DNA from: Alphaproteobacteria bacterium
GTDB taxonomy: Bacteria; Pseudomonadota; Alphaproteobacteria; JAQWUY01
NCBI GenBank assembly: GCA_965276005.1
Contig: OZ254962.1
Coordinates: 2,564,455-2,628,454, forward strand
Direction of reading: 5' to 3'
DNA length: 64,000 nucleotides
Shown: positions 1-64,000 of the stretch, piece after piece
Numbering within the stretch: position 1 is the first letter of the stretch
Layout of the letters: each line of letters begins with the position of its first letter
Translations under genes and position numbers: made by a program
Notes under the pieces: model-generated
What the model was told of the DNA's origin: nothing
What the model saw: only the letters and a program-made list of their open reading frames with translations
Databases searched by the model: none

Positions 1-10039: not shown

Positions 10040-10789
10040 ATGACATTATTAGACATTAAAAACCTGCACGCCGAAGTTGCCGAAGGCGGGCGTAAGATTT
10101 TGAACGGTTTAAATTTAACCATTAAAACCGGGGAAATTCACGCTATTATGGGACCCAATGGGACGGGGAAATCCACTTTGTCAAAAATCTTGGCGGGGTC
10201 TGATGAGTACGAAGTTAGTGAAGGCAGTATAGTATACAACGGGCAGGATTTATTGGAAATGGAGGCAGACGAACGGGCAAACGAAGGGGTGTTCTTAGCG
10301 TTTCAGTACCCTGTGGAAATACCGGGCATTGCCACTTCGACATTTTTACGCCATGCGTTTAACGCCAAACGCCGTCACCAACAGCTGGACGAATACGACA
10401 ATTTGCATTTTATCAAATTGCTCCGCAGTAAAGCCAAACAATTGGCAATCAGCGATGATATGTTAAAGCGATCGGTCAATGTGGGTTTTTCCGGCGGTGA
10501 AAAAAAGCGTATGGAAACTTTGCAAATGGCGGTGTTAAACCCACTGTTGGGGATTTTAGACGAAACCGATTCTGGTCTCGACATCGATGCGTTGCGGGTA
10601 GTGGCTGAGGGCGTTAATCACATTCACACCGCCGATAATGCCGTGCTTATTATCACCCACTATCAACGGTTGTTAGAATATATTAAACCGAACTTTGTAC
10701 ATATTATGGTCGATGGCAAAATTGCCGTCACTGGCGATTATAACTTGGCGGTTGAACTGGAACAAAAAGGCTATCAAGCATTTGCATAA
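10040..10789 (+). CDS. sufC: Fe-S cluster assembly ATPase SufC
   Basis: Walker A GPNGTGKST, ABC signature FSGGEKKR, 249 aa. Confidence 0.95.
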   Translation: MTLLDIKNLHAEVAEGGRKILNGLNLTIKTGEIHAIMGPNGTGKSTLSKILAGSDEYEVSEGSIVYNGQDLLEMEADERANEGVFLAFQYPVEIPGIATSTFLRHAFNAKRRHQQLDEYDNLHFIKLLRSKAKQLAISDDMLKRSVNVGFSGGEKKRMETLQMAVLNPLLGILDETDSGLDIDALRVVAEGVNHIHTADNAVLIITHYQRLLEYIKPNFVHIMVDGKIAVTGDYNLAVELEQKGYQAFA

Positions 10790-10800
10790 GGGGGCAGAAT

Positions 10801-11991
10801 ATGACATCATTTTTACATAATGTGCCTGTAAATGCCCATGTAAACGCATATCGAGTGTTTGAAAAATTAGGCGTTCCCACCAAAAAGGTGGAAAATTGGC
10901 ACTATACGGATTTAAAAAAATCCCTAACGGGAAAATCGTACACCACTGAAGCGGTAGCCAATACGGACATGCTACCAGCCCCATATCTGATAGACAACAC
11001 ACACCATATTGTTATTGCTAATGGGGTGGTGGGGGATGTGCCTAGCGGTGTTACGGTGACGGTGGGACGGCATATCGATAGCAACAGCGATACCCACACC
11101 CAAGATACACATGCTATGGTGGCGTTAAACACCGCCCATTATACACAGGGCGTGGTGATTACCATTGGCGAACAGGTAAAAGCCCCCGTGCATTTGGCAT
11201 ATGTACAGGGCGGTGATGGCGTGGTGGTATTCCCTCGGGTACAGGTATTGGTAAAATCGGGGGTAACCGCTACACTTATTGAGTCGTTTCAAATGCGGTC
11301 GGGCGATGTGTTGACCAATGCGGTAAGCGAAATCACGGTCGAACAAGGGGCGGTGTTGTCCCATTATAAATTGCAAGACGATACGGACAGCAGCCGCCAT
11401 GTGGCTTTTACCCGTGCCCATGTGGCGGCAGACGGGGTATACAAGTATATATGCGTGTGCTTAAACACTGTACTATCGCGCAACGAAGTATATGTGGACT
11501 TAAATGGCACGCAGGCAAGTACCGATATTCGGGGTATTTATATCAGTGATACGACACAACAAGTCGACAACACTGTATTTGTTCGCCACATGGCGGCAGA
11601 CTGCGAGTCGAGCCAGCTGTTTAAGGGTATCTTAAACGATTCTGCACAAGGGATATTTCAAGGGAAAATCTATGTCGACAGAGAAGCACAATTGACCGAT
11701 GGCTATCAAATGCACCGAGCTATTTTGCTGTCCCGAGATGCGGAAGTGGACTGTAAGCCCGAATTGGAAATTTATGCGGACGATGTCAAGTGTTCGCACG
11801 GGGCGTCGACCGGTGAAATCGATGCGGAACAGCTGTTTTATCTGCAATCCCGGGGCATCGACACCACCACCGCAAGGCAATTGCTACTGGAGGCGTTTTT
11901 GCTAGAAGTGCTGGAAGATACCGATACTGAATCGGTGTATAATTTCTTGCGGGATATGACCCTAAATCGGGTCAAGCAGGTTTTAACATAA
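10801..11991 (+). CDS. sufD: Fe-S cluster assembly protein SufD
   Basis: 396 aa, position between sufC and sufS, C-terminal SufBD fold sequence. Confidence 0.88.
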   Translation: MTSFLHNVPVNAHVNAYRVFEKLGVPTKKVENWHYTDLKKSLTGKSYTTEAVANTDMLPAPYLIDNTHHIVIANGVVGDVPSGVTVTVGRHIDSNSDTHTQDTHAMVALNTAHYTQGVVITIGEQVKAPVHLAYVQGGDGVVVFPRVQVLVKSGVTATLIESFQMRSGDVLTNAVSEITVEQGAVLSHYKLQDDTDSSRHVAFTRAHVAADGVYKYICVCLNTVLSRNEVYVDLNGTQASTDIRGIYISDTTQQVDNTVFVRHMAADCESSQLFKGILNDSAQGIFQGKIYVDREAQLTDGYQMHRAILLSRDAEVDCKPELEIYADDVKCSHGASTGEIDAEQLFYLQSRGIDTTTARQLLLEAFLLEVLEDTDTESVYNFLRDMTLNRVKQVLT

Positions 11992-12017
11992 TCGATTAAG
12001 GGGGAAGCGTACTCTAT

Positions 12018-13229
12018 ATGGACTATAAAAGCGATTTTCCTGTGCTAGCGGAGTCGAATATCTGTTTTTTAGACAGCGGTGCCTCCGCCCAAAAACCGCA
12101 GTGTGTGCTGGATACGCAACACTATTTTACCGCTAAGGTGTATGCCAATGTGCATCGTGGCACCTATGATATGTCTCAGCAAATAACCACCGCATACGAA
12201 AATACTCGTGCCACTGTTGCCAGTTTCATTCATGGGCGGGAAGAGGAAATTGTCTTTACCAAATCTGTTACCGAATCGTTAAACTTGCTGGCGTACAGTT
12301 TGGGGCGGATACTGCCCGATGGGGCGGAAATTGTCATATCGGCAATGGAACACCACGCCAATATTGTGCCGTGGTATTTGCTGATGGATCGGCACAATGT
12401 GACGGTAAAAGTATGCCCTATACTGCCCAATGGCACATTGGATATGTCCGCATTGCAAAACTTGGTACATGCAAATACAGCGTTGGTGGCGGTGACCCAT
12501 ACTTCGAATGTGCTTGGGTCTGTTGTCGATGTGGCGGCGGTGGTGAAAATTGCCAAAGCCCATGCGGCGTTGGTACTGGTAGACGGGTCGCAAATGGTGA
12601 TGCACCGCCCCGTCGATGTGCAGGCACTAGGGGTGGATTTTTATGCGTTTACTGGGCATAAAGTGTTTGCCCCCAATGGGGTGGGGGTGCTGTGGGGCAA
12701 GTATGATATATTGGACACTATGCCGCCGTTTTTAGGCGGTGGCGATATGATCGATACGGTATCCTTTGACGGGATTACCTATGCCAAACCGCCGATAAAA
12801 TTCGAAGCCGGCACCCCGCCAATTGTGCCGGTGATTTGCTTGGGCACTGCCATAAAATACATTCAGGGTATTGGACTGGATACCATTTACACCTATGAAC
12901 AGCAATTGAGTAGGTATTTGTATACACAGCTATCGACCATTGCAGACATACGCATTTTGGGGTTTGATACAGCCACTCTCGACGATGGTACTTTTGACAA
13001 AGCCCCGATTGCTTCGTTTGTGATAAATGGCGTGCATGCGTTTGACATTGCCGATATTTTAAACAATTATGGGGTGTGTGTACGGGTGGGGCATCACTGT
13101 GCCCAGCCGTTGATGCAGCACTTTGGCATCACCAGCAGTATTCGAGTATCGATGGCGTTTTACAACGACACAGACGATGTCGATACCTTTATCACCGCCC
13201 TTAAAAAAGCCTTGCAGATGTTACGATGA
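12018..13229 (+). CDS. sufS: Cysteine desulfurase SufS (class II aminotransferase)
   Basis: HHANIVPW, FTGHKVFAPNGVGVLWGK (PLP Lys), RVGHHCAQP active-site Cys loop. Confidence 0.92.
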   Translation: MDYKSDFPVLAESNICFLDSGASAQKPQCVLDTQHYFTAKVYANVHRGTYDMSQQITTAYENTRATVASFIHGREEEIVFTKSVTESLNLLAYSLGRILPDGAEIVISAMEHHANIVPWYLLMDRHNVTVKVCPILPNGTLDMSALQNLVHANTALVAVTHTSNVLGSVVDVAAVVKIAKAHAALVLVDGSQMVMHRPVDVQALGVDFYAFTGHKVFAPNGVGVLWGKYDILDTMPPFLGGGDMIDTVSFDGITYAKPPIKFEAGTPPIVPVICLGTAIKYIQGIGLDTIYTYEQQLSRYLYTQLSTIADIRILGFDTATLDDGTFDKAPIASFVINGVHAFDIADILNNYGVCVRVGHHCAQPLMQHFGITSSIRVSMAFYNDTDDVDTFITALKKALQMLR

Positions 13230-13645
13230 CCCGTTTTCTCGACCCCGAAAAGATTGCCAACGAACCGGATTTTTTTAATGCTAAAGCCCGTGCCGAAGGT
13301 GCCGTAACCCGTGCCGGTACCGCCCTCGACACGGATACTCAAGCGGACGCACAGCAGGTCATCGCCGCCTTGCAAACGGTGGAAGATCCGGAAATTCCTA
13401 TTAACCTGTATGATTTGGGGTTGATTTATGATATTCAATATGCTCCGTATGGGGCGGTGCATATTGTGATGACTTTGACCGCCCCCAATTGCCCAGTAGC
13501 GGGGGAGCTGCCCAAGTGGGTTGCCGATGCGGTTGTCAAAATGCCATCGGTAGGGGTGTGTTCTGTCACCTTAACTTGGACGCCGAAATGGACAAAGGAT
13601 ATGATGTCAGAAGACGCCCAGCTGGCTTTGATTGATATTTTTTAA
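13226..13645 (+). CDS. sufT: SUF-system DUF59/SufT-like Fe-S assembly protein
   Basis: 139 aa, EDPEIPINLYDLGLIYDI...LTAPNCP motif of DUF59; 4-bp overlap with sufS. Confidence 0.8.
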   Translation: MTRFLDPEKIANEPDFFNAKARAEGAVTRAGTALDTDTQADAQQVIAALQTVEDPEIPINLYDLGLIYDIQYAPYGAVHIVMTLTAPNCPVAGELPKWVADAVVKMPSVGVCSVTLTWTPKWTKDMMSEDAQLALIDIF

Positions 13646-13665
13646 TATTGTGGTATACTGTGCAT

Positions 13666-14007
13666 ATGGTGACGAAACTACAAGTTATTCAAATCAGCGA
13701 TGCGGCACAAAATCGCATCGGCGAGATTATGCACATTGCCCCCAAAGGGACAGTGGGGTTGCGGGTGTCCGTGTCGCAAGGGGGCTGTTCGGGGTATAAA
13801 TATGACATCGATTTTGCCGACAGCATTAAACCGTTGGAAGAAGTGGTCGATTGTAAACAAGGCAAGGTCATTATCGCCCCTGATGCCATGTTGTTTTTAA
13901 TCGGATCGACTATGGAATACAACGAAAGCACATTTAGCAGCGGTTTTGATTTTATCAATCCCAATGAAAAAGGTCGCTGTGGATGCGGGGAAAGCTTTTT
14001 GGTATGA
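13666..14007 (+). CDS. sufA: A-type Fe-S carrier (SufA/IscA, HesB family)
   Basis: GCSGYKY...C-terminal NPNEKGRCGCGESF Cys motif. The ATG at 13666 is preferred over the TTG at 13648. Confidence 0.85.
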   Translation: MVTKLQVIQISDAAQNRIGEIMHIAPKGTVGLRVSVSQGGCSGYKYDIDFADSIKPLEEVVDCKQGKVIIAPDAMLFLIGSTMEYNESTFSSGFDFINPNEKGRCGCGESFLV

Positions 14008-14465
14008 GTACGGAAAATCGCAATTTATGTATTGGCTTTATGGCATTGGTGCTGGTCATTGGCGGTATATTTTTTGCGGTTGCGGGGCAAAAATCAGAGG
14101 CGGCTAGGCATACATACCATGCTGTTTTTCGCACCGTCGAGGGGGTAAAAATCGGTGCTCCCGTATATGTATTTGGCATTCAAGTGGGCAAAGTATCGCA
14201 TATGCAGTTGTCCGATGGACAGGTAAAGGTTAGCGTAACCGTTGATGCTACGGTGCCAATCCCCATCGATTCCAGCCTTGAAGTACAAACCGCCGGTTTA
14301 TTTGCGGAAAAGAGTATGACTGTACTGTTGGGCTTCGAAGAAGATATATTACAGGATAAAAACGATTTTATGTATGCGGGCAATGCGGTAGATGTGATGG
14401 GGTTATTAAACCAACAACTGGACATAAATATGGAAAAAAGAAAGGCTGAAAGCAATGGGTCGTAA
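14004..14465 (+). CDS. MlaD/Mce-domain protein (outer-membrane lipid asymmetry), paralog 1
   Basis: N-terminal TM helix then Mce-domain pattern (RHTYHAVFRTVEGVKIGAPVYVFGIQVGKV...). ATGA overlap with the sufA stop. Confidence 0.65.
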   Translation: MSTENRNLCIGFMALVLVIGGIFFAVAGQKSEAARHTYHAVFRTVEGVKIGAPVYVFGIQVGKVSHMQLSDGQVKVSVTVDATVPIPIDSSLEVQTAGLFAEKSMTVLLGFEEDILQDKNDFMYAGNAVDVMGLLNQQLDINMEKRKAESNGS

Positions 14466-14901
14466 TATACTTGAAACGGTTTTGGGCATGCTGGTTGTTG
14501 TCGGTGCCATCGGTTTTGTGGTGTTTGGCATGCGTTATGTGGATGCGGATACGGGCAGCGATACATACACCGCATATGCCTATTTTAACAATGTGGGCGG
14601 ATTAAAATCTGGGGCAGGCGTGCGGGTCAGCGGCGTACTGGTCGGGCAGGTCGAGCATGTGCGGATTAACATGGACGCATTCAAGGCAGAAGTTAAAATG
14701 CAAATTTCTGATAATATTGTCTTGCCTAAGGATACTTTGGTATCGATTGCCGATTCCAGTTTGTTGGGGGGCAAGTATATTACTTTGCGTATGGGGACTT
14801 CTGCGGAATTGGTGCAGAACGGCGGGCGGCTTGACAATATCGCCGATGTGGTGTCGTTGGAACAGATGTTGGGCAAGTTAATATTCTTGGGCACACAATA
14901 A
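14455..14901 (+). CDS. MlaD/Mce-domain protein, paralog 2
   Basis: TM helix + YTAYAYFNNVGGLKSGAGVRVSGVLVGQVEHV Mce motif; 148 aa. Confidence 0.7.
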   Translation: MGRNILETVLGMLVVVGAIGFVVFGMRYVDADTGSDTYTAYAYFNNVGGLKSGAGVRVSGVLVGQVEHVRINMDAFKAEVKMQISDNIVLPKDTLVSIADSSLLGGKYITLRMGTSAELVQNGGRLDNIADVVSLEQMLGKLIFLGTQ

Positions 14902-14908
14902 GCAATAT

Positions 14909-15256
14909 ATGATGGGTCGCATACACATATTTTTGCCGCTATTAGGGGTATTGTTTGTGGCGGGGGCATACGCCACACCCCGACAGTACGCAGAATTGAT
15001 CGTATTAAACAAAGTGTCCGCCCAATCAGAACTCCGCAAAGTGCCTGTGGGCGAAGCGGTGTTGGTGGGTTCGTTTTCGTTACTGGTCAAAGTATGCGAC
15101 AAAGCTCCCCCAGAAGATCCCCCCGAATCAGGGGCGTATCTGGACATAGTACAGAAAGGCGAAAAAATATTCGAAGGCTGGATGTTCGCCTCAGATCCCG
15201 CCCTAAACAGTATGGAACACCCCGTATATGACATTTGGCTACAACGGTGTTTGTAA
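14909..15256 (+). CDS. Secreted DUF2155-like protein (alphaproteobacterial, usually next to mlaD)
   Basis: Signal peptide LPLLGVLFVAGAYA, 115 aa. The family assignment is from memory of the DUF2155 pattern. Confidence 0.5.
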   Translation: MMGRIHIFLPLLGVLFVAGAYATPRQYAELIVLNKVSAQSELRKVPVGEAVLVGSFSLLVKVCDKAPPEDPPESGAYLDIVQKGEKIFEGWMFASDPALNSMEHPVYDIWLQRCL

Positions 15257-15364
15257 ACCCTGCCCAACCTGTGCCATAAACAACCCGTGTAATATCACAT
15301 ATGTTATAAAAGCACTTGAAATATAGTCTTGTCATGTGGTATGTTCGGTGTCGAGGGTAAGACA

Positions 15365-15781
15365 ATGGCTACTGATAACAAAACCATATTAGAAAAAGTG
15401 AAAATGCGTGTTCAGCGTAGCCCTGATTCTGTCTTTTTACGGCGGGAATTTAATGATTTGGGTGGTAGTACGCAAGTCGGACTTGCTTTAAAAAAATTGG
15501 TTGAAAACGAGACTTTAATTCGTGTCGGATATGGTATTTATGTGCGAACTTATGTTTCGAAGTATACTGATAAAAGATTGCCAGAAAAATCTCTGCCCGA
15601 AGTTGCTAAAACAGTTTTGGCAAAATTAGGGTATGAAGTGGGAATGACGAAAGCTGAGTTAGATTATAATAACCGCTTGTCTACTCAGGTACCAACGGGG
15701 CGAGTAATTGCTGTAAAAGGTCGGTTTTCACGAAATTTACAGTATAATGGATATTCTATACACTATGAAAAATGTCCTTAA
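15365..15781 (+). CDS. AbiEi/DUF6088-like antitoxin-type transcriptional regulator
   Basis: GAGGG RBS 5 nt upstream of the ATG at 15365; SVFLRREFNDLGGSTQVGLALKKLVENETLIRVGYGIYVR matches the AbiEi N-terminal wHTH pattern; overlaps the following NTase fragment. Confidence 0.5.
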   Translation: MATDNKTILEKVKMRVQRSPDSVFLRREFNDLGGSTQVGLALKKLVENETLIRVGYGIYVRTYVSKYTDKRLPEKSLPEVAKTVLAKLGYEVGMTKAELDYNNRLSTQVPTGRVIAVKGRFSRNLQYNGYSIHYEKCP

Positions 15782-16007
15782 TGATGACTTAATCCAAGCA
15801 ATTAAATTAGAATTAAGTATCGAACCTGCTTTTATCGAAAAGGATTGGTACATGGTACAAGTATTAGATGCCATATCTAAATTGGATTTTCGTATTCCCG
15901 AATTGTCCCATGTGGATGTAAAATTGGTTTTTGGCGGGAGTACGAACCTGTCTAAGGCACATAAAGTTATCAATAGATTTTCTGAGGATATGGGGCATTT
16001 GGTGTAA
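15765..16007 (+). pseudogene. 5' fragment of an AbiEii/AbiGii-family nucleotidyltransferase toxin (DUF1814), truncated before the catalytic SEDIDL motif
   Basis: IEKDWYMVQVL...VKLVFGGSTNLSKAHKVINRFSEDMGHLV-stop. The family is normally ~290 aa with GGTSLSKay.lIeRFSEDIDL. Here the ORF ends 40 bp before hsdS. Confidence 0.55.
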
Positions 16008-16046
16008 CAAAGCGACACGGTTTACGAAATAAAACGGACAATAAAA

Positions 16047-17159
16047 ATGGCACGAAATCCTAAAATGCGCTTTAAACGCCCCGATGGTACTGACTATCCT
16101 GATTGGCAAGTTATGCGGTTGGGGGATATTACTTCGATAAAAACAGGTAATTCGAATAGAGAAGATTCCACAGAAACAGGACAGTACCACTTTTTCGATC
16201 GTTCTACTGATATTAGAGCAAGCTCTAAATATCTTTTTGATACACAAGCCATTATCGTAGGTGGAGAAGGTAAAGATTTTATCCCAAAATATTTTGTGGG
16301 AAAATTTGATTTACACCAAAGGGCATACGCCATCACAGACTTTAAACAAAATGATGGTAAGTTTATATATTATTACATTTATCATAACAGACGGCACTTT
16401 TTAAAAATGTCTGTGGGTAGTACAATGCCTTCTTTACGAATGAACGCATTTACAACATTTCCTATAAACCTACCCCACCCAGACGAACAAAACCGTATCG
16501 CAGAATTTTTTTCTAATCTGGACGCTGTGATAATCGCTTATACGCAAAAAGTCGAATATTTGAAAAAATACAAAAAATACTTCATGCAAAACCTTTTCCC
16601 CCAAACAAGCGAAACTACTCCAAAAATCCGCTTTAGACGCTCCGATAGTACCGATTATCCCGATTGGCAGGTTGTGCGGTTGGGGGATATTTGTTTAAAA
16701 GGCAGTTCCAATTTAACGATGAAAGATGTACATCGTGATGCCCAATATTATGTTTACGGTGCAAGTGGTATATGTGGCAAAACAAAGGACTTTATTTCCA
16801 ACGAAAAATATATTGCTATAGTCAAAGACGGGGCTGTAGGCAAATTGTATTTGTGTGAGAAAAATACGCATATTTTGGCGACTTTACAGAAAATAACACA
16901 CAAAGAAAATCATAATCTTTTATATATTTACTATGTGATGCAAACAATAAACTTTGATAAATATGTTACAGGAAGTGCAATTCCACATATTTATTATAAG
17001 GATTATAGCAAGGAAAAAATATACCTACCCCACCCTGACGAACAACAAAAGATAGTGGCGTTTTTTTCTAATCTGGACGATGTGATAACCGCCTATACAC
17101 AAAAAGTCGAATACTTGAAACAATATAAAAAATCGCTTATGCAAAATATGTTTATTTGA
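16047..17159 (+). CDS. hsdS: Type I restriction-modification specificity subunit HsdS (two TRDs), orphan in this window
   Basis: Internally duplicated: RFKRPDGTDYPDWQVMRLGDI / RFRRSDSTDYPDWQVVRLGDI TRD starts, and LPHPDEQNRIAEFFSNLDAVIIAYTQKVEYLKKYKKYFMQNLF / LPHPDEQQKIVAFFSNLDDVITAYTQKVEYLKQYKKSLMQNMF conserved regions. AT-rich relative to its neighbours. Confidence 0.8.
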   Translation: MARNPKMRFKRPDGTDYPDWQVMRLGDITSIKTGNSNREDSTETGQYHFFDRSTDIRASSKYLFDTQAIIVGGEGKDFIPKYFVGKFDLHQRAYAITDFKQNDGKFIYYYIYHNRRHFLKMSVGSTMPSLRMNAFTTFPINLPHPDEQNRIAEFFSNLDAVIIAYTQKVEYLKKYKKYFMQNLFPQTSETTPKIRFRRSDSTDYPDWQVVRLGDICLKGSSNLTMKDVHRDAQYYVYGASGICGKTKDFISNEKYIAIVKDGAVGKLYLCEKNTHILATLQKITHKENHNLLYIYYVMQTINFDKYVTGSAIPHIYYKDYSKEKIYLPHPDEQQKIVAFFSNLDDVITAYTQKVEYLKQYKKSLMQNMFI

Positions 17160-17256
17160 GATTAACTATTACAAACAAGACGGTAACAAAAATACCGACC
17201 CATACCAACAAAAAACCTTGCTTAAAAAATATTGGGGCGGGTATAAAAAATATGTT

Positions 17257-17823
17257 TTATGGCACCAGTGCTTTTATGATGTTGGGATTGTGCATGGCTG
17301 CCCCGCATATGGCGACTCCGTGTGCTCCGTGTGCTAAGGCGATGGGGGCGGTGTCTGCGGTTATGCCGCCTAAGGCAAATACGGGCACAGGGGCGTCTGT
17401 ACAGATTTTTGCGAAGCTGTCGATACCCATGCCGGCGTATCCGCTTTTGGATATGCTGTCGAATACCGGACTCAAGGTGATATAATCGCATTCTCGAAGG
17501 TTGACAATGTCTTGTGCGGTGTGGGTGCTGATCCCTATTGGGTAGATGGGGGCTGTTAGGTGCGGGGTGTATGTGTGTATGTTGACATGGCAGCCGATGC
17601 CAAACCGTTCGGCAATATCCGCTTTGCCCCATATGGATACCCTTGCCCCCAATGGTTCCGCATAGGCAACAATATCTTCGGTAAGGCGGATTAAGGCGGT
17701 ATCACACATATGATATTCTCGAATCCCCACCCAAGGGGTGCCGCTGTCTAGGCACTGTTTTAGGGTGCGTGCGATGTTGTCGGTCAGGGTCGAGTCGGAT
17801 ATGACATATACGGATGCTAACAT
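17257..17823 (-). CDS. thiE: Thiamine-phosphate synthase ThiE
   Basis: IGISTHTAQD...DYITLSPVFDSISK...FALGGI motifs. Confidence 0.8.
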   Translation of the reverse strand: MLASVYVISDSTLTDNIARTLKQCLDSGTPWVGIREYHMCDTALIRLTEDIVAYAEPLGARVSIWGKADIAERFGIGCHVNIHTYTPHLTAPIYPIGISTHTAQDIVNLRECDYITLSPVFDSISKSGYAGMGIDSFAKICTDAPVPVFALGGITADTAPIALAHGAHGVAICGAAMHNPNIIKALVP

Positions 17824-18596
17824 TATCCCCCAATTAACCCCATTTGTGGGCTAGACGCTTCGGCGTGGTATTTTTTTGCCATGCGTCCGCTGTTGTATGC
17901 TTGCCGCCCGGCGATAACCGCATGTTTAAACGCTGATGCCATCGTCACCGGGTCTTCGGCTTTCGATATGGCGGTGTTCAGCAGTACCGCACTGCACCCC
18001 AATTCCATTGCCTGTGTGGCGTCCGATGCGGTACCGATGCCCGCATCTAGAATCACCGGCACCTGTACACTGTTACAAATCAGTTCTATAGTGTACGGGT
18101 TGCAAATCCCCAATCCCGTACCAATCGGGGCACCAAGCGGCATCACCGCTTTACAGCCTACGCCCTCCAGTTTTTGGCAAATCACCGGATCGTCCGTACA
18201 GTACGGCAACACGCAAAACCCCTTTTTAACCAATATATCCGCCGTGTCGACCAAGTTCTCTACATCCGGATATAAGGTCTGGCGATTGCCGATGAGCTCT
18301 AATTTAATCCATGTGGTATCCAGACTTTCCCGAGCAAGTTCGGCGGTTAAAATAGCGTCCTGAGCGGTTTCACAGCCGGCGGTGTTGGGCAAAATGATTT
18401 TGTCTTGTAATACGGCAAGTGGGCTGTGTTGGTATGTTTCTAGGGATACCCGCCGAATCGATACGGTCACCATCTCCGCCCCCGATGCGGCAATGGCATC
18501 GATCATTGTTTGCTGATTCGGATACAAAGCGGTACCGACCAACAATCGGCTACTCAGCTGCATATCGCCTAATATAAAGGGGTCTTGGGCTGTCAT
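17823..18596 (-). CDS. thiG: Thiazole synthase ThiG (start trimmed to MTAQDPFILGDMQLSSRLLVGTALY)
   Basis: TIM-barrel ThiG sequence. The ORF-track N-extension overlaps thiS and is unlikely to be real. Confidence 0.88.
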   Translation of the reverse strand: MTAQDPFILGDMQLSSRLLVGTALYPNQQTMIDAIAASGAEMVTVSIRRVSLETYQHSPLAVLQDKIILPNTAGCETAQDAILTAELARESLDTTWIKLELIGNRQTLYPDVENLVDTADILVKKGFCVLPYCTDDPVICQKLEGVGCKAVMPLGAPIGTGLGICNPYTIELICNSVQVPVILDAGIGTASDATQAMELGCSAVLLNTAISKAEDPVTMASAFKHAVIAGRQAYNSGRMAKKYHAEASSPQMGLIGG

Positions 18597-18603
18597 GGGA
18601 AGA

Positions 18604-18816
18604 TTATCCGCCTTGAAAGGGTTTGACCACTTCCACCCTATCACCGTTTTGTAGGCGGCTATCGCCCCAGTCGCTACGGGGAATAAGGATGTTATTTTGG
18701 GCAACCGCAATGCCTGTGGTGGTGGGGGAAATACCGTGTTGCCGCAACAAAGCGGCAATCGTTGTCGCTTCGGTGTAGATGGTATCGCCATTATATGAAA
18801 GAGTCGTGTGTGTCAT
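18604..18816 (-). CDS. thiS: Sulfur carrier protein ThiS (C-terminal GG)
   Basis: 70 aa, ends ...VVKPFQGG. Confidence 0.85.
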   Translation of the reverse strand: MTHTTLSYNGDTIYTEATTIAALLRQHGISPTTTGIAVAQNNILIPRSDWGDSRLQNGDRVEVVKPFQGG

Positions 18817-18836
18817 AGTCCTGTTTTCAAATTGCT

Positions 18837-19976
18837 TTATGGTGTAAATCGGGTTGGTAAAAACGCTGGCATCATTGGATGCACCACCCCATCACAGATA
18901 AGATCTGCCATAATTTTACCGGTGGCTGGTGCCAATAATATACCATTTCTGTGATGACCGCTAGCAATATATACATTATTTAGCGGGGTGTTACCTAATA
19001 TGGGGGCGTCGTCCCGGGCGGTGGGGCGGTGTCCAACCCAGATTTTATCGATTGTCAAATCTTCAATAGCCGGGCATATCCGCCATGCGGATTCGAGCAA
19101 TGCGTATATCCCGCCGGCGGTGTTGTCGTCATTAAAGCCTTGTTCTTCCACCGTTGCCCCAATCAGCAATGTGCCATCTAGTTTGGGGATTAAATAGGTT
19201 TTTGGTGCCCATACCACTGTGTTTATCAGCCGATGTGGCATTTTTAACGACAGCATTTGTCCTTTTAAGGGGCGAATGGGAACAGACATAATGGGGTTGA
19301 GAACAGCCGGTGTGTGTACCCCCGCACAGACCACAATCGAATCGCAACGGTGTGTTGTCCCGTCCGCTAATGCTACCCCGTGTGCACTGTCGTTGTTGTG
19401 TGCTATGGAGGCTACGGGGGTGTTCTCAAAAATATCCCCGCCCAATTTTTGTATGGCGGTGGCAAGGGCGGTGGTCAGGCGGACGCTGTGCACTTGGTAA
19501 TCGGTTTTACACCACATACCGCCCACTGTTTTTAGGTGCGGTTCCATTTTGTCGATGTCCCGTGCCGATAACATTTCTACTTCGACGCCGATTTTTGTTT
19601 GGTATTCGTATAAAAACCGCACGGTGTTTAAATCGTCTTGTGTGCTGGCAACCATCATGGTGCCATCGGTCTGATAGTCGATCGACACTCCAGAGAGGTG
19701 TTCGAGATCCCGGGCATATGTATCCCACAGCGATTGGGCGTACTGGGACAACTGCCAAAGATTGCGTTCGCTGGGTTCGTTTTCGATGCCGCCCGCCAGC
19801 ATCCCCCCAGATTTATCGGTTGCCCCGCTGCCGATGCTAGCGGATTCGAAAACAGTCGTGTGCACACCTCGTTGTTGTAACGCATATGCCACCGCCAGCC
19901 CACAAATACCGCCACCAATAATACATATATGGTGTTTGCTGTGTTGTTTCATGGCACCAGTATACAAAAAAAACAA
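18837..19976 (-). CDS. thiO: Glycine oxidase ThiO (FAD-dependent)
   Basis: ICIIGGGICGLAVAYAL Rossmann motif. TTG at 19976 or ATG at 19952 as start. Confidence 0.82.
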   Translation of the reverse strand: MFFLYTGAMKQHSKHHICIIGGGICGLAVAYALQQRGVHTTVFESASIGSGATDKSGGMLAGGIENEPSERNLWQLSQYAQSLWDTYARDLEHLSGVSIDYQTDGTMMVASTQDDLNTVRFLYEYQTKIGVEVEMLSARDIDKMEPHLKTVGGMWCKTDYQVHSVRLTTALATAIQKLGGDIFENTPVASIAHNNDSAHGVALADGTTHRCDSIVVCAGVHTPAVLNPIMSVPIRPLKGQMLSLKMPHRLINTVVWAPKTYLIPKLDGTLLIGATVEEQGFNDDNTAGGIYALLESAWRICPAIEDLTIDKIWVGHRPTARDDAPILGNTPLNNVYIASGHHRNGILLAPATGKIMADLICDGVVHPMMPAFLPTRFTP

Positions 19977-20283
19977 GGGGAAATCTATATCCTTTATATC
20001 GAATCGAACAGGGGCGGACGGATTATATACACCCTGTGTGGCAAAATAATGCCTCGTAATGTCCGTCGATATTTTGCGTTATTGGGTACTTTTAATGTTT
20101 GATTTTTATCGATTCGATTTTTTGTATGCCTTTTAATGTCTGTGTAATATCTGGATTTATAGGTTTATACATAAGATTTTCGACAGCCAGTACGATTTGT
20201 TTGTCAAGTACAAAAAACAAGATTTATGTATTTTTTTCTATTGTCAAAAATCTCTTGTTCATATATGTTTAGGGTCAGTCATA

Positions 20284-20328
20284 GCACTATATATGGTACA
20301 GAGTTGGAAATGGTACACTATATAGGCA
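20284..20328 (+). promoter_or_regulatory. Two NrdR-box-like sites (gCACTATATATGGTac and gtACACTATATAGGca), 30 bp apart, upstream of nrdA
   Basis: Resemble the NrdR consensus acaCwAtATaTwGtgt, and the tandem ~3-helical-turn spacing is typical of NrdR operators. They lie ~250 bp from the nrdA start, which is unusually far. Confidence 0.35.
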
Positions 20329-20571
20329 TAATATCAGACAGTTAAACGATATCAGTGAGATTCGGTACGGGTTGGTCGAACCTGTGGCGGTGGTGCGAGT
20401 TGTTCGAGCCAGCGGTCGTGGTAGTCAAGTCGGTAGTCTGTGGTTGTCAAGTCAATGGTCTTGGTGGTCAAACTAGTAATGGTAGGTGGTATTGTGTCTG
20501 CGAGGATACGGTATTATTAAGGAGTAGCTATAAGCTTTGTTTTTAGTGAAAATGGAGTTTGCATAATATGT

Positions 20572-23271
20572 ATGGAGTGGGATAAGGGTATGGATTTATC
20601 GACAATTAAGGTCATAAAACGCAACGCAGAACAGGTACAATTTAACAATGACAAGATCGCCAGTGCTGTAAAAAAAGCGTTTATGGCGGTGGTGCACGAA
20701 TCGGATGCAGATATTTCGCAACAGCAACGGGTACAGATTGCCGATGCGGTGACCGATATTACAGATGCGGTCAGCAAGCGGTTGTCGGTAAATGCCCAGC
20801 ATGGCGGGGTGATATTTTTAGAAGACATCCAAGACCAAGTGGAACTTGCCCTGATGCGTTCGGGTGAATACGAGGTTGCCAAAGCCTTTGTATTGTACCG
20901 AGAACAACGGGCAAGACAGCGCCAGCAATCGGAAAAATTGCAGGTCGCTATGGGTACCAAAGTGGCATCGATGCAGGTGGTAAAACGGGACGGCAGCAAA
21001 CAAGCGGTTAGCCTCGATAAAATCACCAATCGGGTACGGGCGTTGGCACATGGGCTCGACACCGACCCCATTGTAGTCGCACAAAAGGCGGTTGCCGGCT
21101 TGTTTGATGGCATCACCACTGAGGAAATCGATACTTTTTTATCGGAAACAGCGGCGGCGTTGACGGTGGAAAATCCAGATTATTCCTATGTCGCCGCTCG
21201 TATTAAAGTCAATGCCTTACACAAACAAACAAATGGCTTTATCGCCGCCACCCACGCTTTATATCGAGACGGATTGTTGCATGATAGCTATTACAATATG
21301 GTTGTCGACAATGCGGATGCTATTGCTGCGATGATCGATTATGAACGGGATTATAATTTTGATTACTTTGCTTTAACCACCTTGATTAAAGCCTATTTGT
21401 TACGGGTTGACGATGTGTATGTGGAACGCCCACAAGATATGTTTATGCGTACCGCTTTAACCTGCGGCTGTGGTGAGGTGTTCGATGCGGATGCGGTGGC
21501 AAACACTTACGATATGATGGCAAACGGCTACTATACCCACGCCACCCCCACTTTGTTTAACAGCGGTTTGAAAATGCAGCAGCTGTCGTCTTGTTTCCTG
21601 ATTTCTATGGAAGACGATTCCATTGAGGGTATTTTTAACACCATTAAAGATTGTGCCTTGATTTCTAAGACAGCGGGGGGGATTGGCTTACATGCCCACA
21701 ATATCCGGGGGGCGGGGTCGCTTATTAAGTCCACCAACGGCAAATCAAATGGGTTGATTCCATTTTTAAAAATCTTTAACGAAACCGCTCGTTCTGTCGA
21801 TCAAGGCGGCGGCAAACGCAAGGGGTCTTTTGCGGTGTATTTGGAACCGTGGCATACGGACATCGAAGCGTTTCTGGAACTACGAAAAAACACCGGTGCC
21901 GAAGAGTTCCGGGCAAGGGATCTGTTTTATGCCCTGTGGATTCCCGACCTGTTTATGCAGCGGGTAGAAGCCGATGCCGATTGGACTTTGCTGTCGGAAA
22001 ACGATTGTCCCGGCTTGTGTGATACATACGGGGCAGAATTTAACACACTGTACGAAAAATACGAACAACAGGGGTGCGGTAAAACCATCAAAGCCCGTGA
22101 CCTGATGGCAAAAATTATCGAAGCCCAAATTGAAACCGGGCAACCGTATATGTTGTATAAAGATTCGATTAACGCAAAGTCGAATCAAAAAAATATTGGC
22201 GTGATTAAATCGTCGAATCTGTGTGCGGAAATTGTTGAATATTCTGACAGCAAAGAAACAGCGGTGTGTAATTTGGCGTCTATAGCCTTGCCTAAATGTA
22301 TCGATAAACACGGGGCGTACGATTATCAAAAACTGTATCAAGTGTCCCGTTTGGCAACCCGTAACTTAAACCGGGTCATCGATGTGAACTATTATCCAAC
22401 CGCAAAAACCGAGCGATCTAATCTCCGTCATCGCCCCATTGGTCTAGGTATACAAGGGCTTGCCGATGTGTTCTTTAAAATGCACATCGCCTATGACAGC
22501 GACACTGCCCGGGATATAAACAAAAAGATTTTTGAAACCATTTACTTTGGGGCAATAACCGAAAGTATGGAAATCGCCAAAGTCGACGGACCGTATGAGA
22601 CCTTTGCCGGATCGCCCATATCGCAGGGACAGTTCCAATTCGATATGTGGGGGATAACCCCATCCGGTATGTGGGATTGGGACTCTTTACGGGCAGATGT
22701 GCAAAAATATGGCGTACGCAATTCCTTAACCACCGCCTGTATGCCGACCGCATCGACGGGGATTATTTTGGGCAATACGGAAACTTTCCAAGTGCAGACT
22801 TCGAATATTTATAAACGCCAAACTTTGTCGGGGGAATTTTTGTTGGTCAATCGCTACTTGGTAAAAGACTTGATGCAGCGGCAGCTGTGGACAAAAGAAA
22901 TGCGGGACACTATCATTGTCGAAGACGGGTCGATTCAAAATATCCCAAACATTCCCGATGAAGTCAAACAGGTGTATAAAACCGTGTGGGAAACTTCACA
23001 GCGGGTGGTTATCGACATGGCGGCGGATCGCAGTCCGTATATCGACCAAACCCAATCGATGAATCTGTGGCTGGCATCGCCGACATTTTCACAGGTGGGA
23101 TCGATGCATATGTATGCGTGGAAAAAGGGCTTAAAAACCGGTATGTATTACTTGCGATCCCGTTCGGCGGTAAATGCGGTACAAATGACCGTATCCAATC
23201 CTGCCGATAGCCAAACCACACATACCATGAGTAATGATGAACTAGAGGATTGCTTAACATGCAGTGCTTGA
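20572..23271 (+). CDS. nrdA: Class Ia ribonucleotide reductase alpha subunit NrdA (ATP-cone + catalytic domain, C-terminal CxxC tail)
   Basis: ATP-cone VIKRNAEQVQFNNDKIASAV, NxCxE-type catalytic region (SSNLCAEI), C-terminal DCLTCSA. An alternative start is at 20590. Confidence 0.95.
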   Translation: MEWDKGMDLSTIKVIKRNAEQVQFNNDKIASAVKKAFMAVVHESDADISQQQRVQIADAVTDITDAVSKRLSVNAQHGGVIFLEDIQDQVELALMRSGEYEVAKAFVLYREQRARQRQQSEKLQVAMGTKVASMQVVKRDGSKQAVSLDKITNRVRALAHGLDTDPIVVAQKAVAGLFDGITTEEIDTFLSETAAALTVENPDYSYVAARIKVNALHKQTNGFIAATHALYRDGLLHDSYYNMVVDNADAIAAMIDYERDYNFDYFALTTLIKAYLLRVDDVYVERPQDMFMRTALTCGCGEVFDADAVANTYDMMANGYYTHATPTLFNSGLKMQQLSSCFLISMEDDSIEGIFNTIKDCALISKTAGGIGLHAHNIRGAGSLIKSTNGKSNGLIPFLKIFNETARSVDQGGGKRKGSFAVYLEPWHTDIEAFLELRKNTGAEEFRARDLFYALWIPDLFMQRVEADADWTLLSENDCPGLCDTYGAEFNTLYEKYEQQGCGKTIKARDLMAKIIEAQIETGQPYMLYKDSINAKSNQKNIGVIKSSNLCAEIVEYSDSKETAVCNLASIALPKCIDKHGAYDYQKLYQVSRLATRNLNRVIDVNYYPTAKTERSNLRHRPIGLGIQGLADVFFKMHIAYDSDTARDINKKIFETIYFGAITESMEIAKVDGPYETFAGSPISQGQFQFDMWGITPSGMWDWDSLRADVQKYGVRNSLTTACMPTASTGIILGNTETFQVQTSNIYKRQTLSGEFLLVNRYLVKDLMQRQLWTKEMRDTIIVEDGSIQNIPNIPDEVKQVYKTVWETSQRVVIDMAADRSPYIDQTQSMNLWLASPTFSQVGSMHMYAWKKGLKTGMYYLRSRSAVNAVQMTVSNPADSQTTHTMSNDELEDCLTCSA

Positions 23272-23495
23272 ATACATATAACACAGTAGAAAGAAGGTCG
23301 AAAAAATGATTCTTAACAGTCATGCCAAACTAGGGGATTGCTTAATATGCAGTGCTTGAATACATATAACACATTAGAAAGAAGGTCGAAAAAATGATTC
23401 TTAACAGTTGTGCCAAACTAGGGGATTGCTTAATATGCAGTGCTTGAATACATATAACATAGTAGAAAAAAGGTCGAAAAAATGATTTCTAAGGG
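23247..23495 (+). repeat. Three tandem 88-bp repeats spanning the nrdA stop and nrdB start. Each unit carries the nrdA 3' end (DCL[TI]CSA-stop), a ~40-nt spacer and the nrdB RBS+ATG
   Basis: Units at 23247, 23335 and 23423 (period 88) differ by ~4-6 substitutions each. Copies 1 and 2 contain 17-codon mini-ORFs MILNSHAKLGDCLICSA. Confidence 0.9.
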
Positions 23496-24477
23496 GTGTA
23501 CTTCTATTTTTCCTTTGCAGTATCCGGAAATTTGGGATCGCTATAAGCTGCATGTGCAATCGTTTTGGACACCGGAAGAGGTGTCGTTTCAAGACGATTT
23601 ACGGGATTTACAAAAATTGGGCGTGGGTGAAAAACGCTTTATCAATCATGTGCTGGCGTTCTTTGCCAATTCGGAGGCAATGATTAACGAAAACTTAGCA
23701 TCTAGGTTTTATAAGGAAATTCTTATTCCAGAGGCACGGGCGTTTATATCGATGCAGATGTTAAACGAAACCATTCATGCCGAGACCTATGCGTTGCAAA
23801 TTGAAACCTATGTGCCGAACCAAGCGGAAAAAGACCAGCTGTTCGACGCTATCGAAAATGTCCCTTGTATCCACAAAAAAGCCCTGTGGGTGGGTAAGTG
23901 GCTGAGTGGCAAACAAAACTTATTAACCCGTCTTATCGGTTTTGGCTTGGTCGAGGGGTTGTTTTTTGCCGGCTCTTTTTGTGCCATTTATTATTTTCGC
24001 AAACGGGGATTGTTGCCGGGACTGGCGTTAAGCAACGACTGGATCGCCCGTGATGAAGGCATGCACTTTAGTTTTTCTGCTCTGATGTTTCGGACTTTGC
24101 GGCAAAAATACCTAAAGGGCACCCTTGACGATACCATGTTATCTGATGTAAACCTGATTTCTGGCGATGTGCCACAACAGGAATTTGAGCACATCGTACG
24201 GGAGGCACTGGAGTGCGAAAAAGAATTCGTGCGGGACGCTCTGCCCGTAGATTTAATCGGTATGAATGCGGACTTAATGTGCCAATACATCGAAGCAGTT
24301 GCCGATCGCATTGCCGATTTATTCGGCTTCGACCGGGTGTTTCACACAGAAAACCCATTCGACTTTATGCGGGCATTAGATGTGCAGAATGTGACCAACT
24401 TTTTTGAAAAGAGAGTATCCGAATACCAACGCCCCACAAACCGAGATTTATCGTTTAACGAAGACGAAGATTTTTAA
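23482..24477 (+). CDS. nrdB: Class Ia ribonucleotide reductase beta subunit NrdB
   Basis: Ferritin-like di-iron ligands (EAIHAETY, ...EGLFFAGSF...), 331 aa. Confidence 0.95.
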   Translation: MISKGCTSIFPLQYPEIWDRYKLHVQSFWTPEEVSFQDDLRDLQKLGVGEKRFINHVLAFFANSEAMINENLASRFYKEILIPEARAFISMQMLNETIHAETYALQIETYVPNQAEKDQLFDAIENVPCIHKKALWVGKWLSGKQNLLTRLIGFGLVEGLFFAGSFCAIYYFRKRGLLPGLALSNDWIARDEGMHFSFSALMFRTLRQKYLKGTLDDTMLSDVNLISGDVPQQEFEHIVREALECEKEFVRDALPVDLIGMNADLMCQYIEAVADRIADLFGFDRVFHTENPFDFMRALDVQNVTNFFEKRVSEYQRPTNRDLSFNEDEDF

Positions 24478-24492
24478 CAGACAGGATATATA

Positions 24493-25416
24493 ATGATGGG
24501 TGTATCAGAGAAAAACAGTTTTGGGCTTCGTAATGGTAAAAAAATTTATCACGGGTATAATGACGAACGCAAGGTAAAAGATAGAAAAGCTAAAGAAAAA
24601 ACAAGGCTTGGATATGAGTCATACGCAAAAGATTTTGAAAGAATCACGCATACTTTACCCGATAGCTATTTGAATTCCATTGTCTGTGGGGACAGTTTAG
24701 AAGTTTTAAAAAACATGCCAAATAATTGTATCGATATTGTGATGACTTCTCCTCCATACAATTTTGGGCTAGAATATAATACCCATTCGGATACGGACAA
24801 ATGGCATGACTATTTTGATATGTTATTTGCTATATTCGACGAATGTATTCGGGTGTTAAAATATAGCGGTAGAATAATAGTCAATGTGCAACCCCTGTTT
24901 TCTGACTATATTCCCACACATCATATAGTCAGCAAGCATTTTTTGGATAAAGGCTTAATTTGGAAAGGGGAAATACTTTGGGAGAAAAACAATTATAACT
25001 GTAAGTACACAGCATGGGGCAGTTGGAAGAGCCCAGCAAGCCCATACTTAAAATATACATGGGAATTCTTAGAAGTGTTTTGTAAGGGACATTTAAAAAA
25101 GAAAGGCGATAGTGGGAATATTGATATAACGGACGAAGAATTTAAAAAATTTGTCGTCGCCAAGTGGTCGATCGCCCCAGGACGGGATATGAAAAAATAC
25201 GGGCACCCCGCTATGTTTCCCGAAAAGTTAGTAGAAAGATGCCTTAAATTATTTAGTTTTAAAGGAGATATTGTGTTAGATCCTTTTAATGGCGTGGGAA
25301 CAACGACTTATGTTGCCAAATCTTTAAAAAGAAGCTATGTCGGGATCGATGTGTCCAACGAATATTGTATTACCGCACAAAATAGAATAGACAGCATGCA
25401 GCAGGAGTTGTTTTAA
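24493..25416 (+). CDS. Beta-class amino-DNA methyltransferase (motif IV SPPY before motif I FNGVGTT), probably N4-cytosine
   Basis: IDIVMTSPPYNFG ... HPAMFPEKLVERCLKLFSFKGDIVLDPFNGVGTT. AT-rich gene, 4-bp overlap with the downstream ORF. Confidence 0.85.
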   Translation: MMGVSEKNSFGLRNGKKIYHGYNDERKVKDRKAKEKTRLGYESYAKDFERITHTLPDSYLNSIVCGDSLEVLKNMPNNCIDIVMTSPPYNFGLEYNTHSDTDKWHDYFDMLFAIFDECIRVLKYSGRIIVNVQPLFSDYIPTHHIVSKHFLDKGLIWKGEILWEKNNYNCKYTAWGSWKSPASPYLKYTWEFLEVFCKGHLKKKGDSGNIDITDEEFKKFVVAKWSIAPGRDMKKYGHPAMFPEKLVERCLKLFSFKGDIVLDPFNGVGTTTYVAKSLKRSYVGIDVSNEYCITAQNRIDSMQQELF

Positions 25417-25417
25417 A

Positions 25418-26113
25418 ATGACCGTAAAAAATATCGATGCGATAATACAATATTATGAAAGTGTTGTGAAAACAGCAGATCAGACCGCCGAACATAATAA
25501 AGATCGGGCGTATGGTGGGTTTGTTCGAGCGACTAAAGGTGTGATGTTGGAAAATATAACAGAAAGTCTTATAAAAATAGCATGGCAAGAATTAGCAGCA
25601 GATGAAGGCAGACTGGTTATAAATAAAACAAAAATAAATATCCCCATTGTACAAGATTATATAGACAATATGCAAGATAATGAGATAAAACAATATATTC
25701 AAAAAAACATATCGGACTATACATTTAAATGTTCTGTCGATAAACATGTATACATCGATAACACATTTGTGTTGGCTGTAGAATGTAAGGCATATGCTGA
25801 AAATGCCATGTTAAAAAGAATATTGGTTGATTTTCATTTGCTTAAAACTATGCACCCAGATTTGCAATGTGTTTTGTTGCAACTGGAAAGTCAATTAGGC
25901 GGGGATTATGCACAGCTTGCTAAAAATCCTTTTGGGTCTAAGCCATCGCATACGCTTATGTCGTATTTTAATTTACAAATTTTAACCTTGCTTAAGGGTG
26001 AGAGAAAGGTAGATAGACCTATATACAAACCTGAGTATTACAAACCTTTATCAAAAACAAGGGTGCAGTATATTAAAAGTGAAATGAAACAATTACTAAC
26101 ACATTATTTATGA
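25418..26113 (+). CDS. Putative Type II restriction endonuclease (PD-(D/E)xK-like: D...ECK)
   Basis: Translationally coupled to the methyltransferase, and its ...VDKHVYIDNTFVLAVECKAY core fits D-x(n)-E-x-K. No other homology is recognisable by eye. Confidence 0.5.
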   Translation: MTVKNIDAIIQYYESVVKTADQTAEHNKDRAYGGFVRATKGVMLENITESLIKIAWQELAADEGRLVINKTKINIPIVQDYIDNMQDNEIKQYIQKNISDYTFKCSVDKHVYIDNTFVLAVECKAYAENAMLKRILVDFHLLKTMHPDLQCVLLQLESQLGGDYAQLAKNPFGSKPSHTLMSYFNLQILTLLKGERKVDRPIYKPEYYKPLSKTRVQYIKSEMKQLLTHYL

Positions 26114-26123
26114 GGAGAAGATC

Positions 26124-26378
26124 ATGCAATTTATTATATATTCAAAAGACAACTGTCCAAATTGTGAAAAAGCAAAAGCCCTAGTAATGGGGGCAGGACA
26201 TACACCACAGATTAAAAAATTAGGCGAAGATATTAGCCGAGAGGCATTTTTCGCCCGCTTTAGCAACGCCAAAACCCTACCACAAATAGAACTAAACGGC
26301 GAACACATCGGCGGTTTTTCCCAGCTAGAACAAACGATGGCAGAAAAAAAATTACACTTCGATAATGACGATTTTTAA
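26124..26378 (+). CDS. Glutaredoxin/NrdH-like small redoxin (CPNC active site)
   Basis: 84 aa, MQFIIYSKDNCPNCEKAKALV... thioredoxin-fold N-terminus, downstream of nrdAB. Confidence 0.7.
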   Translation: MQFIIYSKDNCPNCEKAKALVMGAGHTPQIKKLGEDISREAFFARFSNAKTLPQIELNGEHIGGFSQLEQTMAEKKLHFDNDDF

Positions 26379-26677
26379 TTAAATAAAGGGTGCCATAACA
26401 GATTTTGCAACGAATCTATGACATGTTGCCAATGGTCATCTTGATGTCAGCTCGCAGGAAAACCGTATCCACTAGCAAGACTGATATTGTCTTCACCTTT
26501 TCTGATATACGACAACAATATGTTATGTTTCCATTGGAGAGTAGGTATGGTTTTTAATATATAATTTAGAATTAATAACAAAGGGTATACAAATTTGCTG
26601 TTGTCAATAGTTCTGTACCCCCATGTTTGTGGAATTGTCACCGGTCTGTTTTGTTATAAAAAAATGGCACATAAAAA

Positions 26678-26707
26678 AGGGGGCGTACCATACGCCCCCT
26701 GTTTTTC
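26678..26707. terminator. Bidirectional Rho-independent terminator (GGGGGCGTA-cca-TACGCCCCC flanked by an A-run and a T-run)
   Basis: 9-bp perfect GC-rich stem, 3-nt loop; aaaaaa upstream, tgtttttct downstream. Confidence 0.8.
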
Positions 26708-26726
26708 TGCCCACAGGGCAAAGGTC

Positions 26727-26801
26727 TTATGACACGGCGAACGCCCCTGCGATTAGTACTGCGATTACCGCCAGACCTTTATAAAATACATTATTTTTCA
26801 T
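26727..26801 (-). CDS. Candidate 24-aa hydrophobic membrane peptide (MKNNVFYKGLAVIAVLIAGAFAVS)
   Basis: Perfect SD AAGGAGA 8 nt upstream of the ATG on the minus strand, single TM helix, ends at the bidirectional terminator. The ORF-track 71-aa version has no RBS at its first Met. Confidence 0.45.
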   Translation of the reverse strand: MKNNVFYKGLAVIAVLIAGAFAVS

Positions 26802-27130
26802 TTTAAATCTCCTTGTGATGGAAATTGCTATATGGGGTATTGCCCCTATTTTTAGCGTTGCAAGCCGCCCCACACCACGCTTGTACGACCAACCACCGTA
26901 CAACTGCACGACATGGGGAGCCCGCCCCTCGATTATATACACCTTTTTTTGTCGTTGTCAATGTGTGTTTTTTTGGTAATGGCTTTTTTTGATAAACAGG
27001 TGGTTACTTACCCATCTATTTTCCCATAGTAAGGGGGTGTTTTTCATGAAAACAGCCTTTATGGGGAAAAATGAGGTGTATATTTGCCAATATGTTATGT
27101 GCATTTCACGATAAGATAGGCACATATAAT

Positions 27131-27178
27131 CAAAAATAGAGTATTTTCACGAATAAATACTCTATTTTTACGGGGTTT
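27131..27178. terminator. Hairpin with 13-14-bp perfect stem (AAAAATAGAGTATTT-tcacgaat-AAATACTCTATTTTT) plus a T-run; bidirectional terminator-like
   Basis: Seen directly in sequence between the small peptide gene leader and the subtilisin promoter region. Confidence 0.6.
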
Positions 27179-27237
27179 ATGTGTATTTGGCGTAAAATTC
27201 CCCTACTTCGTCATCATTTTAAGGTATATGTGGTGCA

Positions 27238-27358
27238 GGTCATTTTCTTGACCGTATTTCAATTATTAACAAGTCATTTGTTTGACAATAAGTTTGGGTT
27301 ATCTAACGGGTCGTTTGTTCGACCATTCTTTGATTATTTGCAGATCATTTTCTTGGTC
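27238..27358 (+). promoter_or_regulatory. Array of four 16-bp direct repeats with inverted arms GGTC-N8-GACC (ggtcattttcttgacc, agtcatttgtttgaca, ggtcgtttgttcgacc, gatcattttcttggtc), spaced 34-37 bp, upstream of the subtilisin gene
   Basis: Copies at 27238, 27272, 27309 and 27343. Located 60-180 bp upstream of the ATG at 27421. Confidence 0.55.
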
Positions 27359-27420
27359 ACGCTTTGTGTATTCACAGTTTGATAACGAAACATTTGACAC
27401 AAGCGTAAGAGGCATTTAAC

Positions 27421-29853
27421 ATGAAAAAGAGTGTTATCACATGTATTGTAGGGGTGATTCTATCTGCATGTGGCGACGGAGGAAGTACATCATTCCCTAC
27501 AGCTTTAAGCGGTGCGATCGCAGTGGGTGGTAGTGCCAGCGGTGCACAAGGGGGGCGTTTATTCCAACGCAATCAAGTTGCTAGCGGTGCTTATCAAGTA
27601 CCCTTTAGCGGTAACGGCGAACGCATCGGCATACTGGAAGGCAAAAGTGTATACAACGGCAACGCAGAATATCGCAACCGTATCGAATACGGATTAAAAG
27701 CACAAGGCGGTCGCTATACGGGGGTTATTCGCAACGATGTCCCCGCATTTCAAAGTGCCCGGGCACGACATGCGGACATGGTGACTTCTGTTGCCATTGG
27801 TAAGACTTTTGGCATTGCCCATCGGGCACGGGCGGTAGATTACAATTATGCATTTCCCATAGGCAACAGCTATTATTCGAATCACATCGAACTGGGCAGA
27901 ATATACAGCGATGCCAAATCCCGCAACTTGGTGGCTATGAATAACAGCTGGCGGACATGGTTACACGCAGAATACACCCGTGGTAGAAATGGCTATGACA
28001 GCAGTGCGGTACAAAGAGTCCAAGCAGCGGCAACCACATTGGGCGTAGACATAGACGGCAACGGTGTGAGCATGCAATACATATTTGGCAAGCGGTGTAG
28101 TAAATATAGCCGTTATTTGACTTATGCCGAAAATGGGCACCAAGTCTATACAAGCCAATACCGTGCCATATCGCAACAAGAATTACAATCGACTTATGAT
28201 TCACGGTGCAAAGGGGGATATTCCCCATATGCCAGCCGCAGTGTCTATGAAAAATATATCGGGGCGGATTTTATCCGTCAGATTGAAGCCGACAGTACCA
28301 ACGATCGTGATGCCCCTATATGGGTATGGGCGGCGGGCAATGACAACGAAGAAAACGGATCGTTATTTGCGAGCCTACCCGCACAGATTCCTAAGGCAGA
28401 AGACTATTGGCTGGCGGTGGTTGCCACCGAATATACCAGCGGGCAATATCGGCATACACGCTATTCGGCAACATGCGGACGCGCCCGGCGATATTGCTTA
28501 ACTGCTGTATCCGAAGGGGCAAGACATGTGACTTATGATGACAGGAGCTATGGCAATGGTGGCACTTCGGCGGCGGCACCGTCCGTGACGGCGGGGCTTG
28601 CGGTGGTAAAACAGGCGTTTCCCTCAAAAGATCGCCGCTGGGCAAGACGGCGGATATTGGCGACCGCATCGCACATCACCGCTGATGGCGAGCGGTTACG
28701 GGATGCAAACGGCAATATCGTCACCCCAGATGCACAAGGATATTCAAACATATTTGGCAGAGGCATTATGCGCTTGGACAAGGCGATTCAACCTATGGGC
28801 AATAGTGTCTTGTCCGTATCAGGGGCAAGTCTGGACGATGCGGAAAAATACTCCGTACAGGACAGCTTCATACACTCATCCCCAGTGTTTGGCGATGGGC
28901 TGAAACAAGGGCTGTCAAACATTGATACCAAAAAATTTGATGCTATGGGGGCGGAATTCGACTACAACATGGGCGACGGAGCATTCGTAACAGCGGCAAC
29001 AACCCCATCTAGGTTTTTAGATTTCGATGGTCAAAATGTATCTTACACCCCAACTCTTCACCATATTGGCACCAGCAATATGTCGTTTGTCGACACAGAC
29101 CCGTATCGATTTGCCAACTTTACATATACTGAGCAAAACTTGCCATTTATGCCAAAGGCGGAAAATCCTAAACGGCAACCGCTGCATATGTCCTATGCTT
29201 ACGATGCGGACAAGGCAATACAGATAAGTATCCCCAACCATGAAGATTACAGAGACATCGATTCTATGTCGTTACAATTTGTCTATGGCAAATTAACGCC
29301 AACCGTTGCGTCTGGTACCGTCCGCAGTGTCGGGCTACACACGGAACAAGGCACGGTTTTAGGCAGCAATTTTAGAGGGGCATATGGCGGCGTAGGACGG
29401 ACAAACACTGTTTATATGAACCGTACCACCCATTGGCAATGGGGCGATTGGAACTTGCGCTATAATTCTGTGTTTGGTATCAGCACCAGCAACGGTATAG
29501 GCGGTCGTAGCATACAGAATATATCCGGGCTGTTGTCCAGTAATTTCAGTGTGATTGCCCGCAAAGAATATCGTACAGGACAGCTGGGCATAGCATTTTA
29601 CCAACCGCTACGGGTGGAACGGGGCGTTATGGATGTGTCGTTTGTGTCTGATGTTCGCAACAACACAATGGTATCATACGACACCCAACAAGTAGACATC
29701 ACACCCAGTGGCAGAGAGATCGCATTCGAAGCCTATTACGATTTTGCCAACAGTCCATTTACCGTAAAAACCCACATCAGCAAGGATAAAAACCACATCA
29801 AAGGCAAGGACGACACCACCGTATTACTAAGGTATTTTAAACCGTTTAAATAA
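27421..29853 (+). CDS. Subtilisin-family (S8) serine protease lipoprotein with large beta-rich C-terminal region (SphB1/NalP-like)
   Basis: Lipobox LSAC at residues 14-17; oxyanion VWAAGNDNE; Ser motif GNGGTSAAAPSVTAGLAVV; 810 aa. The C-terminal ~300 aa have alternating hydrophobic beta-strand character. Confidence 0.75.
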   Translation: MKKSVITCIVGVILSACGDGGSTSFPTALSGAIAVGGSASGAQGGRLFQRNQVASGAYQVPFSGNGERIGILEGKSVYNGNAEYRNRIEYGLKAQGGRYTGVIRNDVPAFQSARARHADMVTSVAIGKTFGIAHRARAVDYNYAFPIGNSYYSNHIELGRIYSDAKSRNLVAMNNSWRTWLHAEYTRGRNGYDSSAVQRVQAAATTLGVDIDGNGVSMQYIFGKRCSKYSRYLTYAENGHQVYTSQYRAISQQELQSTYDSRCKGGYSPYASRSVYEKYIGADFIRQIEADSTNDRDAPIWVWAAGNDNEENGSLFASLPAQIPKAEDYWLAVVATEYTSGQYRHTRYSATCGRARRYCLTAVSEGARHVTYDDRSYGNGGTSAAAPSVTAGLAVVKQAFPSKDRRWARRRILATASHITADGERLRDANGNIVTPDAQGYSNIFGRGIMRLDKAIQPMGNSVLSVSGASLDDAEKYSVQDSFIHSSPVFGDGLKQGLSNIDTKKFDAMGAEFDYNMGDGAFVTAATTPSRFLDFDGQNVSYTPTLHHIGTSNMSFVDTDPYRFANFTYTEQNLPFMPKAENPKRQPLHMSYAYDADKAIQISIPNHEDYRDIDSMSLQFVYGKLTPTVASGTVRSVGLHTEQGTVLGSNFRGAYGGVGRTNTVYMNRTTHWQWGDWNLRYNSVFGISTSNGIGGRSIQNISGLLSSNFSVIARKEYRTGQLGIAFYQPLRVERGVMDVSFVSDVRNNTMVSYDTQQVDITPSGREIAFEAYYDFANSPFTVKTHISKDKNHIKGKDDTTVLLRYFKPFK

Positions 29854-30069
29854 TGGGTGCTTTAGGAAAAGGTAACGCCTTAGTAAAGGGGGGATAGTTG
29901 TTGTTTGTATGTGGTCGTCAATGGGGGGCATAGCCCCCCATTGACAGTATAAGCAAATATGGCAGATATGTTGTAGGTATCCAACAGGGTTTTCCAAGAA
30001 AAAAATCCCGTTGACAACACACCAACATTATGATAGTGTGTTACATTCATGGACAGTGGGGAAAAAATT

Positions 30070-30744
30070 ATGCACGCAGAAGTTATTACAGTCGATACGC
30101 TATCTATCGCCAAAAGGTTACAAGCCTCTGGTATAATCGAGGAGCATGCGAAAGCTATTGCCAATGAACAGGTAAACACGATAAATGCGAATTTGGCTAC
30201 TAAGGGTGATATTGAACAGTTTCAAGCCGAGACCAAAAAAGACATTAAATGGTTGCAATATGAGACCAAAAAAGACATTGAATTGTTGCAATCTGAGATC
30301 AAAAAAGATATTGAATTGTTGCAATCTGAGACTAAAAAGGACATTGCCAATATCTATAAAGAGATCGAGCGGTTTCAAATGGAGACCAAAAAAGATATTG
30401 CCAATATTCATAAAGAGATCGAACGGTTTCAAGCGGAAACTAAAAAAGACATTGAACGGTTTCAAGCGGAGACCAAAAAAGACATTGAACGGTTGCAAGC
30501 GGAGACCAAAAAAGATATTGCCAATATTTATAAAGAGATCGAACGGTTTCAAGCGGAGAGCAAGAAAGACATTGAACGCATGCAGGCTGAAAACAAAAAA
30601 GACATCGAACAGCACCGATTCGATACTACAAAGGATATTCGGATTGCCATGTATAAGACAGCTGGTTTTACGATTACCAGCATTGTAACCTTGTTGACCG
30701 TTATTCAAATTGTTATTGTGATATTGACACCGGTTGGGTCATAA
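30070..30744 (+). CDS. DUF1640-like coiled-coil membrane protein with tandem 11/18-aa repeats (ETKKDIE[R/L][F/L]QA...) and C-terminal TM helix
   Basis: N-terminus DTLSIAKRLQASGIIEEHAKAIANE typical of DUF1640; repeats are also tandem at the DNA level (33/54-bp units, 30229-30600); GGGGA RBS before the ATG at 30070. Confidence 0.55.
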   Translation: MHAEVITVDTLSIAKRLQASGIIEEHAKAIANEQVNTINANLATKGDIEQFQAETKKDIKWLQYETKKDIELLQSEIKKDIELLQSETKKDIANIYKEIERFQMETKKDIANIHKEIERFQAETKKDIERFQAETKKDIERLQAETKKDIANIYKEIERFQAESKKDIERMQAENKKDIEQHRFDTTKDIRIAMYKTAGFTITSIVTLLTVIQIVIVILTPVGS

Positions 30745-30878
30745 AAAACGAAAGGTGCCTTGCGGCAGGGGCTTCGTATTATCGTCCAAACTCGCACCCA
30801 AGCGGCGTTCGATGTAACAAAAAGTCGAATATATTTTCCTTTAAAAACAATGATATAGAATATCATATAGAAGAGAAG

Positions 30879-30893
30879 TTTTTTTTTTTTTTT
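30879..30893 (+). repeat. Homopolymeric T15 tract immediately upstream of the putative promoter of the TPS-domain giant gene
   Basis: gaagagaag-T15-aaatttt; 21 bp upstream of TTGACA at 30914. Confidence 0.9.
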
Positions 30894-30913
30894 AAATTTT
30901 AATAAAATTTTGC

Positions 30914-30943
30914 TTGACATTCCCAATTTGGATATGGTACACT
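30914..30943 (+). promoter_or_regulatory. Candidate promoter TTGACA-18-TACACT (alternative -10 TATAAA at 30945) for the 31082 gene
   Basis: Consensus -35 hexamer; about 140 bp upstream of the start codon. Confidence 0.35.
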
Positions 30944-31081
30944 GTATAAATGCGTAAGTATGTATACGGTGTTATTTGCGTATGTTAGATTAAATTTTTG
31001 TTTTATGGTTACTTGGTGATCACATACAAGATGCGGAGAGGGCGTTTTGTGTGGAGATGTGCCGGATTTAGGAGATATGTG

Positions 31082-34000
31082 ATGAGATGTGATAAAAAAG
31101 TGTTTATGGTGGCGTCATCGTTGTATGCTGCTGGTATGTTGTCTGGTGGTTTTGCCTATGCGGGCGGGCTTCCCAGTGGGGGGCAGGTCGTTGATGGCAG
31201 TGCCAGTATTTCCCAACAGGGCGACACCCTGAATATAAATCAGCAATCGGATAAAGCGATTATCAGCTGGAAAGATTTTTCTGTAGGCAAGGGCAATACG
31301 GTAAATTTCAATCAGCCGGCTAGTGATTCGGCAACTTTAAATCGGGTTACGGGGGATTTTACTTCTGAGATTGCCGGACAGATTAACGCTAATGGTAGCG
31401 TATTCTTAATAAACCCCAATGGGATACTGATTACTGCGGATGGTGTTATCGACACGGGCGGTTTTGTCGCCTCGACTCTCGACATCGACACCAACGATTT
31501 TTTGAATGGCGATTATACATTTACAAAAAGCGGTAGCAATGGCGTTGTTTCGAATCGGGGTCATATTTCGGTCGATGATGGCGGTTTTGTTGCCCTACTA
31601 GGCGGGGCGGTGAAAAACAGCGGCGTTGTCCGTGCCCATGTGGGTAAAGTAGGCTTTGGTGGCGGTGAAAAAATTGTAATGTCATTCGGCAACAACGATT
31701 TTTTACGGGTCGAAGTACCAACGGATAAATGGGACAAGCTGACCGATTCGCAAGGCAATAAAGTGCTTGCGACTGTTGACTTGGGCGGCACTGTCGACTC
31801 TCGGGGCGGCTTTATCGACATAGCCGTTGCCGATGCGGCGGATATTTTACGGCAGTCGATTTCCATAACCGGGGTGGTATCTGCAAACACTGTGTCCTCC
31901 ACAGACGGGGTTATATCGATTAGTGGCGGTTCGTTGGGGGTTATCGGTAACGGGCGAATCACCGCTGATGCGGATTATGGCAATGCGGGTAGCATAAATG
32001 TCGCCGTAGATTCCATCGATGGCAACGGTCGATTTTCTGCGGCATCACAAAATGGCACTGGAGGAAAAATTAAAATATCGTTACAACACGGGGCGGATTT
32101 AACCGTTGGTGCAAGTTTTGATGTGTCTGGTCGCACCGCTGGGGGGAGTCTGTCGTTTATTGGTGGACTATCCGGCAAAGGTGAGTCGAAAATATTAGGG
32201 TCGATAGATTTTAAAGCCGACAGTACAGACGGTAAAGGCGGATATATCGACATTGGCAACAAGGGCGGCTTAGTCGGTCTGTTCTCTGGTACCTTATCGG
32301 CAACCGGTAAGGTGCAAGGCGGGCGAATCCGTGTGGGCGGGGCGTTTCAAGGCGGCGGCTATGACCCAAAAACCAGCCAACTCGACACCAAGACCCAAGA
32401 TTTATTTGCAACCCGTTGGGCGGATAACAGCTCCCTTGTTAGTGCCAGCAAAACTTCGCTGGGCACGGGCGTAAATGTCGTCGTATCGTCTGCATCCGGC
32501 ACAGGCGGCACGGCTATTTTATGGGCGGATCATACCACCAATAACTATGCGGCTATCGATGCCACTGGTGCCACTGGTGGCGGTGCGGTGGAAATATCTG
32601 GTAAGAAACAGGTCAAAAGTTTTGGCTTAGCCCGGGTAAAAGCCGGCAATGGGGTTATTTTACTCGATCCGAAAAATATACGCATTACCGCAGAATGGGG
32701 CAGTGCAGCAAGCCAAGTACAACAGATTGCATCTGCATGGGATCATTGGCGAAATGGTAAGTTTGGTGCCAGTGTAGCGTTAAGCCGTGACGGCAATACG
32801 ATGGCCGTAGGGGCTCCCGGCGTTGATCTTAATAAAGGTGCGGTATATATTTACGATGTTGCCGGTGGCAAATGGGGGGCGACAGCAACACATAGCCGTA
32901 CCATTAAACATGACACTCGTATTTATGTGGAATCGACGGGTCGCATGGGTAGCGTGCATTTAGAGGATAATGGTAAAAAACATTACTTTGGTAGTAGTGT
33001 AGCACTGAATGACGATGGAAAGTACCTAGCTGTCGGTGCTCCCTCCGGTGGTGGTGCTAGTAAAGGTGAGGTGAGTCTGTTTCATCTTGGTAGCATAGCC
33101 TATTATTCTACACCTGGTAAGGGGAGTACACTTGTGAGAAAGAGACGGATTCAATATGGTGGTTCACATAATGGCGATCGCATTACAGTGTCTGGTGGTG
33201 CAAGTGACCCTCAGTTTGGTTCTGCTGTAGCCATCAGTGATGATGGAAAGAGAATGGCTGTTGGGGCATCTAATGAACTTCACAGTGGGTGTGCTGGTCA
33301 TTCACATTGCAGAGGGGCAGTATATGTAATCACGACAGATTCATGGAACTCGAACAGGTGGGGCAATTCAAAGTATTTGAAGATTGATAACAAACAGTCA
33401 GCAATGACATGGGTAACCTCTAGTGCTCACGGTAGCTCGTCCCAAAATCGTTTGTATGATAATCACCGCTTCGGTTTTAGTTTGGCTATGAGTAGCGATG
33501 GAACGAAGCTAGCTGTTGGGGATCCTGCCCATCGGCGTTTTGATACTAATTATTCGTATGGGCACGAAAAGGGAGGGAAACAAATAGGGGCGGTACACCT
33601 ACTCGGAATTATTTATAAAGAGGATGATGACGGTAGTGTTACCGATATCAAACCGTATTATGCACGGTTGGTTACACATAGTAGCTCAGCAGCGGATGAT
33701 GAGTTTGGCAGCAGTGTTGCGTTGAGTGGTGATGGCTTCAAATTGGCTGTCGGGGCACCGAATCACGATAGCGGTGTCTCCGGTGATAACAAGTATGGGG
33801 CGGTGTATCTGTACCGCATTCCAGCTAATGGGTGGGCTGTGAGTATAAGTAGGATTGAAGGAAATAATAACCATCCAATCTTTGAGAGAAAGATCGATGT
33901 CGAATATGATAGTTTTGGACTTTTTGGAATGAGTAGTTCTAATAAATTGGACAAGGATCATTTGTTCGGTTCATCTGTGGCACTCAATGGGACAGGCGAT

Positions 34001-36322
34001 AGGTTGGTTGTCGGGTCACCCGGTGTGAAGAATAACTCAGGACATGTGCGATTGATAAATGTTTCCAGTATGAAAGCGATTGTAGAAGGAAAATTAAATG
34101 ATGGTACAAATCTCACCTATTATGCCAGTAACAATATCACCATAGATGCGGATATAACAGCCAGCAGTGGTAAACTTAACTTAATCGCCGGCAAATCGAT
34201 CGAAATTAACAATGATATAAAAGTCAATGGCGGGCTTGTACTAAAAGCCAATGACGCCAGCGATAGTGATTTTATTTTAAGCGAACGGGACACAGGCAAA
34301 GCGGAAATCACCGTTGCAGCAGGCAAAAAGCTAGAGACCAATGGCGATTTGATTATCAAAATGCTAACGGGTGCAAGCGGTGCCGCTAATAACAAAAAAC
34401 AAACCGGCAAAATCACTGTCGACAAAGTAAAAGGCGAACGGGTTAGCATTGCGTATGCAGGTGCAACCAATGCAGACAGCGATTCAGAAATTGTTATCCG
34501 CAACGGTGGGCAAGTCGAGGCGACTAAATCTCCATCATCCGCAGAGGTTGTCTTGGAACTCAAAGCAGACAAATTTACCAACCTATCAAATAGTAATGCT
34601 TTAAAAACAGCATCAAAGGGTCTGTACTTGGTGTGGGCAAAAACCCCTGCAACTAACACTATGAATGGCATAGCCAACTATGGTTTTGTGCAATTTAACA
34701 AGCCATACAGTGGTAGTGGTTGGAACAACACTGGGCTTGCTGAGAGAGATAAAAGTGCCTTTATATACAGTGCTAATCCATCCTTAGCTATGTCATTTAC
34801 AGGCGAAAAAACCAAGGTGTATGATGGCACTTCTGCACCAGCAGGCAACACCTTTGCGTTCAAAAACAACGGGGTTTATAATGGATTGAAGTTTAAAATC
34901 GGTGGGTATGTGGACACTTCGTCCAATAAGCACTTTAATTTCAAAGGCACCTTTACCACCAATGCCAGCGGTAAGTTTTACAACACAGCCGGCACTGCGG
35001 AACAAAAAGATGCGGGAAGCAACTTAACCTTGAAATTTACAGGACATGCCATGTCGTATGTGGATGGCAACAATGTAACCGCATACGGCTTGGTGTCCGT
35101 GCCCACCATAGACGATGTAACCGGTGCATCAATTACTCGAAAAACCTTGAAAGTTAGTGCAACTTACAGCAACCGTGAGTATGACGGCACAACAAATGTG
35201 ACAATAGATCCAGCGACTGTAACCATCGACGGTTGGGTCGCTGGCGAAGGCAACAGCAATGTTAATAATGTGTTTAACGGTTCGTTGACGGCAACAGCTG
35301 CTGAGAAAGATGTGGGTACTCATATCGTAACATTAGGCGGATCTAATGGTTTAAAAGCACCATATGCAACGAACTATAAGCCTGAATATGACAACAGCAA
35401 GTCTATTACTATCAATCCAAAATCCTTACAACTAAAAATGAGCGACTTGTTTGTAAAAGACCGAAACTATGCATCAGGAGTATTACATGCCCCCGTGTCT
35501 ATCAAAGACGGTGAAAAGGGGTTTGATAGCGGCGATTTGGTGAATGGTGATAGCGGCGTAACATTAACAATAGCTAACGGGGCGTTTGTATATAAAGATG
35601 ATAATATCGGAAGTAACAAAGAAGTATTCATCGGTGATAAAGACAAGTTTACACTAAATTCCCAAAACTATGAATTGCAATACAGATTTAGGAGTCTTGA
35701 TTCTGCTAAAGGTGCACTCACCACACTGAGAGGGAATATTAAAGCCACAGACTCTGACGACAGTGATGGTGATGGTAAAAAAGACTTAGCCACCCCCGGT
35801 GGCAGTGGCGGCGGTAGCGGTGGCGGTGGCGGCGGCGGTGATTCGGGTGCTGGCGTTGTTCTGTTAGGTGCCGGTGCTGTCGTGGCGACGCAAACCGGTG
35901 TGTTAGCCAAAGTTACAGCAGCTGCAACAGCGGCAGCCGGAGCGGCAGGAGCCGCAAGTGGTGCCGGTGCCGCAGGGGCAGGGGCAGCAGGTGCCGGCGG
36001 TGCAGGTGGTGCAAGTGGCACATTAGGTGCCCCACTTGGCAGCATCGACACCATATTCAACAGCGGTGTATACGCCCACCTGAGCGGTATCGATATGCAG
36101 GCACTATATCAACCACAAACCCCCATACCATCCATATTTAACACCCCACAAAAGGTAACATACAAAGCCAAATACACCACCACATACGATATGACAATTC
36201 TTGCCAATAACATCAAGGCACAAAAGGTAGTACCTCTGTACGAACTGGACGAAAAAATGTACGAAACCTTGAAACGCATATTTGTACATAGCGGCGAAAC
36301 AGACGACACCCCCCATAGTTAA
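31082..36322 (+). CDS. Giant TpsA-type exoprotein: N-terminal TPS/haemagglutination-activity domain fused to FG-GAP repeats, an MBG-like (…REYDGTTNVTID…) region, a beta-helix-like block, a Gly/Ala-rich linker and a C-terminal domain shared with gene 1
   Basis: TPS hallmarks LNINQQSDKAIISWKDFSVGKGNTVNFNQP ... ANGSVFLINPNGILI (NPNGI). FG-GAP units (FGASVALSRDGNTMAVGAP...GAVYIYDV etc.). LNLIAGKSIEINNDIKVNGGLVLKANDAS...GKAEITVAAGK is ~70% identical to gene 1. C-terminal GVYAHLSGIDMQALYQP...KYTTTYDMTILANNIKAQKVVPLYELDEKMYETLKRIFV. The start at 31082 is chosen to give a signal-peptide-like N-terminus (the ORF track begins at 30998). Confidence 0.85.
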   Translation: MRCDKKVFMVASSLYAAGMLSGGFAYAGGLPSGGQVVDGSASISQQGDTLNINQQSDKAIISWKDFSVGKGNTVNFNQPASDSATLNRVTGDFTSEIAGQINANGSVFLINPNGILITADGVIDTGGFVASTLDIDTNDFLNGDYTFTKSGSNGVVSNRGHISVDDGGFVALLGGAVKNSGVVRAHVGKVGFGGGEKIVMSFGNNDFLRVEVPTDKWDKLTDSQGNKVLATVDLGGTVDSRGGFIDIAVADAADILRQSISITGVVSANTVSSTDGVISISGGSLGVIGNGRITADADYGNAGSINVAVDSIDGNGRFSAASQNGTGGKIKISLQHGADLTVGASFDVSGRTAGGSLSFIGGLSGKGESKILGSIDFKADSTDGKGGYIDIGNKGGLVGLFSGTLSATGKVQGGRIRVGGAFQGGGYDPKTSQLDTKTQDLFATRWADNSSLVSASKTSLGTGVNVVVSSASGTGGTAILWADHTTNNYAAIDATGATGGGAVEISGKKQVKSFGLARVKAGNGVILLDPKNIRITAEWGSAASQVQQIASAWDHWRNGKFGASVALSRDGNTMAVGAPGVDLNKGAVYIYDVAGGKWGATATHSRTIKHDTRIYVESTGRMGSVHLEDNGKKHYFGSSVALNDDGKYLAVGAPSGGGASKGEVSLFHLGSIAYYSTPGKGSTLVRKRRIQYGGSHNGDRITVSGGASDPQFGSAVAISDDGKRMAVGASNELHSGCAGHSHCRGAVYVITTDSWNSNRWGNSKYLKIDNKQSAMTWVTSSAHGSSSQNRLYDNHRFGFSLAMSSDGTKLAVGDPAHRRFDTNYSYGHEKGGKQIGAVHLLGIIYKEDDDGSVTDIKPYYARLVTHSSSAADDEFGSSVALSGDGFKLAVGAPNHDSGVSGDNKYGAVYLYRIPANGWAVSISRIEGNNNHPIFERKIDVEYDSFGLFGMSSSNKLDKDHLFGSSVALNGTGDRLVVGSPGVKNNSGHVRLINVSSMKAIVEGKLNDGTNLTYYASNNITIDADITASSGKLNLIAGKSIEINNDIKVNGGLVLKANDASDSDFILSERDTGKAEITVAAGKKLETNGDLIIKMLTGASGAANNKKQTGKITVDKVKGERVSIAYAGATNADSDSEIVIRNGGQVEATKSPSSAEVVLELKADKFTNLSNSNALKTASKGLYLVWAKTPATNTMNGIANYGFVQFNKPYSGSGWNNTGLAERDKSAFIYSANPSLAMSFTGEKTKVYDGTSAPAGNTFAFKNNGVYNGLKFKIGGYVDTSSNKHFNFKGTFTTNASGKFYNTAGTAEQKDAGSNLTLKFTGHAMSYVDGNNVTAYGLVSVPTIDDVTGASITRKTLKVSATYSNREYDGTTNVTIDPATVTIDGWVAGEGNSNVNNVFNGSLTATAAEKDVGTHIVTLGGSNGLKAPYATNYKPEYDNSKSITINPKSLQLKMSDLFVKDRNYASGVLHAPVSIKDGEKGFDSGDLVNGDSGVTLTIANGAFVYKDDNIGSNKEVFIGDKDKFTLNSQNYELQYRFRSLDSAKGALTTLRGNIKATDSDDSDGDGKKDLATPGGSGGGSGGGGGGGDSGAGVVLLGAGAVVATQTGVLAKVTAAATAAAGAAGAASGAGAAGAGAAGAGGAGGASGTLGAPLGSIDTIFNSGVYAHLSGIDMQALYQPQTPIPSIFNTPQKVTYKAKYTTTYDMTILANNIKAQKVVPLYELDEKMYETLKRIFVHSGETDDTPHS

Positions 36323-36422
36323 GGATGGGTGTTGTCCTTTCGGCACATGTTAGATGCGGTTAAGGCATTCGTTATGTATTTTTATTCTTGACATATAAAA
36401 ATCCATATAGTATATATATGGT

Positions 36423-36680
36423 ATGGTTACTGTTAGGCAAGTTTATTGGACAAAGGATGCTCAGAAATTTATGGACAGCTTGCCTGCCGATGTGTCCGAA
36501 CGGATATATAAAGCGGTGCGTAAAGTTGCAGATGGCAACAATGCCAATGTGGTAAAACTTGTTGGGTCGCCATATTATCGCTTGCGTGTCGGTAAGTGGC
36601 GGGTGATTTTTAATGACGATGGGGTCATTGTCGAGATTATTGAAATAGGTTCCCGTGGTTCCATTTATAAGCGTAGATAG
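36423..36680 (+). CDS. RelE/ParE-family (HigB/Gp49-like) toxin
   Basis: 85 aa, ...YRLRVGKWRVIFNDDGVIVEIIEIGSRG pattern; followed by an XRE-HTH partner. Confidence 0.7.
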   Translation: MVTVRQVYWTKDAQKFMDSLPADVSERIYKAVRKVADGNNANVVKLVGSPYYRLRVGKWRVIFNDDGVIVEIIEIGSRGSIYKRR

Positions 36681-36692
36681 GAAAAAAATAGT

Positions 36693-37106
36693 ATGAATGT
36701 ACAATATATTACAGATAGCACAGGAGCAAAGATGGCTGTATTGCCCGCATCAGAGTTCGATAAATTGCAACGCATTAAGGCGATGTCCGATAACAATATG
36801 CAAGATAAATTGGATATTATGAGAGCAGACGAAATTATGCACCGTGTGCGTCAACATAACGAAGAACTTATACCAGACGAAGTGATGCGGAAAATTTATC
36901 AACAACGGCAAAATCGTATTCGTGTGTATCGTCAATGGCGTGGGTATCAAATTAATGAACTTGCCAATGTGATTGATATTACCCCGGGGTATTTGTCGAA
37001 CATAGAACGAGGGGTACGGGAAGGCACAATAACCGTGTACCAAAAACTCGCCAAAGCGTTACAAACAGATATTGAAAGCTTGTTGCCCCGTACGGAAATG
37101 TTATAA
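36693..37106 (+). CDS. HigA-like antitoxin / XRE-family HTH protein
   Basis: C-terminal HTH QINELANVIDITPGYLSNIERGVREGTITVYQKLAKAL; 13 bp after the toxin gene. Confidence 0.65.
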   Translation: MNVQYITDSTGAKMAVLPASEFDKLQRIKAMSDNNMQDKLDIMRADEIMHRVRQHNEELIPDEVMRKIYQQRQNRIRVYRQWRGYQINELANVIDITPGYLSNIERGVREGTITVYQKLAKALQTDIESLLPRTEML

Positions 37107-37257
37107 CTGTGCCGTTGTTGGTGGGGCATAAGCCCCTCGGACTCTGCCCCCTTTACTTACGCACCGATCCATGTATTGTAAATTTTTATATTTTTTATGG
37201 TTTGGTTGTGGTATAGTCGCACTGTAAACACTATACGATTTATGGAATAATATACAT

Positions 37258-38559
37258 ATGAAAATTGCAATCATTGGTACGGGAATATCGGGATTGGGGG
37301 TGGCGTACCTGCTGTCACGGTCGCACAATATCACTGTTTTTGAAAAAAATCCCTACATAGGCGGGCATAGCCGTACTATAGATATACCTGTGAATGGGGC
37401 TTCTGTGGCGGTAGATACCGGGTTTATCGTGTTTAACAATTGGAACTATCCCAATCTGATGGGGCTGTTCGATATGTTGCAAGTCCCCTATGTCAAAAGC
37501 AATATGGCGTTCGGTGCCAGTATCGATGACGGCTGGCTCGAATACGCATCGGGGGATTTGTTTGCTTTACGGAACATGGTTCGTCCTGCCTATTGGCGTA
37601 TGTTACAAAATATCGTCAAGTTCAATAAAACCGCTGTACAACATATCGAATCGGATACAAATGTAACTTTGGGGGCGTATTTGGACACTTTGCAAATGGA
37701 CGATTGGTTTAAAAAATACTACTTACTGGCTATGGGGGCGGCGATTTGGAGCTGTCCTATAAGTACTATTATGCAGTTTCCCGCCCGCACTTTTTTGCGG
37801 TTTTTTAAAAATCACGGCTTGCTCAGTATCAACAATCGCCCCCAATGGTACACCGTGCAAGGGGGCAGCCGCCAATATGTGCAACGCTTAATTGCCGGCT
37901 TTAAACACGCTATTAAAGTGGATTGTGGGGTTACCTCTGTAACCGCTAATCGCAACAAATGGGCGGTAACCGATACGCAGGGGAACACAGATATATACGA
38001 CCAAGTGGTATTTGCCTGTCATGCGGACGCCGCCACAGATATACTCAATACCGCTGCTCCATCGCCAATCAAGCACTTTGCCTATCAGCACAATCATATT
38101 GTCGTACACAGGGATACCAGCTTTATGCCAAAACACAAAAAATGTTGGTCGAGCTGGGTGTACTTATCGGAAAACCAAAACGATACCAAACCAGCCGTAT
38201 CACTCAGTTATTGGATGAACAGCCTACAACCCCTACAAACGGACACGCCGATTATTGTAACCCTAAATCCGGGGCGACAGCCAAAACCAGACCTGATATA
38301 CGATACACACACATTTTCCCACCCCATATTTGACAACACCGCCATTACCGCACAAACGCAGCTGCCGCAGATACAAGGCAAAAATGGACTGTGGTTTTGT
38401 GGGGCATATCACCGTTACGGTTTTCACGAAGACGGATTGTTAAGTGCGGTCGACATAGCACAAAAAATGGGAATCCGCATACCTTGGTACGGTGTCGACA
38501 CACCTAAACCGGCACTTAATGTAACAAAAAAAATGCAGGTCAGCACACCATGGGCATAA
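37258..38559 (+). CDS. FAD/NAD(P)-binding amine-oxidase-like oxidoreductase (first gene of the conserved CFA-synthase-like cluster)
   Basis: KIAIIGTGISGLGVAYLL Rossmann motif. Confidence 0.8.
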   Translation: MKIAIIGTGISGLGVAYLLSRSHNITVFEKNPYIGGHSRTIDIPVNGASVAVDTGFIVFNNWNYPNLMGLFDMLQVPYVKSNMAFGASIDDGWLEYASGDLFALRNMVRPAYWRMLQNIVKFNKTAVQHIESDTNVTLGAYLDTLQMDDWFKKYYLLAMGAAIWSCPISTIMQFPARTFLRFFKNHGLLSINNRPQWYTVQGGSRQYVQRLIAGFKHAIKVDCGVTSVTANRNKWAVTDTQGNTDIYDQVVFACHADAATDILNTAAPSPIKHFAYQHNHIVVHRDTSFMPKHKKCWSSWVYLSENQNDTKPAVSLSYWMNSLQPLQTDTPIIVTLNPGRQPKPDLIYDTHTFSHPIFDNTAITAQTQLPQIQGKNGLWFCGAYHRYGFHEDGLLSAVDIAQKMGIRIPWYGVDTPKPALNVTKKMQVSTPWA

Positions 38560-39371
38560 ACATACCAACCTTGCCCCAACCCCCGGCGATTACGCATCCG
38601 TCTATTATGTTCGGGCATGTGATGCACAAACGGTTACTGCCGAAAATAAACGGGTTTCGCTATCGTATTTATTACCTTGTGTTTGCCTTGTCGACACTTA
38701 AAACATCCGCCCCGCAAAAGTTTCCCATTGCCGTTAATCGCTTTGGGCTGCTCAGCTTTCATACAAAAGATCATGGCAACCGTAGCAAAACCGCCGATCT
38801 GGAACAATGGGTAAGGGATATATTACACCGATATAATGTTGTTTATGCAGACGGGGATATAGTGTTAATCACCTTGCCCCGAGTGCTGGGCTATGTGTTT
38901 AATCCGGTCAGCTTTTGGATATGTTACGACAAAAATAACACCGTCCGTGCCGTGTTGTGCGAAGTCAATAACACTTTTGGCGAAACCCACACATATTTAT
39001 GTACCCACCCGGACGGGGCGGAAATTCGGTCAAAACATGTGTTTGCCGGCGATAAAGTGTTCCATGTATCGCCATTTTTACAACGACAAGGGCACTACAC
39101 ATTTCGCTTCGACATATCGGACAAAAAATGTGGCATTTGGATAAACTATTTTAACGCAGACGGCAAAAAACAGTTGGTAACCGCCCTAAATGGCAATGTG
39201 CACCCGCTGCGGTTTGCCACTGTGCAAAAAGCCTTTTGGGCATACCCGCTAATGACTCTCAGAGCAATAGCCCTGATACATTGGCAAGCCCTAAAACTGT
39301 TGGCAAAGGGAATAAGATATGTCCCCCGACCCCGCCAAAAAACCGATAAAACCAGTACCACACACAGGTAA
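38550..39371 (+). CDS. DUF1365-family protein
   Basis: HVMHKRLLPKINGFRYRIYYLVF signature. Confidence 0.75.
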   Translation: MGINIPTLPQPPAITHPSIMFGHVMHKRLLPKINGFRYRIYYLVFALSTLKTSAPQKFPIAVNRFGLLSFHTKDHGNRSKTADLEQWVRDILHRYNVVYADGDIVLITLPRVLGYVFNPVSFWICYDKNNTVRAVLCEVNNTFGETHTYLCTHPDGAEIRSKHVFAGDKVFHVSPFLQRQGHYTFRFDISDKKCGIWINYFNADGKKQLVTALNGNVHPLRFATVQKAFWAYPLMTLRAIALIHWQALKLLAKGIRYVPRPRQKTDKTSTTHR

Positions 39372-39410
39372 TTTTACCCGTCAACCCTACTATTTGAATG
39401 AGGACGAACT

Positions 39411-40577
39411 ATGTATAACAAATGGATAATAGACACCGTATTAAAAAAATTAGACACCCTGTCGCACGGGCAATTAACGCTTGTAACCCCCGATGGTAAA
39501 ACCCGCACTTTTGTTGGTAAACAGGACGGCGACACGGCAACTTTGCACATGTACGATTGGAGCGTTATCCCCAATATAGTCAAGCGGGGCGACATTGGCT
39601 TTGCCGAAGGCTATCGACAGGGCAAATGGAGCACGGATAACTTGGTCGGGTTGCTGACGCTTGGGTTGGTCAATCGCACCGCCCTCGATGCGGTTATCGC
39701 CGGTCGCAAGTGGTCACGGACTTTGGCGGCGTTGTCGTATATGCTGAGGGTAAACACGCTCAGAGGCAGCCGTAAAAACATCCACGCCCACTATGATTTA
39801 GGCAATAGCTTTTATAAATTGTGGCTCGATAGCACGATGACTTATTCTTCGGCAATGTATAACAACGCAGATGACGATCTAAGCACCGCCCAACGCAACA
39901 AATACAATCGCATCGTACAACAAATGGACACCCCATCGGGTAAGGTGTTGGAAATCGGCAGTGGCTGGGGCGGTTTTGCCGAACACGCCTTGCAACAGGG
40001 CGATTTCGACATTAAGGGTATCACCCTGTCGACAGAGCAATTGGCATACAGCCAACAGCGGTTACAGCCGTATAAAACCGCCCATATGGCATTGGAAGAC
40101 TACCGCTTACAACAGGGTACATTTGACCGCATCGTGTCCATCGAGATGTTCGAGGCGGTGGGGGAAAAGTTCTGGAGTACCTACTTCCAAAAACTACAAT
40201 CGCTGTTAAAAAGCAATGGACGGGCGGTGATACAGGTGATTACCATGAACGATAAGGACTTTCCCCGCTATCGCAAAGGTGGCGACTTTATCCGCAGTTA
40301 TATTTTTCCCGGCGGTATGTTACCCAGTCCTTCAAAGTTTTCTGAACACGCTCGTAAAGCCGATTTGCACTGTGAAAATATTTATTGTTTTGGGCAACAT
40401 TATGCCCGCACTTTACAGACATGGCTGAACAATTTTGACGCCCGCCATTCACAGATTTTACAGCTGGGATTCGACGAAGGCTTTATGCGGTTGTGGCGGT
40501 TTTATTTGGCGGGCTGTATTGCCGGCTTTAAAACCGGGCGTACCGATGTGATGCAGGTGGATTTGGTGCATGCGTAA
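39411..40577 (+). CDS. Cyclopropane-fatty-acyl-phospholipid synthase-family SAM methyltransferase
   Basis: VLEIGSGWGGFAEHA SAM motif; 388 aa. Confidence 0.85.
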   Translation: MYNKWIIDTVLKKLDTLSHGQLTLVTPDGKTRTFVGKQDGDTATLHMYDWSVIPNIVKRGDIGFAEGYRQGKWSTDNLVGLLTLGLVNRTALDAVIAGRKWSRTLAALSYMLRVNTLRGSRKNIHAHYDLGNSFYKLWLDSTMTYSSAMYNNADDDLSTAQRNKYNRIVQQMDTPSGKVLEIGSGWGGFAEHALQQGDFDIKGITLSTEQLAYSQQRLQPYKTAHMALEDYRLQQGTFDRIVSIEMFEAVGEKFWSTYFQKLQSLLKSNGRAVIQVITMNDKDFPRYRKGGDFIRSYIFPGGMLPSPSKFSEHARKADLHCENIYCFGQHYARTLQTWLNNFDARHSQILQLGFDEGFMRLWRFYLAGCIAGFKTGRTDVMQVDLVHA

Positions 40578-41091
40578 AGTATCGTTGGGTATAGGTATAG
40601 GGCTGTACATATTGGCGGCGATGTCCGCCCATGCCATCGATTTTATAAAACCGTTCGTCCCTGAGTATAAACAGGTAGGACAAGGCACTTTCAAAGTTAC
40701 CGTTATGAAAGTATATGATGCCTTTTTGTACGCCCCTAATGGAGTGTGGCGGGCGGATAGCCCTTTTGCGTTACAGCTGGTGTATGCCTTAAACCTATCG
40801 GGCAACCGTATCGCCGATAGCACCATTACACAAATGCAAAAACAAGGGGCTACGGATACGCTGCAGCTGGACAATTGGCGTCTGCAAATGGTCGATATAT
40901 TTCCCGATGTAACAAAAGGTATGTCGCTGACCGGCGTATACACCGCCACAGGGGCAACCGTATTTTTTCAAGACAACAAACACATCGGCACCATCACAGA
41001 GCCTGCATTTGGTAAACGGTTTTTTCATATATGGTTGGGACAAAATACCACCGCCCCCAAGTTACGCAAAAAATTATTGGGAGAGCAGTAA
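40570..41091 (+). CDS. Secreted chalcone-isomerase-like protein
   Basis: Signal peptide; conserved position in this cluster. Weak call. Confidence 0.4.
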   Translation: MRKVSLGIGIGLYILAAMSAHAIDFIKPFVPEYKQVGQGTFKVTVMKVYDAFLYAPNGVWRADSPFALQLVYALNLSGNRIADSTITQMQKQGATDTLQLDNWRLQMVDIFPDVTKGMSLTGVYTATGATVFFQDNKHIGTITEPAFGKRFFHIWLGQNTTAPKLRKKLLGEQ

Positions 41092-42384
41092 ATGTACCCA
41101 TTGCCCCGAAAATCGTTGTTATACTATGGATTTATGGCGTTGCCGTTGGCGTTTGCCGGCGTGCCTTTATATATGCACATGCCCACATTTTACAGCGGCA
41201 CATTTGCAATCGACATAGGCATTTTGGGGGTTGTGCTGTTGTCTATCCGCATGTTTGACGCCGTCCAAGACCCGTTTATCGGTTACATATGCGACAAACA
41301 CTATCGCCACCGCTTGGCAATTATGATGGGCGGTATTGTCGCATTGGTGTTGGGCTTGGGCGGGTTGTCTGCGGGTCCCATAGCCCCCATATCGGCGATT
41401 GTATGGTTTGCGGTGTGTATGATTTTGGCAACCACAGGGTTTAGTATTGCCAGTGTAAACTTAAACACCATCGGCGGGCTGTGGCAGACGCAACAAGCAG
41501 AGTATACTCGTATTTCCGCATGGCGGGAGGCATTTGGCTTGTTGGGGCTTATCCTAGCGTCCATATTACCAACCGTGTTACAACGCTATTTTGTCATTAA
41601 CACCGCCTTTGTTGTCAGCTTTATCGCCTTTGTTGGCTTGGTAGCGTGGGCGGTTGTGTGGTTTGTGCGACTAATGGGTACCTTATCACATCCTCCCCGC
41701 CCTATGTCGCAAACGGTGCAGCTACGGCATATTTTACGGATTTTTGACCGCAGCAATCGGGTATTTTTTACTATTTGTTTGTTGTCTTATATATCCGCCA
41801 GCTTACCGGCGGTATTGGTGTTATTGTTTATCGAGTACCATTTAAATGCCGTTGCCTTTGCGGGGGTGTTTTTGTTGCTGTATTTTGTGGCTGGGGCGGC
41901 GTTTATGGGGGCTTGGATAAAAATATCGCAAAGGTATGGGGCGGTAGCCACTTGGCAATACGCTATGATACTGTCTGTGGTTACCTTTTTTAGTGCGGTG
42001 TTTTTGCAGCCCGGCGATGTGGTATTTTACGGGCTTGTTTGTATTGCATCGGGGGTGGCATTGGGGGCGGATATAGCGTTGCCGCCGGCTATTATTGCCC
42101 ATCGCATAAACCGCAGCAACAGCCAATCGCAGGCAACCCAGTATTATGCGGTATTGGCATTTTTATCAAAAATGGCACTGGCGATAGCGGCAGGGGTGGG
42201 ATTCGTTATGCTGGACGCAACAGGTTTTCGTGCCAATACACCACTTGCGGATAGCACCGCTGTGGTGTTATTGGCGTTATATGCCGCTATTCCTTGCGGT
42301 ATCCGTATTGTGGCGGTGATTGCCATATGGATTTTTAAAAAACAGGAGACATACTATGACGCATATAGGGAAAAACATGTGTAA
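41092..42384 (+). CDS. MFS-family transporter (12 TM)
   Basis: Hydrophobic repeat architecture, 430 aa. Confidence 0.7.
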   Translation: MYPLPRKSLLYYGFMALPLAFAGVPLYMHMPTFYSGTFAIDIGILGVVLLSIRMFDAVQDPFIGYICDKHYRHRLAIMMGGIVALVLGLGGLSAGPIAPISAIVWFAVCMILATTGFSIASVNLNTIGGLWQTQQAEYTRISAWREAFGLLGLILASILPTVLQRYFVINTAFVVSFIAFVGLVAWAVVWFVRLMGTLSHPPRPMSQTVQLRHILRIFDRSNRVFFTICLLSYISASLPAVLVLLFIEYHLNAVAFAGVFLLLYFVAGAAFMGAWIKISQRYGAVATWQYAMILSVVTFFSAVFLQPGDVVFYGLVCIASGVALGADIALPPAIIAHRINRSNSQSQATQYYAVLAFLSKMALAIAAGVGFVMLDATGFRANTPLADSTAVVLLALYAAIPCGIRIVAVIAIWIFKKQETYYDAYREKHV

Positions 42385-42934
42385 GATTCGTTGTAACATT
42401 TTGAAAGGACTAAGCATTATGGGTATACTGACATTTTTAACCGGGTGTTTTGGCGGTGATGATTTAAACAATTACACCAATGCACAACCCAAATTCGACT
42501 TGCAACACTATTTTAGTGGCAACATCAAAGCGTGGGGCATCGTGCAAGACTATACGGGCAAGGTAACCCGCCGTTTTGATGTGGACTTGGTAGGCACTTG
42601 GGACGGCAACACGGGGGTGTTGGATGAAGTGTTCGAGTACTATGATGGGGAGACGCAAAACCGCATTTGGACAATTACCAAGATCGACGACAGCACCTAT
42701 ACCGGTACCGCTGGCGATATTGTTGGCACTGCTACGGGTAAAGTGTCCGGCAACGCTATGCAATGGGCGTATCAAATGGATTTACAAGTGGGGGATAAAA
42801 CCTATCGCATTACTTTTGACGACTGGATGTTTTTGATGAACGATGGGGTATTGGTTAATCGCTCGTACTTGAAAAAATTCGGCTTTACCGTTGGCGAATT
42901 GACGCTGTTTATGCAAAAACAGGACAGCCCATAA
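42356..42934 (+). CDS. DUF3833-like lipoprotein
   Basis: AGGAGA RBS before the ATG at 42356; lipobox LTGC; conserved cluster position. Confidence 0.45.
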   Translation: MTHIGKNMCKIRCNILKGLSIMGILTFLTGCFGGDDLNNYTNAQPKFDLQHYFSGNIKAWGIVQDYTGKVTRRFDVDLVGTWDGNTGVLDEVFEYYDGETQNRIWTITKIDDSTYTGTAGDIVGTATGKVSGNAMQWAYQMDLQVGDKTYRITFDDWMFLMNDGVLVNRSYLKKFGFTVGELTLFMQKQDSP

Positions 42935-43677
42935 TGTACACAGGTAAAAACATCTGGATACTAGGTGCCAGCAGTGGCATCGGGCGGGCACTAGCGGTGG
43001 CTTTGTCGCAGCAAGGGGCACACTTGGTGTTGTCCGCCCGCTCTGAATCCGCATTACACGATGTGAATGCAGAACTAGGCGGGGGGCATCATGTGGTGGT
43101 TTGCGATGTGGGCGATTTGCCATCGGTCGCCACCGCTGCCGCTATGGTGCAGAATGTATTTGACACTGTCGATAGCGTGGTGCTGTTATCTGCCCTGTAC
43201 AGCCCCACCAGTTGCGATAGTTTGCACATTGCCGAAATGGAAAAAATGGTACAGGTGAATGTTATGGGGGCGTTTTATGTGGTACATGCGGTGCTGCCTA
43301 TTTTGCAGCAACAAAAGCACGGGCAACTGGCACTATGTGCTAGTGTTGCCGGATTTAGGGGGTTGCCCAACGGGCAACCGTACAGTGCCACCAAAGCGGC
43401 GATAATCAATTTGGCAGAATCGCTAAAATCAGAAAATCCCCAGTTGGACATTAAGCTGATAAATCCCGGCTTTGTCCGCACCCCGTTAACCGATAAAAAC
43501 AGGTTTAAAATGCCGATGATAATATCCCCCGAACGGGCGGCAAAACACCTTGCTAGCGGTCTGCAAACAAAGCATTTTGAAATTCATTTTCCCAAGAGAT
43601 TTACCCGCCTGATGAAATGTATAAGCCGCTTGCCGTATGGGCTATATTTTAAAATAACTGCCAGAATAAAGGGGTAA
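42934..43677 (+). CDS. Short-chain dehydrogenase/reductase (SDR)
   Basis: ILGASSGIGRALA, YSATKAA catalytic motif. Confidence 0.85.
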   Translation: MYTGKNIWILGASSGIGRALAVALSQQGAHLVLSARSESALHDVNAELGGGHHVVVCDVGDLPSVATAAAMVQNVFDTVDSVVLLSALYSPTSCDSLHIAEMEKMVQVNVMGAFYVVHAVLPILQQQKHGQLALCASVAGFRGLPNGQPYSATKAAIINLAESLKSENPQLDIKLINPGFVRTPLTDKNRFKMPMIISPERAAKHLASGLQTKHFEIHFPKRFTRLMKCISRLPYGLYFKITARIKG

Positions 43678-43811
43678 ATACAGTGTATGCTGGTATACCC
43701 TATATTTCGTCAATTTATATGTATACCATTGACGATTTTATCGCTGATGTTGTTGGCGTTGTGTTAGTTTCATTGGCGTTTTATTGGTGTCATTAGCGTA
43801 ATACCTAAAAA

Positions 43812-43851
43812 ACGCCAACCGTATGACTTCGTAAAATGCTACGGTTGGCGT
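43812..43851. repeat. 12-bp perfect inverted repeat (ACGCCAACCGTA...TACGGTTGGCGT) with 16-nt loop, preceded by TTGGCGTT direct repeats
   Basis: Seen directly in the 43.7-44.2 kb intergenic region. Confidence 0.6.
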
Positions 43852-44084
43852 GTAAAACAGTATATGGGTGCTATTTGGGGTCGTCAATTATAAGAATAAA
43901 GGCATTCATGTAAAAGATAGTACATTTTGCGGAAAAATGCACCACAGCGGGATTTTATCTAGTATATTGGTAGTGTAGCAATTAGGACTTGCTACAATTT
44001 CTCTCTGAAAATCGTTCCTATTGGATATGTTTTGTTTATGTGTTCCAATGTAGGCATTATATATCATACTAATAAAAACTCAAT

Positions 44085-44111
44085 CCCCCCAAAATCGGGG
44101 GGTATTTTTTT
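44085..44111 (+). terminator. Hairpin CCCCCC-aaaatc-GGGGGG followed by T7 (Rho-independent terminator-like, plus-strand orientation)
   Basis: Seen directly; no convincing upstream plus-strand gene within 400 bp, so it may terminate an sRNA. Confidence 0.5.
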
Positions 44112-44163
44112 GCGGGTATATATTGTTGTTTGCCTGTGTATGTTACCCCCATATATTATACCC

Positions 44164-45177
44164 CTATATATCAAGAGTCGTCCCCCTATGCACGGGGACA
44201 ATTTTTTGACGAATGGTAACATATGGAGTGTCTTTGTCTTGTAGCCTTTGGGTTAAGGTGTGTACCACTTGCTGCATTTGCCACGCCACATCCTGTTTGA
44301 TGGTCGACAATCGATACGCATGCCAGCTGGCTTGTTCAATATCGTCAAAACCGACAATTTGTATGTGTTGGGGGATTTTGACGCCTTGTTTTTTTAATCC
44401 ATCGTATATACCCAGTGCTAATAAATCTGTGGGGACAAACACACCGTGTAAGGGGGTGTGTTTGATAAACCGTGCCATTTCGGCGGCGATGTCAAAGCCC
44501 ATTATATATTGAGAGGTGCGGGCGTAAAAACAGTGTACCGTTACACGGTGGCGGTGGCATATATTTTTGAATGCTTCGATTCTGCCGCATATGGAATAGG
44601 AGTGCTCTTGTACTTCGATAACCGCTAAATGGTGTTGAGATGTGGGATTTAACATGTCAAATGCGGTCTGCCCACATGTGTTAAAATCCAGTTCGATACG
44701 GTCTACGCCCTGTTTTTCATAGGAGCGATTGATAAAAATGACCGGAATGTTAAATTGGTGGCACTTGTCGACAACATGCACTGGCGGTGTGTCCGAAGTT
44801 ACAATAAACCCAGATACTCGATAGCCGAATAAATCCGAAAACATGTGTTGGCACTTGGGGCTGTCCGTATTTAAGATAATCGGGCGAAACCCCGCATTGA
44901 GGAGGTATTCGGTCAATATAGATAGCTGCTTCGAACGATACGGCGTGTGCAGACGATTGGCAAGCACACAGACAAAATGCGAGTGGTGGTTTTTTAAATC
45001 ACGGGCAAGATAATTGACTTGGTACCCCAGTTCTTGAGCGGCGGCGATAACTTTTTTACGGGTCTTTTCGGAAATGTTTGCCCCCGGTGTAAATGCCCGG
45101 GACACTGCCGATCGAGAGACGCCGGCGTGCTTGGCTACATCAAAAGATGTGATTTTATGGGTGTTGTTTTTCGACAT
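44164..45177 (-). CDS. LacI-family transcriptional regulator
   Basis: N-terminal HTH ITSFDVAKHAGVSRSAVSRAF, periplasmic-binding-fold body. Confidence 0.85.
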   Translation of the reverse strand: MSKNNTHKITSFDVAKHAGVSRSAVSRAFTPGANISEKTRKKVIAAAQELGYQVNYLARDLKNHHSHFVCVLANRLHTPYRSKQLSILTEYLLNAGFRPIILNTDSPKCQHMFSDLFGYRVSGFIVTSDTPPVHVVDKCHQFNIPVIFINRSYEKQGVDRIELDFNTCGQTAFDMLNPTSQHHLAVIEVQEHSYSICGRIEAFKNICHRHRVTVHCFYARTSQYIMGFDIAAEMARFIKHTPLHGVFVPTDLLALGIYDGLKKQGVKIPQHIQIVGFDDIEQASWHAYRLSTIKQDVAWQMQQVVHTLTQRLQDKDTPYVTIRQKIVPVHRGTTLDI

Positions 45178-45373
45178 AGTTCTTACATATTTTCTCAACG
45201 GGTATGCTTTAAAATTGGGCTTGACAATATCATACCATATATAGAATATCCATATAAAAATATGTATATATATAACAACATACTTTTTGTTGCCATTGAC
45301 ATACTAAATAAATCTTGCTATACAGGTATAAACCGTGTTAAAAAGCAACCAAAATTCTATGAGGAGAAAAAGT

Positions 45374-46357
45374 ATGAGAGCTTTAAAAACTGTGATAAAA
45401 TGTCTGGCAACTGTTACTGTGGCGTTTGCTACGGGTATGGGGGCGTATGCGGGTCCCAAACAGGTTGTCGATAAAATCCATTTCTTGATTCCCGGCGGTG
45501 CTGGTGGGGGGTGGGACGGTACCGCTCGTGGTACCGGCGAAGCGTTGACCAAATCCGGCTTGGTGGGGTCTGCTTCCTATGAAAATATGTCCGGTGGCGG
45601 TGGCGGTAAAGCCATTGGCTACTTGATTGAAAACGCCAAATCCAATTATGGTACGCTGATGGTTAATTCGACGCCGATTGTCATTCGCTCGCTAACCGGG
45701 GTATTTCCCCAAAACTTTCGTGATTTAACTTTGGTTGCGGGCACTATTGGCGATTATGCCGCATTGGTTGTCGACAAAGACAGTCCCTTAAATTCTATGG
45801 CGGACTTAGTGCGGGCGTATGAGAACGACCCACGGGGTACGGCAATCGGTGGTGGCTCTGTGCCCGGCGGTATGGATCACTTGGTTGCGGCAATGGTGAT
45901 GGAGGCGGCAGGGCATGACGCCACCAGAGTAAAATACATCGCTTACGATGCGGGGGGTAAGGCTATGGCGGCGTTGCTGTCGGGGGAAATTAAAGCCCTG
46001 TCCACAGGTTTTTCCGAAGCCGTAGAAATGGCAAAAGCCGGCGAGGTGAAAATTCTTGGCGTAACAGCGGACAAGCCGATCGCCGGATTCGAACAATACC
46101 CAACCATGAAAGCACAAGGTCTGAACACCAGCTTTGTCAATTGGCGTGGGTTTTTTGCTGCCCCGGGTCTGCCTACAGATACTTTGCGAGCGTATCAAGC
46201 CGCATTGACCAAAATGTACGACACCCCCGAATGGGAAGCGGTGCGGGCAAGAAACGGCTGGGTAAATATCCACAATTCGGGCTATGATTTTCGGGTGTTC
46301 CTAGAAAATCAAGAAAAAGTTATTAGCGACCTGATGAAAAAACTAGGGTTTTTGTAA
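45374..46357 (+). CDS. tctC: Tripartite tricarboxylate transporter substrate-binding protein TctC (Bug family)
   Basis: Signal peptide; GAGGAGA RBS; tctB/tctA follow. Confidence 0.85.
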   Translation: MRALKTVIKCLATVTVAFATGMGAYAGPKQVVDKIHFLIPGGAGGGWDGTARGTGEALTKSGLVGSASYENMSGGGGGKAIGYLIENAKSNYGTLMVNSTPIVIRSLTGVFPQNFRDLTLVAGTIGDYAALVVDKDSPLNSMADLVRAYENDPRGTAIGGGSVPGGMDHLVAAMVMEAAGHDATRVKYIAYDAGGKAMAALLSGEIKALSTGFSEAVEMAKAGEVKILGVTADKPIAGFEQYPTMKAQGLNTSFVNWRGFFAAPGLPTDTLRAYQAALTKMYDTPEWEAVRARNGWVNIHNSGYDFRVFLENQEKVISDLMKKLGFL

Positions 46358-46421
46358 ATCTGTGCTAAATACAACATGGCGGGGGCGTTTTCCCGCCATT
46401 TGCGGTATGGGGATCTAAAAA

Positions 46422-46916
46422 ATGACTTGGAAACTGGATCGTTGGATTGCTTTGATTATCCTGATGGTGTGTATTGTTTATGGGTATACGGCATTTTTTA
46501 CTATGGACGACAGCTTGCCACCATTTATGCGGTTTAATCCCATTTGGCCTTCCACATTTCCCAAACTGTTATCGATACTCGGTATTATATGTGCGTTGGT
46601 GATTGTCTTGGGGTTGGAACGAGACCCCACCGATGCCAAACATGCGGATATTGATTATCGGCGATTGGGCGATTATAAATTGGGGCAAGCGGTCGGGCTG
46701 CTGGTGTTGATGGTGGTGTATGCGTTTGCGTTGCGACCGCTGGGCTTTATCGGTGCCACTGTTGGTTTTTTGATACTGGGCAGTGCGGTGCTAGGTGAAC
46801 GCACTGTGTATATTATGGTGCCAACGGCGGTGGTTGCCACTGGGGCGGTGTGGTACTTGGTCGATAGGGTGTTGGGTATTTATTTATCGCCATTGCCCAC
46901 AGTATTTGGGGGGTGA
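46422..46916 (+). CDS. tctB: TctB small membrane subunit
   Basis: 164 aa, 4 TM, position. Confidence 0.7.
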   Translation: MTWKLDRWIALIILMVCIVYGYTAFFTMDDSLPPFMRFNPIWPSTFPKLLSILGIICALVIVLGLERDPTDAKHADIDYRRLGDYKLGQAVGLLVLMVVYAFALRPLGFIGATVGFLILGSAVLGERTVYIMVPTAVVATGAVWYLVDRVLGIYLSPLPTVFGG

Positions 46917-46917
46917 T

Positions 46918-48402
46918 ATGCTTGAAGGTGTTTTGATTGGCTTAGAGACGGCTTTTTCTTTGAACAATTTGCTGATGGTTATTGGCGGGGTGTTGATTGG
47001 CACTTTTATTGGTATGTTGCCGGGGTTAGGTCCTATGTCGATTATTGCTATTATGATACCGATTGCCATTTCTATGGGCAATCCGTCTGGGGCGTTAATT
47101 TTGCTGGCAGGGGTGTATTATGGGGCGATTTTTGGCGGGTCGACTTCGTCTATTTTGATCAATGCCCCCGGGGTGGCATCGACGGTGGCGACTTCGTTCG
47201 ATGGCTACCCCCTTGCCCGTCAAGGTAAAGCCGGAAAAGCCCTAACCGTTGCGGCGATTGCCTCGTTTGCGGGCGGTACGATTGGGGCGGTGTTATTGAT
47301 GATTTTTGCCCCGGCTCTTGCCAGCGTGGCGTTGTTGTTTCATTCGGCGGAGTACTTTGCCCTGATGGTGGTGGGGCTGTCGGCGATTGCCACTTTTGCC
47401 GGCAGTGGACAAGTCGCCAAAGCGTTGTTAATGACTGTACTAGGTTTGATTATGGCAACTGTTGGCGAGGGGGCGTTGTTTAACATGCCCCGATTTACTA
47501 TGGGATTGATGGATTTACAATCGGGATTTGGTTTTGTGACTTTGGCAATGGCGATGTTTGCCCTGCCAGAAGCGTTGTATTTGGTATTGGATCCGAAGCG
47601 ATCTGATACGGAAAAAAGCCAGCAACAGATTAAGCAACTTCGCATCACCAAACAAGAGGCAAAAGATATTGCCCCGGTTATTGGCAGACAATCGATTCAA
47701 GGCTTTCTTATTGGCGTGTTACCGGGGGCAGGGGCGACCATTGCGTCGTTTTTGGGCTATGCGGTGGAACGCAACATTGCATCGCCAGCGGAAAAGCAAA
47801 AGTTTGGCAAAGGATCGGTAAAAGGACTTGCCGCCCCCGAGTCTGCCAACAATGCGGCGTGTACGGGGTCGTTTGTACCGCTGTTGACATTGGGGATTCC
47901 CGGATCGGGTACCACTGCTATTTTACTGGGGGCGTTAATTGCCTTGAATGTCAGTCCGGGTCCCCGCTTAATGGTCGATCAGCCGGATATTTTCTGGGCG
48001 GTGATAGTATCGATGTATATTGGCAATGTGGTGTTGTTGATTTTAAATTTACCGCTTATTCCCTATATTGCTAAGGTGCTTGCGGTTCCCAGAAATTATA
48101 TGATACCGTTTATTTTGTTCTTTACCCTGATGGGGGCGTATATTGGGCAAAATAACACTACGGAGTTGTTGATTCTCATTGGCTTGGGGGTGTGTGCTAC
48201 CGTGTTGCGGTTTGCCAATTATCCGTTGGCACCGCTGTTGATAGGCTTTATTTTGGGATCGATGCTGGAGGACAATTTTTCCCGATCGATGCAGTTATAT
48301 GACGGTATCGGTTTCTTGTGGCATCGCCCGATGACTATGGGGTTGCTGCTGTTATCGGTGCTGTTGGTATTTTTGCCCGTTTTGCGGCGGCGATACAAGT
48401 AA
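46918..48402 (+). CDS. tctA: TctA large membrane subunit
   Basis: Start trimmed to MLEGVLIGLETAFS (1 nt after the tctB stop); ~495 aa polytopic. Confidence 0.88.
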   Translation: MLEGVLIGLETAFSLNNLLMVIGGVLIGTFIGMLPGLGPMSIIAIMIPIAISMGNPSGALILLAGVYYGAIFGGSTSSILINAPGVASTVATSFDGYPLARQGKAGKALTVAAIASFAGGTIGAVLLMIFAPALASVALLFHSAEYFALMVVGLSAIATFAGSGQVAKALLMTVLGLIMATVGEGALFNMPRFTMGLMDLQSGFGFVTLAMAMFALPEALYLVLDPKRSDTEKSQQQIKQLRITKQEAKDIAPVIGRQSIQGFLIGVLPGAGATIASFLGYAVERNIASPAEKQKFGKGSVKGLAAPESANNAACTGSFVPLLTLGIPGSGTTAILLGALIALNVSPGPRLMVDQPDIFWAVIVSMYIGNVVLLILNLPLIPYIAKVLAVPRNYMIPFILFFTLMGAYIGQNNTTELLILIGLGVCATVLRFANYPLAPLLIGFILGSMLEDNFSRSMQLYDGIGFLWHRPMTMGLLLLSVLLVFLPVLRRRYK

Positions 48403-48416
48403 CACTTTATACACAC

Positions 48417-48455
48417 TGTTTTTTCTTGACTTGTGTAGTTTTGTTATATTAACAC
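48417..48455 (+). promoter_or_regulatory. Promoter module ttttttcTTGACTtgtgtagttttgtTATATTAacac, copy 1 (upstream of the SDR gene)
   Basis: Nearly identical copy at 49396-49432. Confidence 0.5.
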
Positions 48456-48484
48456 AGATATATAAATATAGAGCGGAGAAAACC

Positions 48485-49261
48485 ATGTACTTACAAAAGA
48501 TGCGGATGTCGGGGCGTTTGGCGGTGGTGACTGGTGGTACATCGGGCATTGGGCTTGCCATTTGTCATGCGTTGTGTGAGGCGGGGGCAAAGGTTATCGC
48601 CGTAACCAATGACATGTCGCAGCAATCAGATGCCCAGCGGTTTATCGAACAACAAGGGTATCACTTGGATGTACTTGCCTTAGATGTCAGCGATTCGGCA
48701 CAGGTACAAGCGGTGTGCGATGATATTGAAACGACCTTCGGGGCGGTCGATTGTTTGGTAAACAATGCGGGTATTGTCCCTACTTGGCAGGGGGCGGAAG
48801 AGCTGAGCGATGCGGTGTTTTTGCAAGTCATGGATGTCAACCTAAATGGGGTTATGTGGTGTTGTCGATCGTTTGGTAAAAATATGCTGCATCGGGGGTG
48901 TGGTACTGTGGTGAATGTGGGGTCGATGTCGGGGATTATTAACAATTACCCACAAAAGCAGTGTTATTATAACATATCAAAAGCAGGGGTGCATCATCTG
49001 ACCAAGTGCTTGGCGGCAGAATGGGCGGACAAGGGCGTGCGAGTCAACTGTGTTGCCCCTACATATATTGAAACCCCATTGACCAAGTTCGGCATGCAGG
49101 ACAATCCGCAAATGGCACAAAAGTGGATCGACATGACGCCAATGAAACGGGTCGGACAAACGGATGAAATTGCCTCAGTAGTATTGTTCTTGGCGTCAGA
49201 TGCGTCCTCATTGATGACCGGTAGCGTGGTGGTTGCCGATGCGGGATATACGCTGTGGTAA
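48485..49261 (+). CDS. SDR-family oxidoreductase
   Basis: AVVTGGTSGIGLAI, YNISKAG. Confidence 0.85.
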   Translation: MYLQKMRMSGRLAVVTGGTSGIGLAICHALCEAGAKVIAVTNDMSQQSDAQRFIEQQGYHLDVLALDVSDSAQVQAVCDDIETTFGAVDCLVNNAGIVPTWQGAEELSDAVFLQVMDVNLNGVMWCCRSFGKNMLHRGCGTVVNVGSMSGIINNYPQKQCYYNISKAGVHHLTKCLAAEWADKGVRVNCVAPTYIETPLTKFGMQDNPQMAQKWIDMTPMKRVGQTDEIASVVLFLASDASSLMTGSVVVADAGYTLW

Positions 49262-49395
49262 ATCTGTGGTGAATAAAATATAGTAAAACTATAAAAATAC
49301 GATTTTTGTGTAAAATGTGCATAAAAATAAGCGGATGCGACACGGATAAAAATATATTTTTGTCATAAAAAAAACAAAATGATACCAATAAAATA

Positions 49396-49432
49396 ATTTT
49401 TTTCTTGACTTTTGTAGTTTTATTATATTACA
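49396..49432 (+). promoter_or_regulatory. Promoter module copy 2 (tttttttcTTGACTtttgtagttttatTATATTAcac) upstream of the ABC transporter operon
   Basis: ~36/39 identical to 48417-48455. Confidence 0.5.
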
Positions 49433-49502
49433 CTGGCTGTGCGATACTTTTAACAGGGCATGTTGTGTGCCGTTTTCATGGACAAAGGCAGGGAGAGAGC
49501 TT

Positions 49503-50942
49503 ATGAAAAATTCGATAAAAAAATGGGCGGGTGTTGTTTTAGGGCTTGGTATGTTTACGGCAATGCCGGGGCTTGCGGACAATTTTAGGCTGTCCGATAT
49601 TCCAGACATTAAAAACAAAAACCCTATTAATGTGGCATTGGAAGCCGGCGGTGCTGCCGACTTGATTATTCCATATTTGCAAAAATTTTCTAAGGCAACG
49701 GGGATTCCTGTAACCAGTGAATCGATGGTATTTGCCACCATTTATTCTAAAGAAGTGGTGGAATTGCAAGGACGAACCGGTGCCTATGATGTGGTGGTTA
49801 CCGAAACTTCGTGGACAAACGAATGGAAAGACTATTTGTATCCGCTTGATGAATTAGCGGCAAAATACGAACCCAACGGCGTTGCCGCCTTAAAACAGTA
49901 CTTAGACACCCACGATTCGGGGTTGTTACGCATGGCGTCTTCCCGTGATGGAACGCTGGTTGGGGTGCCGTATTATACCTATACGCAAATATCGATTTAC
50001 CGTGATGACCTGTTTACCCATGCGGGCGAAAAGGCGGCATTTAAGGCACGATATGGCTATGACCTAGCCCCTGCCACCTCGTGGCAACAGCTGCGGGATC
50101 AAGGGGAATTTTTCACCCGTAAGAAAGGCGACACCCTAAAAGGCGAAGTGCTGGACAAAGATTTTTACGGTCTGTCGCTAATGGCGGGGCGATTCCCCCA
50201 TGTACAAGACGAACTGGCGGCGATGATTTGGAGCAAAGACGCCCATTGGGCATCGCCCGTGCGGCAAAACGGCGTATTGAAAGGCTTTAAAATCACCGAT
50301 AAAGACCGGCAAGTGCTAAAATGGGCATTTACCAATTACCGGGATCTGATGCAGTTTGCACCGCCGGGAACAGAAAATGCGTTTTGGGATTTTGCCACTG
50401 CCCAGTTTGTCGAAGGCAACACGGCAATTATTCCCTTGATGTATAACGGGTTGTGGAATTGGGCATCCGATGTTGCCAAAGAAGTACCGGGTGCCAAAGC
50501 CGCTGCTGCCCCGGTTGTCGGCAGTCGCCCATATACAGGGGCGTTTCACTTTGCCCCCGCCAAAGACACCGATAATCCAGAGGGGGCGTATTGGTTGTTA
50601 AAATATATTGGCTCCTACCTGACGCAAAAAGAAATGATCGCCGGCGGCTGGGCGGGGACAAACCGCACCGTATTGTCTGGGTCGGATATGACCATCGACA
50701 ACAAATACAAGGAGTACGGTTGGATTCAACCCACTTTGACCCAGTGGGCGGCACAGGCACCAGATGTCAACGATTACCTGCACTTTAACAGTGCCGCATT
50801 TGGCAAGCTGTACGAACAAATGACCATCATCGGTCACGAAAACGCCACCGGTGTCAAATCCCCAGAACAAAGCGTCAAAGCGTGGGAAAAAGCCTTTAAC
50901 CGCTTGCAGAAAAAATTCGGTGAACTGCCTGTCATAAAATAA
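49503..50942 (+). CDS. ABC transporter extracellular solute-binding protein (sugar family 1)
   Basis: Signal peptide MKNSIKKWAGVVLGLGMFTAMPGLA; GGGAGAG RBS. Confidence 0.85.
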   Translation: MKNSIKKWAGVVLGLGMFTAMPGLADNFRLSDIPDIKNKNPINVALEAGGAADLIIPYLQKFSKATGIPVTSESMVFATIYSKEVVELQGRTGAYDVVVTETSWTNEWKDYLYPLDELAAKYEPNGVAALKQYLDTHDSGLLRMASSRDGTLVGVPYYTYTQISIYRDDLFTHAGEKAAFKARYGYDLAPATSWQQLRDQGEFFTRKKGDTLKGEVLDKDFYGLSLMAGRFPHVQDELAAMIWSKDAHWASPVRQNGVLKGFKITDKDRQVLKWAFTNYRDLMQFAPPGTENAFWDFATAQFVEGNTAIIPLMYNGLWNWASDVAKEVPGAKAAAAPVVGSRPYTGAFHFAPAKDTDNPEGAYWLLKYIGSYLTQKEMIAGGWAGTNRTVLSGSDMTIDNKYKEYGWIQPTLTQWAAQAPDVNDYLHFNSAAFGKLYEQMTIIGHENATGVKSPEQSVKAWEKAFNRLQKKFGELPVIK

Positions 50943-51061
50943 TCATCCCCCCCGTGTAACCACATAGTGCGGTGGCACGGGGAGCAAGGGGCACCAGCTA
51001 TAAGGGTGGTAACTACTAAGGGTGGCAACTATGAAAGTGGCAACACGGGGGCGGTAACACA

Positions 51062-51952
51062 ATGCAAATACGGCGTATTAGGACGGTATGGCTGGCACAG
51101 GATAGGGTGCTAAAATGGGTGCTGATTGCCCCGTTGTTGGCGGTTTTGGTATCGTTTATGCTGTATCCCACTGGCTATAGTTTGTACATGTCGTTTACCG
51201 ATTATGTCATGCGTGGGGATCCCGAATTTATCGGTTTAGAAAATTATCGTACTGTGTTGACCGATGAGGTGTTTTGGGCGTCCTTGCGGCGAACAGTGTA
51301 TGTGATGGTGATGTCCATATCTGTCGAATTGGTGTTGGGTATGGGGCTGGCGTTGTTGTTAAACCGGGACTTTATCGGGCAAGGTATTATTAGGGGTCTG
51401 TGTTTTGTGCCCTTGTTGGTATCGCCTTTGTCGATGTCGCTGATGTGGAACTATATTTTACACATTCAGTTTGGTGTGGTTAATACGGTGATACGGTGGT
51501 TGGGCTTTGAGGCGGTGCCGTTTTTATCATCGGCGGATTATGCGTTAAATACCATTGTGTTTATGACCGTGTGGCAGTGGTTGCCGTTTTCTACATTTGT
51601 GTTACTTGCCGGTTTAAAAGGGCGACCCAAGGATCAATTCGAGGCAACGATGATCGATGGGGCGTCCGCATGGCAGGTGTTTTGGAAAATCACTTTGCCG
51701 ATGTTAAAACCGCTGATTATTATTATTGTGTTGCTCCGTACTATGTGGCTTATGCGGTTGTTTGATCCGCTGTATGGTACCACTCGGGGCGGTATGGAAA
51801 CGGAGCTGCTGGATTGGATGATTTACCGCATAGCGTTTGTGTTTTTCGATATTGGCGAAGGATCCGCATATGCGTTGGTGGCGTTGTATTTAACGCTGAT
51901 TGTTGGGGTGGTGATGTTTAAACAACTGATTAAAAATATGGAGGCAAAATAA
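51062..51952 (+). CDS. ABC sugar transporter permease (MalF-like)
   Basis: EAA-loop region; 6 TM. Confidence 0.85.
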   Translation: MQIRRIRTVWLAQDRVLKWVLIAPLLAVLVSFMLYPTGYSLYMSFTDYVMRGDPEFIGLENYRTVLTDEVFWASLRRTVYVMVMSISVELVLGMGLALLLNRDFIGQGIIRGLCFVPLLVSPLSMSLMWNYILHIQFGVVNTVIRWLGFEAVPFLSSADYALNTIVFMTVWQWLPFSTFVLLAGLKGRPKDQFEATMIDGASAWQVFWKITLPMLKPLIIIIVLLRTMWLMRLFDPLYGTTRGGMETELLDWMIYRIAFVFFDIGEGSAYALVALYLTLIVGVVMFKQLIKNMEAK

Positions 51953-51955
51953 CCC

Positions 51956-52759
51956 ATGCAACGATTTTTGTTTTGGCTGGCGGTGCTGATTATGGTATGT
52001 GCGTTTATATTTCCCATTGTGTGGATATATGTAACCGCCTTAAAAGCCCCCGCAGATATTTTTTCTGACAATCCGTTTGTATTTTCCCCAACGCTGGAAA
52101 ACTTTCGCTATTTGGTCGAGGTGCGACCGGTGATAGGGGAATTGCTAAACTCGATTGTCCTAAGTATCACCAGTACCGTTGTTGTGATTGTGATTTCCGT
52201 ACCAGCGGCGTATAGTTTTGCCCGCTTTAAGACCGGTGGCGGGCATATTTTGTTTATCACCATCTCGACCCGTATGTTTCCGGGGGTAGTGGCGGCAATC
52301 CCGTTTTTCTTGTTGTACCGCAACATTGGGTTTCTCGACACCCATATAGGGTTGATGTTGTTGTATGTGTACTTTAATATGAGCTTTGCCACTTTTTTAC
52401 TGTATGGGTTTTTTAAAGAAATCCCCGAAAGTTTGGAACAAGCGGCGATGGTCGATGGGTACGACCGCATTGCCATTTTACGCAAAATCGTATTGCCGCT
52501 GATTAAGCCGGGCGTGGCGATTACCGCTATGTTTTGTCTTATTTGGTCGTGGAATGAGTTTTTATTTGCGTTTTTGTTTACCCGCCGTATTGCCCGTACT
52601 GTTTCGGTCAGCCAATCCACCTTTTGGGGATCGGTGGAAATTCAGTGGGGACCGATGGCGGCACTTATGGCGATTGCCATTATTCCCACTTTGTTATCCG
52701 CATGGATTATGCAAAAACATGTGGTGCGGGGACTCACCTTTGGGGCGGTAAAAGGATAG
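51956..52759 (+). CDS. ABC sugar transporter permease (MalG-like)
   Basis: EAA loop AAMVDGYDRIAILRKIVLP. Confidence 0.85.
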   Translation: MQRFLFWLAVLIMVCAFIFPIVWIYVTALKAPADIFSDNPFVFSPTLENFRYLVEVRPVIGELLNSIVLSITSTVVVIVISVPAAYSFARFKTGGGHILFITISTRMFPGVVAAIPFFLLYRNIGFLDTHIGLMLLYVYFNMSFATFLLYGFFKEIPESLEQAAMVDGYDRIAILRKIVLPLIKPGVAITAMFCLIWSWNEFLFAFLFTRRIARTVSVSQSTFWGSVEIQWGPMAALMAIAIIPTLLSAWIMQKHVVRGLTFGAVKG

Positions 52760-52933
52760 GGCTATGGATGTAATGGACAGGATTTTTTGGGGTATGGCGG
52801 GCTTTATTGGGCTGCATTTTGTCTTGTTGGCGGGGTTAGAAACCTATATACCGTTTTATTTGGGATCGGCTGTGGCGTTTGTGTATCTGATCTGGTTTGT
52901 GCTGAGGGGCTATAAGCTGTTTGGTGAGTGACT

Positions 52934-54070
52934 ATGCACAGACAAAAAACCGTGTTAAAAGTGGACAATGTTAGCAAGTCTTATGGGGACTTGCAAGCCT
53001 TAGACAGTGTGTCGTTCGAGTGTTACCAACAGGAATTTTTAACCCTGTTTGGACCTTCTGGAGCGGGTAAAACCACTTTACTCGAGTTGATTGCCGGGGT
53101 TAAACACACAGACAAGGGCGATATTACCCTAAACGACACGCTGATAAACACCGTACCAGTGCAAAATCGCAATGTGGCGATGGTGTTTGAAAATTATGCC
53201 TTGTATCCGCACTTGACGGTAGGGGAAAATATTGCCTTTCCCCTAAAATCCCCAAACGCCCCTAAGTACACCGCACAGGAAATCAACGATAAAACCACAA
53301 AAATAGCGAGGGATTTAGAAATTGATATGCTGTTAAACCGCACCCCTGCCCAGCTGTCGAACGGACAAAAACAGCGGGTATCGCTGGCACGGGCATTGGT
53401 GCGGCAGGCAGATATATATTTGTTGGACGAACCGATCGCCCATCTGGACGCTAAACTCCGTTCAGTGGCACGGGCAAATTTACGGGCTATGTGTCGAGAC
53501 TTGGGCGTAACCATTGTTTATGTGACCCATGACTTTCGGGAGGCATTGGGGCTGTCCGATAGGGTGGTGATTATGAACGCTGGTAAAATCTTACAAATCG
53601 GCACCCCCCGGGATATTTATGAGACCCCAAATACGGATTTCGTCGGGCATCTGTTGGGAGATCCGGCGATGAACTTTGCCGATGGCACCTTGCAAGCAAC
53701 CGATACAGGGGTGGTGTTAAGGGCACATGGAGTTCCTATTCCCCTGCCTAAAAGCCTACAGGCACAAGCCAAAACCCGCATTAAAAACAACACCGTAAAC
53801 ACCCGTTTTGCCATCCGCCCCAGCGGTGTAACCATTGCCACCACGCCCCCTGATGAGGGTACGGACGCTATCGCTTGTACCGTGTACACGGTGGAACATC
53901 GGGCGGAGTCGCTGTTGGTGTATGTGATACTGGGGGGGTATGCGTTTGGCGGTTTGTTGCCGTTGGAAACTGCCGTAAAAACGGGACAACCCGTGTGGCT
54001 ACAGCTGCATCCACAGGGGGGATTTTTGTTCGATGCCTCGTTTGACATATCGCCGATTGCGGAGGTGTAA
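52934..54070 (+). CDS. ABC transporter ATP-binding protein (MalK-like) 1
   Basis: GPSGAGKTT, LSNGQKQRVSLARAL, C-terminal TOBE-like domain. Confidence 0.9.
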   Translation: MHRQKTVLKVDNVSKSYGDLQALDSVSFECYQQEFLTLFGPSGAGKTTLLELIAGVKHTDKGDITLNDTLINTVPVQNRNVAMVFENYALYPHLTVGENIAFPLKSPNAPKYTAQEINDKTTKIARDLEIDMLLNRTPAQLSNGQKQRVSLARALVRQADIYLLDEPIAHLDAKLRSVARANLRAMCRDLGVTIVYVTHDFREALGLSDRVVIMNAGKILQIGTPRDIYETPNTDFVGHLLGDPAMNFADGTLQATDTGVVLRAHGVPIPLPKSLQAQAKTRIKNNTVNTRFAIRPSGVTIATTPPDEGTDAIACTVYTVEHRAESLLVYVILGGYAFGGLLPLETAVKTGQPVWLQLHPQGGFLFDASFDISPIAEV

Positions 54071-54071
54071 C

Positions 54072-55166
54072 ATGCGGGTACTTACTTTTGACAATGTATG
54101 GAAAGTGTACGATGGCGATGTGGTTGCTGTACAGGCGGCGTCTTTTACCAGCAAACAGGGGGAATTCCTTGCCCTATTGGGTCCATCCGGGTGTGGTAAA
54201 AGTACCACTATGCGGATGATTGCCGGTTTGGAACAGGCGACAAAAGGACAGATAAAAATCGACGGACACACGGTAAATACATGGAGCCCCGCCCGCCGCA
54301 ATGTGGCGTTGTCGTTCGAATCGTATGCGTTGTATGCACCGTTGACCGTGCGGGGCAACATCGAATTTCCCTTGCGGGCAAGAAAAATAGCGGCTAAGGA
54401 ACGGGAAAAGCGGCTGCAACACATCATAAAAGTATTTGAAATTGCCGATTTACTCGACCGTATGCCATCGGAACTGTCCGGTGGACAAGCCCAGCGGGTG
54501 TCGCTGGCACGGGCGTTGGTGCGCAATCCAGATGTGCTGTTGCTGGACGAACCGTTGTCGCATCTGGATTACCAGTTGCGTACCACCATGCGGATGCGGA
54601 TTCGCCATCTGCATGATATGTTGGGGGCAACCACCATTTATGTGACCCACGACCAAGAAGAAGCGGTGGCTCTAGCGGACAGAATCATCGTTATGAATCA
54701 CGCAGAAATTCAGCAAATTGGCGATGTACATAGCTTGTGGCACGATCCGCTAAATATGTTTGTTGCCGGCTTTTTGGGCGACCCCGCTATGAATTTTATA
54801 CAAGCCACTTGTACTGACAATGTGTTACGCACCTGTGCGGGTACCTTGCCGTTACCTGCAACCGTAGGTGATACCCTACCCATCGCTGTAACTCTGGGAT
54901 TTCGCCCCGAATATGTGTCGTTATCGCCATATGATACCCCGTCCACCCCTGTTCGGGTTGCTGCTTTGTGCGGGCATGTTTTGTTAAATGAGTTTCAAGG
55001 GGAACGCTGTGTTATCACTGTACAAACCGATGCAGGTATGGTAAAGGTTGTAGAGTCCAGTACCAGTGTTTGGCAAGCGGGGGATAAGGTGTCTATCGTA
55101 CCGCACATGGACAAGATACATTTTTTTGATACGGACACGGGCGATGCTATAACATGGAGACCATAA
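54072..55166 (+). CDS. ABC transporter ATP-binding protein (MalK-like) 2
   Basis: GPSGCGKST, LSGGQAQRVSLARAL. Confidence 0.9.
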   Translation: MRVLTFDNVWKVYDGDVVAVQAASFTSKQGEFLALLGPSGCGKSTTMRMIAGLEQATKGQIKIDGHTVNTWSPARRNVALSFESYALYAPLTVRGNIEFPLRARKIAAKEREKRLQHIIKVFEIADLLDRMPSELSGGQAQRVSLARALVRNPDVLLLDEPLSHLDYQLRTTMRMRIRHLHDMLGATTIYVTHDQEEAVALADRIIVMNHAEIQQIGDVHSLWHDPLNMFVAGFLGDPAMNFIQATCTDNVLRTCAGTLPLPATVGDTLPIAVTLGFRPEYVSLSPYDTPSTPVRVAALCGHVLLNEFQGERCVITVQTDAGMVKVVESSTSVWQAGDKVSIVPHMDKIHFFDTDTGDAITWRP

Positions 55167-55170
55167 CTTT

Positions 55171-56619
55171 ATGACCACACACATCGAAGCATATATGTAT
55201 ATTAACGGCGATTGGGTAGGTACGGAAAACCGGCAGATAACCCCTGTCACCAATCCCGCTACTGGCGAAGTCTGTGGCACGGTGCCAAATGCGACAATTG
55301 CCGATGTGGACATGGCGTTGCACGCCGCCCGCACGGCGTTTCAAGTGTATTCCCAGTGGTCGCCCCATCAGCGGGCAAAGCTGTTATGTAACATTGCCGA
55401 TAGGATTCGCAGTCGCTGTACGGATTTGGCTATGGTTATGACTTTGGAACAGGGAAAACCGCTCAATGAAGCCGTTGGGGAAATTGAAAAATTGGCGGAT
55501 ACATTCGATTTTTACGGGGCGGAAGCCCCCCGCATACACGGGGAGATTATTCCCAATGCGGACACCCGCATACACAGTTTTGTACAACGGGAGCCCATCG
55601 GTGTTGTCGGGGCGATTACCCCGTGGAACTATCCGGCGGAACTTATCGGTTGGAAATTAGCGGCGGCGTTGGCAGCCGGCTGTTCTATTGTTATCAAGCC
55701 GCCCGCATTAACCCCCCTGTGTCCGTTTAAAATTGTCGGTTGCGTCGACGATGCCGGCACTCCTGCTGGACTGGTCAATATGGTTATGGGCAAAGGATCT
55801 GTGGTGGGACAGCACTTGGTGGAAAGTCCACTGGTCGATAAAATCGCTTTTACCGGATCCAGTGCAACGGGGCTTGGCATTCAACAATCGTTGCAGCAGG
55901 TAAAACGCATATCGCTAGAACTGGGGGGCAATTGCCCGATGGTGGTGACGCAACATGCCCACATTGCCGATGCGGTAAAAGGGGCGGTACGGCGGGCGTT
56001 TCGCAACTGTGGACAAATTTGTATTGCCATTAATCGCATTTATGTACACCGCAGCGTACATGACGACTTTATCACCCAATTAGCGGCAGCAACAGAGGCA
56101 TTGGTGGTCGATAACGGTATGGATAATCCCGCCGCTGATATGGGGGCGATATGTTCTGATGAAGTATTGCACAAAACCCAAACCCATCTGCAAGATGCCT
56201 TGACCAAAGGAGCGGTGCTGGTGGCAGGGGGACACGCCCCACAGGGCAAAAAATTTGCCAGCGGCATGTTTTTCCGCCCCACTGTGGTAACGGATTGTAA
56301 CCACAGTATGTCGGTGATGGTCGAGGAAACTTTTGGACCTTTGGTCGGGGTTATGGCGTATGACCACACCCAGCAGTGCATCGACCACATGAACGACACC
56401 CCGTATGGTCTGGCCAGCTATGTATTTAGTACGGATATGGCAGAAATCAAAACCATTAGCAACGGGCTACACTATGGCAATGTGGCGGTAAATACCGTTG
56501 ACGCAGGCATCATAAACGCCCCGTATGGTGGCTGGAAACAAAGTGGTATTGGCGTCGAACACGCCCGGCAAGGTATGCTTGAATACTTAAATTATAAACA
56601 TATTCGGGTGAAAATATAA
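55171..56619 (+). CDS. NAD(P)-dependent aldehyde dehydrogenase
   Basis: FTGSSATG, ELGGNCP, catalytic Cys region FRNCGQIC. Confidence 0.9.
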   Translation: MTTHIEAYMYINGDWVGTENRQITPVTNPATGEVCGTVPNATIADVDMALHAARTAFQVYSQWSPHQRAKLLCNIADRIRSRCTDLAMVMTLEQGKPLNEAVGEIEKLADTFDFYGAEAPRIHGEIIPNADTRIHSFVQREPIGVVGAITPWNYPAELIGWKLAAALAAGCSIVIKPPALTPLCPFKIVGCVDDAGTPAGLVNMVMGKGSVVGQHLVESPLVDKIAFTGSSATGLGIQQSLQQVKRISLELGGNCPMVVTQHAHIADAVKGAVRRAFRNCGQICIAINRIYVHRSVHDDFITQLAAATEALVVDNGMDNPAADMGAICSDEVLHKTQTHLQDALTKGAVLVAGGHAPQGKKFASGMFFRPTVVTDCNHSMSVMVEETFGPLVGVMAYDHTQQCIDHMNDTPYGLASYVFSTDMAEIKTISNGLHYGNVAVNTVDAGIINAPYGGWKQSGIGVEHARQGMLEYLNYKHIRVKI

Positions 56620-56623
56620 CACA

Positions 56624-57283
56624 ATGTCCCAATTTTCCCGCCCAAATGCGATAATTTTTGACCTAGACGGTACTTTGATTAACTCCGCCCCTGATATTGC
56701 CGCTGCATTAAATATGACCCTTGTAGATATGGGCTATCAGGCGTTGGATGTGGCATATGTGGAACGCTTTATCGGCAAGGGTCCCCGGGTGTTGGTTCAG
56801 GATATATGCGATGATATGCACATGGCATATGACGCCGATTTTATCGATAAAACCGTAGCGGGATATGTACAAAATTATTGTCATAATCCGGTAAAAGACA
56901 CCCATTTTTTCCCCCATGTATACGAAGATTTACACAGCTTAAAAGACGCCGGGTACACATTGGGAATTTGCACCAACAAATCGCACGATTTAACCGCTGT
57001 GGTGCTGGAAAAACTGCACATTAAACATATGTTCACGGCGTTTTATGGGGCGGATGCGGTGGCACATTGTAAACCCCATGCCCAGCACTTACAAACGGTG
57101 ATGCAGGCGTTGGGGGCGGATTGTCACACGACGGTTTATGTGGGCGATACGGAAGTCGACCGCACCTGTGCCCATGCGGCGAACACCCCGTTTTTTATAG
57201 TACCTTGGGGCGGCGGTCGGCATATGCAGCCGCATAACGACATCAAAATAAACCGCTTGTCCGACCTTCTGACACATGTGTAA
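56624..57283 (+). CDS. HAD-superfamily phosphatase (phosphoglycolate-phosphatase-like)
   Basis: IIFDLDGTLINS motif I. Confidence 0.8.
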   Translation: MSQFSRPNAIIFDLDGTLINSAPDIAAALNMTLVDMGYQALDVAYVERFIGKGPRVLVQDICDDMHMAYDADFIDKTVAGYVQNYCHNPVKDTHFFPHVYEDLHSLKDAGYTLGICTNKSHDLTAVVLEKLHIKHMFTAFYGADAVAHCKPHAQHLQTVMQALGADCHTTVYVGDTEVDRTCAHAANTPFFIVPWGGGRHMQPHNDIKINRLSDLLTHV

Positions 57284-57289
57284 GCAAAG

Positions 57290-58168
57290 GTGGGGTATGT
57301 GAAGCAAGATAACTTTTTATACAAAATAAACGCCCAAATGGCAACTATGAGCAAATCGGAAAAGTCTGTGGCTTCGACGATTTTGCAAAACCCTAGTGCG
57401 GTCATTAACATGAATATGGCGACTTTGGCGGATATTAGTAATGTATCCGAACCCACTGTGGTACGGGTGTTTAATGGCTTGGGGTTTAAAAAGTTTCACG
57501 ACTTCAAAATCCATTTGGCACAGGCGATTGTACCGATGGCACCGTTTCGCTATGAACAAGTGGACAAAAACGACACCATTGACGATGTGATAAAAAAAAC
57601 CTGTAACAATTCGATCAATGCTATTCAAATGGCAGAGCATGAATTCGACAGCACCGATATTAAACATGTGGTAACCGCTATTGGCAAGGCAAGGTTTGTC
57701 GGTATTTTGTCATCTGGATTGACGGAAATAGTCGCCTTAGACGCAGAACACAAATTCAGCCGCTTGGGGATTCGTTGTTCAACGGTGTTACGAGCCACCC
57801 AACAGCTGATTCTCAGTAAAAATGTCAATGCACACGATGCGTTGATGATTATATCCCAATCGGGTACCACCCGACGGCTGGTGGAAGTAGCGGAAATTGC
57901 CAAACAGCACGGCTGTACAATCATTTGTATCACCGCCCCCGATAGTCCGCTGGCACGATTGTGTGATTATTCGATTAAGGTGACTCCATATGACCGTATT
58001 GAAACCATGACGCCGCTCAGTTCACGGTTCATCCATCACATTTTGGTAAATATTTTGGTGGCATCCGTTGCCATCAGTAAAGGGTCGGACACCCCAGACC
58101 AATTGCCCGCCCTTGATTCATGGATCGACAACAAAATTCCACTTTCGACAAGGAGACAAACCCTATGA
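57290..58168 (+). CDS. RpiR/MurR-family transcriptional regulator (HTH + SIS domain)
   Basis: N-terminal HTH, SIS sugar-isomerase domain. Confidence 0.8.
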   Translation: MGYVKQDNFLYKINAQMATMSKSEKSVASTILQNPSAVINMNMATLADISNVSEPTVVRVFNGLGFKKFHDFKIHLAQAIVPMAPFRYEQVDKNDTIDDVIKKTCNNSINAIQMAEHEFDSTDIKHVVTAIGKARFVGILSSGLTEIVALDAEHKFSRLGIRCSTVLRATQQLILSKNVNAHDALMIISQSGTTRRLVEVAEIAKQHGCTIICITAPDSPLARLCDYSIKVTPYDRIETMTPLSSRFIHHILVNILVASVAISKGSDTPDQLPALDSWIDNKIPLSTRRQTL

Positions 58169-58887
58169 CAAACAATACTCTAACACAACAGGATTTAGCA
58201 AAAATAGCCGCCGGCAAAGCGGTTATCGACAGGTTCATTAAAGACGGTATGACACTGGGATTGGGATCTGGTACCACATCGCACTTTTTTGTCCGCACAC
58301 TTGGCGAAATGATACAACAGGGCATACTTAAAAACCTGACCTGTACCGCCACCTCGAACAGCACGGTTAAAGTTGCCAGTGAAGTGGGGATAGCCATAAC
58401 CGATGTCAATCATATGGGAAAAATTGATGTGACCATCGACGGTCCCGACGAAATTGATAAAAATTTATACATGATTAAAGGCGGTGGGGCGTGCTTGTTG
58501 TGGGAAAAGATAGTCGCCCATGCGTCCGATACTATGATAACCATTTGCGATGAAAGCAAATGGGTCGATACCTTAGGGGCGTTCCCCCTACCGGTGGAAG
58601 TGGTGCCATTCGGTTGGATGCAAACCCAAAACCGCATCGCCGAAATATTACAAAAACACCATATCACCCCAGAAAAAATTGTCCGTAGAGGCGGCGATAA
58701 TCCGCTTGTTACCGACAGTGGCAATTATATATTAGATTGTCATTGCCATGTTATCCCCCGTCCCGCCGATGTGGAAAAAGACCTAAACAACATCGCCGGC
58801 GTGGTAGAAAACGGACTGTTCACCCGTGAAGCAGCCGGCGTGGTGACCGCCCGTTTTGACGGTACCATCGATATAGTGATGAGGTAA
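58165..58887 (+). CDS. rpiA: Ribose-5-phosphate isomerase A
   Basis: AAGGAG RBS; GMTLGLGSGTT motif; ATGA overlap with rpiR. Confidence 0.85.
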   Translation: MTNNTLTQQDLAKIAAGKAVIDRFIKDGMTLGLGSGTTSHFFVRTLGEMIQQGILKNLTCTATSNSTVKVASEVGIAITDVNHMGKIDVTIDGPDEIDKNLYMIKGGGACLLWEKIVAHASDTMITICDESKWVDTLGAFPLPVEVVPFGWMQTQNRIAEILQKHHITPEKIVRRGGDNPLVTDSGNYILDCHCHVIPRPADVEKDLNNIAGVVENGLFTREAAGVVTARFDGTIDIVMR

Positions 58888-59020
58888 TCTGTACTGTGGG
58901 TAAGGCTATGCCCTTGCTTATGGGACTGCTTATAAAAATTTAGGTCGCCACAGCCCGTAAAAAATCTTTTAAAAACGGATAATGTACTGTATATAATATA
59001 CGGTGTAAAGAATTTTAAGG

Positions 59021-59647
59021 ATGTATATGTTAAAGCGATGGTTTGATGTTATAGTGGCTGCGGGGGCGTTGATTGTATTTTCGCCTTTGATGGCGGTGTG
59101 TGCGGTTACCATATACCTTACCGAAGGGCGACCGATTTTGTTTTGTCAAACCCGTGTTGGCAAGGGCTGTAAGGCGTTTACTATGGTAAAGTTTCGCACC
59201 ATGTCGGTTGTGCACAATTGTGATGGTGTATCGGATATGGGATCAGATAAACGGATTACAACGGTGGGCAGGGTGTTACGCCAAACCAAACTCGATGAAT
59301 TGCCGCAACTGTGGCATGTGTTGTGGGGGGAAATGTCGTTGGTCGGTCCCCGTCCAGAATTGCTGTATTGGATGGACATATACCCGCATCCAGATATTTG
59401 GCAACGGGTGTATTCTGTAAGACCGGGGATTACCAGTATGGCGTCGTTGGTGTATCGCCATGAACACGATATTTTATCACAACAACAAAACCCGCAACAT
59501 TATTATGCAACGGTTATATTACCTGAAAAACTATCGTTGGATGTACAGTACGCACAACGGCATAATCTGTGGTATGATGTGGGGGTGATATATAAAACCG
59601 TACGGGCGGTGCTTGGCAAACAGTATACAAACAGGGATACAGTATAA
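59021..59647 (+). CDS. Small monotopic phosphoglycosyl transferase (bacterial sugar transferase, PglC/WecP-like)
   Basis: LKRWFDVIVAAGALIVFSPLM...DELPQLWHVLWGEMSLVGPRP. Confidence 0.85.
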   Translation: MYMLKRWFDVIVAAGALIVFSPLMAVCAVTIYLTEGRPILFCQTRVGKGCKAFTMVKFRTMSVVHNCDGVSDMGSDKRITTVGRVLRQTKLDELPQLWHVLWGEMSLVGPRPELLYWMDIYPHPDIWQRVYSVRPGITSMASLVYRHEHDILSQQQNPQHYYATVILPEKLSLDVQYAQRHNLWYDVGVIYKTVRAVLGKQYTNRDTV

Positions 59648-60798
59648 TGCAACAGATACCATATTTTAAATTGTCGCTTGCGGGTAAAGAACTAGACTTG
59701 GTGTCTGATGTCATACAAAGCGGCTGGTTGACTACGGGGAAGTATGTGTTGCAGCTGGAACAATTGATGCAACAATTGACGGGGGCAAAACATGCGTTGG
59801 CGGTAAATTCCTGTACTTCCGCATTGCATTTAGCCTTGGATGCGGTGGGCGTAACACGGGGGGATACGGTGTTGGTGCCCAGTTTAACTTTTACCGCTTC
59901 TGCAGAGGTTATTCGTTATTTGGATGCCACTCCTGTATTGATGGATTGTGATTATGATAGCCGTTTGGTGACTCCTGAAATACTAGAGGCAAGTTTACAG
60001 CAATACCCCCATGCAAAAGCGGTAATACTGGTGCATTATGCGGGACACAGCTTGGATATGGATGCGATTATACCCCTGTGCCGGCAATATGATGTAAAAG
60101 TTGTTGAAGATGCTGCCCACGCCTTGCCCTGTCGATATGGGGATAACATAGTGGGGAATATGGGTGATATTACTTGTTTTAGTTTTTATGCCAATAAAAC
60201 CATGACTACGGGCGAAGGCGGTATGGTTACCACTAATGATGACACATATGCCCGTCGTATGTCGGTGATGCGTTTGCATGGGATTGATAGGGATGTGTGG
60301 GATCGTTTTACATCGGACAAGCCTAAATGGGAATACGATGTGATTGCCCCGGGGTATAAATATAATATGCCCGATATAAATGCGGCGGTGGGGGTGGCTC
60401 AATTTGAAAATCTGCACACTATGCGGGTGGGGCGTCAGCGGGTGGCACAGCGGTATTTTGATAACTTATCCGCTTGTGATGTATTGGATGTGCCAAAAAT
60501 TTCTGTGCCTATGTCCTATCATGCGTGGCATATTTTTGCGGTGGTGGTACAATCGTATACTATCACCCGTGCTCAAGTTATCGAGCGGCTACAATCCCGT
60601 GGGATTGGCACGGGTGTGCATTACAAGCCGTTACATCAATTGCACTATTATAAACACATGTACAGGTTGCAAGCCTGTGATTTTCCCCACACGGAAAAGT
60701 ATTGGCAAGGGTGTATATCGCTGCCCATATACGATGCGTTAACAGATGCACAAGTGGATTACATCTGTGATACAATTAAGGATATTTTAGCCGTATGA
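59647..60798 (+). CDS. DegT/DnrJ/EryC1-family PLP aminotransferase (UDP-4-amino-sugar; PglE/WbpE-like)
   Basis: Family sequence with SFYANKTMTTGEGG PLP-Lys region. Confidence 0.9.
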   Translation: MQQIPYFKLSLAGKELDLVSDVIQSGWLTTGKYVLQLEQLMQQLTGAKHALAVNSCTSALHLALDAVGVTRGDTVLVPSLTFTASAEVIRYLDATPVLMDCDYDSRLVTPEILEASLQQYPHAKAVILVHYAGHSLDMDAIIPLCRQYDVKVVEDAAHALPCRYGDNIVGNMGDITCFSFYANKTMTTGEGGMVTTNDDTYARRMSVMRLHGIDRDVWDRFTSDKPKWEYDVIAPGYKYNMPDINAAVGVAQFENLHTMRVGRQRVAQRYFDNLSACDVLDVPKISVPMSYHAWHIFAVVVQSYTITRAQVIERLQSRGIGTGVHYKPLHQLHYYKHMYRLQACDFPHTEKYWQGCISLPIYDALTDAQVDYICDTIKDILAV

Positions 60799-62672
60799 AA
60801 AATGTGTTGCACAGCATGTCCGTTTCGCCCCGTGTCAATAAAACCATTTTGTTGATATGTGCAGATGTGTTGGTGGCGTCGATGGGCTGTTATCTGTCGT
60901 TTGCCTTGCGGTATATGAACGGATTGTTTGAGACCCGCTATGATGTGTTGCTGTCGTCATTTTTGATTGCCCCAGCGTTGATGGTTGTATCGTTGTTTGT
61001 CCGCCGAGTGTATGCGTTTTCTATTCGCAGTCTTGGGCAACGGGAAATTTGGGTGATTATCCAATCGGTGGGCGTGGCTGTATTTGCGTGGGGAACGGTG
61101 GTGTTATTGTTGCAATTATCGGTGCCCCGATCGGTTATTTTGATTTACGGTTTTGTCAGCGTATGTGGTGTGTTGGGGGTGCGTTTTACAATGGCATCTA
61201 TTTTGCGGACATACGATCCCGTACATGGCAGTATTGCCAAATCCAGAAACGCCATACGGGTGTTAATTTACGGTGCGGGCGTTGCTGGGCGGCAGTTGTT
61301 GGACGACTTGCACAAGGGCAACGAATACGACCCGATTGCCATTGTAGACGATGACAAACAGCTACAAGGGGTGAGTATATCTGGGGTAAAGGTATATCCG
61401 CCCGCAGCCATCAAAAATCTTATCGAGTTTAAACAGATACAATATATTTTGTTGGCTATACCGTCTATGTCTGTACGGGATAGAAAACGCTTGTTACAGG
61501 CGTTGGAACACTATAATGTGGTGATTAAGGTACTGCCCAGTGTGGCGGATATTATCGGCGGCAAGGCAACCGTATCGGCGGTGCGGGAAGTGGATGTGGT
61601 CGATTTGTTGGGACGGGAAGAAATTCCTCCTGTGGGCGATTTATTACACCGTGATATTACCGATAAAACCGTGTTGGTGACTGGGGCAGGGGGCAGTATT
61701 GGCAGTGTCCTATGTGAAAAAATTGTGCGACAAAACCCGAAAAAAATTGTTGTGTTCGACAGCTGTGAATACGCTTTATATACGGTAGAATGCACCCTAA
61801 ATAATATATATCCAAATGGGAAAGTGGTGGCGGTTTTGGGCAATGTGTGTGATATGCAGACGATGGATAGGGTGCTTGCCACATATCCCATCGATACCAT
61901 GTACCATGCGGCGGCGTACAAGCATGTACCGATTGTGCAGAACAATCCGTTTGTCGGTATGTATAACAATGTGATGGGTACCCACACGGTGGTACAATCG
62001 GCGGTCGACCACAAAGTGGGCTGTTTTGTCTTGGTATCGACCGACAAAGCGGTACGCCCCACCAATATTATGGGGGCAAGTAAACGCATGGCGGAAGTTG
62101 TGGTACAAGCCTATGCGGAAAATTTCGGTGCAGTGACTCGCTTTTCTATGGTGCGATTTGGCAATGTATTGGGATCCAGCGGATCGGTTATTCCCCTGTT
62201 TCGGCAACAGATTCAACAGGGGGGACCTGTAACCGTTACCGACCCGGAAGTCAGCCGATTCTTTATGACCATACCAGAGGCGGCAAACTTGGTTATCCAA
62301 GCCGGTGCTATGGGCAGTACGGGCGATGTGTTTGTCCTCGATATGGGCGATAGGGTTAAGATTATCGATTTAGCGGAAAAAATGATAACGCTGGCGGGGT
62401 TGCGACCGTATGAAGATATTGCCATTACCTATACGGGGTTACGACAAGGGGAGAAGATGTATGAAGAATTGCTACTGGGCAATGACATTCAGCCCACCAA
62501 CCACCCCCGTATCAGTCGAGTTTACGAAAAGCACATGACATATGAGGCTTTATCACAGGTGTTAAAGGATATACAAGCCTGTGTCGATGGCTGTGATATG
62601 CACAGATTACAATCCATATTGACAACATGCGTAGACGGGTATACATATAACAGCGGATATACAAACGGATAA
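60795..62672 (+). CDS. Membrane-anchored UDP-sugar 4,6-dehydratase (PglF/WbpM/CapD family)
   Basis: N-terminal TM domain; VLVTGAGGSIGS Rossmann motif; YAASK; 625 aa. Confidence 0.9.
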   Translation: MKNVLHSMSVSPRVNKTILLICADVLVASMGCYLSFALRYMNGLFETRYDVLLSSFLIAPALMVVSLFVRRVYAFSIRSLGQREIWVIIQSVGVAVFAWGTVVLLLQLSVPRSVILIYGFVSVCGVLGVRFTMASILRTYDPVHGSIAKSRNAIRVLIYGAGVAGRQLLDDLHKGNEYDPIAIVDDDKQLQGVSISGVKVYPPAAIKNLIEFKQIQYILLAIPSMSVRDRKRLLQALEHYNVVIKVLPSVADIIGGKATVSAVREVDVVDLLGREEIPPVGDLLHRDITDKTVLVTGAGGSIGSVLCEKIVRQNPKKIVVFDSCEYALYTVECTLNNIYPNGKVVAVLGNVCDMQTMDRVLATYPIDTMYHAAAYKHVPIVQNNPFVGMYNNVMGTHTVVQSAVDHKVGCFVLVSTDKAVRPTNIMGASKRMAEVVVQAYAENFGAVTRFSMVRFGNVLGSSGSVIPLFRQQIQQGGPVTVTDPEVSRFFMTIPEAANLVIQAGAMGSTGDVFVLDMGDRVKIIDLAEKMITLAGLRPYEDIAITYTGLRQGEKMYEELLLGNDIQPTNHPRISRVYEKHMTYEALSQVLKDIQACVDGCDMHRLQSILTTCVDGYTYNSGYTNG

Positions 62673-62701
62673 CCACATATAAACAAGGGATATTTCAGGG
62701 T

Positions 62702-63187
62702 ATGATTTTTCGCAACACCCACAGTGCGGATCGCCAGCGTATAGAACAGCTGGTTAAAGTGCATTTTCCCCCCAATCGGGACAATCGAGCGGTTGCAATG
62801 ATTCGACACCACCGCTTGCCGATTGCCGCATATTCGGTTGTTGCCGAACAACATACTCTGGTTGTGGGTAGTATCGATTTTTACCATGTGCTGTTGCCCA
62901 GCGGGGCATTGGTGCCGTTGCTCGGTCCGGTGGTGGTCGATGTGGATCACCGCAACAAGGGACTTGGGCGGGCGTTGGTCGAACACGGGTTGCAGCAAAT
63001 TGCCGGTCGAGAAGATGGGGTTTTAATTGTCGGTGTCGAGGACTATTACAGGCACTACGGATTTAACATCACATGTACCAAAAACCTCACCTTACAAGGG
63101 GAAATCACCCCGTTTGTGTTTATGGGGCTGGAGTTTGAAAGCGGGGTGTTTGCCCGTGAAAAAGGTATGGTGACTAAGCCCATATAA
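62702..63187 (+). CDS. GNAT-family N-acetyltransferase
   Basis: VVDVDHRNKGLGRALVEHGL motif A. Confidence 0.7.
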   Translation: MIFRNTHSADRQRIEQLVKVHFPPNRDNRAVAMIRHHRLPIAAYSVVAEQHTLVVGSIDFYHVLLPSGALVPLLGPVVVDVDHRNKGLGRALVEHGLQQIAGREDGVLIVGVEDYYRHYGFNITCTKNLTLQGEITPFVFMGLEFESGVFAREKGMVTKPI

Positions 63188-63223
63188 ACACAAAAATATC
63201 ATGTTATACAAAGGGGGATTACT

Positions 63224-64000
63224 GTGAAAACCGCATATTGGGACTATGTGTATATTGGCGGATTGTCGTTTTTGTTTATGGTGCTGTTTTTAGGCGACAG
63301 CCGGGCGTTATCGCTGCCCGATGAGGGGCGGTATGTGGGTATAGCGGTGGAAATGCTGCGTAATAACGATTGGGTGGTACCCCGTTTAAACGGAGTGCAG
63401 TACCTATATAAACCACCGTTGTTTTATTGGTTAAATGCGTTGTCGATCGCTCTGTTTGACAATGTGGTATGGGCATCACGGTTTGTGCCTATGTTTATAT
63501 CGTGGTCTACTATTATGATGACCTTGTGGTTTGGCAGGCGGTTTTTTAACCGCACTGTTGGCAATGTGGCGGCGGTGTTTTTAAGTCTGTCGTTTATGTG
63601 GTATGTCGGTGGGCGGTCGATAAACTTAGATATGACGGTAGCGGCGTTTATGGTGATGGCATTTTATATGTATTTTTCTGCTGTATATGAAAAAAATCCC
63701 AGCCGCCAAGCGGTTTTTGCCTATGCTATGTACATATTTATAGCGGCGGCGGTGCTGACCAAAGGGTTTATGGGTATTGTCTTAACAGGCGGGGTGTTTT
63801 TTGTCCATGTGCTGTGTACCAATGGTTGGAAATCGCTGTTAAAGATGCGGTTAATCAGTGGGATTATACTGGTACTGGTACTTGTGCTGCCGTGGCATAT
63901 ACTGATGTATCAAGCCAATCCCCAATGGTTTGATTTTTATATTATACGGGAACATTTTTCTCGGTTTTTTACCACTGTACACAACCGCTATCAACCGTGG
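63224..64000 (+). CDS. GT39/ArnT(PMT)-family polyprenyl-phosphate-sugar glycosyltransferase, 5' part (runs off the window; GTG start after a GGGGG RBS)
   Basis: Open frame 63224 to the window end; VKTAYWDYVYIGGLSFLFMVLFLGDSRALSLPDEGRYVGIAVEMLRNNDWVVPRLNGVQYLYKPPLFYWL is the canonical N-terminal GT-C loop of ArnT/PMT enzymes. Confidence 0.75.
   Translation, partial: MKTAYWDYVYIGGLSFLFMVLFLGDSRALSLPDEGRYVGIAVEMLRNNDWVVPRLNGVQYLYKPPLFYWLNALSIALFDNVVWASRFVPMFISWSTIMMTLWFGRRFFNRTVGNVAAVFLSLSFMWYVGGRSINLDMTVAAFMVMAFYMYFSAVYEKNPSRQAVFAYAMYIFIAAAVLTKGFMGIVLTGGVFFVHVLCTNGWKSLLKMRLISGIILVLVLVLPWHILMYQANPQWFDFYIIREHFSRFFTTVHNRYQPW

Follow-up and report, generated by a model that had tools for sequence, protein, structure and literature searches.

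A 714-bp in-frame deletion in the abiEii toxin gene of a small defence islet that retains abiEi and a solitary hsdS

The window, the stretch of 64,000 nucleotides of alphaproteobacterial DNA analysed here, contains an islet of about 2 kb in which an intact abiEi gene is followed by an amino-terminal stub of abiEii and by a complete hsdS gene encoding two TRDs (positions 15365–17159). Relative to the same site in a sister strain, the window has lost exactly 714 bp, or 238 codons, in frame, from the inside of abiEii. The reading that we prefer, with a probability of roughly 85%, is that of a small, horizontally acquired defence islet, ancestrally one operon-like unit abiEi-abiEii-hsdS, from which the toxin was lost by this deletion. 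The islet represents ordinary decay of defence genes and not a new system.

Organisation of the islet

The features of the islet are collected in Table 1. Its GC content is 0.32–0.39 (positions 15250–17250), against 0.45–0.53 in the flanks. No integrase, no tRNA gene and no flanking repeats were found in the islet, the only repeats being those internal to hsdS, and an Rfam scan of positions 13000–27000 gave no match. Genes for DUF2155 and MlaD proteins adjoin the islet. An earlier note on this DNA had described a decayed defence islet, AT-rich relative to its neighbours, with three open reading frames of the AbiEi/DUF6088, AbiEii and HsdS families. The base composition agrees with this description, profile searches with PADLOC and Pfam confirmed the three reading frames and their families at the same positions, and the comparison with the sister strain defined the toxin deletion that constitutes the decay.

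Table 1. Features of the islet (positions in the window).
Feature	Position	Strand	Description
AT-rich islet	15257–17256		between convergent gene ends: DUF2155 stop (15256) and thiE stop (17257, minus strand)
16-nt palindrome	15293–15308		TATCACATATGTTATA; just 5' of the candidate promoter
Candidate sigma-70 promoter of the abiE operon	15316–15345	+	TTGAAA, 18-nt spacer, TG-TATGTT; from a consensus scan
abiEi	15365–15781	+	138 aa, intact, DUF6088-type; antitoxin, probable autorepressor
abiEii remnant	15765 (or 15747)–16007	+	80 (86) aa; AbiEii residues 1–76, the last two codons (G315, H316), then L-V-stop
Deletion junction	15988–15993		one ATATGG left; two copies in the sister strain (2204 and 2918 of its contig), 714 bp apart
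hsdS	16047–17159	+	370 aa, complete solitary Type I specificity subunit; ATG 39 nt past the stop codon of the stub
Direct repeats within hsdS	16058–16130 / 16619–16691; 16464–16591 / 17019–17146
Cluster of hsdS differences	16481–16566	+	20 of 29 nucleotide differences from the sister strain; central conserved region
Terminator-like hairpin	17181–17197	-	3' of thiE, at the right edge of the islet

The deletion in abiEii

The sister strain is represented by a metagenome contig (L001) of about 98% nucleotide identity to the window and with the same flanks. It carries, in this order, abiEi, a full-length abiEii (316 amino acids), 44 bp of spacer and hsdS (370 amino acids, 97% identical to the product of the window gene). 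Comparison with an intact AbiE locus had been suggested in the earlier note, and it is this allele that defined the lesion as an internal deletion of 714 bp, in a comparison of two strains. The blastn segments of the window and L001 overlap at positions 15988–16006, and the two sequences were also read directly across the junction. At its 3' end the stub has CATTTGGTGTAA where the sister strain has CATTGATGTAA, a difference of one indel and one substitution; because of it, the event may have involved more than one simple deletion by slippage or at a microhomology. When strains without the islet were sought through the identical neighbouring MlaD gene, the sole match was again L001. In protein clusters at 90%, five of six housekeeping proteins were singletons, and the sixth, NrdA, grouped with its L001 counterpart only.

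The sister allele decides on the origin of the truncation proposed in the earlier note, namely insertion into abiEii of a mobile hsdS cassette that took the place of the 3' end of the gene. For that proposal speaks juxtaposition alone, the stub ending 39 nt before hsdS. In the sister strain, however, the same slot contains abiEii at full length and, behind it, the same hsdS, so that hsdS pre-dates the truncation and replacement by a cassette is refuted. The window has also kept the last two codons of abiEii and the same spacer between abiEii and hsdS, hence the lost segment lay within abiEii, and hsdS is accompanied neither by flanking repeats nor by a recombinase.

It is highly improbable that abiEii is in truth intact and that its truncation reflects a frameshift from sequencing or an artefact of assembly. 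The one circumstance in favour of such an error is that the loss of 714 bp is bordered by just 6 bp of identity, but the gap before hsdS offers no space for the 238 missing codons, and no carboxy-terminal AbiEii sequence is present in any frame of the window, which disposes of an intact gene continuing in another frame. The stub also has three non-synonymous changes specific to its lineage, as a real pseudogene would, and the source is a single contig of 2,965,790 bp.

The abiEii remnant

The stub is recognised by the PADLOC profile for AbiEii (PDLC02297, E = 1.9e-18), although at profile positions 4–67 of 307 only, and by the Pfam AbiEii profile (25.3 bits, cutoff 22.5; positions 9–37 of 238); the open reading frame of 86 codons, which the earlier note wished to see compared with the DUF1814 family, thus does belong to it. 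The protein ends in RFSEDMGHLV, within nucleotidyltransferase motif II and with DMG in place of DMD; the fragment does stop at the catalytic SEDIDL position, as had been noticed. Missing are residues 77–314, which comprise the second catalytic aspartate (Asp77) and motifs III and IV. The full-length DUF1814 nucleotidyltransferase with motifs I–IV that characterises AbiE is therefore absent from the window and is encoded by the L001 allele. The latter can be aligned over its whole length with 25 homologues, in which Arg71, Phe72, Ser73, Glu74 and Asp75 of motif II are invariant and Asp77 and Phe78 nearly so; within this family alignment, Asp77 and Phe78 are absent from the window sequence only.

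Three amino acid changes in the stub (G18S, G59S and S61N) are all derived on the window lineage and are accompanied by 0 synonymous changes, a pattern consistent with relaxed constraint. With the stub of 86 residues as query, a set of 5.8 billion proteins yielded as sole match the stub itself. A profile of the family, and not a search with a single sequence, reached DUF1814/AbiGII/MenT-like structures, weakly, while phmmer searches of the PDB with AbiEi and with full-length AbiEii gave 0 matches.

In the mutagenesis of Dy et al. 2014 (PMC3985639), AbiEii toxicity was abolished when either aspartate of motif II, the Lys/Arg of motif III or the aspartate of motif IV was mutated. [quoted passage not shown] Judged by these published mutants, the stub would be non-toxic, and both the abortive infection and the addiction conferred by AbiE would be lost at this locus.

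AbiEi, its promoter and the second AbiE locus

AbiEi matches the PADLOC AbiEi profile along almost its whole length (PDLC02229, E = 1.9e-40, positions 2–131 of 131) and the Pfam DUF6088 profile (33.7 bits, cutoff 25). To the NCBIfam equivalog TAA_AbiEi it scores 11.9 bits, against a cutoff of 150, so that it is of the DUF6088 subtype and not of the canonical COG5340 type. As is characteristic of AbiE, the gene is located directly upstream of the toxin gene, and it overlaps the stub by 17 nt, in agreement with the overlap described earlier. Its product is 100% identical to that of the sister strain, the two alleles differing by 7 synonymous and 0 non-synonymous changes (P = 3e-5 under neutrality).

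A promoter-like site is present upstream of abiEi only, and the forward strand is free of terminator-like sites from abiEi to position 17159. Transcription from the abiE promoter probably extends into the solitary hsdS, which lies on the same strand, 39 nt behind the stub and with no terminator in between. In AbiE systems, AbiEi regulates its own operon negatively by binding to inverted repeats in the promoter. Such repression by AbiEi probably persists in the window, and the palindrome next to the candidate promoter may be the AbiEi operator.

The same genome encodes a second AbiEii (P0007, 40% identical) in an AbiE pair that is intact, and a near-identical copy of P0007 on another contig (L007) sits in an ICE-like defence island. 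The AbiEi proteins of the two loci are 59% identical. The 44-nt core of the promoter (15304–15347) is identical at 34 of 44 positions to that of the second locus (9481–9524 of L007), at equal distance from the ATG; the next-best match to this core in 21 kb has 24 of 44. These resemblances, together with the purely synonymous differences in abiEi, would fit a role in which abiEi was kept after the loss of its toxin to cross-regulate or cross-neutralise the second, intact AbiE on the ICE-like island, as an anti-addiction or immunity gene. Such a role appears quite unlikely. In Serratia, only one toxin, AbiE-T2, could be tested, and the two other AbiE antitoxins both failed to suppress it (PMC7725324). 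The signal of purifying selection in abiEi may wholly pre-date the deletion.

The solitary hsdS

The HsdS protein is laid out as an amino-terminal conserved segment, TRD1, a central conserved region, TRD2 and a carboxy-terminal conserved region, and thus has the two TRDs, with conserved coiled-coil regions between and after them, that are typical of HsdS. It matches Pfam Methylase_S (E = 5.6e-38, in two stretches), PADLOC Specificity_I (E = 2.2e-76) and the HsdS structure of PDB entry 1YF2 (E = 3e-20). Neither HsdM nor HsdR was found in the 64 kb, by Pfam searches of the ten largest candidate open reading frames or by tblastn with bona fide HsdM and HsdR (E ≤ 1e-4). The set of hsdM and hsdR with hsdS that makes up a complete Type I restriction-modification system is thus not present in the window, nor is it found flanking the L001 islet. 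The earlier description of a complete hsdS with two TRDs, starting about 40 bp past the fragment and with no partner gene in 64 kb, has been upheld. Its further suggestion of a shufflon was rejected: on neither strand of the window is there a second copy or fragment of hsdS, inverted or otherwise, and the sole repeats are the direct repeats within the gene.

By itself, hsdS confers neither methylation nor restriction. Either it has been left behind as a passenger from a former Type I locus, or it provides a spare specificity subunit, for whose use compatible HsdM and HsdR would have to be encoded elsewhere. In the cluster of differences listed in Table 1, the window gene sits closer to its own carboxy-terminal conserved region, and the cluster is probably a gene-conversion tract. 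Outside this tract, the alleles of the two strains differ by 4 non-synonymous and 5 synonymous changes (P = 0.035, fewer non-synonymous changes than under neutrality), a hint of constraint and hence of a possible function of hsdS. A search of a collection of genome contigs with HsdS gave best matches that are 32–43% identical, and the closest DNA match of one TRD is found on Acetobacter plasmids.

A tentative possibility, which the earlier note had raised as its second reading and which is compatible with the preferred one, is that hsdS is functional and provides an alternative specificity in trans to Type I HsdM and HsdR encoded elsewhere in the genome. The gene is complete and intact in both strains, with a pN/pS of about 0.23. 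A probable conspecific contig (L002) carries hsdS-DUF3800-hsdR, the latter as its amino-terminal part; its sample of origin is the same and its coverage similar (9.07x vs 9.51x), and its tetranucleotide signature correlates with that of the window core at r = 0.966, compared with at most 0.44 for unrelated loci. The TRD1 of its hsdS is 88% identical in nucleotides to the TRD2 of the window gene over 417 bp. In addition, for a solitary hsdS on a plasmid of Streptococcus thermophilus, interaction with a chromosomal Type I methylase is expected (PMC11514479). Against a use in trans, hsdM is found in none of the window, L001 and L002, the conserved regions that contact HsdM are only about 42–52% identical between the HsdS proteins of the window and L002, and the linkers differ in length by 6 amino acids, as counted on the alignment. 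The best 120 relatives of HsdS include none from the same genome, and the L002 locus is known from the probable conspecific contig alone.

It is unlikely that the islet instead derives from a full Type I operon that once enclosed the AbiE pair and has since lost hsdM and hsdR. Embedded accessory genes do occur in operons with HsdS of the same family, such as hsdR-x-ORF6N-x-hsdS-rhuM-hsdM (L003) and the hsdS-DUF3800-hsdR locus mentioned above, and one locus of a MAG (L012) contains hsdR, fragments of hsdS and a DUF6088 gene, with no hsdM. Yet hsdS or hsdM lies near 0 of the best 80 metagenome AbiEii loci (42 of them at least 6 kb long), which led us to reject for this subfamily the notion that Type I operons are the usual setting of AbiE pairs; an HsdR-like match is present at just 2 of these 80 loci, and a DUF6088 neighbour at 1 of 25 HsdS loci. 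Debris of hsdM or hsdR was not detected in the islet by tblastn. Judged by the 80 AbiEii loci, the adjacency of AbiE and hsdS is not a recurrent architecture.

Discussion

According to the preferred reading, abiEi, abiEii and hsdS would have been acquired horizontally as one operon-like unit. A deletion between the 6-bp direct repeats ATATGG would then have removed codons 77–314 of abiEii, leaving the stub of 80 residues, while abiEi would have stayed intact. The locus can be seen as a natural case, resolved to the base, of the decay of a Type IV toxin-antitoxin and abortive infection system, with the toxin deleted in frame at a microhomology and the antitoxin kept. It also corrects the idea of cassette replacement, the solitary hsdS having been in the islet before the decay. 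For annotation, the open reading frame of 80 codons is an abiEii pseudogene or remnant, and the locus should count neither as an active AbiE system nor as a Type I restriction-modification system.

An improbable extension, drawn from sequence comparisons, is that AbiEi, after the loss of its toxin, has been domesticated doubly, as a selected repressor of an hsdS used in trans by a Type I enzyme from elsewhere in the species and as a repressor or antitoxin cross-acting on the ICE-borne AbiE. If true, it would link an abortive infection or toxin-antitoxin regulator both to restriction-modification specificity and to the control of a mobile element.

Comparison with known systems

The window locus consists throughout of known kinds, AbiE and Type I HsdS, and its biological significance is modest. 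With the AbiE Type IV systems of Lactococcus lactis pNP40 and Streptococcus agalactiae (PMC3985639) it shares the bicistronic, overlapping arrangement of abiEi and abiEii, with the antitoxin gene upstream and the promoter directly before it, and a toxin of the DUF1814 family of DNA polymerase beta-type nucleotidyltransferases with motif I (GG) and motif II (R..DhD). It differs from them in that its antitoxin is of the short DUF6088 type (138 amino acids) instead of a COG5340 AbiEi of about 200 amino acids, in that its toxin is reduced to the stub, without Asp77 and motifs III and IV, and in the solitary hsdS that follows downstream in the same orientation.

Toxin loss with persistence of the antitoxin has precedents in strains of Streptococcus thermophilus with truncated AbiEii (PMC11514479) and in Ca. 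Chlorobium antarcticum, which has an orphan abiEi without abiEii (PMC8620254). Unlike in those two cases, the ancestral intact allele is available for the window, from the sister strain, so that the lesion is known to the base.

The hsdS of the S. thermophilus plasmid pAVA116A, for which the chromosomal Type I methylase is the expected partner (PMC11514479), is likewise complete, with two TRDs and with hsdM and hsdR not adjacent; the window gene, in contrast, is chromosomal and lies behind an abiE promoter. Among complete Type I operons, that of L003 encodes an HsdS to which TRD1 and TRD2 of the window protein are 42–52% identical, with the order of the TRDs swapped (a circular permutation), and the HsdS of the Acetobacter oryzifermentans plasmid NZ_CP011122 (hsdM-hsdS-hsdR) is 52% identical in TRD1 only. 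Both proteins have the architecture and length of the window HsdS, which differs from them in being encoded without hsdM or hsdR as neighbours.

Organization of the islet

The islet (window positions 15257–17256) is a 2-kb, AT-rich segment with a GC fraction of 0.32–0.39, compared with about 0.47–0.53 on both sides, and contains three open reading frames, all on the same strand. The score of the AbiEi protein exceeds the Pfam DUF6088 cutoff and lies below the NCBIfam equivalog for canonical AbiEi. The stub, a remnant of abiEii, matches only the first fifth of the AbiEii/DUF1814 profiles (PADLOC E = 1.9e-18, positions 4–67 of 307; Pfam positions 9–37 of 238), in agreement with the assignment of this reading frame, listed as 86 aa in the earlier note, to DUF1814. 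HsdS has the typical layout of two TRDs with repeated conserved regions (Pfam E = 5.6e-38, PADLOC E = 2.2e-76, PDB entry 1YF2 E = 3e-20), while no HsdM, HsdR or further hsdS sequence is present anywhere in the 64 kb. Since the reading frames and families are as the earlier note described them, its observation of an AbiEi gene, an AbiEii N-terminal fragment and a two-TRD hsdS lacking an hsdM or hsdR partner, all in an AT-rich segment, holds in every particular. In window 13000–27000 no Rfam family is found at E ≤ 0.1, and no TPP riboswitch was detected ahead of the thiO-thiS-thiG-thiE operon.

Features of the islet, its surroundings and the compared contigs
Feature	Position	Strand	Description
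DUF2155 gene, 3' end (left flank)		+	3' of two MlaD-domain genes and the suf cluster
Candidate promoter	15316–15345		just upstream of abiEi; TTGAAA, 18-nt spacer, TG-TATGTT
abiEi	15365–15781	+	138 aa, DUF6088 type; PADLOC AbiEi E = 1.9e-40 over the entire 131-position profile
abiEii stub	15765–16007	+	80 aa; 17-nt overlap with abiEi
hsdS	16047–17159	+	starts 39 nt past the stub; complete 370-aa HsdS
thiE, 3' end (right flank)		-	last gene of thiO-thiS-thiG-thiE
Second AT-rich islet	24493–26113		directly after nrdB; N6_N4 DNA methyltransferase (307 aa, Pfam E = 3e-39), then 231-aa ORF
L002 (ENA ERZ26858540 ctg202981)	10001–12904		hsdS P0127 (370 aa), then DUF3800 gene, then hsdR N-terminus at contig end
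L007 (ENA ERZ26858540 ctg220192)	1–20993		ICE-like defence island: second AbiE pair (DUF6088, 144 aa; AbiEii, 330 aa); SSB, MazEF, macro-domain protein, IS fragments, Fic; ResIII/RE_endonuc protein and N6_N4 methyltransferase (Type III-like Res/Mod pair); AAA_15 and DUF4276 pair (PARIS-like)
L012 (Paracoccaceae MAG OZ241737.1)	6960–11931		hsdR, fragmented hsdS ORFs, then 216-aa DUF6088 gene (Pfam E = 1e-27)

Deletion in the toxin gene

An exact-protein look-up of AbiEi retrieved L001, a 36.7-kb metagenome contig of a sister strain (ENA ERZ26858540), in which the gene order is the same on both sides and the nucleotide identity to the window about 98%. At the islet site, its AbiEi is identical to that of the window, its AbiEii is full length (316 aa), and its 370-aa HsdS is 97% identical to the window HsdS. 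The two sequences align (blastn) in two blocks, with an offset difference of 714 bp, that overlap at window 15988–16006. The hexamer ATATGG occurs twice in L001, at 2204 (codons D75-M76-D77) and 2918 (codons Y313-M314-G315), and once in the window, at 15988–15993. With two copies against one, and the 714-bp offset, the window allele is, as judged from the alignment, a deletion of exactly 714 bp (238 codons), in frame. The stub thus consists of AbiEii residues 1–76 joined to G315-H316; its 3' bases are CATTTGGTGTAA, compared with CATTGATGTAA in L001, and it ends in -MGHLV-stop instead of -MGH-stop. Measured against the full-length gene of L001, abiEii is a deletion remnant, and the term decayed defence islet, used in the earlier note, is right. 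No frame of the window has similarity to the C-terminal part of AbiEii, which excludes a frameshift as the origin of the truncation. The proposal that a mobile hsdS cassette had replaced the 3' end of the toxin gene is refuted, because the ancestral arrangement, that of L001, already has hsdS 44 bp past the end of an intact abiEii.

The L001 AbiEii can be aligned over its full length with 25 homologues; R71-F72-S73-E74-D75 is invariant in this alignment, and D77 and F78 are absent from the window stub only. The family profile weakly reaches solved structures of the DUF1814/AbiGII/MenT type. Motif I/II was defined by Dy et al. 2014 as hG[G/S]x15DhD, and AbiEii loses both its toxicity and its GTP binding when either Asp, the motif III K/R or the motif IV Asp is mutated (PMC3985639). 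The stub has neither the second Asp of motif II nor any part of motifs III and IV and, by analogy with this mutagenesis, should be inert. It differs from L001 by three amino acids (G18S, G59S and S61N) and by no synonymous change, a pattern as expected for a gene freed from constraint; comparison with L001 and the homologue P0006 places all three changes on the window lineage.

The closest other AbiEii, P0006 (258 aa, 73% identical), comes from another, related genome (a 2,630,883-bp NCBI contig) and is truncated at the C-terminus (past about residue 245 in the family alignment), in what looks like an independent decay event. The spacer between abiEii and hsdS (window 16008–16046; L001 2932–2975) is unusually divergent, with 5 substitutions in 39 nt compared with about 2% overall, and its changes touch the expected hsdS ribosome-binding-site region (GGACGGT in L001, GGACAAT in the window).

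Selection and expression of abiEi

Between the window and L001, abiEi has accumulated seven synonymous and zero non-synonymous substitutions (P = 3e-5 under neutrality), which points to purifying selection while these two strains diverged, a two-strain signal that may pre-date the loss of the toxin. A 16-nt palindrome is located upstream of the promoter-like site, and the + strand has no predicted terminator-like structure up to the end of hsdS. By likeness to the AbiE system of S. agalactiae, for which autorepression by AbiEi has been described (PMC3985639; PMC7725324), abiEi, the stub and hsdS would form one transcription unit autorepressed by AbiEi.

Synonymous divergence from L001 is about 6% from mlaD to thiE and 1–3% from thiO onward, suggesting a recombination tract that takes in the islet. 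The thiE gene (window 17257–17823, - strand), which adjoins the islet, has 27 nucleotide differences, about 19 non-synonymous and 8 synonymous (pN/pS about 0.76); the genes near it are far less divergent in protein.

Origin and possible partner of hsdS

A complete Type I operon (L003, hsdR...hsdS-rhuM-hsdM) encodes an HsdS with both TRDs of the window HsdS in exchanged positions, and TRD1 is also found in an hsdM-hsdS-hsdR operon of Acetobacter plasmids. When hsdS is compared with that of L001, 20 of the 29 nucleotide differences are clustered in 16481–16566, the central conserved region, where the window version resembles the gene's own C-terminal conserved region; this suggests intragenic gene conversion. 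Outside this tract there are four non-synonymous and five synonymous differences, the former weakly fewer than under neutrality (P = 0.035).

A contig from the same sample as L001, L002, carries another hsdS, P0127, whose TRD1 is 88% identical in nucleotides to the window TRD2 over 417 bp. Its coverage is similar (9.07x against 9.51x), and its tetranucleotide signature correlates with the window core at r = 0.966, no worse than comparisons within the window (0.87–0.95) and well above unrelated loci (at most 0.44). The islet on this contig has a GC fraction of 0.33–0.35, and its hsdR comprises the first 200 codons (Pfam HSDR_N E = 1.8e-33), 37% identical from residue 1 to an annotated Acetobacter HsdR. 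No hsdM lies upstream of its hsdS, where an opposite-strand 403-aa protein without Pfam match is encoded instead. From composition, coverage and the presence of hsdS with the start of hsdR, it is probable that the species encodes a Type I system, or at least a portion of one, at another locus. The window hsdS might then function in trans with such an enzyme, and the L002 locus, from a contig likely of the same species, is the closest indirect evidence for a partner; however, no hsdM was seen, the locus is unproven in the window strain, and the conserved regions of the window HsdS and P0127 are only about 42–52% identical (counted on alignments), whereas in known multi-hsdS systems they are near-identical. 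Function in trans is thus possible but doubtful.

The HsdS homologues P0131, P0137 and P0238 are annotated as fusions of Methylase_S with a Polbeta/NTP_transf_2 nucleotidyltransferase (PF18765, PF01909); these are real HsdS-MNT fusions or else merged gene calls.

Adjacency of abiE and hsdS

For the 80 best metagenome AbiEii loci, 42 of which are at least 6 kb long, neither hsdS nor hsdM occurs within 6 kb in any case, and an HsdR-like match is present at two. Only one of 25 HsdS loci from genomes, L012, has a DUF6088 neighbour; neither hsdM nor abiEii was detected there and, from its sequence, this locus is itself decayed. A recurrent abiE-hsdS module is rejected on these two counts. Derivation of the islet from a Type I operon with an embedded AbiE is unlikely, and the adjacency is best read as a one-off accumulation of defence genes at a single intergenic site.

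A second AbiE system

The AbiEii search also found P0007 in the same genome as the window (303 aa, full length, 40% identical). A near-identical cluster mate, P0244, is encoded on L007, a 163-kb contig of the same metagenome. The AbiEi proteins of the two loci are 59% identical, and a 44-nt promoter core at the same distance to the start codon is common to both (34 of 44 positions; the next match in 21 kb has 24 of 44), making cross-regulation or cross-neutralisation conceivable. Against cross-talk, in Serratia the other two AbiE antitoxins both failed to suppress AbiE-T2, the sole testable toxin (PMC7725324). It is very unlikely that AbiEi has been domesticated to regulate an hsdS that acts in trans, to counter the ICE-borne AbiE as a cross-acting factor, or both.

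Other features of the window

In the second AT-rich islet, the 231-aa ORF has no Pfam match and probably forms a Type II R-M pair with the methyltransferase. L001, 36,752 bp in length, has the methyltransferase gene call at the corresponding position and also encodes a near-identical version of the ORF. An 88-bp tandem repeat runs from the end of nrdA into the beginning of nrdB (window 23240–23487, 2.8 copies; L001 10126–10637, 5.8 copies), and its unit includes the stop region of nrdA together with a 5' segment of nrdB that contains an ATG. In a set of about 15 billion proteins clustered at 90% identity, five of six housekeeping proteins (NrdB, SufB, SufC, SufS and an aldehyde dehydrogenase) have no cluster mates, and NrdA clusters with a counterpart from one metagenome only; the organism belongs to a poorly sampled lineage.

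Comparison with known systems

Every component of the islet is a member of a known family, and its genes include an AbiEi gene and an HsdS gene. With an incomplete toxin, the locus does not qualify as a functional AbiE system, and without M and R it is not a complete Type I system. Truncated AbiEii like the stub and solitary hsdS presumed to act in trans have been described (PMC11514479), as has orphan abiEi (PMC8620254); new here are the exact toxin lesion and the order of events.

What the first reader, a model, noticed from the sequence alone, without database searches (positions are those of the whole stretch)
23247..23495. 88-bp triplication of the nrdA-stop/nrdB-start junction creating mini-ORFs that encode the NrdA CxxC tail
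Three tandem units each contain the last codons of nrdA (DCL[TI]CSA-stop), a spacer and the nrdB RBS+ATG. Copies 1 and 2 therefore encode 17-aa peptides (MILNSHAKLGDCLICSA) that fuse the nrdB start to the NrdA redox-active C-terminal Cys pair, and nrdB lies two repeat units further downstream. This could affect translational coupling of nrdB or produce decoy tail peptides, or it may simply be a recent duplication scar.
Basis: seen in the sequence. Interest (0 to 1): 0.6.

Follow-up and report, generated by a model that had tools for sequence, protein, structure and literature searches.

The report
Variable repeat between nrdA and nrdB
The 88-base junction between the two ribonucleotide reductase genes has been copied head to tail, and the copy number differs between two strains (2.8 versus 5.8 copies). 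Every copy can still be translated, so it is most likely a tolerated variable repeat with no shown function of its own.

Summary
An 88-bp unit repeated 2.8 times (window 23240-23487, 95% identical) separates nrdA (20572-23271) from nrdB (23482-24477). It creates two 17-codon ORFs that join nrdB codons 1-7 to the last 10 codons and stop of nrdA.

It is neither an assembly artefact nor a simple recent scar. A second contig of the same species (98.5-99.4% identical, identical NrdB) has 5.8 copies. Two of its units are older and have lost the first Cys of the CxxC motif. Their distance from the parent sequences (JC 0.35) is about 20 times the divergence between the two strains (dS 0.012-0.019).

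In 78 related Alphaproteobacteria the nrdA-nrdB spacer is single-copy, 9-74 nt. Here it is 210 nt in the window and 474 nt in the second contig.

Each unit also carries a second, out-of-frame 16-codon ORF whose stop overlaps the next start codon (ATGA). Together the two ORFs cover the whole spacer.

I found no RNA structure, Rfam family, promoter or terminator in the array.

Best reading: a lineage-specific variable-number tandem repeat (VNTR) formed by junction duplication and unequal recombination. It is tolerated because each unit rebuilds nrdB's native translation context. The peptides are probably by-products. Evidence for selection is weak (P about 0.03-0.05, post hoc). The closest analogue is the mycobacterial MIRU repeat at senX3-regX3. 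Interest is modest.

The parts
20572..23271 (+). nrdA, the class Ia ribonucleotide reductase large subunit (899 aa). Its C-terminus is ...DELEDCLTCSA*. The last 10 codons plus the stop are the parent of the 3' part of each repeat unit.
   Evidence: ORF list. Pfam PF02867, PF03477 and PF00317. The tail Cx2CSA* is conserved in 78 relatives.
23240..23327 (+). Repeat unit 1 in the TRF register. It holds the native nrdA end, the 34-nt spacer with the SD, an ATG, and a diverged copy of nrdB codons 1-7.
23328..23415 (+). Repeat unit 2, a type A unit.
23416..23487 (+). Repeat unit 3, partial. It runs into the genuine nrdB start.
23306..23359 (+). Mini-ORF a1, 17 codons plus stop: MILNSHAKLGDCLICSA. 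It is an nrdB-start / nrdA-tail chimera.
   Evidence: Translation in register. SD duplex -5.4 kcal/mol, against -3.9 for nrdB.
23394..23447 (+). Mini-ORF a2, 17 codons plus stop: MILNSCAKLGDCLICSA.
23259..23309 (+). ORF-b1, 16 codons (MQCLNTYNTVERRSKK), out of frame. It starts 13 nt before the end of nrdA, and its stop TGA overlaps the ATG of mini-ORF a1 (ATGA).
   Evidence: SD-like GAGGA lies 9 nt upstream, duplex -5.8.
23347..23397 (+). ORF-b2, 16 codons. It starts inside mini-ORF a1, and its stop overlaps the ATG of mini-ORF a2.
   Evidence: SD-like GGGGA, duplex -6.4.
23435..23485 (+). ORF-b3, 16 codons. It starts inside mini-ORF a2, and its stop overlaps the nrdB ATG (ATGA).
23294..23298 (+). 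Shine-Dalgarno core AAGGT of unit 1. The same core recurs at 23382-23386 and 23470-23474; the last of these is nrdB's own.
   Evidence: Sequence. Duplex energies. The 18-nt block AAGGTCGAAAAAATGATT is identical in all 9 units of both strains.
23482..24477 (+). nrdB, the ribonucleotide reductase small subunit (331 aa). Codons 1-7 (MISKGCT) are the parent of the 5' part of each mini-ORF.
26124..26378 (+). Glutaredoxin gene (84 aa) downstream in the same orientation. Its product is the likely reductant of the NrdA CxxC tail. It is context only, not part of the repeat.
   Evidence: Pfam PF00462. It lies directly after nrdB in the sister species.

Best explanation
This is a lineage-specific, strain-variable minisatellite (VNTR) inside the nrdA-nrdB operon.

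Origin (inferred from unit anatomy): an ancestral tandem duplication copied 88 bp, made of the last 33 nt of nrdA including the stop, the 34-nt spacer with the SD, and the first 21 nt of nrdB. Unequal recombination or slippage between units then expanded, contracted and reshuffled the array. Units next to nrdA were re-templated from the nrdA end (type A). Older, drifted units sit next to nrdB (type B, seen only in the second strain).

Why it is tolerated (inferred): the duplicated segment is a complete stop / SD / start module. Every internal unit therefore recreates nrdB's native upstream context and an in-frame 17-codon ORF. A second, out-of-frame 16-codon ORF ends in ATGA on the next start. 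The 210-474-nt spacer is thus fully covered by translatable small ORFs, with overlaps of -13 and -4 nt. Ribosome coverage and nrdB's own initiation context are preserved at any copy number.

The peptides themselves are most likely by-products.
For: - The array is real and highly non-random.
- A second contig of the same species (98.5-99.4% nt identity, identical NrdB) has 5.8 units instead of 2.8. All units are exactly 88 bp and there are two unit types.
- All 78 related loci have a single junction with a 9-74-nt spacer, median 15. The window has 210 nt and the second strain 474 nt.
- The unit is made of local flank sequence. The 5' 21 nt match the nrdB start (type B 15/21) and the 3' 33 nt match the nrdA end (type A 30/33, type B 23-24/33).
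- It has no other copies in the window or in the 81 other fetched loci.
- Age: type B versus parents gives JC 0.35; strain dS is 0.012-0.019; dS to the sister species is above 1.5.
- The mini-ORF SDs are as strong as or stronger than nrdB's (-5.4 against -3.9), and their starts are weakly structured.
- ORF-b is present in all 9 junctions, with an SD-like motif and an ATGA stop/start overlap.
- No alternative function was detected. The RNA fold z-score is +0.85, Rfam gives no match, and no promoter-like or terminator-like site lies in the array.
- The first Cys of CxxC is lost in type B peptides.
- Literature: coupling falls off with stop-start distance, untranslated RNA invites Rho polarity, and MIRU repeats use coupled small ORFs to insert with minimal effect on expression (PMC12548453).
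Against: - There are weak hints that translatability is under selection rather than simply tolerated. In a neutral simulation with the observed 20/88 substitutions, both ORFs stay intact in only 3-5% of trials.
- Type B versus parent gives pN/pS 0.35-0.41, Fisher p 0.02-0.05. This is confounded by purifying selection on the parental genes.
- The 18-nt SD-ATG block is invariant in all units and no unit has an indel. Recombination could homogenise the units, but selection could produce the same pattern.
- Only two strains are available.
- No expression data exist, and translation of either small ORF is not shown.
Confidence: 0.65

Rival explanations
1. The array is a selected translational relay or rheostat. 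The two interlocking small ORFs per unit pass ribosomes from nrdA to nrdB by termination-reinitiation, across overlaps of -13 and -4 nt. Copy-number change then tunes the NrdB:NrdA ratio, making this a contingency-type locus in an essential operon.
For: - The spacer is completely tiled by ORF-a and ORF-b, with ATGA overlaps and SD-like motifs.
- Both ORFs are intact even in the old type B units; the neutral expectation is 0.03-0.05.
- The SD-ATG block is invariant.
- The array has persisted for about 20 times the strain divergence and is polymorphic in copy number.
- A second polymorphic repeat lies in the nrdA leader.
- Small ORFs in intergenic regions, and upstream ribosome-binding sites, are described as promoting or occluding downstream translation in Salmonella and Sinorhizobium (PMC8092293 and PMC13285730, abstracts listed).
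Against: - The statistics are post hoc, rest on one independent old lineage, and are only marginal.
- ORF-b is absent from 23 of 25 relatives checked, so it is not a conserved feature of this junction.
- Each start has its own SD, so nrdB may be initiated de novo regardless of the array.
- There are no expression data and only two alleles.
Confidence: 0.2
2. The 17-residue peptides are functional. They would act as free copies of the NrdA redox tail (CxxC), either as decoy substrates for the operon's glutaredoxin or thioredoxin, or as soluble shuttles to the RNR active site.
For: - Type A peptides keep D-C-L-I-C-S-A, nearly the NrdA tail.
- The tail Cys pair is the known relay between thioredoxin or glutaredoxin and the active site (PMC4078304, abstract).
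- A glutaredoxin gene lies in the same gene cluster.
- The SDs are good.
Against: - The older type B units encode DFLTCST, with the first Cys lost, yet they are retained and duplicated.
- Peptide identity to the parent is no higher than in the neutral simulation (P 0.2-0.48).
- The peptide is absent from all relatives.
- I know of no precedent for a free R1-tail peptide acting in trans (my own knowledge; no systematic search was made).
Confidence: 0.05
3. The repeat is an assembly or sequencing artefact, a spurious expansion of a single-copy junction.
For: No reads could be inspected. Repeats are a classic place for assembly errors.
Against: - The units differ at specific positions (5% divergence), which assemblers do not invent.
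- An independent contig from an ENA metagenome assembly shows the same array with additional diverged units, in an otherwise collinear locus 98.5-99.4% identical.
Confidence: 0.02
4. A mobile or interspersed repeat element of the MIRU or REP type inserted at the nrdB start codon and then multiplied.
For: It resembles MIRUs in architecture: an intercistronic position, 88-bp units, small ORFs with an ATGA overlap, and copy-number variation between strains (PMC12548453 and PMC4213456).
Against: - The unit sequence is explained entirely by the flanking nrdA end, the native spacer and the nrdB start.
- There are no other copies in the 64-kb window or in the 81 other fetched loci.
- The JGI metagenome collection gives no match to the unit core.
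Confidence: 0.03
5. The array acts as a cis-regulatory RNA or DNA element, such as a structured attenuator, an internal promoter for nrdB, or repeated protein-binding sites.
For: - The MIRU-containing senX3-regX3 spacer has reported promoter activity (PMC4213456).
- Each unit contains a weak -35/-10-like pair, TTAAYA-17 nt-TATAAC (read by eye).
Against: - The predicted fold is no more stable than shuffles (z +0.85).
- There is no Rfam match even at E<=1.
- The promoter/terminator scan places nothing in 23240-23490. The -10-like hexamer lacks the final T that the scan requires.
Confidence: 0.05

Closest known systems
MIRU-VNTR (mycobacterial interspersed repetitive units), e.g. the 77/53-bp units between senX3 and regX3
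   Same: Both are tandem units of tens of bp sitting between two co-oriented genes of an operon. Copy number differs between strains. Each unit carries a small ORF whose stop overlaps the downstream start codon (-4), which is thought to let the repeat sit there with minimal effect on expression (PMC12548453; PMC4213456).
   Different: MIRUs are interspersed at many loci and appear mobile. Here the unit is built from the local nrdA end and nrdB start and is seen at one locus only. There are two interlocking ORFs per unit, one of them a chimera of the two flanking genes. There is no sequence relationship, and the host is an alphaproteobacterium, not a mycobacterium.
Ordinary bacterial minisatellites / VNTR loci generated by tandem duplication and unequal recombination
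   Same: Head-to-tail units, variant unit types, and copy-number polymorphism between closely related strains.
   Different: The unit spans a gene-gene junction in an essential operon. Each copy is therefore a full stop/SD/start module, and the array stays translatable.
Intercistronic or upstream small ORFs that modulate translation of the next gene (Salmonella mgtC-mgtB intergenic ORF, PMC8092293; uRBS/uORFs in Sinorhizobium meliloti, PMC13285730)
   Same: Short ORFs with their own SD lie immediately upstream of, or overlapping, the start of a downstream cistron.
   Different: Those are single, conserved elements with experimental support, and often work by unfolding RNA structure. Here the ORFs are repeated, confined to one species and untested, and no inhibitory structure is predicted.
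C-terminal CxxC redox tail of class Ia RNR large subunits
   Same: Type A mini-ORFs end in D-C-L-I-C-S-A, copied from the NrdA tail D-C-L-T-C-S-A. That Cys pair shuttles electrons from glutaredoxin or thioredoxin to the active site (PMC4078304).
   Different: The motif is detached from the enzyme on a 17-residue peptide. The older units have lost the first Cys.

Membership tests
VNTR / minisatellite | Head-to-tail tandem copies of a unit of 10 bp or more | tested here: met
   TRF: period 88, 2.8 copies, 95% matches. The second strain has 5.8 copies.
VNTR / minisatellite | Copy number varies between closely related genomes | tested here: met
   The window has 2.8 units and L081 has 5.8, in loci 98.5-99.4% identical. 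Only two genomes are available.
MIRU-type intercistronic repeat | Located between co-oriented genes of an operon, with a small ORF whose stop overlaps the downstream start (-4) | tested here: met
   ORF-b in every unit ends in ATGA on the next start codon. ORF-a does not: its stop is followed by a 34-nt gap.
MIRU-type intercistronic repeat | Interspersed: related units at many loci in the genome | tested here: not met
   There are three matches, all in the array, and none elsewhere in the 64-kb window. None occur in the 81 other loci. The rest of the 2.97-Mb genome could not be searched.
MIRU-type intercistronic repeat | Unit sequence independent of the flanking genes (an inserted element) | tested here: not met
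   The unit is the nrdA end plus the native spacer plus the nrdB start.
Regulatory leader peptide / attenuator | Alternative RNA structures or a terminator coupled to translation of the small ORF | tested here: not met
   Fold z-score +0.85. No terminator-like site in the array. No Rfam match.
Regulatory leader peptide / attenuator | Conservation of the small ORF across related species | tested here: not met
   All 78 relatives have a single junction of 9-74 nt without these ORFs.
Class Ia RNR operon (nrdA-nrdB) | Large subunit with ATP-cone, all-alpha and barrel domains; small subunit of the ferritin-like R2 family | tested here: met
   Pfam PF03477, PF00317 and PF02867 for nrdA; PF00268 for nrdB.
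Class Ia RNR operon (nrdA-nrdB) | C-terminal Cys pair on the large subunit | tested here: met
   The window has ...DCLTCSA*. Cx2CSA* is present in all 78 relatives.
Functional thiol (CxxC) micro-peptide | Cys pair conserved in all copies | tested here: not met
   Type B units encode DFLTCST.
Functional thiol (CxxC) micro-peptide | Peptide is made and has redox activity | not testable with these tools
   This needs mass spectrometry or Ribo-seq, and enzyme assays.

The most novel reading that the evidence does not exclude
The array is not a passive repeat. It is a selected, copy-number-variable ribosome relay in an essential operon. Two interlocking small ORFs per unit, with stop/start overlaps of -13 and -4 nt, hand ribosomes from nrdA to nrdB. 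Strains could then set the NrdB:NrdA ratio by gaining or losing 88-bp units. The CxxC peptides of the younger units might additionally interact with the operon's glutaredoxin.
Probability: 0.12. Interest if true: 0.6.

Novelty: new member of a known kind. Interest (0 to 1): 0.3.

Why it matters
If the best reading holds, this is a clear natural example of why duplicating a stop/SD/start junction has little effect on expression by its very construction. It would explain how a minisatellite can persist inside an essential, stoichiometry-sensitive operon.

The two strains give a ready-made allelic series, with 2 and 5 internal units. That series could be used to test how stop-start distance, small-ORF relays and Rho polarity affect translational coupling.

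Practically, the array is a strain marker for this uncultured alphaproteobacterium. It also shows that gene callers skip such ORFs: none was called in the second contig.

If the relay or peptide ideas were true, the array would be a new way of tuning ribonucleotide reductase subunit balance.

Tried and rejected
- **RNA structure:** the fold of 23230-23520 is no better than shuffles (z +0.85).
- **Rfam:** the whole window at gathering score, and 19900-23600 at E<=1, gave nothing.
- **Promoter/terminator scan:** no site lies in the array. By eye, a weak TTAAYA-17-TATAAC pair lacks the final T of the -10 hexamer that the scan requires.
- **NrdR box inside the unit:** ATACATATAACACAG is not palindromic and does not resemble the ACTATATA boxes upstream of nrdA. 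Rejected by eye.
- **JGI metagenome scan** for the invariant unit core gave 0 hits. A second scan was not spent, because the 5.8-billion-protein search shows no NrdB between 88% and 100% identity.
- **Exact look-ups:** the window NrdA is not on record. Look-ups of the glutaredoxin returned only the same 36.7-kb contig. Only two strains therefore exist in the collections.
- **Cluster look-up** gave no accession or organism name.
- **pN/pS of type B against the chimeric parent** is 0.35-0.41 (p 0.02-0.05). I rejected it as evidence for peptide selection, because the parental nrdA and nrdB ends are themselves under purifying selection. Peptide identity is also not above neutral simulation.
- **Simple microhomology origin:** AATGAT occurs in both nrdA and at the nrdB start, but that predicts a 72-bp unit, not 88 bp. 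Rejected by counting on the sequence.
- **Minus-strand ORFs across the array** are repeat-generated and overlap nrdA and nrdB. I treated them as spurious.
Full report

Yes. Tandem Repeats Finder reports a single array at window 23240-23487: period 88, 2.8 copies, 95% matches, no indels. A 24-mer from the unit occurs three times at 88-nt intervals, against none expected in shuffles.

The flanking genes are a class Ia ribonucleotide reductase pair.
- nrdA: 20572-23271, 899 aa, with ATP-cone, all-alpha and barrel domains.
- nrdB: 23482-24477, 331 aa, Ribonuc_red_sm.

Read in register, each unit contains three pieces:
- the last 10 codons and stop of nrdA;
- a 34-nt spacer carrying the AAGG(T) Shine-Dalgarno core 8 nt from an ATG;
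- 21 nt that follow that ATG.

The two internal ATGs open 17-codon ORFs at 23306-23359 (MILNSHAKLGDCLICSA) and 23394-23447 (MILNSCAKLGDCLICSA).

**2. Where does the unit come from?**

The 3' 33 nt of the mini-ORFs match the nrdA end at 30 of 33 positions. The 5' 21 nt match nrdB codons 1-7 at 12-14 of 21 in the window, and at 15 of 21 in the older units described below. The same 21 nt match nrdA in the same register at only 8-9 of 21.

The ancestral event was therefore a tandem duplication of an 88-bp segment. It ran from 33 nt before the end of nrdA to codon 7 of nrdB, and its joint happens to be in frame.

**3. Relatives.**

A protein-guided scan of one genome per species returned 80 loci from uncultured Alphaproteobacteria. 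The best NrdB identity was 88%. In the 78 loci where both gene ends could be placed, the nrdA-nrdB spacer is 9-74 nt (median 15). None is repeated. The NrdA tail Cx2CSA* and the NrdB start MISKG are conserved throughout. The window's spacer is 210 nt.

**4. A second strain.**

An exact-protein look-up found one further contig, L081/L083 (ENA ERZ26858540, 36.7 kb). It encodes the identical NrdB. It is collinear with the window and 98.5-99.4% identical to it, with dS 0.012 for nrdA and 0.019 for nrdB.

Its nrdA-nrdB spacer is 474 nt, holding 5.8 units of exactly 88 bp.
- Three internal units are of the window's type (type A).
- Two, next to nrdB, are a diverged type B encoding MIFNSCAKLGDFLTCST.

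The repeat is not an assembly artefact, and it is polymorphic in copy number.

The 5.8-billion-protein search shows only these two contigs for this NrdB and nothing between 88% and 100% identity. A JGI metagenome scan for the unit core found nothing. The sample is therefore two strains.

**5. History.**

Type B differs from the reconstructed parent (nrdB codons 1-7 plus the nrdA end) at 15-16 of 54 positions (JC 0.35). The difference is about equal in both halves. Type A has a similarly or more diverged 5' half (JC 0.44) but a nearly fresh nrdA-derived 3' half (JC 0.10). The 5' halves of types A and B are almost identical to each other.

The simplest account, which is inference, has four steps:
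- an old duplication produced a proto-unit that drifted into type B;
- later unequal exchanges between the nrdA end and the nrdA-derived part of a unit produced type A units on the nrdA side;
- further unequal crossing-over multiplied both types;
- the window lineage lost the type B units.

The first duplication is about 20 times older than the split between the two strains. It is younger than the split from the nearest sequenced species, for which dS exceeds 1.5 and which has a single-copy junction. 'Recent scar' is therefore not an adequate description.

**6. A second ORF.**

While checking other frames I found that each unit also holds a 16-codon ORF in another frame, which I call ORF-b.
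- It lies at window 23259-23309, 23347-23397 and 23435-23485.
- Its ATG is formed by the ..A-TGC codons of the tail.
- An SD-like GAGGA, GGGGA or AGGAG lies 8-9 nt upstream (duplex -5.8 to -7.3 kcal/mol, in the best roughly 15% of all ATG triplets of the window).
- Its TGA overlaps the next start codon as ATGA.

ORF-b is present at all nine junctions of the two strains, but at only 2 of 25 relatives checked.

Together with the 17-codon ORFs it covers the whole spacer: nrdA, then ORF-b (overlap -13), then ORF-a (overlap -4), then ORF-b again, and so on to nrdB (overlap -4). The mini-ORF SDs are at least as strong as nrdB's own (-5.4 against -3.9), and their starts are weakly structured.

**7. 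What it is not.**

- The array RNA folds no better than shuffled sequence (z +0.85).
- Rfam finds nothing.
- The promoter/terminator scan places nothing in the array.
- The unit has no other copies in the window or in the other fetched loci.

**8. Is there selection?**

- pN/pS of type B against the parent is 0.35-0.41 (Fisher p 0.02-0.05). The parental segments are real gene ends under purifying selection, which by itself pushes the ratio below 1.
- In a neutral simulation, peptide identity is not unusual (P 0.2-0.48) and ORF-a integrity has P 0.09-0.17.
- Requiring both ORF-a and ORF-b to stay intact after the observed 20/88 changes gives P 0.03-0.05.
- This last test is post hoc and rests on one old lineage.
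- The loss of the first Cys in type B argues against a conserved CxxC function.

I read this as no support for functional peptides, and only a weak hint that translatability of the array is maintained.

**9. Mechanism proposed.**

Shown:
- a polymorphic, multi-step 88-bp VNTR derived from the gene junction;
- start signals in every unit that look as competent as nrdB's;
- complete ORF coverage of the spacer.

Inferred:
- each unit is a full stop/SD/start module, so nrdB always sees its ancestral 67-nt upstream context;
- the enlarged spacer stays covered by ribosomes, which avoids loss of coupling and Rho-dependent polarity;
- the array is therefore tolerated at any copy number.

The review of translational coupling supports the premises. 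Coupling decays quickly with stop-start distance. Untranslated RNA is a Rho substrate. MIRU repeats are thought to exploit -4-coupled small ORFs to insert with little effect on expression (PMC12548453).

I give this reading 0.65, a selected relay or rheostat 0.2, functional peptides 0.05, and artefact, mobile element or cis-element a few per cent each.

**10. Comparison with known systems.**

The closest analogue is the MIRU-VNTR between senX3 and regX3. That locus has 77/53-bp units whose number differs between strains, and promoter activity has been reported for the spacer (PMC4213456).

The present array works like it in position, polymorphism and the ATGA-coupled small ORF. It fails the membership features 'interspersed' and 'element independent of the flanks'. 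It should be filed as an ordinary VNTR of unusual origin.

The tail motif it copies is the redox-active Cys pair of class Ia R1 proteins (PMC4078304). A glutaredoxin gene lies downstream.

**11. Verdict.**

The feature is real and well characterised: a junction-derived minisatellite, variable between strains, with chimeric and interlocking small ORFs. It is a new member of a known kind. No evidence yet requires a function beyond being tolerated. Interest is modest (0.3). It would rise if the relay or rheostat reading were confirmed.

Noticed in passing
window 23259-23309, 23347-23397, 23435-23485: There is a second, out-of-frame 16-codon ORF in every unit (MQCLNTYN..RSKK). It has an SD-like motif 8-9 nt upstream, and its stop overlaps the next start codon (ATGA). 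Together with the 17-codon ORFs it covers the whole spacer. It is present in all 9 junctions of both strains and in 2 of 25 relatives.
   Followed up: yes
window 20418-20471 (nrdA 5' leader): A 22-bp repeat present in 2.5 copies sits in a G/T-rich leader upstream of nrdA. The window has 43 nt (about two units) more than the second strain L081. The operon therefore carries two copy-number-polymorphic repeats.
   Followed up: partly
window 20284-20331: Two ACTATATA-containing boxes lie 31 bp apart, forming an inverted repeat (20287-20299 / 20313-20325) upstream of nrdA. They look like a tandem pair of NrdR operator boxes. This identification is from my memory of the consensus and was not tested.
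   Followed up: no
window 24493-26113: A DNA methyltransferase gene (PF01555, 24493-25416) and a 231-aa ORF with no Pfam match (25418-26113) have low GC (0.33-0.39). They sit between nrdB and the glutaredoxin gene (26124-26378). In the sister species (L082) the glutaredoxin gene follows nrdB directly. This is probably an inserted restriction-modification pair, and it is present in both strains.
   Followed up: partly
window 2306-5204: There are long imperfect coding repeats of 201-213 bp, up to 10.8 copies. They probably encode a repeat-domain surface protein. A related large ORF in L083 carries TPS and weak FG-GAP_2 hits.
   Followed up: no
window 30211-30610; L081 12729-12996: There are 33-bp (11-codon) in-frame tandem repeats, reading roughly KKDIERFQAET.., inside an ORF. 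BLAST shows shifted self-matches between the two strains, so the copy number may also differ.
   Followed up: no
L014, L055, L066 around 3930-4000 (nrdA-nrdB spacer of OCS116/Hyphomicrobiales relatives): Their longer spacers (65-74 nt) contain a conserved GC-rich hairpin (GGTCAAGGCATATACGCCTTGACC) instead of repeats. This is a different solution at the same junction.
   Followed up: no

What the first reader, a model, noticed from the sequence alone, without database searches (positions are those of the whole stretch)
27421..29853. Subtilisin-family lipoprotein with beta-rich C-terminus immediately upstream of the tpsA-like gene: SphB1-like maturation protease?
Lipobox (LSAC), S8 motifs (AAGNDNE, GGTSAAAPSVTAGL) and a ~300-aa beta-rich C-terminal region resemble Bordetella SphB1 and Neisseria NalP, surface subtilases that proteolytically mature TpsA/FhaB and other exoproteins. 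Its position next to a TpsA-like gene suggests a dedicated maturation protease. No TpsB is present in the window.
Basis: partly seen in the sequence, partly recalled or inferred. Interest (0 to 1): 0.7.

Follow-up and report, generated by a model that had tools for sequence, protein, structure and literature searches.

The report
Outer-membrane subtilase lipoprotein with Glu-His-Ser triad
The gene is real and encodes a lipid-anchored subtilisin-type protease fused to an outer-membrane beta-barrel, but it belongs to a large uncharacterised, mostly alphaproteobacterial family, has glutamate in place of the usual catalytic aspartate, and its closeness to the TpsA-like gene is a lineage-specific accident rather than a conserved partnership.

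Summary

His117, Asn307 and Ser383 are conserved, but the catalytic Asp is Glu73. Glu marks one old clade (11 of 119 members, with 3 Asp forms nested in it), so an active Glu-His-Ser variant is more likely than a dead enzyme.

The TpsA link is weak:
- A 231-aa gene, a hairpin and a promoter-like site lie between the two genes.
- None of about 19 homologous gene copies at 11 other loci has a TpsA-like gene within 10 kb.
- At the syntenic site in a related complete genome, the 6.6-kb block (orf231, TpsA-like, ParE/HTH) is absent.
- The window's genome appears to carry at least 25 TpsA-like paralogs.

SphB1/NalP-like architecture is partly supported. A dedicated maturation role is not.

The parts
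27407..27412 (+). Ribosome-binding site AAGAGG, 8 nt before the ATG
   Evidence: Read directly from the sequence.
27421..29853 (+). Coding sequence of the 810-aa S8 lipoprotein with a C-terminal barrel (stop codon included)
   Evidence: ORF list and translation. Homologues score E = 0 to 1e-79.
27421..27471 (+). Lipoprotein signal peptide, MKKSVITCIVGVILSAC, with lipobox LSAC and lipidated Cys17
   Evidence: Read from the sequence. A lipobox is present in 14 of 14 full-length relatives from other loci and in about half of the wider family.
27472..27555 (+). Gly/Ser/Ala-rich disordered tether (aa 18-45)
   Evidence: pLDDT is below 50 for aa 16-45. A poly-Gly tract follows the Cys in the family consensus.
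27556..28785 (+). S8 subtilase domain (aa ~46-455), including a ~115-aa insertion after the NNSW motif (aa ~178-292)
27637..27639 (+). Glu73, at the position of the catalytic Asp (GILEGK)
   Evidence: Alignments. Glu-type members fall in one clade with three Asp forms nested in it.
27769..27771 (+). Catalytic His117 (RHADMV)
   Evidence: Invariant in 53 of 53 family members.
28339..28341 (+). Oxyanion-hole Asn307 (WAAGNDNE)
   Evidence: Invariant in 53 of 53 family members.
28567..28569 (+). Catalytic Ser383 (GGTSAAAP)
   Evidence: Invariant in 53 of 53 family members.
28786..28995 (+). Conserved small beta-rich subdomain (aa 456-525) carrying the family motif FGDGL...FD..A.F
   Evidence: pLDDT 91-98. 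Phe490, Gly491 and Phe513 are nearly invariant, and Asp507 is invariant, across the family.
28996..29181 (+). Low-confidence linker of variable length (aa ~526-587); no membrane-spanning helix is predicted
   Evidence: pLDDT is below 50 for aa 527-582. In the C-terminal model aa 72-128 are below 50 and the only helix there spans 6 residues.
29182..29835 (+). C-terminal transmembrane beta-barrel (aa ~588-805, about 12-14 strands), followed by the terminal motif LLRYFKPF-K
29913..29950 (+). GC-rich inverted repeat (CAATGGGGGGC-ata-GCCCCCCATTG) just after the stop codon; possibly a transcript end, but it lacks a T run
   Evidence: Read from the sequence. The terminator scan did not call it.
30049..30744 (+). 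Intervening gene: a 231-aa coiled-coil protein with 33-nt tandem repeats and a hydrophobic C-terminal segment. It is not part of the protease and separates it from the TpsA-like gene.
   Evidence: ORF list. Weak CCDC90-like match. Repeat family D1. The L007 copy is 268 aa and 83% identical.
30914..30943 (+). Promoter-like site (TTGACA-18-TACACT with an extended TG) ahead of the TpsA-like gene
   Evidence: Consensus scan only.
31082..36322 (+). TpsA-like gene (TPS domain, FG-GAP repeats, YDG domain). It is a neighbour, not shown to be a partner.
   Evidence: PF05860 at E 1.1e-33 and TIGR01901. The likely ATG start and signal peptide were read from the sequence. P0163 is 100% identical over 1746 aa.
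36423..37106 (+). ParE-type toxin gene (36423..36680) and HTH antitoxin-like gene (36693..37106), closing the 6.6-kb block that is absent from the syntenic MAG site
   Evidence: Pfam hits. Indel shown by blastn.

Best explanation
The gene encodes an outer-membrane-anchored subtilase from a large, uncharacterised, mostly alphaproteobacterial family.

Inferred biogenesis: the protein is exported by Sec and lipidated at Cys17. Position +2 is Gly, not Asp, so it should be sorted to the outer membrane. Its C-terminal ~220-aa beta-barrel, which carries an aromatic terminal motif, would be inserted by BAM. The protease domain is therefore tethered to the outer membrane at both ends. The most likely arrangement is display on the cell surface in an autotransporter-like manner, because its S8 domain is most similar to autotransporter subtilase passengers.

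Inferred catalysis: a variant triad of Glu73, His117 and Ser383, with Asn307 as the oxyanion residue.

Inferred role: cleavage of surface or extracellular proteins. Multi-copy expansion and a hypervariable insertion in the S8 domain point to diversified substrate specificity or antigenic variation.

The protein is not a dedicated, genetically linked maturation protease of the neighbouring TpsA-like protein. That adjacency arose from a lineage-specific 6.6-kb insertion or deletion.

Shown here: the domain architecture, the catalytic-residue pattern, the size of the family, and the lack of conserved linkage. Inferred: topology, activity and substrates.
For: Architecture:
- Lipobox.
- The full-length AF2 model has pLDDT 81 and pTM 0.83, and shows barrel strands at aa 588-805. 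The C-terminal model has pLDDT 77.5.
- Relatives end in an aromatic residue.
- Cys352 and Cys359 are nearly invariant, which fits an extracytoplasmic disulfide.

Family:
- 3072 clusters at E <= 1e-3 carry the C-terminal domain, always at the C-terminus of 700-1000-aa proteins.
- All 53 sampled members are S8 proteins.

Likely activity:
- His, Asn and Ser are invariant in 53 of 53.
- Glu-type members form one deep clade with Asp-type members nested inside it, so Asp and Glu interchange while the other catalytic residues stay fixed.

Not dedicated to the TpsA-like gene:
- An intervening gene and a separate promoter-like site lie between them.
- No TpsA-like sequence lies near any other homologous copy.
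- The syntenic MAG site lacks the block.
- The MAG's TpsA homologue has no S8 neighbour.
- At least 25 TPS/FG-GAP paralogs are listed on the same 2,965,790-bp contig as the window's TpsA.

Paralog expansion: at least 6 tandem copies in L001 and 6 dispersed copies in the MAG. Variability peaks in the S8 insertion.
Against: - Surface exposure is not shown. No pore-spanning helix is predicted, and the barrel is not an autotransporter beta-domain by sequence. A periplasm-facing arrangement would need no translocation step.
- I know of no characterised S8 enzyme with Glu at this position and found none in the literature searches, so activity is an inference from conservation.
- The window protein ends in ...PFK rather than in an aromatic residue.
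Confidence: 0.6

Rival explanations
1. SphB1-like maturation protease. The surface-tethered subtilase cleaves the neighbouring TpsA-like protein, or the genome's many TpsA-like paralogs, as they emerge from their TpsB. This would release or mature them.
For: - The overall architecture matches SphB1/NalP: lipobox, S8 domain and C-terminal outer-membrane barrel.
- The S8 domain is closest to autotransporter subtilases.
- SphB1 and NalP are lipidated subtilase autotransporters that cleave FHA and other surface proteins (PMC9977779).
- The gene lies 1.2 kb from a genuine TPS-domain gene in two strains.
- The genome is rich in TpsA-like proteins, so possible substrates are plentiful.
- From my own knowledge, sphB1 is not adjacent to fhaB either, so lack of linkage does not exclude action in trans.
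Against: - The adjacency is not conserved at any other locus.
- The block is an indel at the syntenic MAG site.
- The MAG's TpsA homologue has no S8 neighbour and no TpsB neighbour.
- The family (3072 clusters) sits in unrelated contexts: housekeeping genes, imelysin and iron-related genes, and tandem arrays.
- The two genes are separated by another gene and a promoter-like site.
- Copy numbers do not track each other: the MAG has 6 S8 paralogs but only one TPS homologue appears in the listing, while the window genome has at least 25 TPS paralogs.
Confidence: 0.15
2. Periplasm-facing outer-membrane protease. The lipid anchor sits in the inner leaflet and the barrel termini are periplasmic, so the S8 domain stays in the periplasm, tethered at both ends. 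There it would act on envelope proteins, for quality control or for processing exported proteins in transit.
For: - This is the simplest topology, since it needs no translocation step.
- No pore-spanning helix is predicted, and the pre-barrel linker is disordered.
- The barrel is not an autotransporter beta-domain.
- A lipoprotein with a C-terminal outer-membrane barrel and periplasmic soluble domains has a precedent in TamL (abstract of PMC12045153).
Against: - The S8 domain's nearest relatives are secreted or surface autotransporter passengers.
- Multi-copy expansion with a hypervariable insertion is more typical of exposed proteins.
- A long Gly/Ser tether after the lipid anchor is common in surface lipoproteins (my own knowledge).
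- About half of the family lacks a lipobox yet keeps the barrel, as autotransporters do.
Confidence: 0.17
3. Inactive pseudoprotease. The Asp-to-Glu change disables catalysis, and the protein serves as a variable surface binding protein or antigen.
For: - The canonical Asp is missing.
- S8 pseudoproteases exist: NCBIfam has a CspC 'non-triad' model.
- The family is multi-copy with variable regions.
- A few family members are clearly degenerate, for example P0103 with E, R, N, E at the four catalytic positions.
Against: - His117, Asn307 and Ser383 are retained in every Glu-type member across a clade that diverges to about 25-30% identity.
- Asp and Glu interchange within that clade.
- Glu keeps the carboxylate; Ser-His-Glu triads are known in other hydrolase folds (my own knowledge).
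Confidence: 0.08

Closest known systems
SphB1 (Bordetella pertussis) and NalP (Neisseria meningitidis): lipidated subtilase autotransporters, type Va
   Same: All have an N-terminal lipoprotein signal, an S8 protease domain and a C-terminal outer-membrane beta-barrel, and are anchored at the envelope. Both known proteins cleave other surface proteins (PMC9977779).
   Different: The C-terminal barrel here matches no autotransporter beta-domain model (PF03797, TIGR01414), and the family profile finds no solved structure by sequence, although the PDB includes the NalP barrel. No pore helix is predicted. No passenger-associated repeat or stalk was detected (no PF12951 hit); only a 70-aa subdomain and a disordered linker lie between the protease and the barrel. 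Glu replaces the catalytic Asp. There is no conserved link to a TpsA gene. SphB1 and NalP sequences were not compared directly.
Ssp (Serratia marcescens, PDB 8E7F) and EprS (Pseudomonas aeruginosa) subtilase autotransporters
   Different: Ssp and EprS have a canonical Asp-His-Ser triad, a beta-helical stalk, a PF03797 barrel and no lipobox. This family matches them only over the protease domain.
Sedolisins (family S53, clan SB)
   Different: From my own knowledge, in S53 the Glu replaces the His and an Asp replaces the oxyanion Asn. Here His117 and Asn307 are kept and Glu replaces only the Asp, so this is an S8 variant and not an S53 enzyme.
TamL-type lipoproteins with a C-terminal outer-membrane barrel
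   Different: TamL is an Omp85 protein with POTRA domains and a 16-stranded barrel, and it has no protease domain. No POTRA or Omp85 Pfam hit was found here.

Membership tests
Peptidase family S8 (subtilases) | Subtilisin fold and sequence match to the family model | tested here: met
Peptidase family S8 (subtilases) | Catalytic His and Ser, and the oxyanion Asn, in the order His, Asn, Ser | tested here: met
   His117, Asn307 and Ser383 are invariant in 53 of 53 relatives.
Peptidase family S8 (subtilases) | Catalytic Asp at the end of strand 1 (D-S/T-G motif) | tested here: not met
   Glu73 (GILEGK) occupies this position. Of 129 relatives, 107 have Asp and 11 have Glu. The Glu forms fall in one clade.
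Classical (type Va) subtilase autotransporters such as SphB1 and NalP | C-terminal 12-stranded autotransporter beta-domain (PF03797 / TIGR01414) | tested here: not met
Classical (type Va) subtilase autotransporters such as SphB1 and NalP | Alpha-helical linker that runs through the barrel pore | tested here: inconclusive
   The pre-barrel segment (aa 527-582) has pLDDT below 50, and the only helix there spans 6 residues. Absence from a low-confidence region is not proof.
Classical (type Va) subtilase autotransporters such as SphB1 and NalP | N-terminal lipoprotein signal peptide (specific to SphB1 and NalP) | tested here: met
   Lipobox LSAC with Cys17, conserved in close relatives.
Classical (type Va) subtilase autotransporters such as SphB1 and NalP | Passenger domain exposed on the cell surface | not testable with these tools
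   This needs protease shaving, antibody labelling or a structure that shows the linker in the pore.
SphB1-type TpsA maturation protease (functional class) | Cleaves a TpsA exoprotein | not testable with these tools
   The only proxy available was gene linkage, which is not conserved.
Slam-dependent surface lipoproteins (TbpB, LbpB, fHbp type) | C-terminal 8-stranded barrel domain (for example PF01298) and a nearby Slam (DUF560) gene | tested here: not met
   No such Pfam hit in the protein or in any scanned window ORF. The barrel is about 220 aa with about 12-14 strands, and it matches 12- to 16-stranded membrane barrels.
Two-partner secretion locus (TpsA with TpsB) | A TpsB (POTRA + ShlB-type barrel) gene next to the TpsA gene | tested here: not met
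   No ORF in the window has a POTRA or ShlB hit, and every ORF of 450 aa or more was scanned. The MAG's TpsA homologue also has none within 10 kb. The rest of the genome could not be searched.

The most novel reading that the evidence does not exclude
The C-terminal domain defines an undescribed class of autotransporter-like outer-membrane anchor or translocator. It is a roughly 14-stranded barrel with no pore helix, preceded by a conserved 70-aa subdomain, and it is dedicated to S8 proteases in thousands of mostly alphaproteobacterial lineages. Within this family, one old clade uses a Glu-His-Ser triad that has not been described for subtilases.
Probability: 0.3. Interest if true: 0.65.

Novelty: new variant of a known kind. 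Interest (0 to 1): 0.42.

Why it matters
If the family displays its protease on the surface without a recognisable autotransporter beta-domain or pore helix, it would add a new arrangement to type V-like secretion. It would also give a name and a model to a domain found in more than 3000 protein clusters that currently have no annotation beyond 'S8 family peptidase'.

An active Glu-His-Ser subtilase clade would be a natural experiment on how much the charge-relay residue can vary in clan SB.

For annotation practice, the case is a caution. In a genome with dozens of TpsA-like genes, lying next to one of them is weak evidence of partnership.

Tried and rejected
- Phage origin. RNR, methylase and glutaredoxin genes lie upstream, but the window carries Suf, Thi, transporter and sugar-metabolism genes, and the phage collection gave one weak S8 hit. 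It is a bacterial chromosome.
- Single-sequence search of the PDB with the whole protein: nothing meaningful.
- Word-indexed search with the C-terminal domain alone: only 3 hits. The exhaustive profile search was needed.
- Pfam at E up to 10 on isolated C-terminal domains: only a weak OprB hit in one relative.
- Foldseek against afdb50: the library was not available.
- Gene-position look-ups for P0166, P0013 and P0163, all from the window's own 2.97-Mb genome: not on record. That genome could therefore not be searched for TpsB or for further S8 paralogs.
- Rfam on 26000-37300: no match.
- Repeat scan around the gene: nothing that bears on the protease.
- Literature searches for a Glu variant of the subtilase triad and for this architecture in Alphaproteobacteria: nothing relevant. 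PMC3419190 has no mention of subtilase or lipoprotein autotransporters.
- Slam-type surface lipoprotein: rejected on barrel size and lack of Pfam hits.
- Conserved partner gene next to the paralogs: rejected. The all-against-all comparison of neighbours found none.
Full report
**1. The observation.** ORF 27421..29853 (+) starts with ATG, is 810 codons long and has an AAGAGG ribosome-binding site 8 nt upstream. The product begins MKKSVITCIVGVILSAC: a basic n-region, a hydrophobic core and the lipobox L-S-A-C with Cys17. Pfam Peptidase_S8 matches aa 293-428 at E 2e-12, but only the second half of the model (positions 139-274 of 288). The gene is real: a search of 5.8 billion proteins returned relatives at E = 0 to 3e-79, although only five close ones.

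**2. The catalytic residues.** Alignment with relatives places His117 (RHADMV), Asn307 and Ser383 at the canonical positions. All three are invariant in 53 of 53 sampled family members. The position of the catalytic Asp, the end of strand 1 (consensus G-V-x-V-G-v-v-D-s-G), holds Glu73 in GILEGK.

- Among 129 relatives, 107 have D-H-N-S and 11 have E-H-N-S. A few are clearly degenerate.
- In a neighbour-joining tree of 119 members, the 11 Glu forms fall in one clade of 14 tips, with three Asp forms (P0003, P0031, P0042) nested inside it.
- That clade diverges to about 25-30% identity while His, Asn and Ser stay fixed.

I read this as a working Glu-His-Ser variant rather than a decayed enzyme. 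This is an inference from conservation, not a measurement. I found no paper describing such a variant in subtilases.

**4. The C-terminal region.** After the S8 domain come three parts:
- a confidently modelled 70-aa beta-rich subdomain (aa 456-525, pLDDT 91-98) that carries the family motif FGDGL...FD..A.F;
- a low-confidence linker (aa 527-582);
- a run of long antiparallel strands from aa 588 to 805.

The specific autotransporter beta-domain is not found:
- no PF03797 or TIGR01414 hit in 53 members, nor at E up to 10 in three isolated domains;
- the domain profile finds no solved structure by sequence at E up to 10, although the PDB holds the NalP barrel;
- hhalign against the beta-domain of a classical S8 autotransporter (P0008) gives probability 0.2%;
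- no type Va barrel is among the top structural hits;
- no pore-spanning helix is predicted.

**5. The family.** A profile of aa 440-810 read against 1.84 billion representative proteins finds 3072 clusters at E <= 1e-3 and 1995 at E <= 1e-10. The domain always ends at the C-terminus of proteins of about 700-1000 aa. All 53 sampled members carry S8, three also carry ankyrin repeats, and none has a Pfam model for the C-terminal domain apart from a weak OprB hit in four. About half have a lipobox. The only source name recovered was 'MAG: S8 family peptidase [Alphaproteobacteria bacterium]'. The close clade is multi-copy: at least six tandem copies on contig L001 and six dispersed copies in the complete 2.63-Mb MAG OZ246977.1. 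Among nine close paralogs the barrel is well conserved (about 0.7-0.83 mean pairwise identity). The insertion inside the S8 domain is the most variable part, at 0.33-0.40 for aa 181-240.

**6. The link to the TpsA-like gene.** The downstream gene is a true TPS-domain protein (PF05860 at E 1e-33, TIGR01901) with FG-GAP repeats and a YDG domain. Its likely start is the ATG at 31082, followed by a signal peptide. It is not immediately adjacent to the protease gene. A GC-rich hairpin (29913-29950), a separate 231-aa coiled-coil gene (30049..30744) and a promoter-like site (30914-30943) lie between them.

Conservation tests:
- tblastn of the TpsA-like protein against 13 loci carrying relatives of the protease hits only L007, a 99.5%-identical strain. 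It finds nothing within 10 kb of the about 19 homologous gene copies at the other 11 distinct loci (L001-L005 and L008-L013; L006 is a duplicate record of L005).
- An all-against-all comparison of neighbouring ORFs finds no recurrent partner gene.
- In the MAG, paralog L009 shares its downstream flank with the window (amine oxidase, DUF1365, cyclopropane-fatty-acid synthase and others). blastn shows the two homologous blocks 784 bp apart in the MAG and 7,392 bp apart in the window. The block holding orf231, the TpsA-like gene and a ParE/HTH toxin-antitoxin pair is therefore a 6.6-kb insertion or deletion.
- Conversely, the MAG's TpsA homologue (P0196) sits next to groESL, lon and clpXP, with no S8 gene and no TpsB within 10 kb.
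- The window's TpsA-like protein is 100% identical to P0163, from a 2,965,790-bp contig. My rough estimate is that, with about 25 such genes among roughly 2,700, a given gene has a few per cent chance of lying within two genes of one.

No TpsB is present in the window: every ORF of 450 aa or more was scanned.

**7. Mechanism.** The best-supported reading has four parts.
- Biogenesis: Sec export and lipidation at Cys17, then sorting to the outer membrane (position +2 is Gly) and BAM-dependent insertion of the C-terminal barrel.
- Placement: the protease domain is held at the outer membrane at both ends.
- Catalysis: Ser383, His117 and Glu73, with Asn307 as the oxyanion residue.
- Role: cleavage of envelope or extracellular proteins, with specificity diversified among paralogs.

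Surface display seems more likely than a periplasmic location. The nearest relatives of the S8 domain are autotransporter passengers, the family keeps the barrel even where the lipobox is absent, and the copies are expanded and variable. Topology remains unproven, however. A lipoprotein with a C-terminal outer-membrane barrel and periplasmic domains has a precedent in TamL.

**8. Comparison with known systems and verdict.** The protein plausibly works like SphB1 and NalP in outline, as a lipid-tethered subtilase at the outer membrane (PMC9977779). It fails the membership test for type Va autotransporters on the beta-domain, and it deviates from S8 at the catalytic Asp. A dedicated maturase role for the neighbouring TpsA is not supported by any conserved linkage. 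Action in trans on TpsA-like proteins cannot be excluded, and from my own knowledge sphB1 itself is not linked to fhaB. I classify the protein as a new variant of a known kind, of moderate interest. The most novel points are the unannotated but widespread barrel domain and the Glu-for-Asp clade.

Noticed in passing
window 2-7717 (+): A giant FG-GAP repeat protein. The frame is open from the first bases of the window to 7717, so the protein exceeds 2570 aa and its N-terminus lies outside the window. Pfam finds 28 FG-GAP_2 repeats. Its last ~100 aa are 59% identical to the C-terminus of the L007 strain's TpsA-like protein, which suggests a shared C-terminal module.
   Followed up: partly
window 31082-36322 and proteins P0163-P0202: The window's TpsA-like protein is 100% identical to P0163, from a 2,965,790-bp contig. 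Twenty-four other TPS/FG-GAP proteins in the same listing show that contig length. This implies a very large expansion (at least 25 copies) of TpsA-like genes in a ~3-Mb genome, with no TpsB seen next to the two copies examined.
   Followed up: partly
window 31082-36322 compared with L007 13711-19344: Between the window and the near-identical strain L007, the protease is 99.5% identical. The TpsA-like protein is only 89% identical, falling to 66% in its C-terminal quarter, and it differs in length (1746-1774 aa against 1849 aa). The TpsA-like gene therefore diverges or recombines much faster than its neighbour.
   Followed up: no
window 35800-36100 (aa ~1600-1690 of the TpsA-like protein): A long Gly/Ala-rich hydrophobic low-complexity segment (GGSGGGSGGGGGGGDSGAGVVLLGAGAVVATQ...AGAAGAGGAGGASG) lies near the C-terminus. 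This is unusual for a secreted TpsA and could be a membrane-embedded or flexible segment.
   Followed up: no
window 30049-30744 (+): A 231-aa protein built from 33-nt (11-aa) tandem repeats (ETKKDIE.LQ...) with a hydrophobic C-terminal segment and a weak CCDC90/DUF1640-like match. The L007 copy is 268 aa, so the repeat number varies between strains.
   Followed up: partly
window 36423-37106 (+): A ParE-type toxin gene (85 aa, PF05016 at E 3.5e-7) is followed by an HTH_3 antitoxin-like gene (137 aa). The pair sits at the distal end of the 6.6-kb block that is absent from the syntenic MAG site. A toxin-antitoxin pair at the edge of an indel may mark mobile DNA.
   Followed up: partly
L001 1-14861; L003 8614-14332: Contig L001 carries a head-to-tail array of at least six paralogs of the S8-barrel gene (76-85% identical to one another), some truncated. 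L003 has two copies, each split into two ORFs, probably by frameshifts or as pseudogenes.
   Followed up: partly
window 26379-27420: About 1 kb without a long ORF lies upstream of the protease gene. It contains a bidirectional terminator-like hairpin (26678-26700), a tiny hydrophobic ORF on the minus strand (~26735-26810), a perfect 15-nt palindrome (27132-27169) and a 17-nt direct repeat (27234 and 27339). No Rfam match was found there in the stretch searched (26000-37300).
   Followed up: partly
window 20572-26378 (+): The ribonucleotide reductase large and small subunit genes are followed by an N6/N4 DNA methylase gene, an unknown 231-aa ORF and a glutaredoxin gene. The methylase is oddly embedded in this nrd-type cluster. 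A type I restriction-modification specificity subunit gene lies at 16047-17159.
   Followed up: no
L010 8534-12313: One MAG paralog is 1259 aa, about 300-450 aa longer than its siblings (91-94% identical otherwise). The extra length is in the N-terminal region after the lipobox, so tether length varies among copies.
   Followed up: no

Follow-up and report, generated by a model that had tools for sequence, protein, structure and literature searches.

Passengers exported by two-partner secretion (TPS), the TpsA proteins, are described as beta-helical fibres, and their step-by-step folding once outside the cell is believed to contribute to driving secretion. A gene in a 64-kb stretch of DNA (the window, meaning the whole stretch that was analysed), from the 2.97-Mb genome of an uncultured alphaproteobacterial lineage, raises the question of whether this pathway also carries passengers of a different shape. 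An earlier note had read its product as a TpsA exoprotein whose passenger is built from integrin-like FG-GAP propeller repeats rather than FHA beta-helix repeats, in an unusual architecture belonging to no family that it recognised. We examined the domain content and predicted folds of this protein, its paralogs and relatives, its gene neighbourhood, and the systems to which it might be compared.

A TPS domain and a beta-helical stalk form the N-terminal part

The gene lies in an uninterrupted plus-strand open reading frame (30998-36322). The start first assigned to it, a TTG at 30998, is merely the first possible in-frame candidate; ATG 31082 is the likelier start, because an AGGAG lies 7 nt upstream of it, database protein P0001 shows no difference from the translation once this methionine is taken as the first residue, and the paralogs described below share the same start point. 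Residues are therefore numbered from the methionine at 31082 throughout (Table 1). The motifs quoted in the earlier note (NINQQSDKAIISWKDFSVG, NPNGILI, FGSSVALSGDGFKLAVGA...GAVYLY and two copies of YDGT) are all found in the translation.

Table 1. Positions of features in the window, with residue ranges of the TpsA-like protein
Feature	Position	Strand	Residues	Remarks
Further family member, truncated at the window's left edge	2..7717	+		at least 2571 aa, 32 FG-GAP units visible
S8 lipoprotein gene	27421-29853			1.2 kb upstream of the TpsA-like gene; in both strains
Promoter-like site (TTGACA, 18 nt, TACACT with TG extension)	30914..30943	+		consensus scan; candidate only
TpsA-like exoprotein, probable coding sequence	31082..36322	+	1-1746 plus stop	identical to database protein P0001
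Putative Sec-type signal peptide (MRCDKKVFMVASSLYAAGMLSGGFAYA)	31082..31162	+	1-27	sequence inspection
TPS secretion domain	31166..31963	+	29-294	PF05860; NPNG at 111-114
Beta-helical shaft continuing the TPS domain (predicted)	31964..32716	+	295-545	
Six FG-GAP_2 units	32753..34096	+	558-1005	predicted to form one six-bladed beta-propeller
Second beta-helix-like block	34109..34861	+	~1010-1260	modelled to residue 1200; end inferred
Variable cassette	34532..35833	+	~1150-1584	P0001 compared with P0002
YDG/MBG-type Ig-like region, about three domains	34949..35776	+	~1290-1565	
Poly-Gly linker, hydrophobic segment (1589-1612) and Ala/Gly-rich tract (1613-1650)	35777..36031	+		
Lineage-restricted C-terminal domain (~96 aa)	36032..36319	+	1651-1746	...KYTTTYDM..LANNIKAQK.VPLYELDE.LYETLKRIFV...

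The N-terminus has the features of a Sec signal peptide, with a hydrophobic core (hydropathy peak of 1.46 at residues 7-25) and a GG directly after the sequence given in Table 1; it is kept among the paralogs, and residues 1-27 are disordered in the AF2 model (pLDDT < 50). The TPS domain that had been proposed is indeed present: the Pfam profile PF05860 matches at E=1.1e-33 (117.7 bits against a cutoff of 33.5), the NCBIfam profile TIGR01901 (adhes_NPXG) exceeds its own cutoff at E=3.5e-21, and N111-P-N-G114 is, together with its flanking residues, invariant or nearly so in an alignment of 34 sequences. The domain is predicted to fold as a right-handed beta-helix like those of FHA30, HMW1-PP and HxuA. 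It is also the most conserved portion of the protein, at 80-88% identity across 25 paralogs, which argues for retained function.

The modelled helix runs on beyond the TPS domain as a shaft of about 250 residues that resembles the EtpA-type helix. The original contrast of FG-GAP repeats with FHA beta-helix repeats stands for the FG-GAP blades, but a beta-helical part is retained alongside them. The repeats themselves do not score as filamentous-haemagglutinin repeats, as Fil_haemagg and Fil_haemagg_2 (FHA-1 and FHA-2) have no Pfam match at E<=1 over the whole protein. The mature protein contains only two cysteines; few cysteines are usual in passengers that cross the outer membrane unfolded.

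The FG-GAP units are predicted to close into a six-bladed propeller

An FG-GAP passenger on a TPS protein, the core of the first reading, is borne out by the profile searches. FG-GAP_2 (PF14312) matches at E=4.1e-30 over five stretches, and a repeat HMM built here places six units, which begin at residues 558, 635, 711, 796, 872 and 962 and share the blade pattern (L/M/I)(S/N)x(D/T)Gxx(L/M)(A/V)VG. In the AF2 model (pLDDT 78.8, pTM 0.63) this part has about six times four strands with patchy pLDDT (40-90), and its best structural neighbours are six-bladed propellers. Of 76 relatives, 65 contain a number of FG-GAP units divisible by six; the spacing is uniform at ~66 aa, and no hidden seventh blade was found in these arrays. 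From the fold matches and the six-fold unit counts we infer that the units form a closed six-bladed ring. A lag analysis of blade identity showed no clear peak at 6, 12 or 18 and so gave no period-6 super-repeat in sequence, indicating that the six-fold rule is a limit on count rather than the result of simple duplication of six-blade blocks. Such strict quantisation provides a clean, testable structural rule.

The label "integrin-like" fits this propeller less well. Its blades and those of the integrin alpha head do fall into one sequence family (Pfam FG-GAP_2), and integrin alpha propellers are also matched, with the highest sequence identity (17-20%; Foldseek E about 1e-9). Integrin alpha, however, has seven blades and carries DxDxDGxxD, the motif of its Ca2+-binding hairpin loops, whereas the present protein has six blades, and a pattern search located its single match to the motif at residue 1560, beyond the propeller, and none in the blades.

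A variable Ig-like cassette differs between close strains

The earlier note had placed a beta-helix-like block and an MBG-like YDGT region after the propeller, and this order is supported. Residues 1010-1200 are modelled as strands at pLDDT 80-94, and the block, which has no Pfam family match, is 62-68% identical among paralogs, the other copy in the window included. Further on, the Pfam YDG family (PF18657) matches residues 1352-1433 at E=1.2e-6 and, in a further scan, two stretches at E=3.5e-7, and the two YDGT motifs are there.

The close strain L005 carries a swapped YDG cassette. Its allele, P0002, is 30-70% identical to P0001 over the variable cassette and 98-100% identical on either flank, and at the DNA level no alignment is possible between positions 34707-35142 and the corresponding 748 bp of L005. 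We looked for a donor of the cassette among the listed paralogs; none of them exceeds 50-60% identity, and a recent donor from within the genome was therefore not identified among them.

The gene belongs to a large and diversified paralog family

At least 26 paralogs of this design occur in the source genome and take up about 5% of its 2.97 Mb. The 25 paralogs on the 2.97-Mb contig have conserved ends and a diversified middle, with propellers only 33-40% identical between paralogs. The second member in the window has an FG-GAP_2 match of E=7.5e-202 over 28 stretches and shares its post-propeller block and C-terminal module with the protein studied here; at 3022-5204 its DNA forms a tandem array with a blade-length period of 204-213 bp. 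Conserved ends combined with diversified propeller and Ig-like parts fit a variable adhesin or surface-recognition family.

We put the probability at roughly 70% that the protein is a type Vb (two-partner) TpsA passenger with a propeller head on a stalk, diversified as a family. It would be exported by Sec by way of its N-terminal signal peptide; an Omp85-type TpsB channel, with its gene at some other place in the genome, would then recognise the TPS domain, and the protein would be threaded through the outer membrane to fold outside the cell. The TPS domain and the ~250 residues of beta-helix would form the stalk; this would bear one closed six-bladed FG-GAP propeller as the likely ligand-binding head, followed by the second short beta-helix and then the recombining YDG/MBG Ig-like cassette. 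The C-terminal module would probably hold the protein at the cell envelope or control its release. Across the at least 26 paralogs, both ends are kept and the propeller and Ig-like parts diversified. Of this picture, the domain content, the predicted folds, the six-fold blade counts, the growth of the paralog family, the cassette swap and the narrow distribution of the C-terminal domain come straight from the sequences and models, and secretion by a TpsB, a surface location, an adhesive or ligand-binding role and the part played by the C-terminal module are proposed.

A lineage-restricted C-terminal module may tether the protein to the envelope

All paralogs end in a shared, lineage-restricted module: a poly-Gly tract comes first, then a hydrophobic segment, next a tract of Ala and Gly, and finally a domain of ~96 aa. 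This last domain is 60-80% identical across all paralogs and is found in only 19 of 1.84 billion representative proteins, always at the C-terminus; those carriers that were scanned have the TPS+FG-GAP_2+YDG make-up or are fragments of such proteins. The module has no Pfam, NCBIfam or PDB-profile match save for Gly-linker artefacts to scFv chains, and an AF2 model of residues 1562-1746 is not confident (pLDDT 46).

The hydrophobic segment, residues 1589-1612, is kept in every paralog of the lineage and is the most hydrophobic stretch of the protein, with a Kyte-Doolittle 19-residue mean of 1.74 against 1.46 for the signal peptide. Lying between flexible Gly and Ala/Gly tracts, it could be an inner-membrane stop-transfer anchor, a reading that would refine rather than oppose the two-partner explanation: the 96-aa domain would then be cytoplasmic, the N-terminal part would leave through TpsB, and the protein would span the envelope as a tether until proteolysis, perhaps by the neighbouring S8 lipoprotein, allowed release or remodelling. 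Outside the secretion region, no part of the family is as well conserved as the C-terminal domain, and FHA is matured by the subtilisin SphB1 (PMC5422565). Against an anchor, the segment is Gly-rich and is modelled by AF2 as coil at low confidence (pLDDT ~40), leaving a helix unsupported, and the domain downstream of it is net acidic, contrary to the positive-inside rule. We know of no TpsA with an inner-membrane anchor. The S8 gene, although present upstream in both strains, does not adjoin the paralogs examined in sister genomes. Its product has a lipobox (LSAC) and an S8 domain (E=2e-12); among NCBIfam profiles the autotransporter peptidase EprS scores highest, over the S8 core only and far under the cutoff. 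That it is itself an SphB1/NalP-like autotransporter is doubtful, as there is no beta-domain match at E<=5 and no PDB match. Overall, we regard the inner-membrane tether as unlikely.

The export partner is probably encoded away from the gene

The flanking TpsB/FhaC gene that the earlier note had suggested looking for does not occur within the 64-kb window. Using a TpsB from a sister genome to query a set of 5.8 billion proteins gave three matches, all from the sister lineage and none from the 2.97-Mb or 2.63-Mb genomes; this search reaches only relatives that share exact 5-residue words with the query, which is a divergent TpsB in its own right (ShlB E=4e-14), and more remote ones would escape it. 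The result could nonetheless be taken to mean that the genome has no matching TpsB, and that a TPS-like domain unused for two-partner secretion sits on a protein that stays periplasmic or travels by another route. Besides the blindness of the search to distant relatives, the degree to which the TPS domain is conserved among the paralogs speaks against this, as does a gene of homologous architecture in Duganella sp. CY15W, which lies directly upstream of a POTRA_2+ShlB TpsB gene. A sister genome of the lineage has at least three tpsB genes along with orphan FG-GAP tpsA genes. According to a review of TPS systems, the genes can also be arranged in other ways, and certain TpsB proteins each export several TpsA proteins (PMC5422565). 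We think it improbable, slightly more so than the tether, that the protein avoids the two-partner route.

A bolder form of the two-partner reading, which we offer as speculation, is that in this lineage the TPS pathway has become the basis of a large, recombining repertoire of surface proteins. Its genes would share a stalk, carry one to six tandem propellers and swappable Ig-like cassettes, and be held at the envelope by the private C-terminal module, possibly through an inner-membrane anchor that makes them envelope-spanning. Because no close TpsB was found in the source genome, the transporter might be highly divergent or non-canonical.

The architecture is widespread in databases

The architecture is less unusual than had been supposed. 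PF05860 and PF14312 occur together in at least 25 proteins of other Proteobacteria, usually with YDG/MBG, under the generic NCBI name "filamentous hemagglutinin N-terminal domain-containing". The literature agrees better with the first impression that no such fusion has been described: we found no paper on TPS–FG-GAP proteins in the searchable literature, and the T5SS and TPS reviews examined make no mention of FG-GAP. The uncharacterised relatives include P0077 (Duganella sp. CY15W), P0111 (Massilia atriviolacea), P0113 (Sphingobium sp. B1D7B), P0047 (Sphingomonas sp. NCPPB 2930) and P0049 (Emcibacter nanhaiensis). Relatives such as P0077 have the same domain order, at 28-34% identity over 54-88% of the query, and contain 6, 12 or 18 FG-GAP units; an ESPR extended signal peptide and MBG_2 domains occur in some. 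The C-terminal module of the present lineage is absent from them, and no genome examined has an expansion comparable to ~26 copies. The architecture, then, is already known in databases; new here are the expansion to at least 26 copies, the lineage-restricted C-terminal module and the cassette swap in a close strain.

Closed six-bladed propellers on a TPS stalk would represent a widespread, uncharacterised class, implying that globular ring folds, as many as six in succession, can travel by this pathway. They offer a defined substrate for testing how ring folds pass and fold beyond the TpsB channel. The share of a 3-Mb genome given over to the family, the exchange of cassettes between strains and the private C-terminal module together point to a major system of surface variation in an uncultured lineage.

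Comparison with described systems sets the protein apart from each. The genes for EtpA of enterotoxigenic E. coli and HMW1 of Haemophilus influenzae form operons with TpsB, that of HMW1 with a glycosyltransferase as well (PMC5422565); these adhesins continue as beta-helix or repeats without a propeller, whereas the stalk described here carries the FG-GAP propeller, YDG Ig-like domains and the lineage C-terminal module and has no partner gene nearby. FhaB/FHA of Bordetella pertussis differs in having Fil_haemagg repeats, and the present protein showed no resemblance in sequence to the FhaB prodomain. TcB of the Tc toxins is a bacterial secreted protein with a six-bladed propeller (PMC6868009), and SpvB-linked propellers of polymorphic toxins have been described as integrin-like (PMC3482391). 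In those proteins an SpvB domain precedes the propeller, which acts as the gate of an RHS/YD cocoon; the present protein has no SpvB, RHS or toxin domain. The polymorphic toxin survey of Zhang et al. 2012 associates the T5SS route with filamentous-haemagglutinin repeats only (PMC3482391).

These comparisons also bear on function. A secreted enzyme of sialidase-, lactonase-, phytase- or PAL-like type in place of a binding module is very unlikely, as the resemblance is at the level of shared fold only (7-12% identity), the blades are of the FG-GAP_2 family, which is non-catalytic in integrins, and up to six tandem propellers with so little identity between paralogs suit binding modules better. 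Contact-dependent inhibition of the CdiA type, or another polymorphic toxin acting through the C-terminal domain, would account for a large TpsA-type protein in a multi-copy family with recombining cassettes but can be set aside almost entirely, since the C-terminal domain is conserved and the variable part is the Ig-like region rather than the tip, VENN, ELYN, LYVN and PAAR motifs and Pfam FHA-repeat or toxin matches are lacking, and the genes downstream are a ParE/HTH toxin-antitoxin pair rather than a short immunity gene paired with a variable tip.

Upstream of the gene, a promoter-like site lies ~140 nt 5' of the start codon, with a T16 tract immediately 5' of it. The tract reads T15C in L005, a substitution that leaves the length unchanged, and thus gives no sign of phase variation; the promoter region as a whole is 97% identical in that strain.

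A probable TpsA-type exoprotein with a six-bladed propeller

The best reading of the product of the unbroken tpsA ORF is a TpsA-type exoprotein: its stalk presents a six-bladed FG-GAP propeller together with variable Ig-like domains, and its family is strongly expanded, recombines, and has its own private C-terminal module. The observation in the earlier note, a fusion of a two-partner secretion (TPS) domain to FG-GAP repeats, is real and far beyond chance, and the interpretation built on it is partly supported. That note had begun the gene at 30998, where TTG is merely the first possible start; we favour ATG 31082, which has AGGAG 7 nt upstream and encodes a typical signal peptide (MRCDKKVFMVASSLYAAGMLSGGFAYA) at the N-terminus. 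Translation from this Met, from which residues are numbered, matches the 1746-aa database protein P0001 at 100%, and paralog proteins begin at the equivalent position.

All motifs quoted in the earlier note were found in the translation, and the TPS and FG-GAP assignments held in domain searches (table), the Pfam scan giving no match to a filamentous-haemagglutinin repeat family. Sequence comparison with the PDB returned EtpA (1e-45), HMW1 (1e-28), and HxuA (1e-21), in agreement with the TPS domain running on into a beta-helical shaft of ~250 aa. The proposed propeller in place of a beta-helix therefore holds for the six blades but not for this shaft. In an AF2 model of aa 1–1200, built from 34 homologs (mean pLDDT 78.8, pTM 0.63), DSSP divides the propeller part into about six four-strand groups, and the block that follows consists of short regular strands at pLDDT 80–94. 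From sequence only, about three YDG/MBG-type Ig-like domains come next, then a poly-Gly linker, a hydrophobic segment, an Ala/Gly tract, and a C-terminal domain of 96 aa. The mature protein contains just two Cys and no VENN, PAAR, or RGD motif.

Features of the tpsA region and the TpsA protein (window positions unless marked aa)
Feature	Position	Strand	Paralog identity	Details
tpsA ORF	30998–36322	+
TPS domain	aa 29–294		80–88%	PF05860, E=1.1e-33
adhes_NPXG (NCBIfam)				TIGR01901, E=3.5e-21
Shaft	aa 295–545		73–85%	beta-helical
Propeller	units begin at aa 558, 635, 711, 796, 872, 962		33–40%	FG-GAP_2 PF14312, E=4.1e-30
Post-propeller block	aa 1010–1200 (modelled part)		62–68%
Ig-like region	aa ~1290–1565		35–60%	YDG PF18657, aa 1352–1433, E=1.2e-6
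C-terminal domain			60–80%	96 aa
Variable cassette	34532–35833			L005 13450–14900
Unalignable segment	34707–35142			436 bp; 748 bp in L005
T16 homopolymer	~30878–30894			just upstream of tpsA promoter-like site
Further copy, cut at window's left edge	2–7717	+		at least 2571 aa; 32 FG-GAP units visible
Blade-length DNA tandem array in that copy	3022–5204			period 204–213 bp, about 11 copies
Type I restriction-modification specificity (S) subunit gene	16047–17159	+
N6/N4 DNA methylase gene, separate	24493–25416	+
S8 subtilase lipoprotein	27421–29853	+		810 aa; lipobox LSAC; 1.2 kb upstream of tpsA in both strains
Coiled-coil repeat protein	30049–30744	+		231 aa; tail-anchored (C-terminal hydrophobic tail)
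ParE-family toxin and HTH_3 protein	36423–37106	+		85 and 137 aa; directly 3′ of tpsA; pair kept in close strain
Ribonucleotide reductase genes				neighbours of tpsA
Fatty-acid modification genes				neighbours of tpsA

Blade numbers follow a multiple-of-six rule

The propeller is FG-GAP by sequence family and six-fold by geometry, and independent lines agree on this. The label "integrin-like" thus fits the family but not the geometry, and no blade carries an integrin-type Ca loop. We infer that the six blades here close into a ring. Six-bladed propellers are known in bacterial toxins, as in TcB (PMC6868009). Using a repeat HMM made for this analysis, we counted FG-GAP units in 76 related proteins: 65 have 6, 12, 18, 24, 30, or 36, within and beyond the lineage, where chance would give a multiple of six in about one in six. 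The 11 exceptions are proteins that stop below such a multiple, in most cases by a single unit, that have a double-length gap, or that resemble fragments. Spacing in multi-unit proteins is uniform at ~66 aa, too tight for a seventh blade to be hidden. No clear period-6 super-repeat emerges from the identities between blades, and single blades are amplified in DNA-level arrays (period 204–213 bp), so the rule looks like selection for complete rings.

A C-terminal module private to the lineage

The main unexplained feature of the protein is its C-terminal module (poly-Gly, hydrophobic segment, Ala/Gly tract, and 96-aa domain), which is present in every paralog of the lineage and missing from TPS-FG-GAP proteins of other taxa. 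Searching 1.84 billion representative proteins with a profile of the 96-aa domain gave only 19 matches, each of them C-terminal, and the carriers scanned are TPS+FG-GAP_2+YDG proteins or their fragments. The module has no relatives in Pfam, NCBIfam, or the PDB, and its AF2 model is not confident (pLDDT 46). Its position and conservation suggest a role in retention, anchoring, or release control, loosely comparable to that of the FhaB C-terminal region. The protein's most hydrophobic window is aa 1589–1612 (KD 1.74; signal peptide, 1.46). This hydrophobic segment may serve as a membrane anchor, although AF2 predicts no helix there.

Paralog expansion and cassette replacement

The same 2.97-Mb contig encodes 25 relatives, 24 with a TPS match, which together amount to 51,082 aa; the corresponding 153 kb make up about 5% of the genome. 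By sequence, the paralogs are conserved at their ends and diversified in the presumed binding parts (table). The further copy at the window's left edge has tpsA's post-propeller block and C-terminal module. Three paralogs beyond the window (P0024, P0028, and P0040) start without a signal peptide, P0040 beginning beyond the TPS domain; their starts may have been miscalled, or they may be silent cassettes or genes with a frameshift.

Between tpsA and its counterpart in a close strain (locus L005, syntenic with the window), aa 1–1150 and 1584–1746 are 98–100% identical, and the stretch between them is 30–70% identical with a ~95-aa length difference. The flanks of the cassette, ribonucleotide reductase included, are 97–100% identical, and at the DNA level part of the cassette cannot be aligned. 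The two strains thus differ by replacement of a cassette in the YDG/MBG region, for which the listed paralogs include no recent donor. At the T16 tract, L005 reads T15 then C, a substitution that leaves the length unchanged and hence gives no sign of phase variation by strand slippage.

Relatives in other Proteobacteria and the search for a TpsB

The earlier note called the architecture unusual and knew of no described family for it. Full-text searching found no paper on a TPS-FG-GAP protein, two T5SS/TPS reviews leave FG-GAP unmentioned, and Zhang et al. 2012 place integrin-like propellers on the SpvB/TcdB route, giving T5SS haemagglutinin repeats alone. However, TPS and FG-GAP_2, usually with YDG/MBG, occur together in 25 or more proteins of other Proteobacteria, including cultured Duganella, Massilia, Sphingobium, Sphingomonas, Blastomonas, Emcibacter, and Sphingosinicella, under generic NCBI names such as "YDG domain-containing protein". 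The class thus lacks characterisation in the literature while databases already hold examples. In Duganella sp. CY15W, a POTRA_2+ShlB TpsB lies directly 3′ of the TPS-FG-GAP gene, the best available evidence that the class is a true TPS substrate.

The TpsB gene sought in the flanks did not appear, with no POTRA/ShlB gene throughout the 64 kb, and this missing TpsB is the main gap in the TpsA reading. TPS genes lie mostly, not always, in a single operon, and some TpsBs serve more than one TpsA (PMC5422565). FG-GAP tpsA genes are orphan in two sister genomes also. In one of these (2.58 Mb; locus L011, 1–9943), a 7390-aa TPS-family protein with many YDG domains lies immediately 5′ of a tpsB, with a second tpsA-tpsB pair 1 kb beyond, giving at least three tpsB in that genome, each adjoining a TPS+YDG protein without FG-GAP. 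A sister-genome TpsB, itself divergent (ShlB E=4e-14), returned three proteins and none from the window's genome in a search that requires shared 5-residue words.

Genomic neighbourhood

The window lies on the chromosome of an uncultured alphaproteobacterium, in a complete contig of 2,965,790 bp; among named relatives, its ribonucleotide reductase comes closest to that of "MAG: Alphaproteobacteria bacterium" (73% identity). Among the ORFs scanned, the S subunit and DNA methylase genes have no obvious partners. The ParE/HTH_3 pair is probably a toxin-antitoxin unrelated to the exoprotein. The S8 lipoprotein is reminiscent of SphB1 and NalP, which are lipidated subtilisin autotransporters, but it gave no match to an autotransporter domain and its beta-rich C-terminal third matches no family. 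The coiled-coil protein is built from 11-residue repeats (KKDIERFQAET...; DNA period 33 bp), and its L005 homolog has 268 aa, so repeat number varies between strains.
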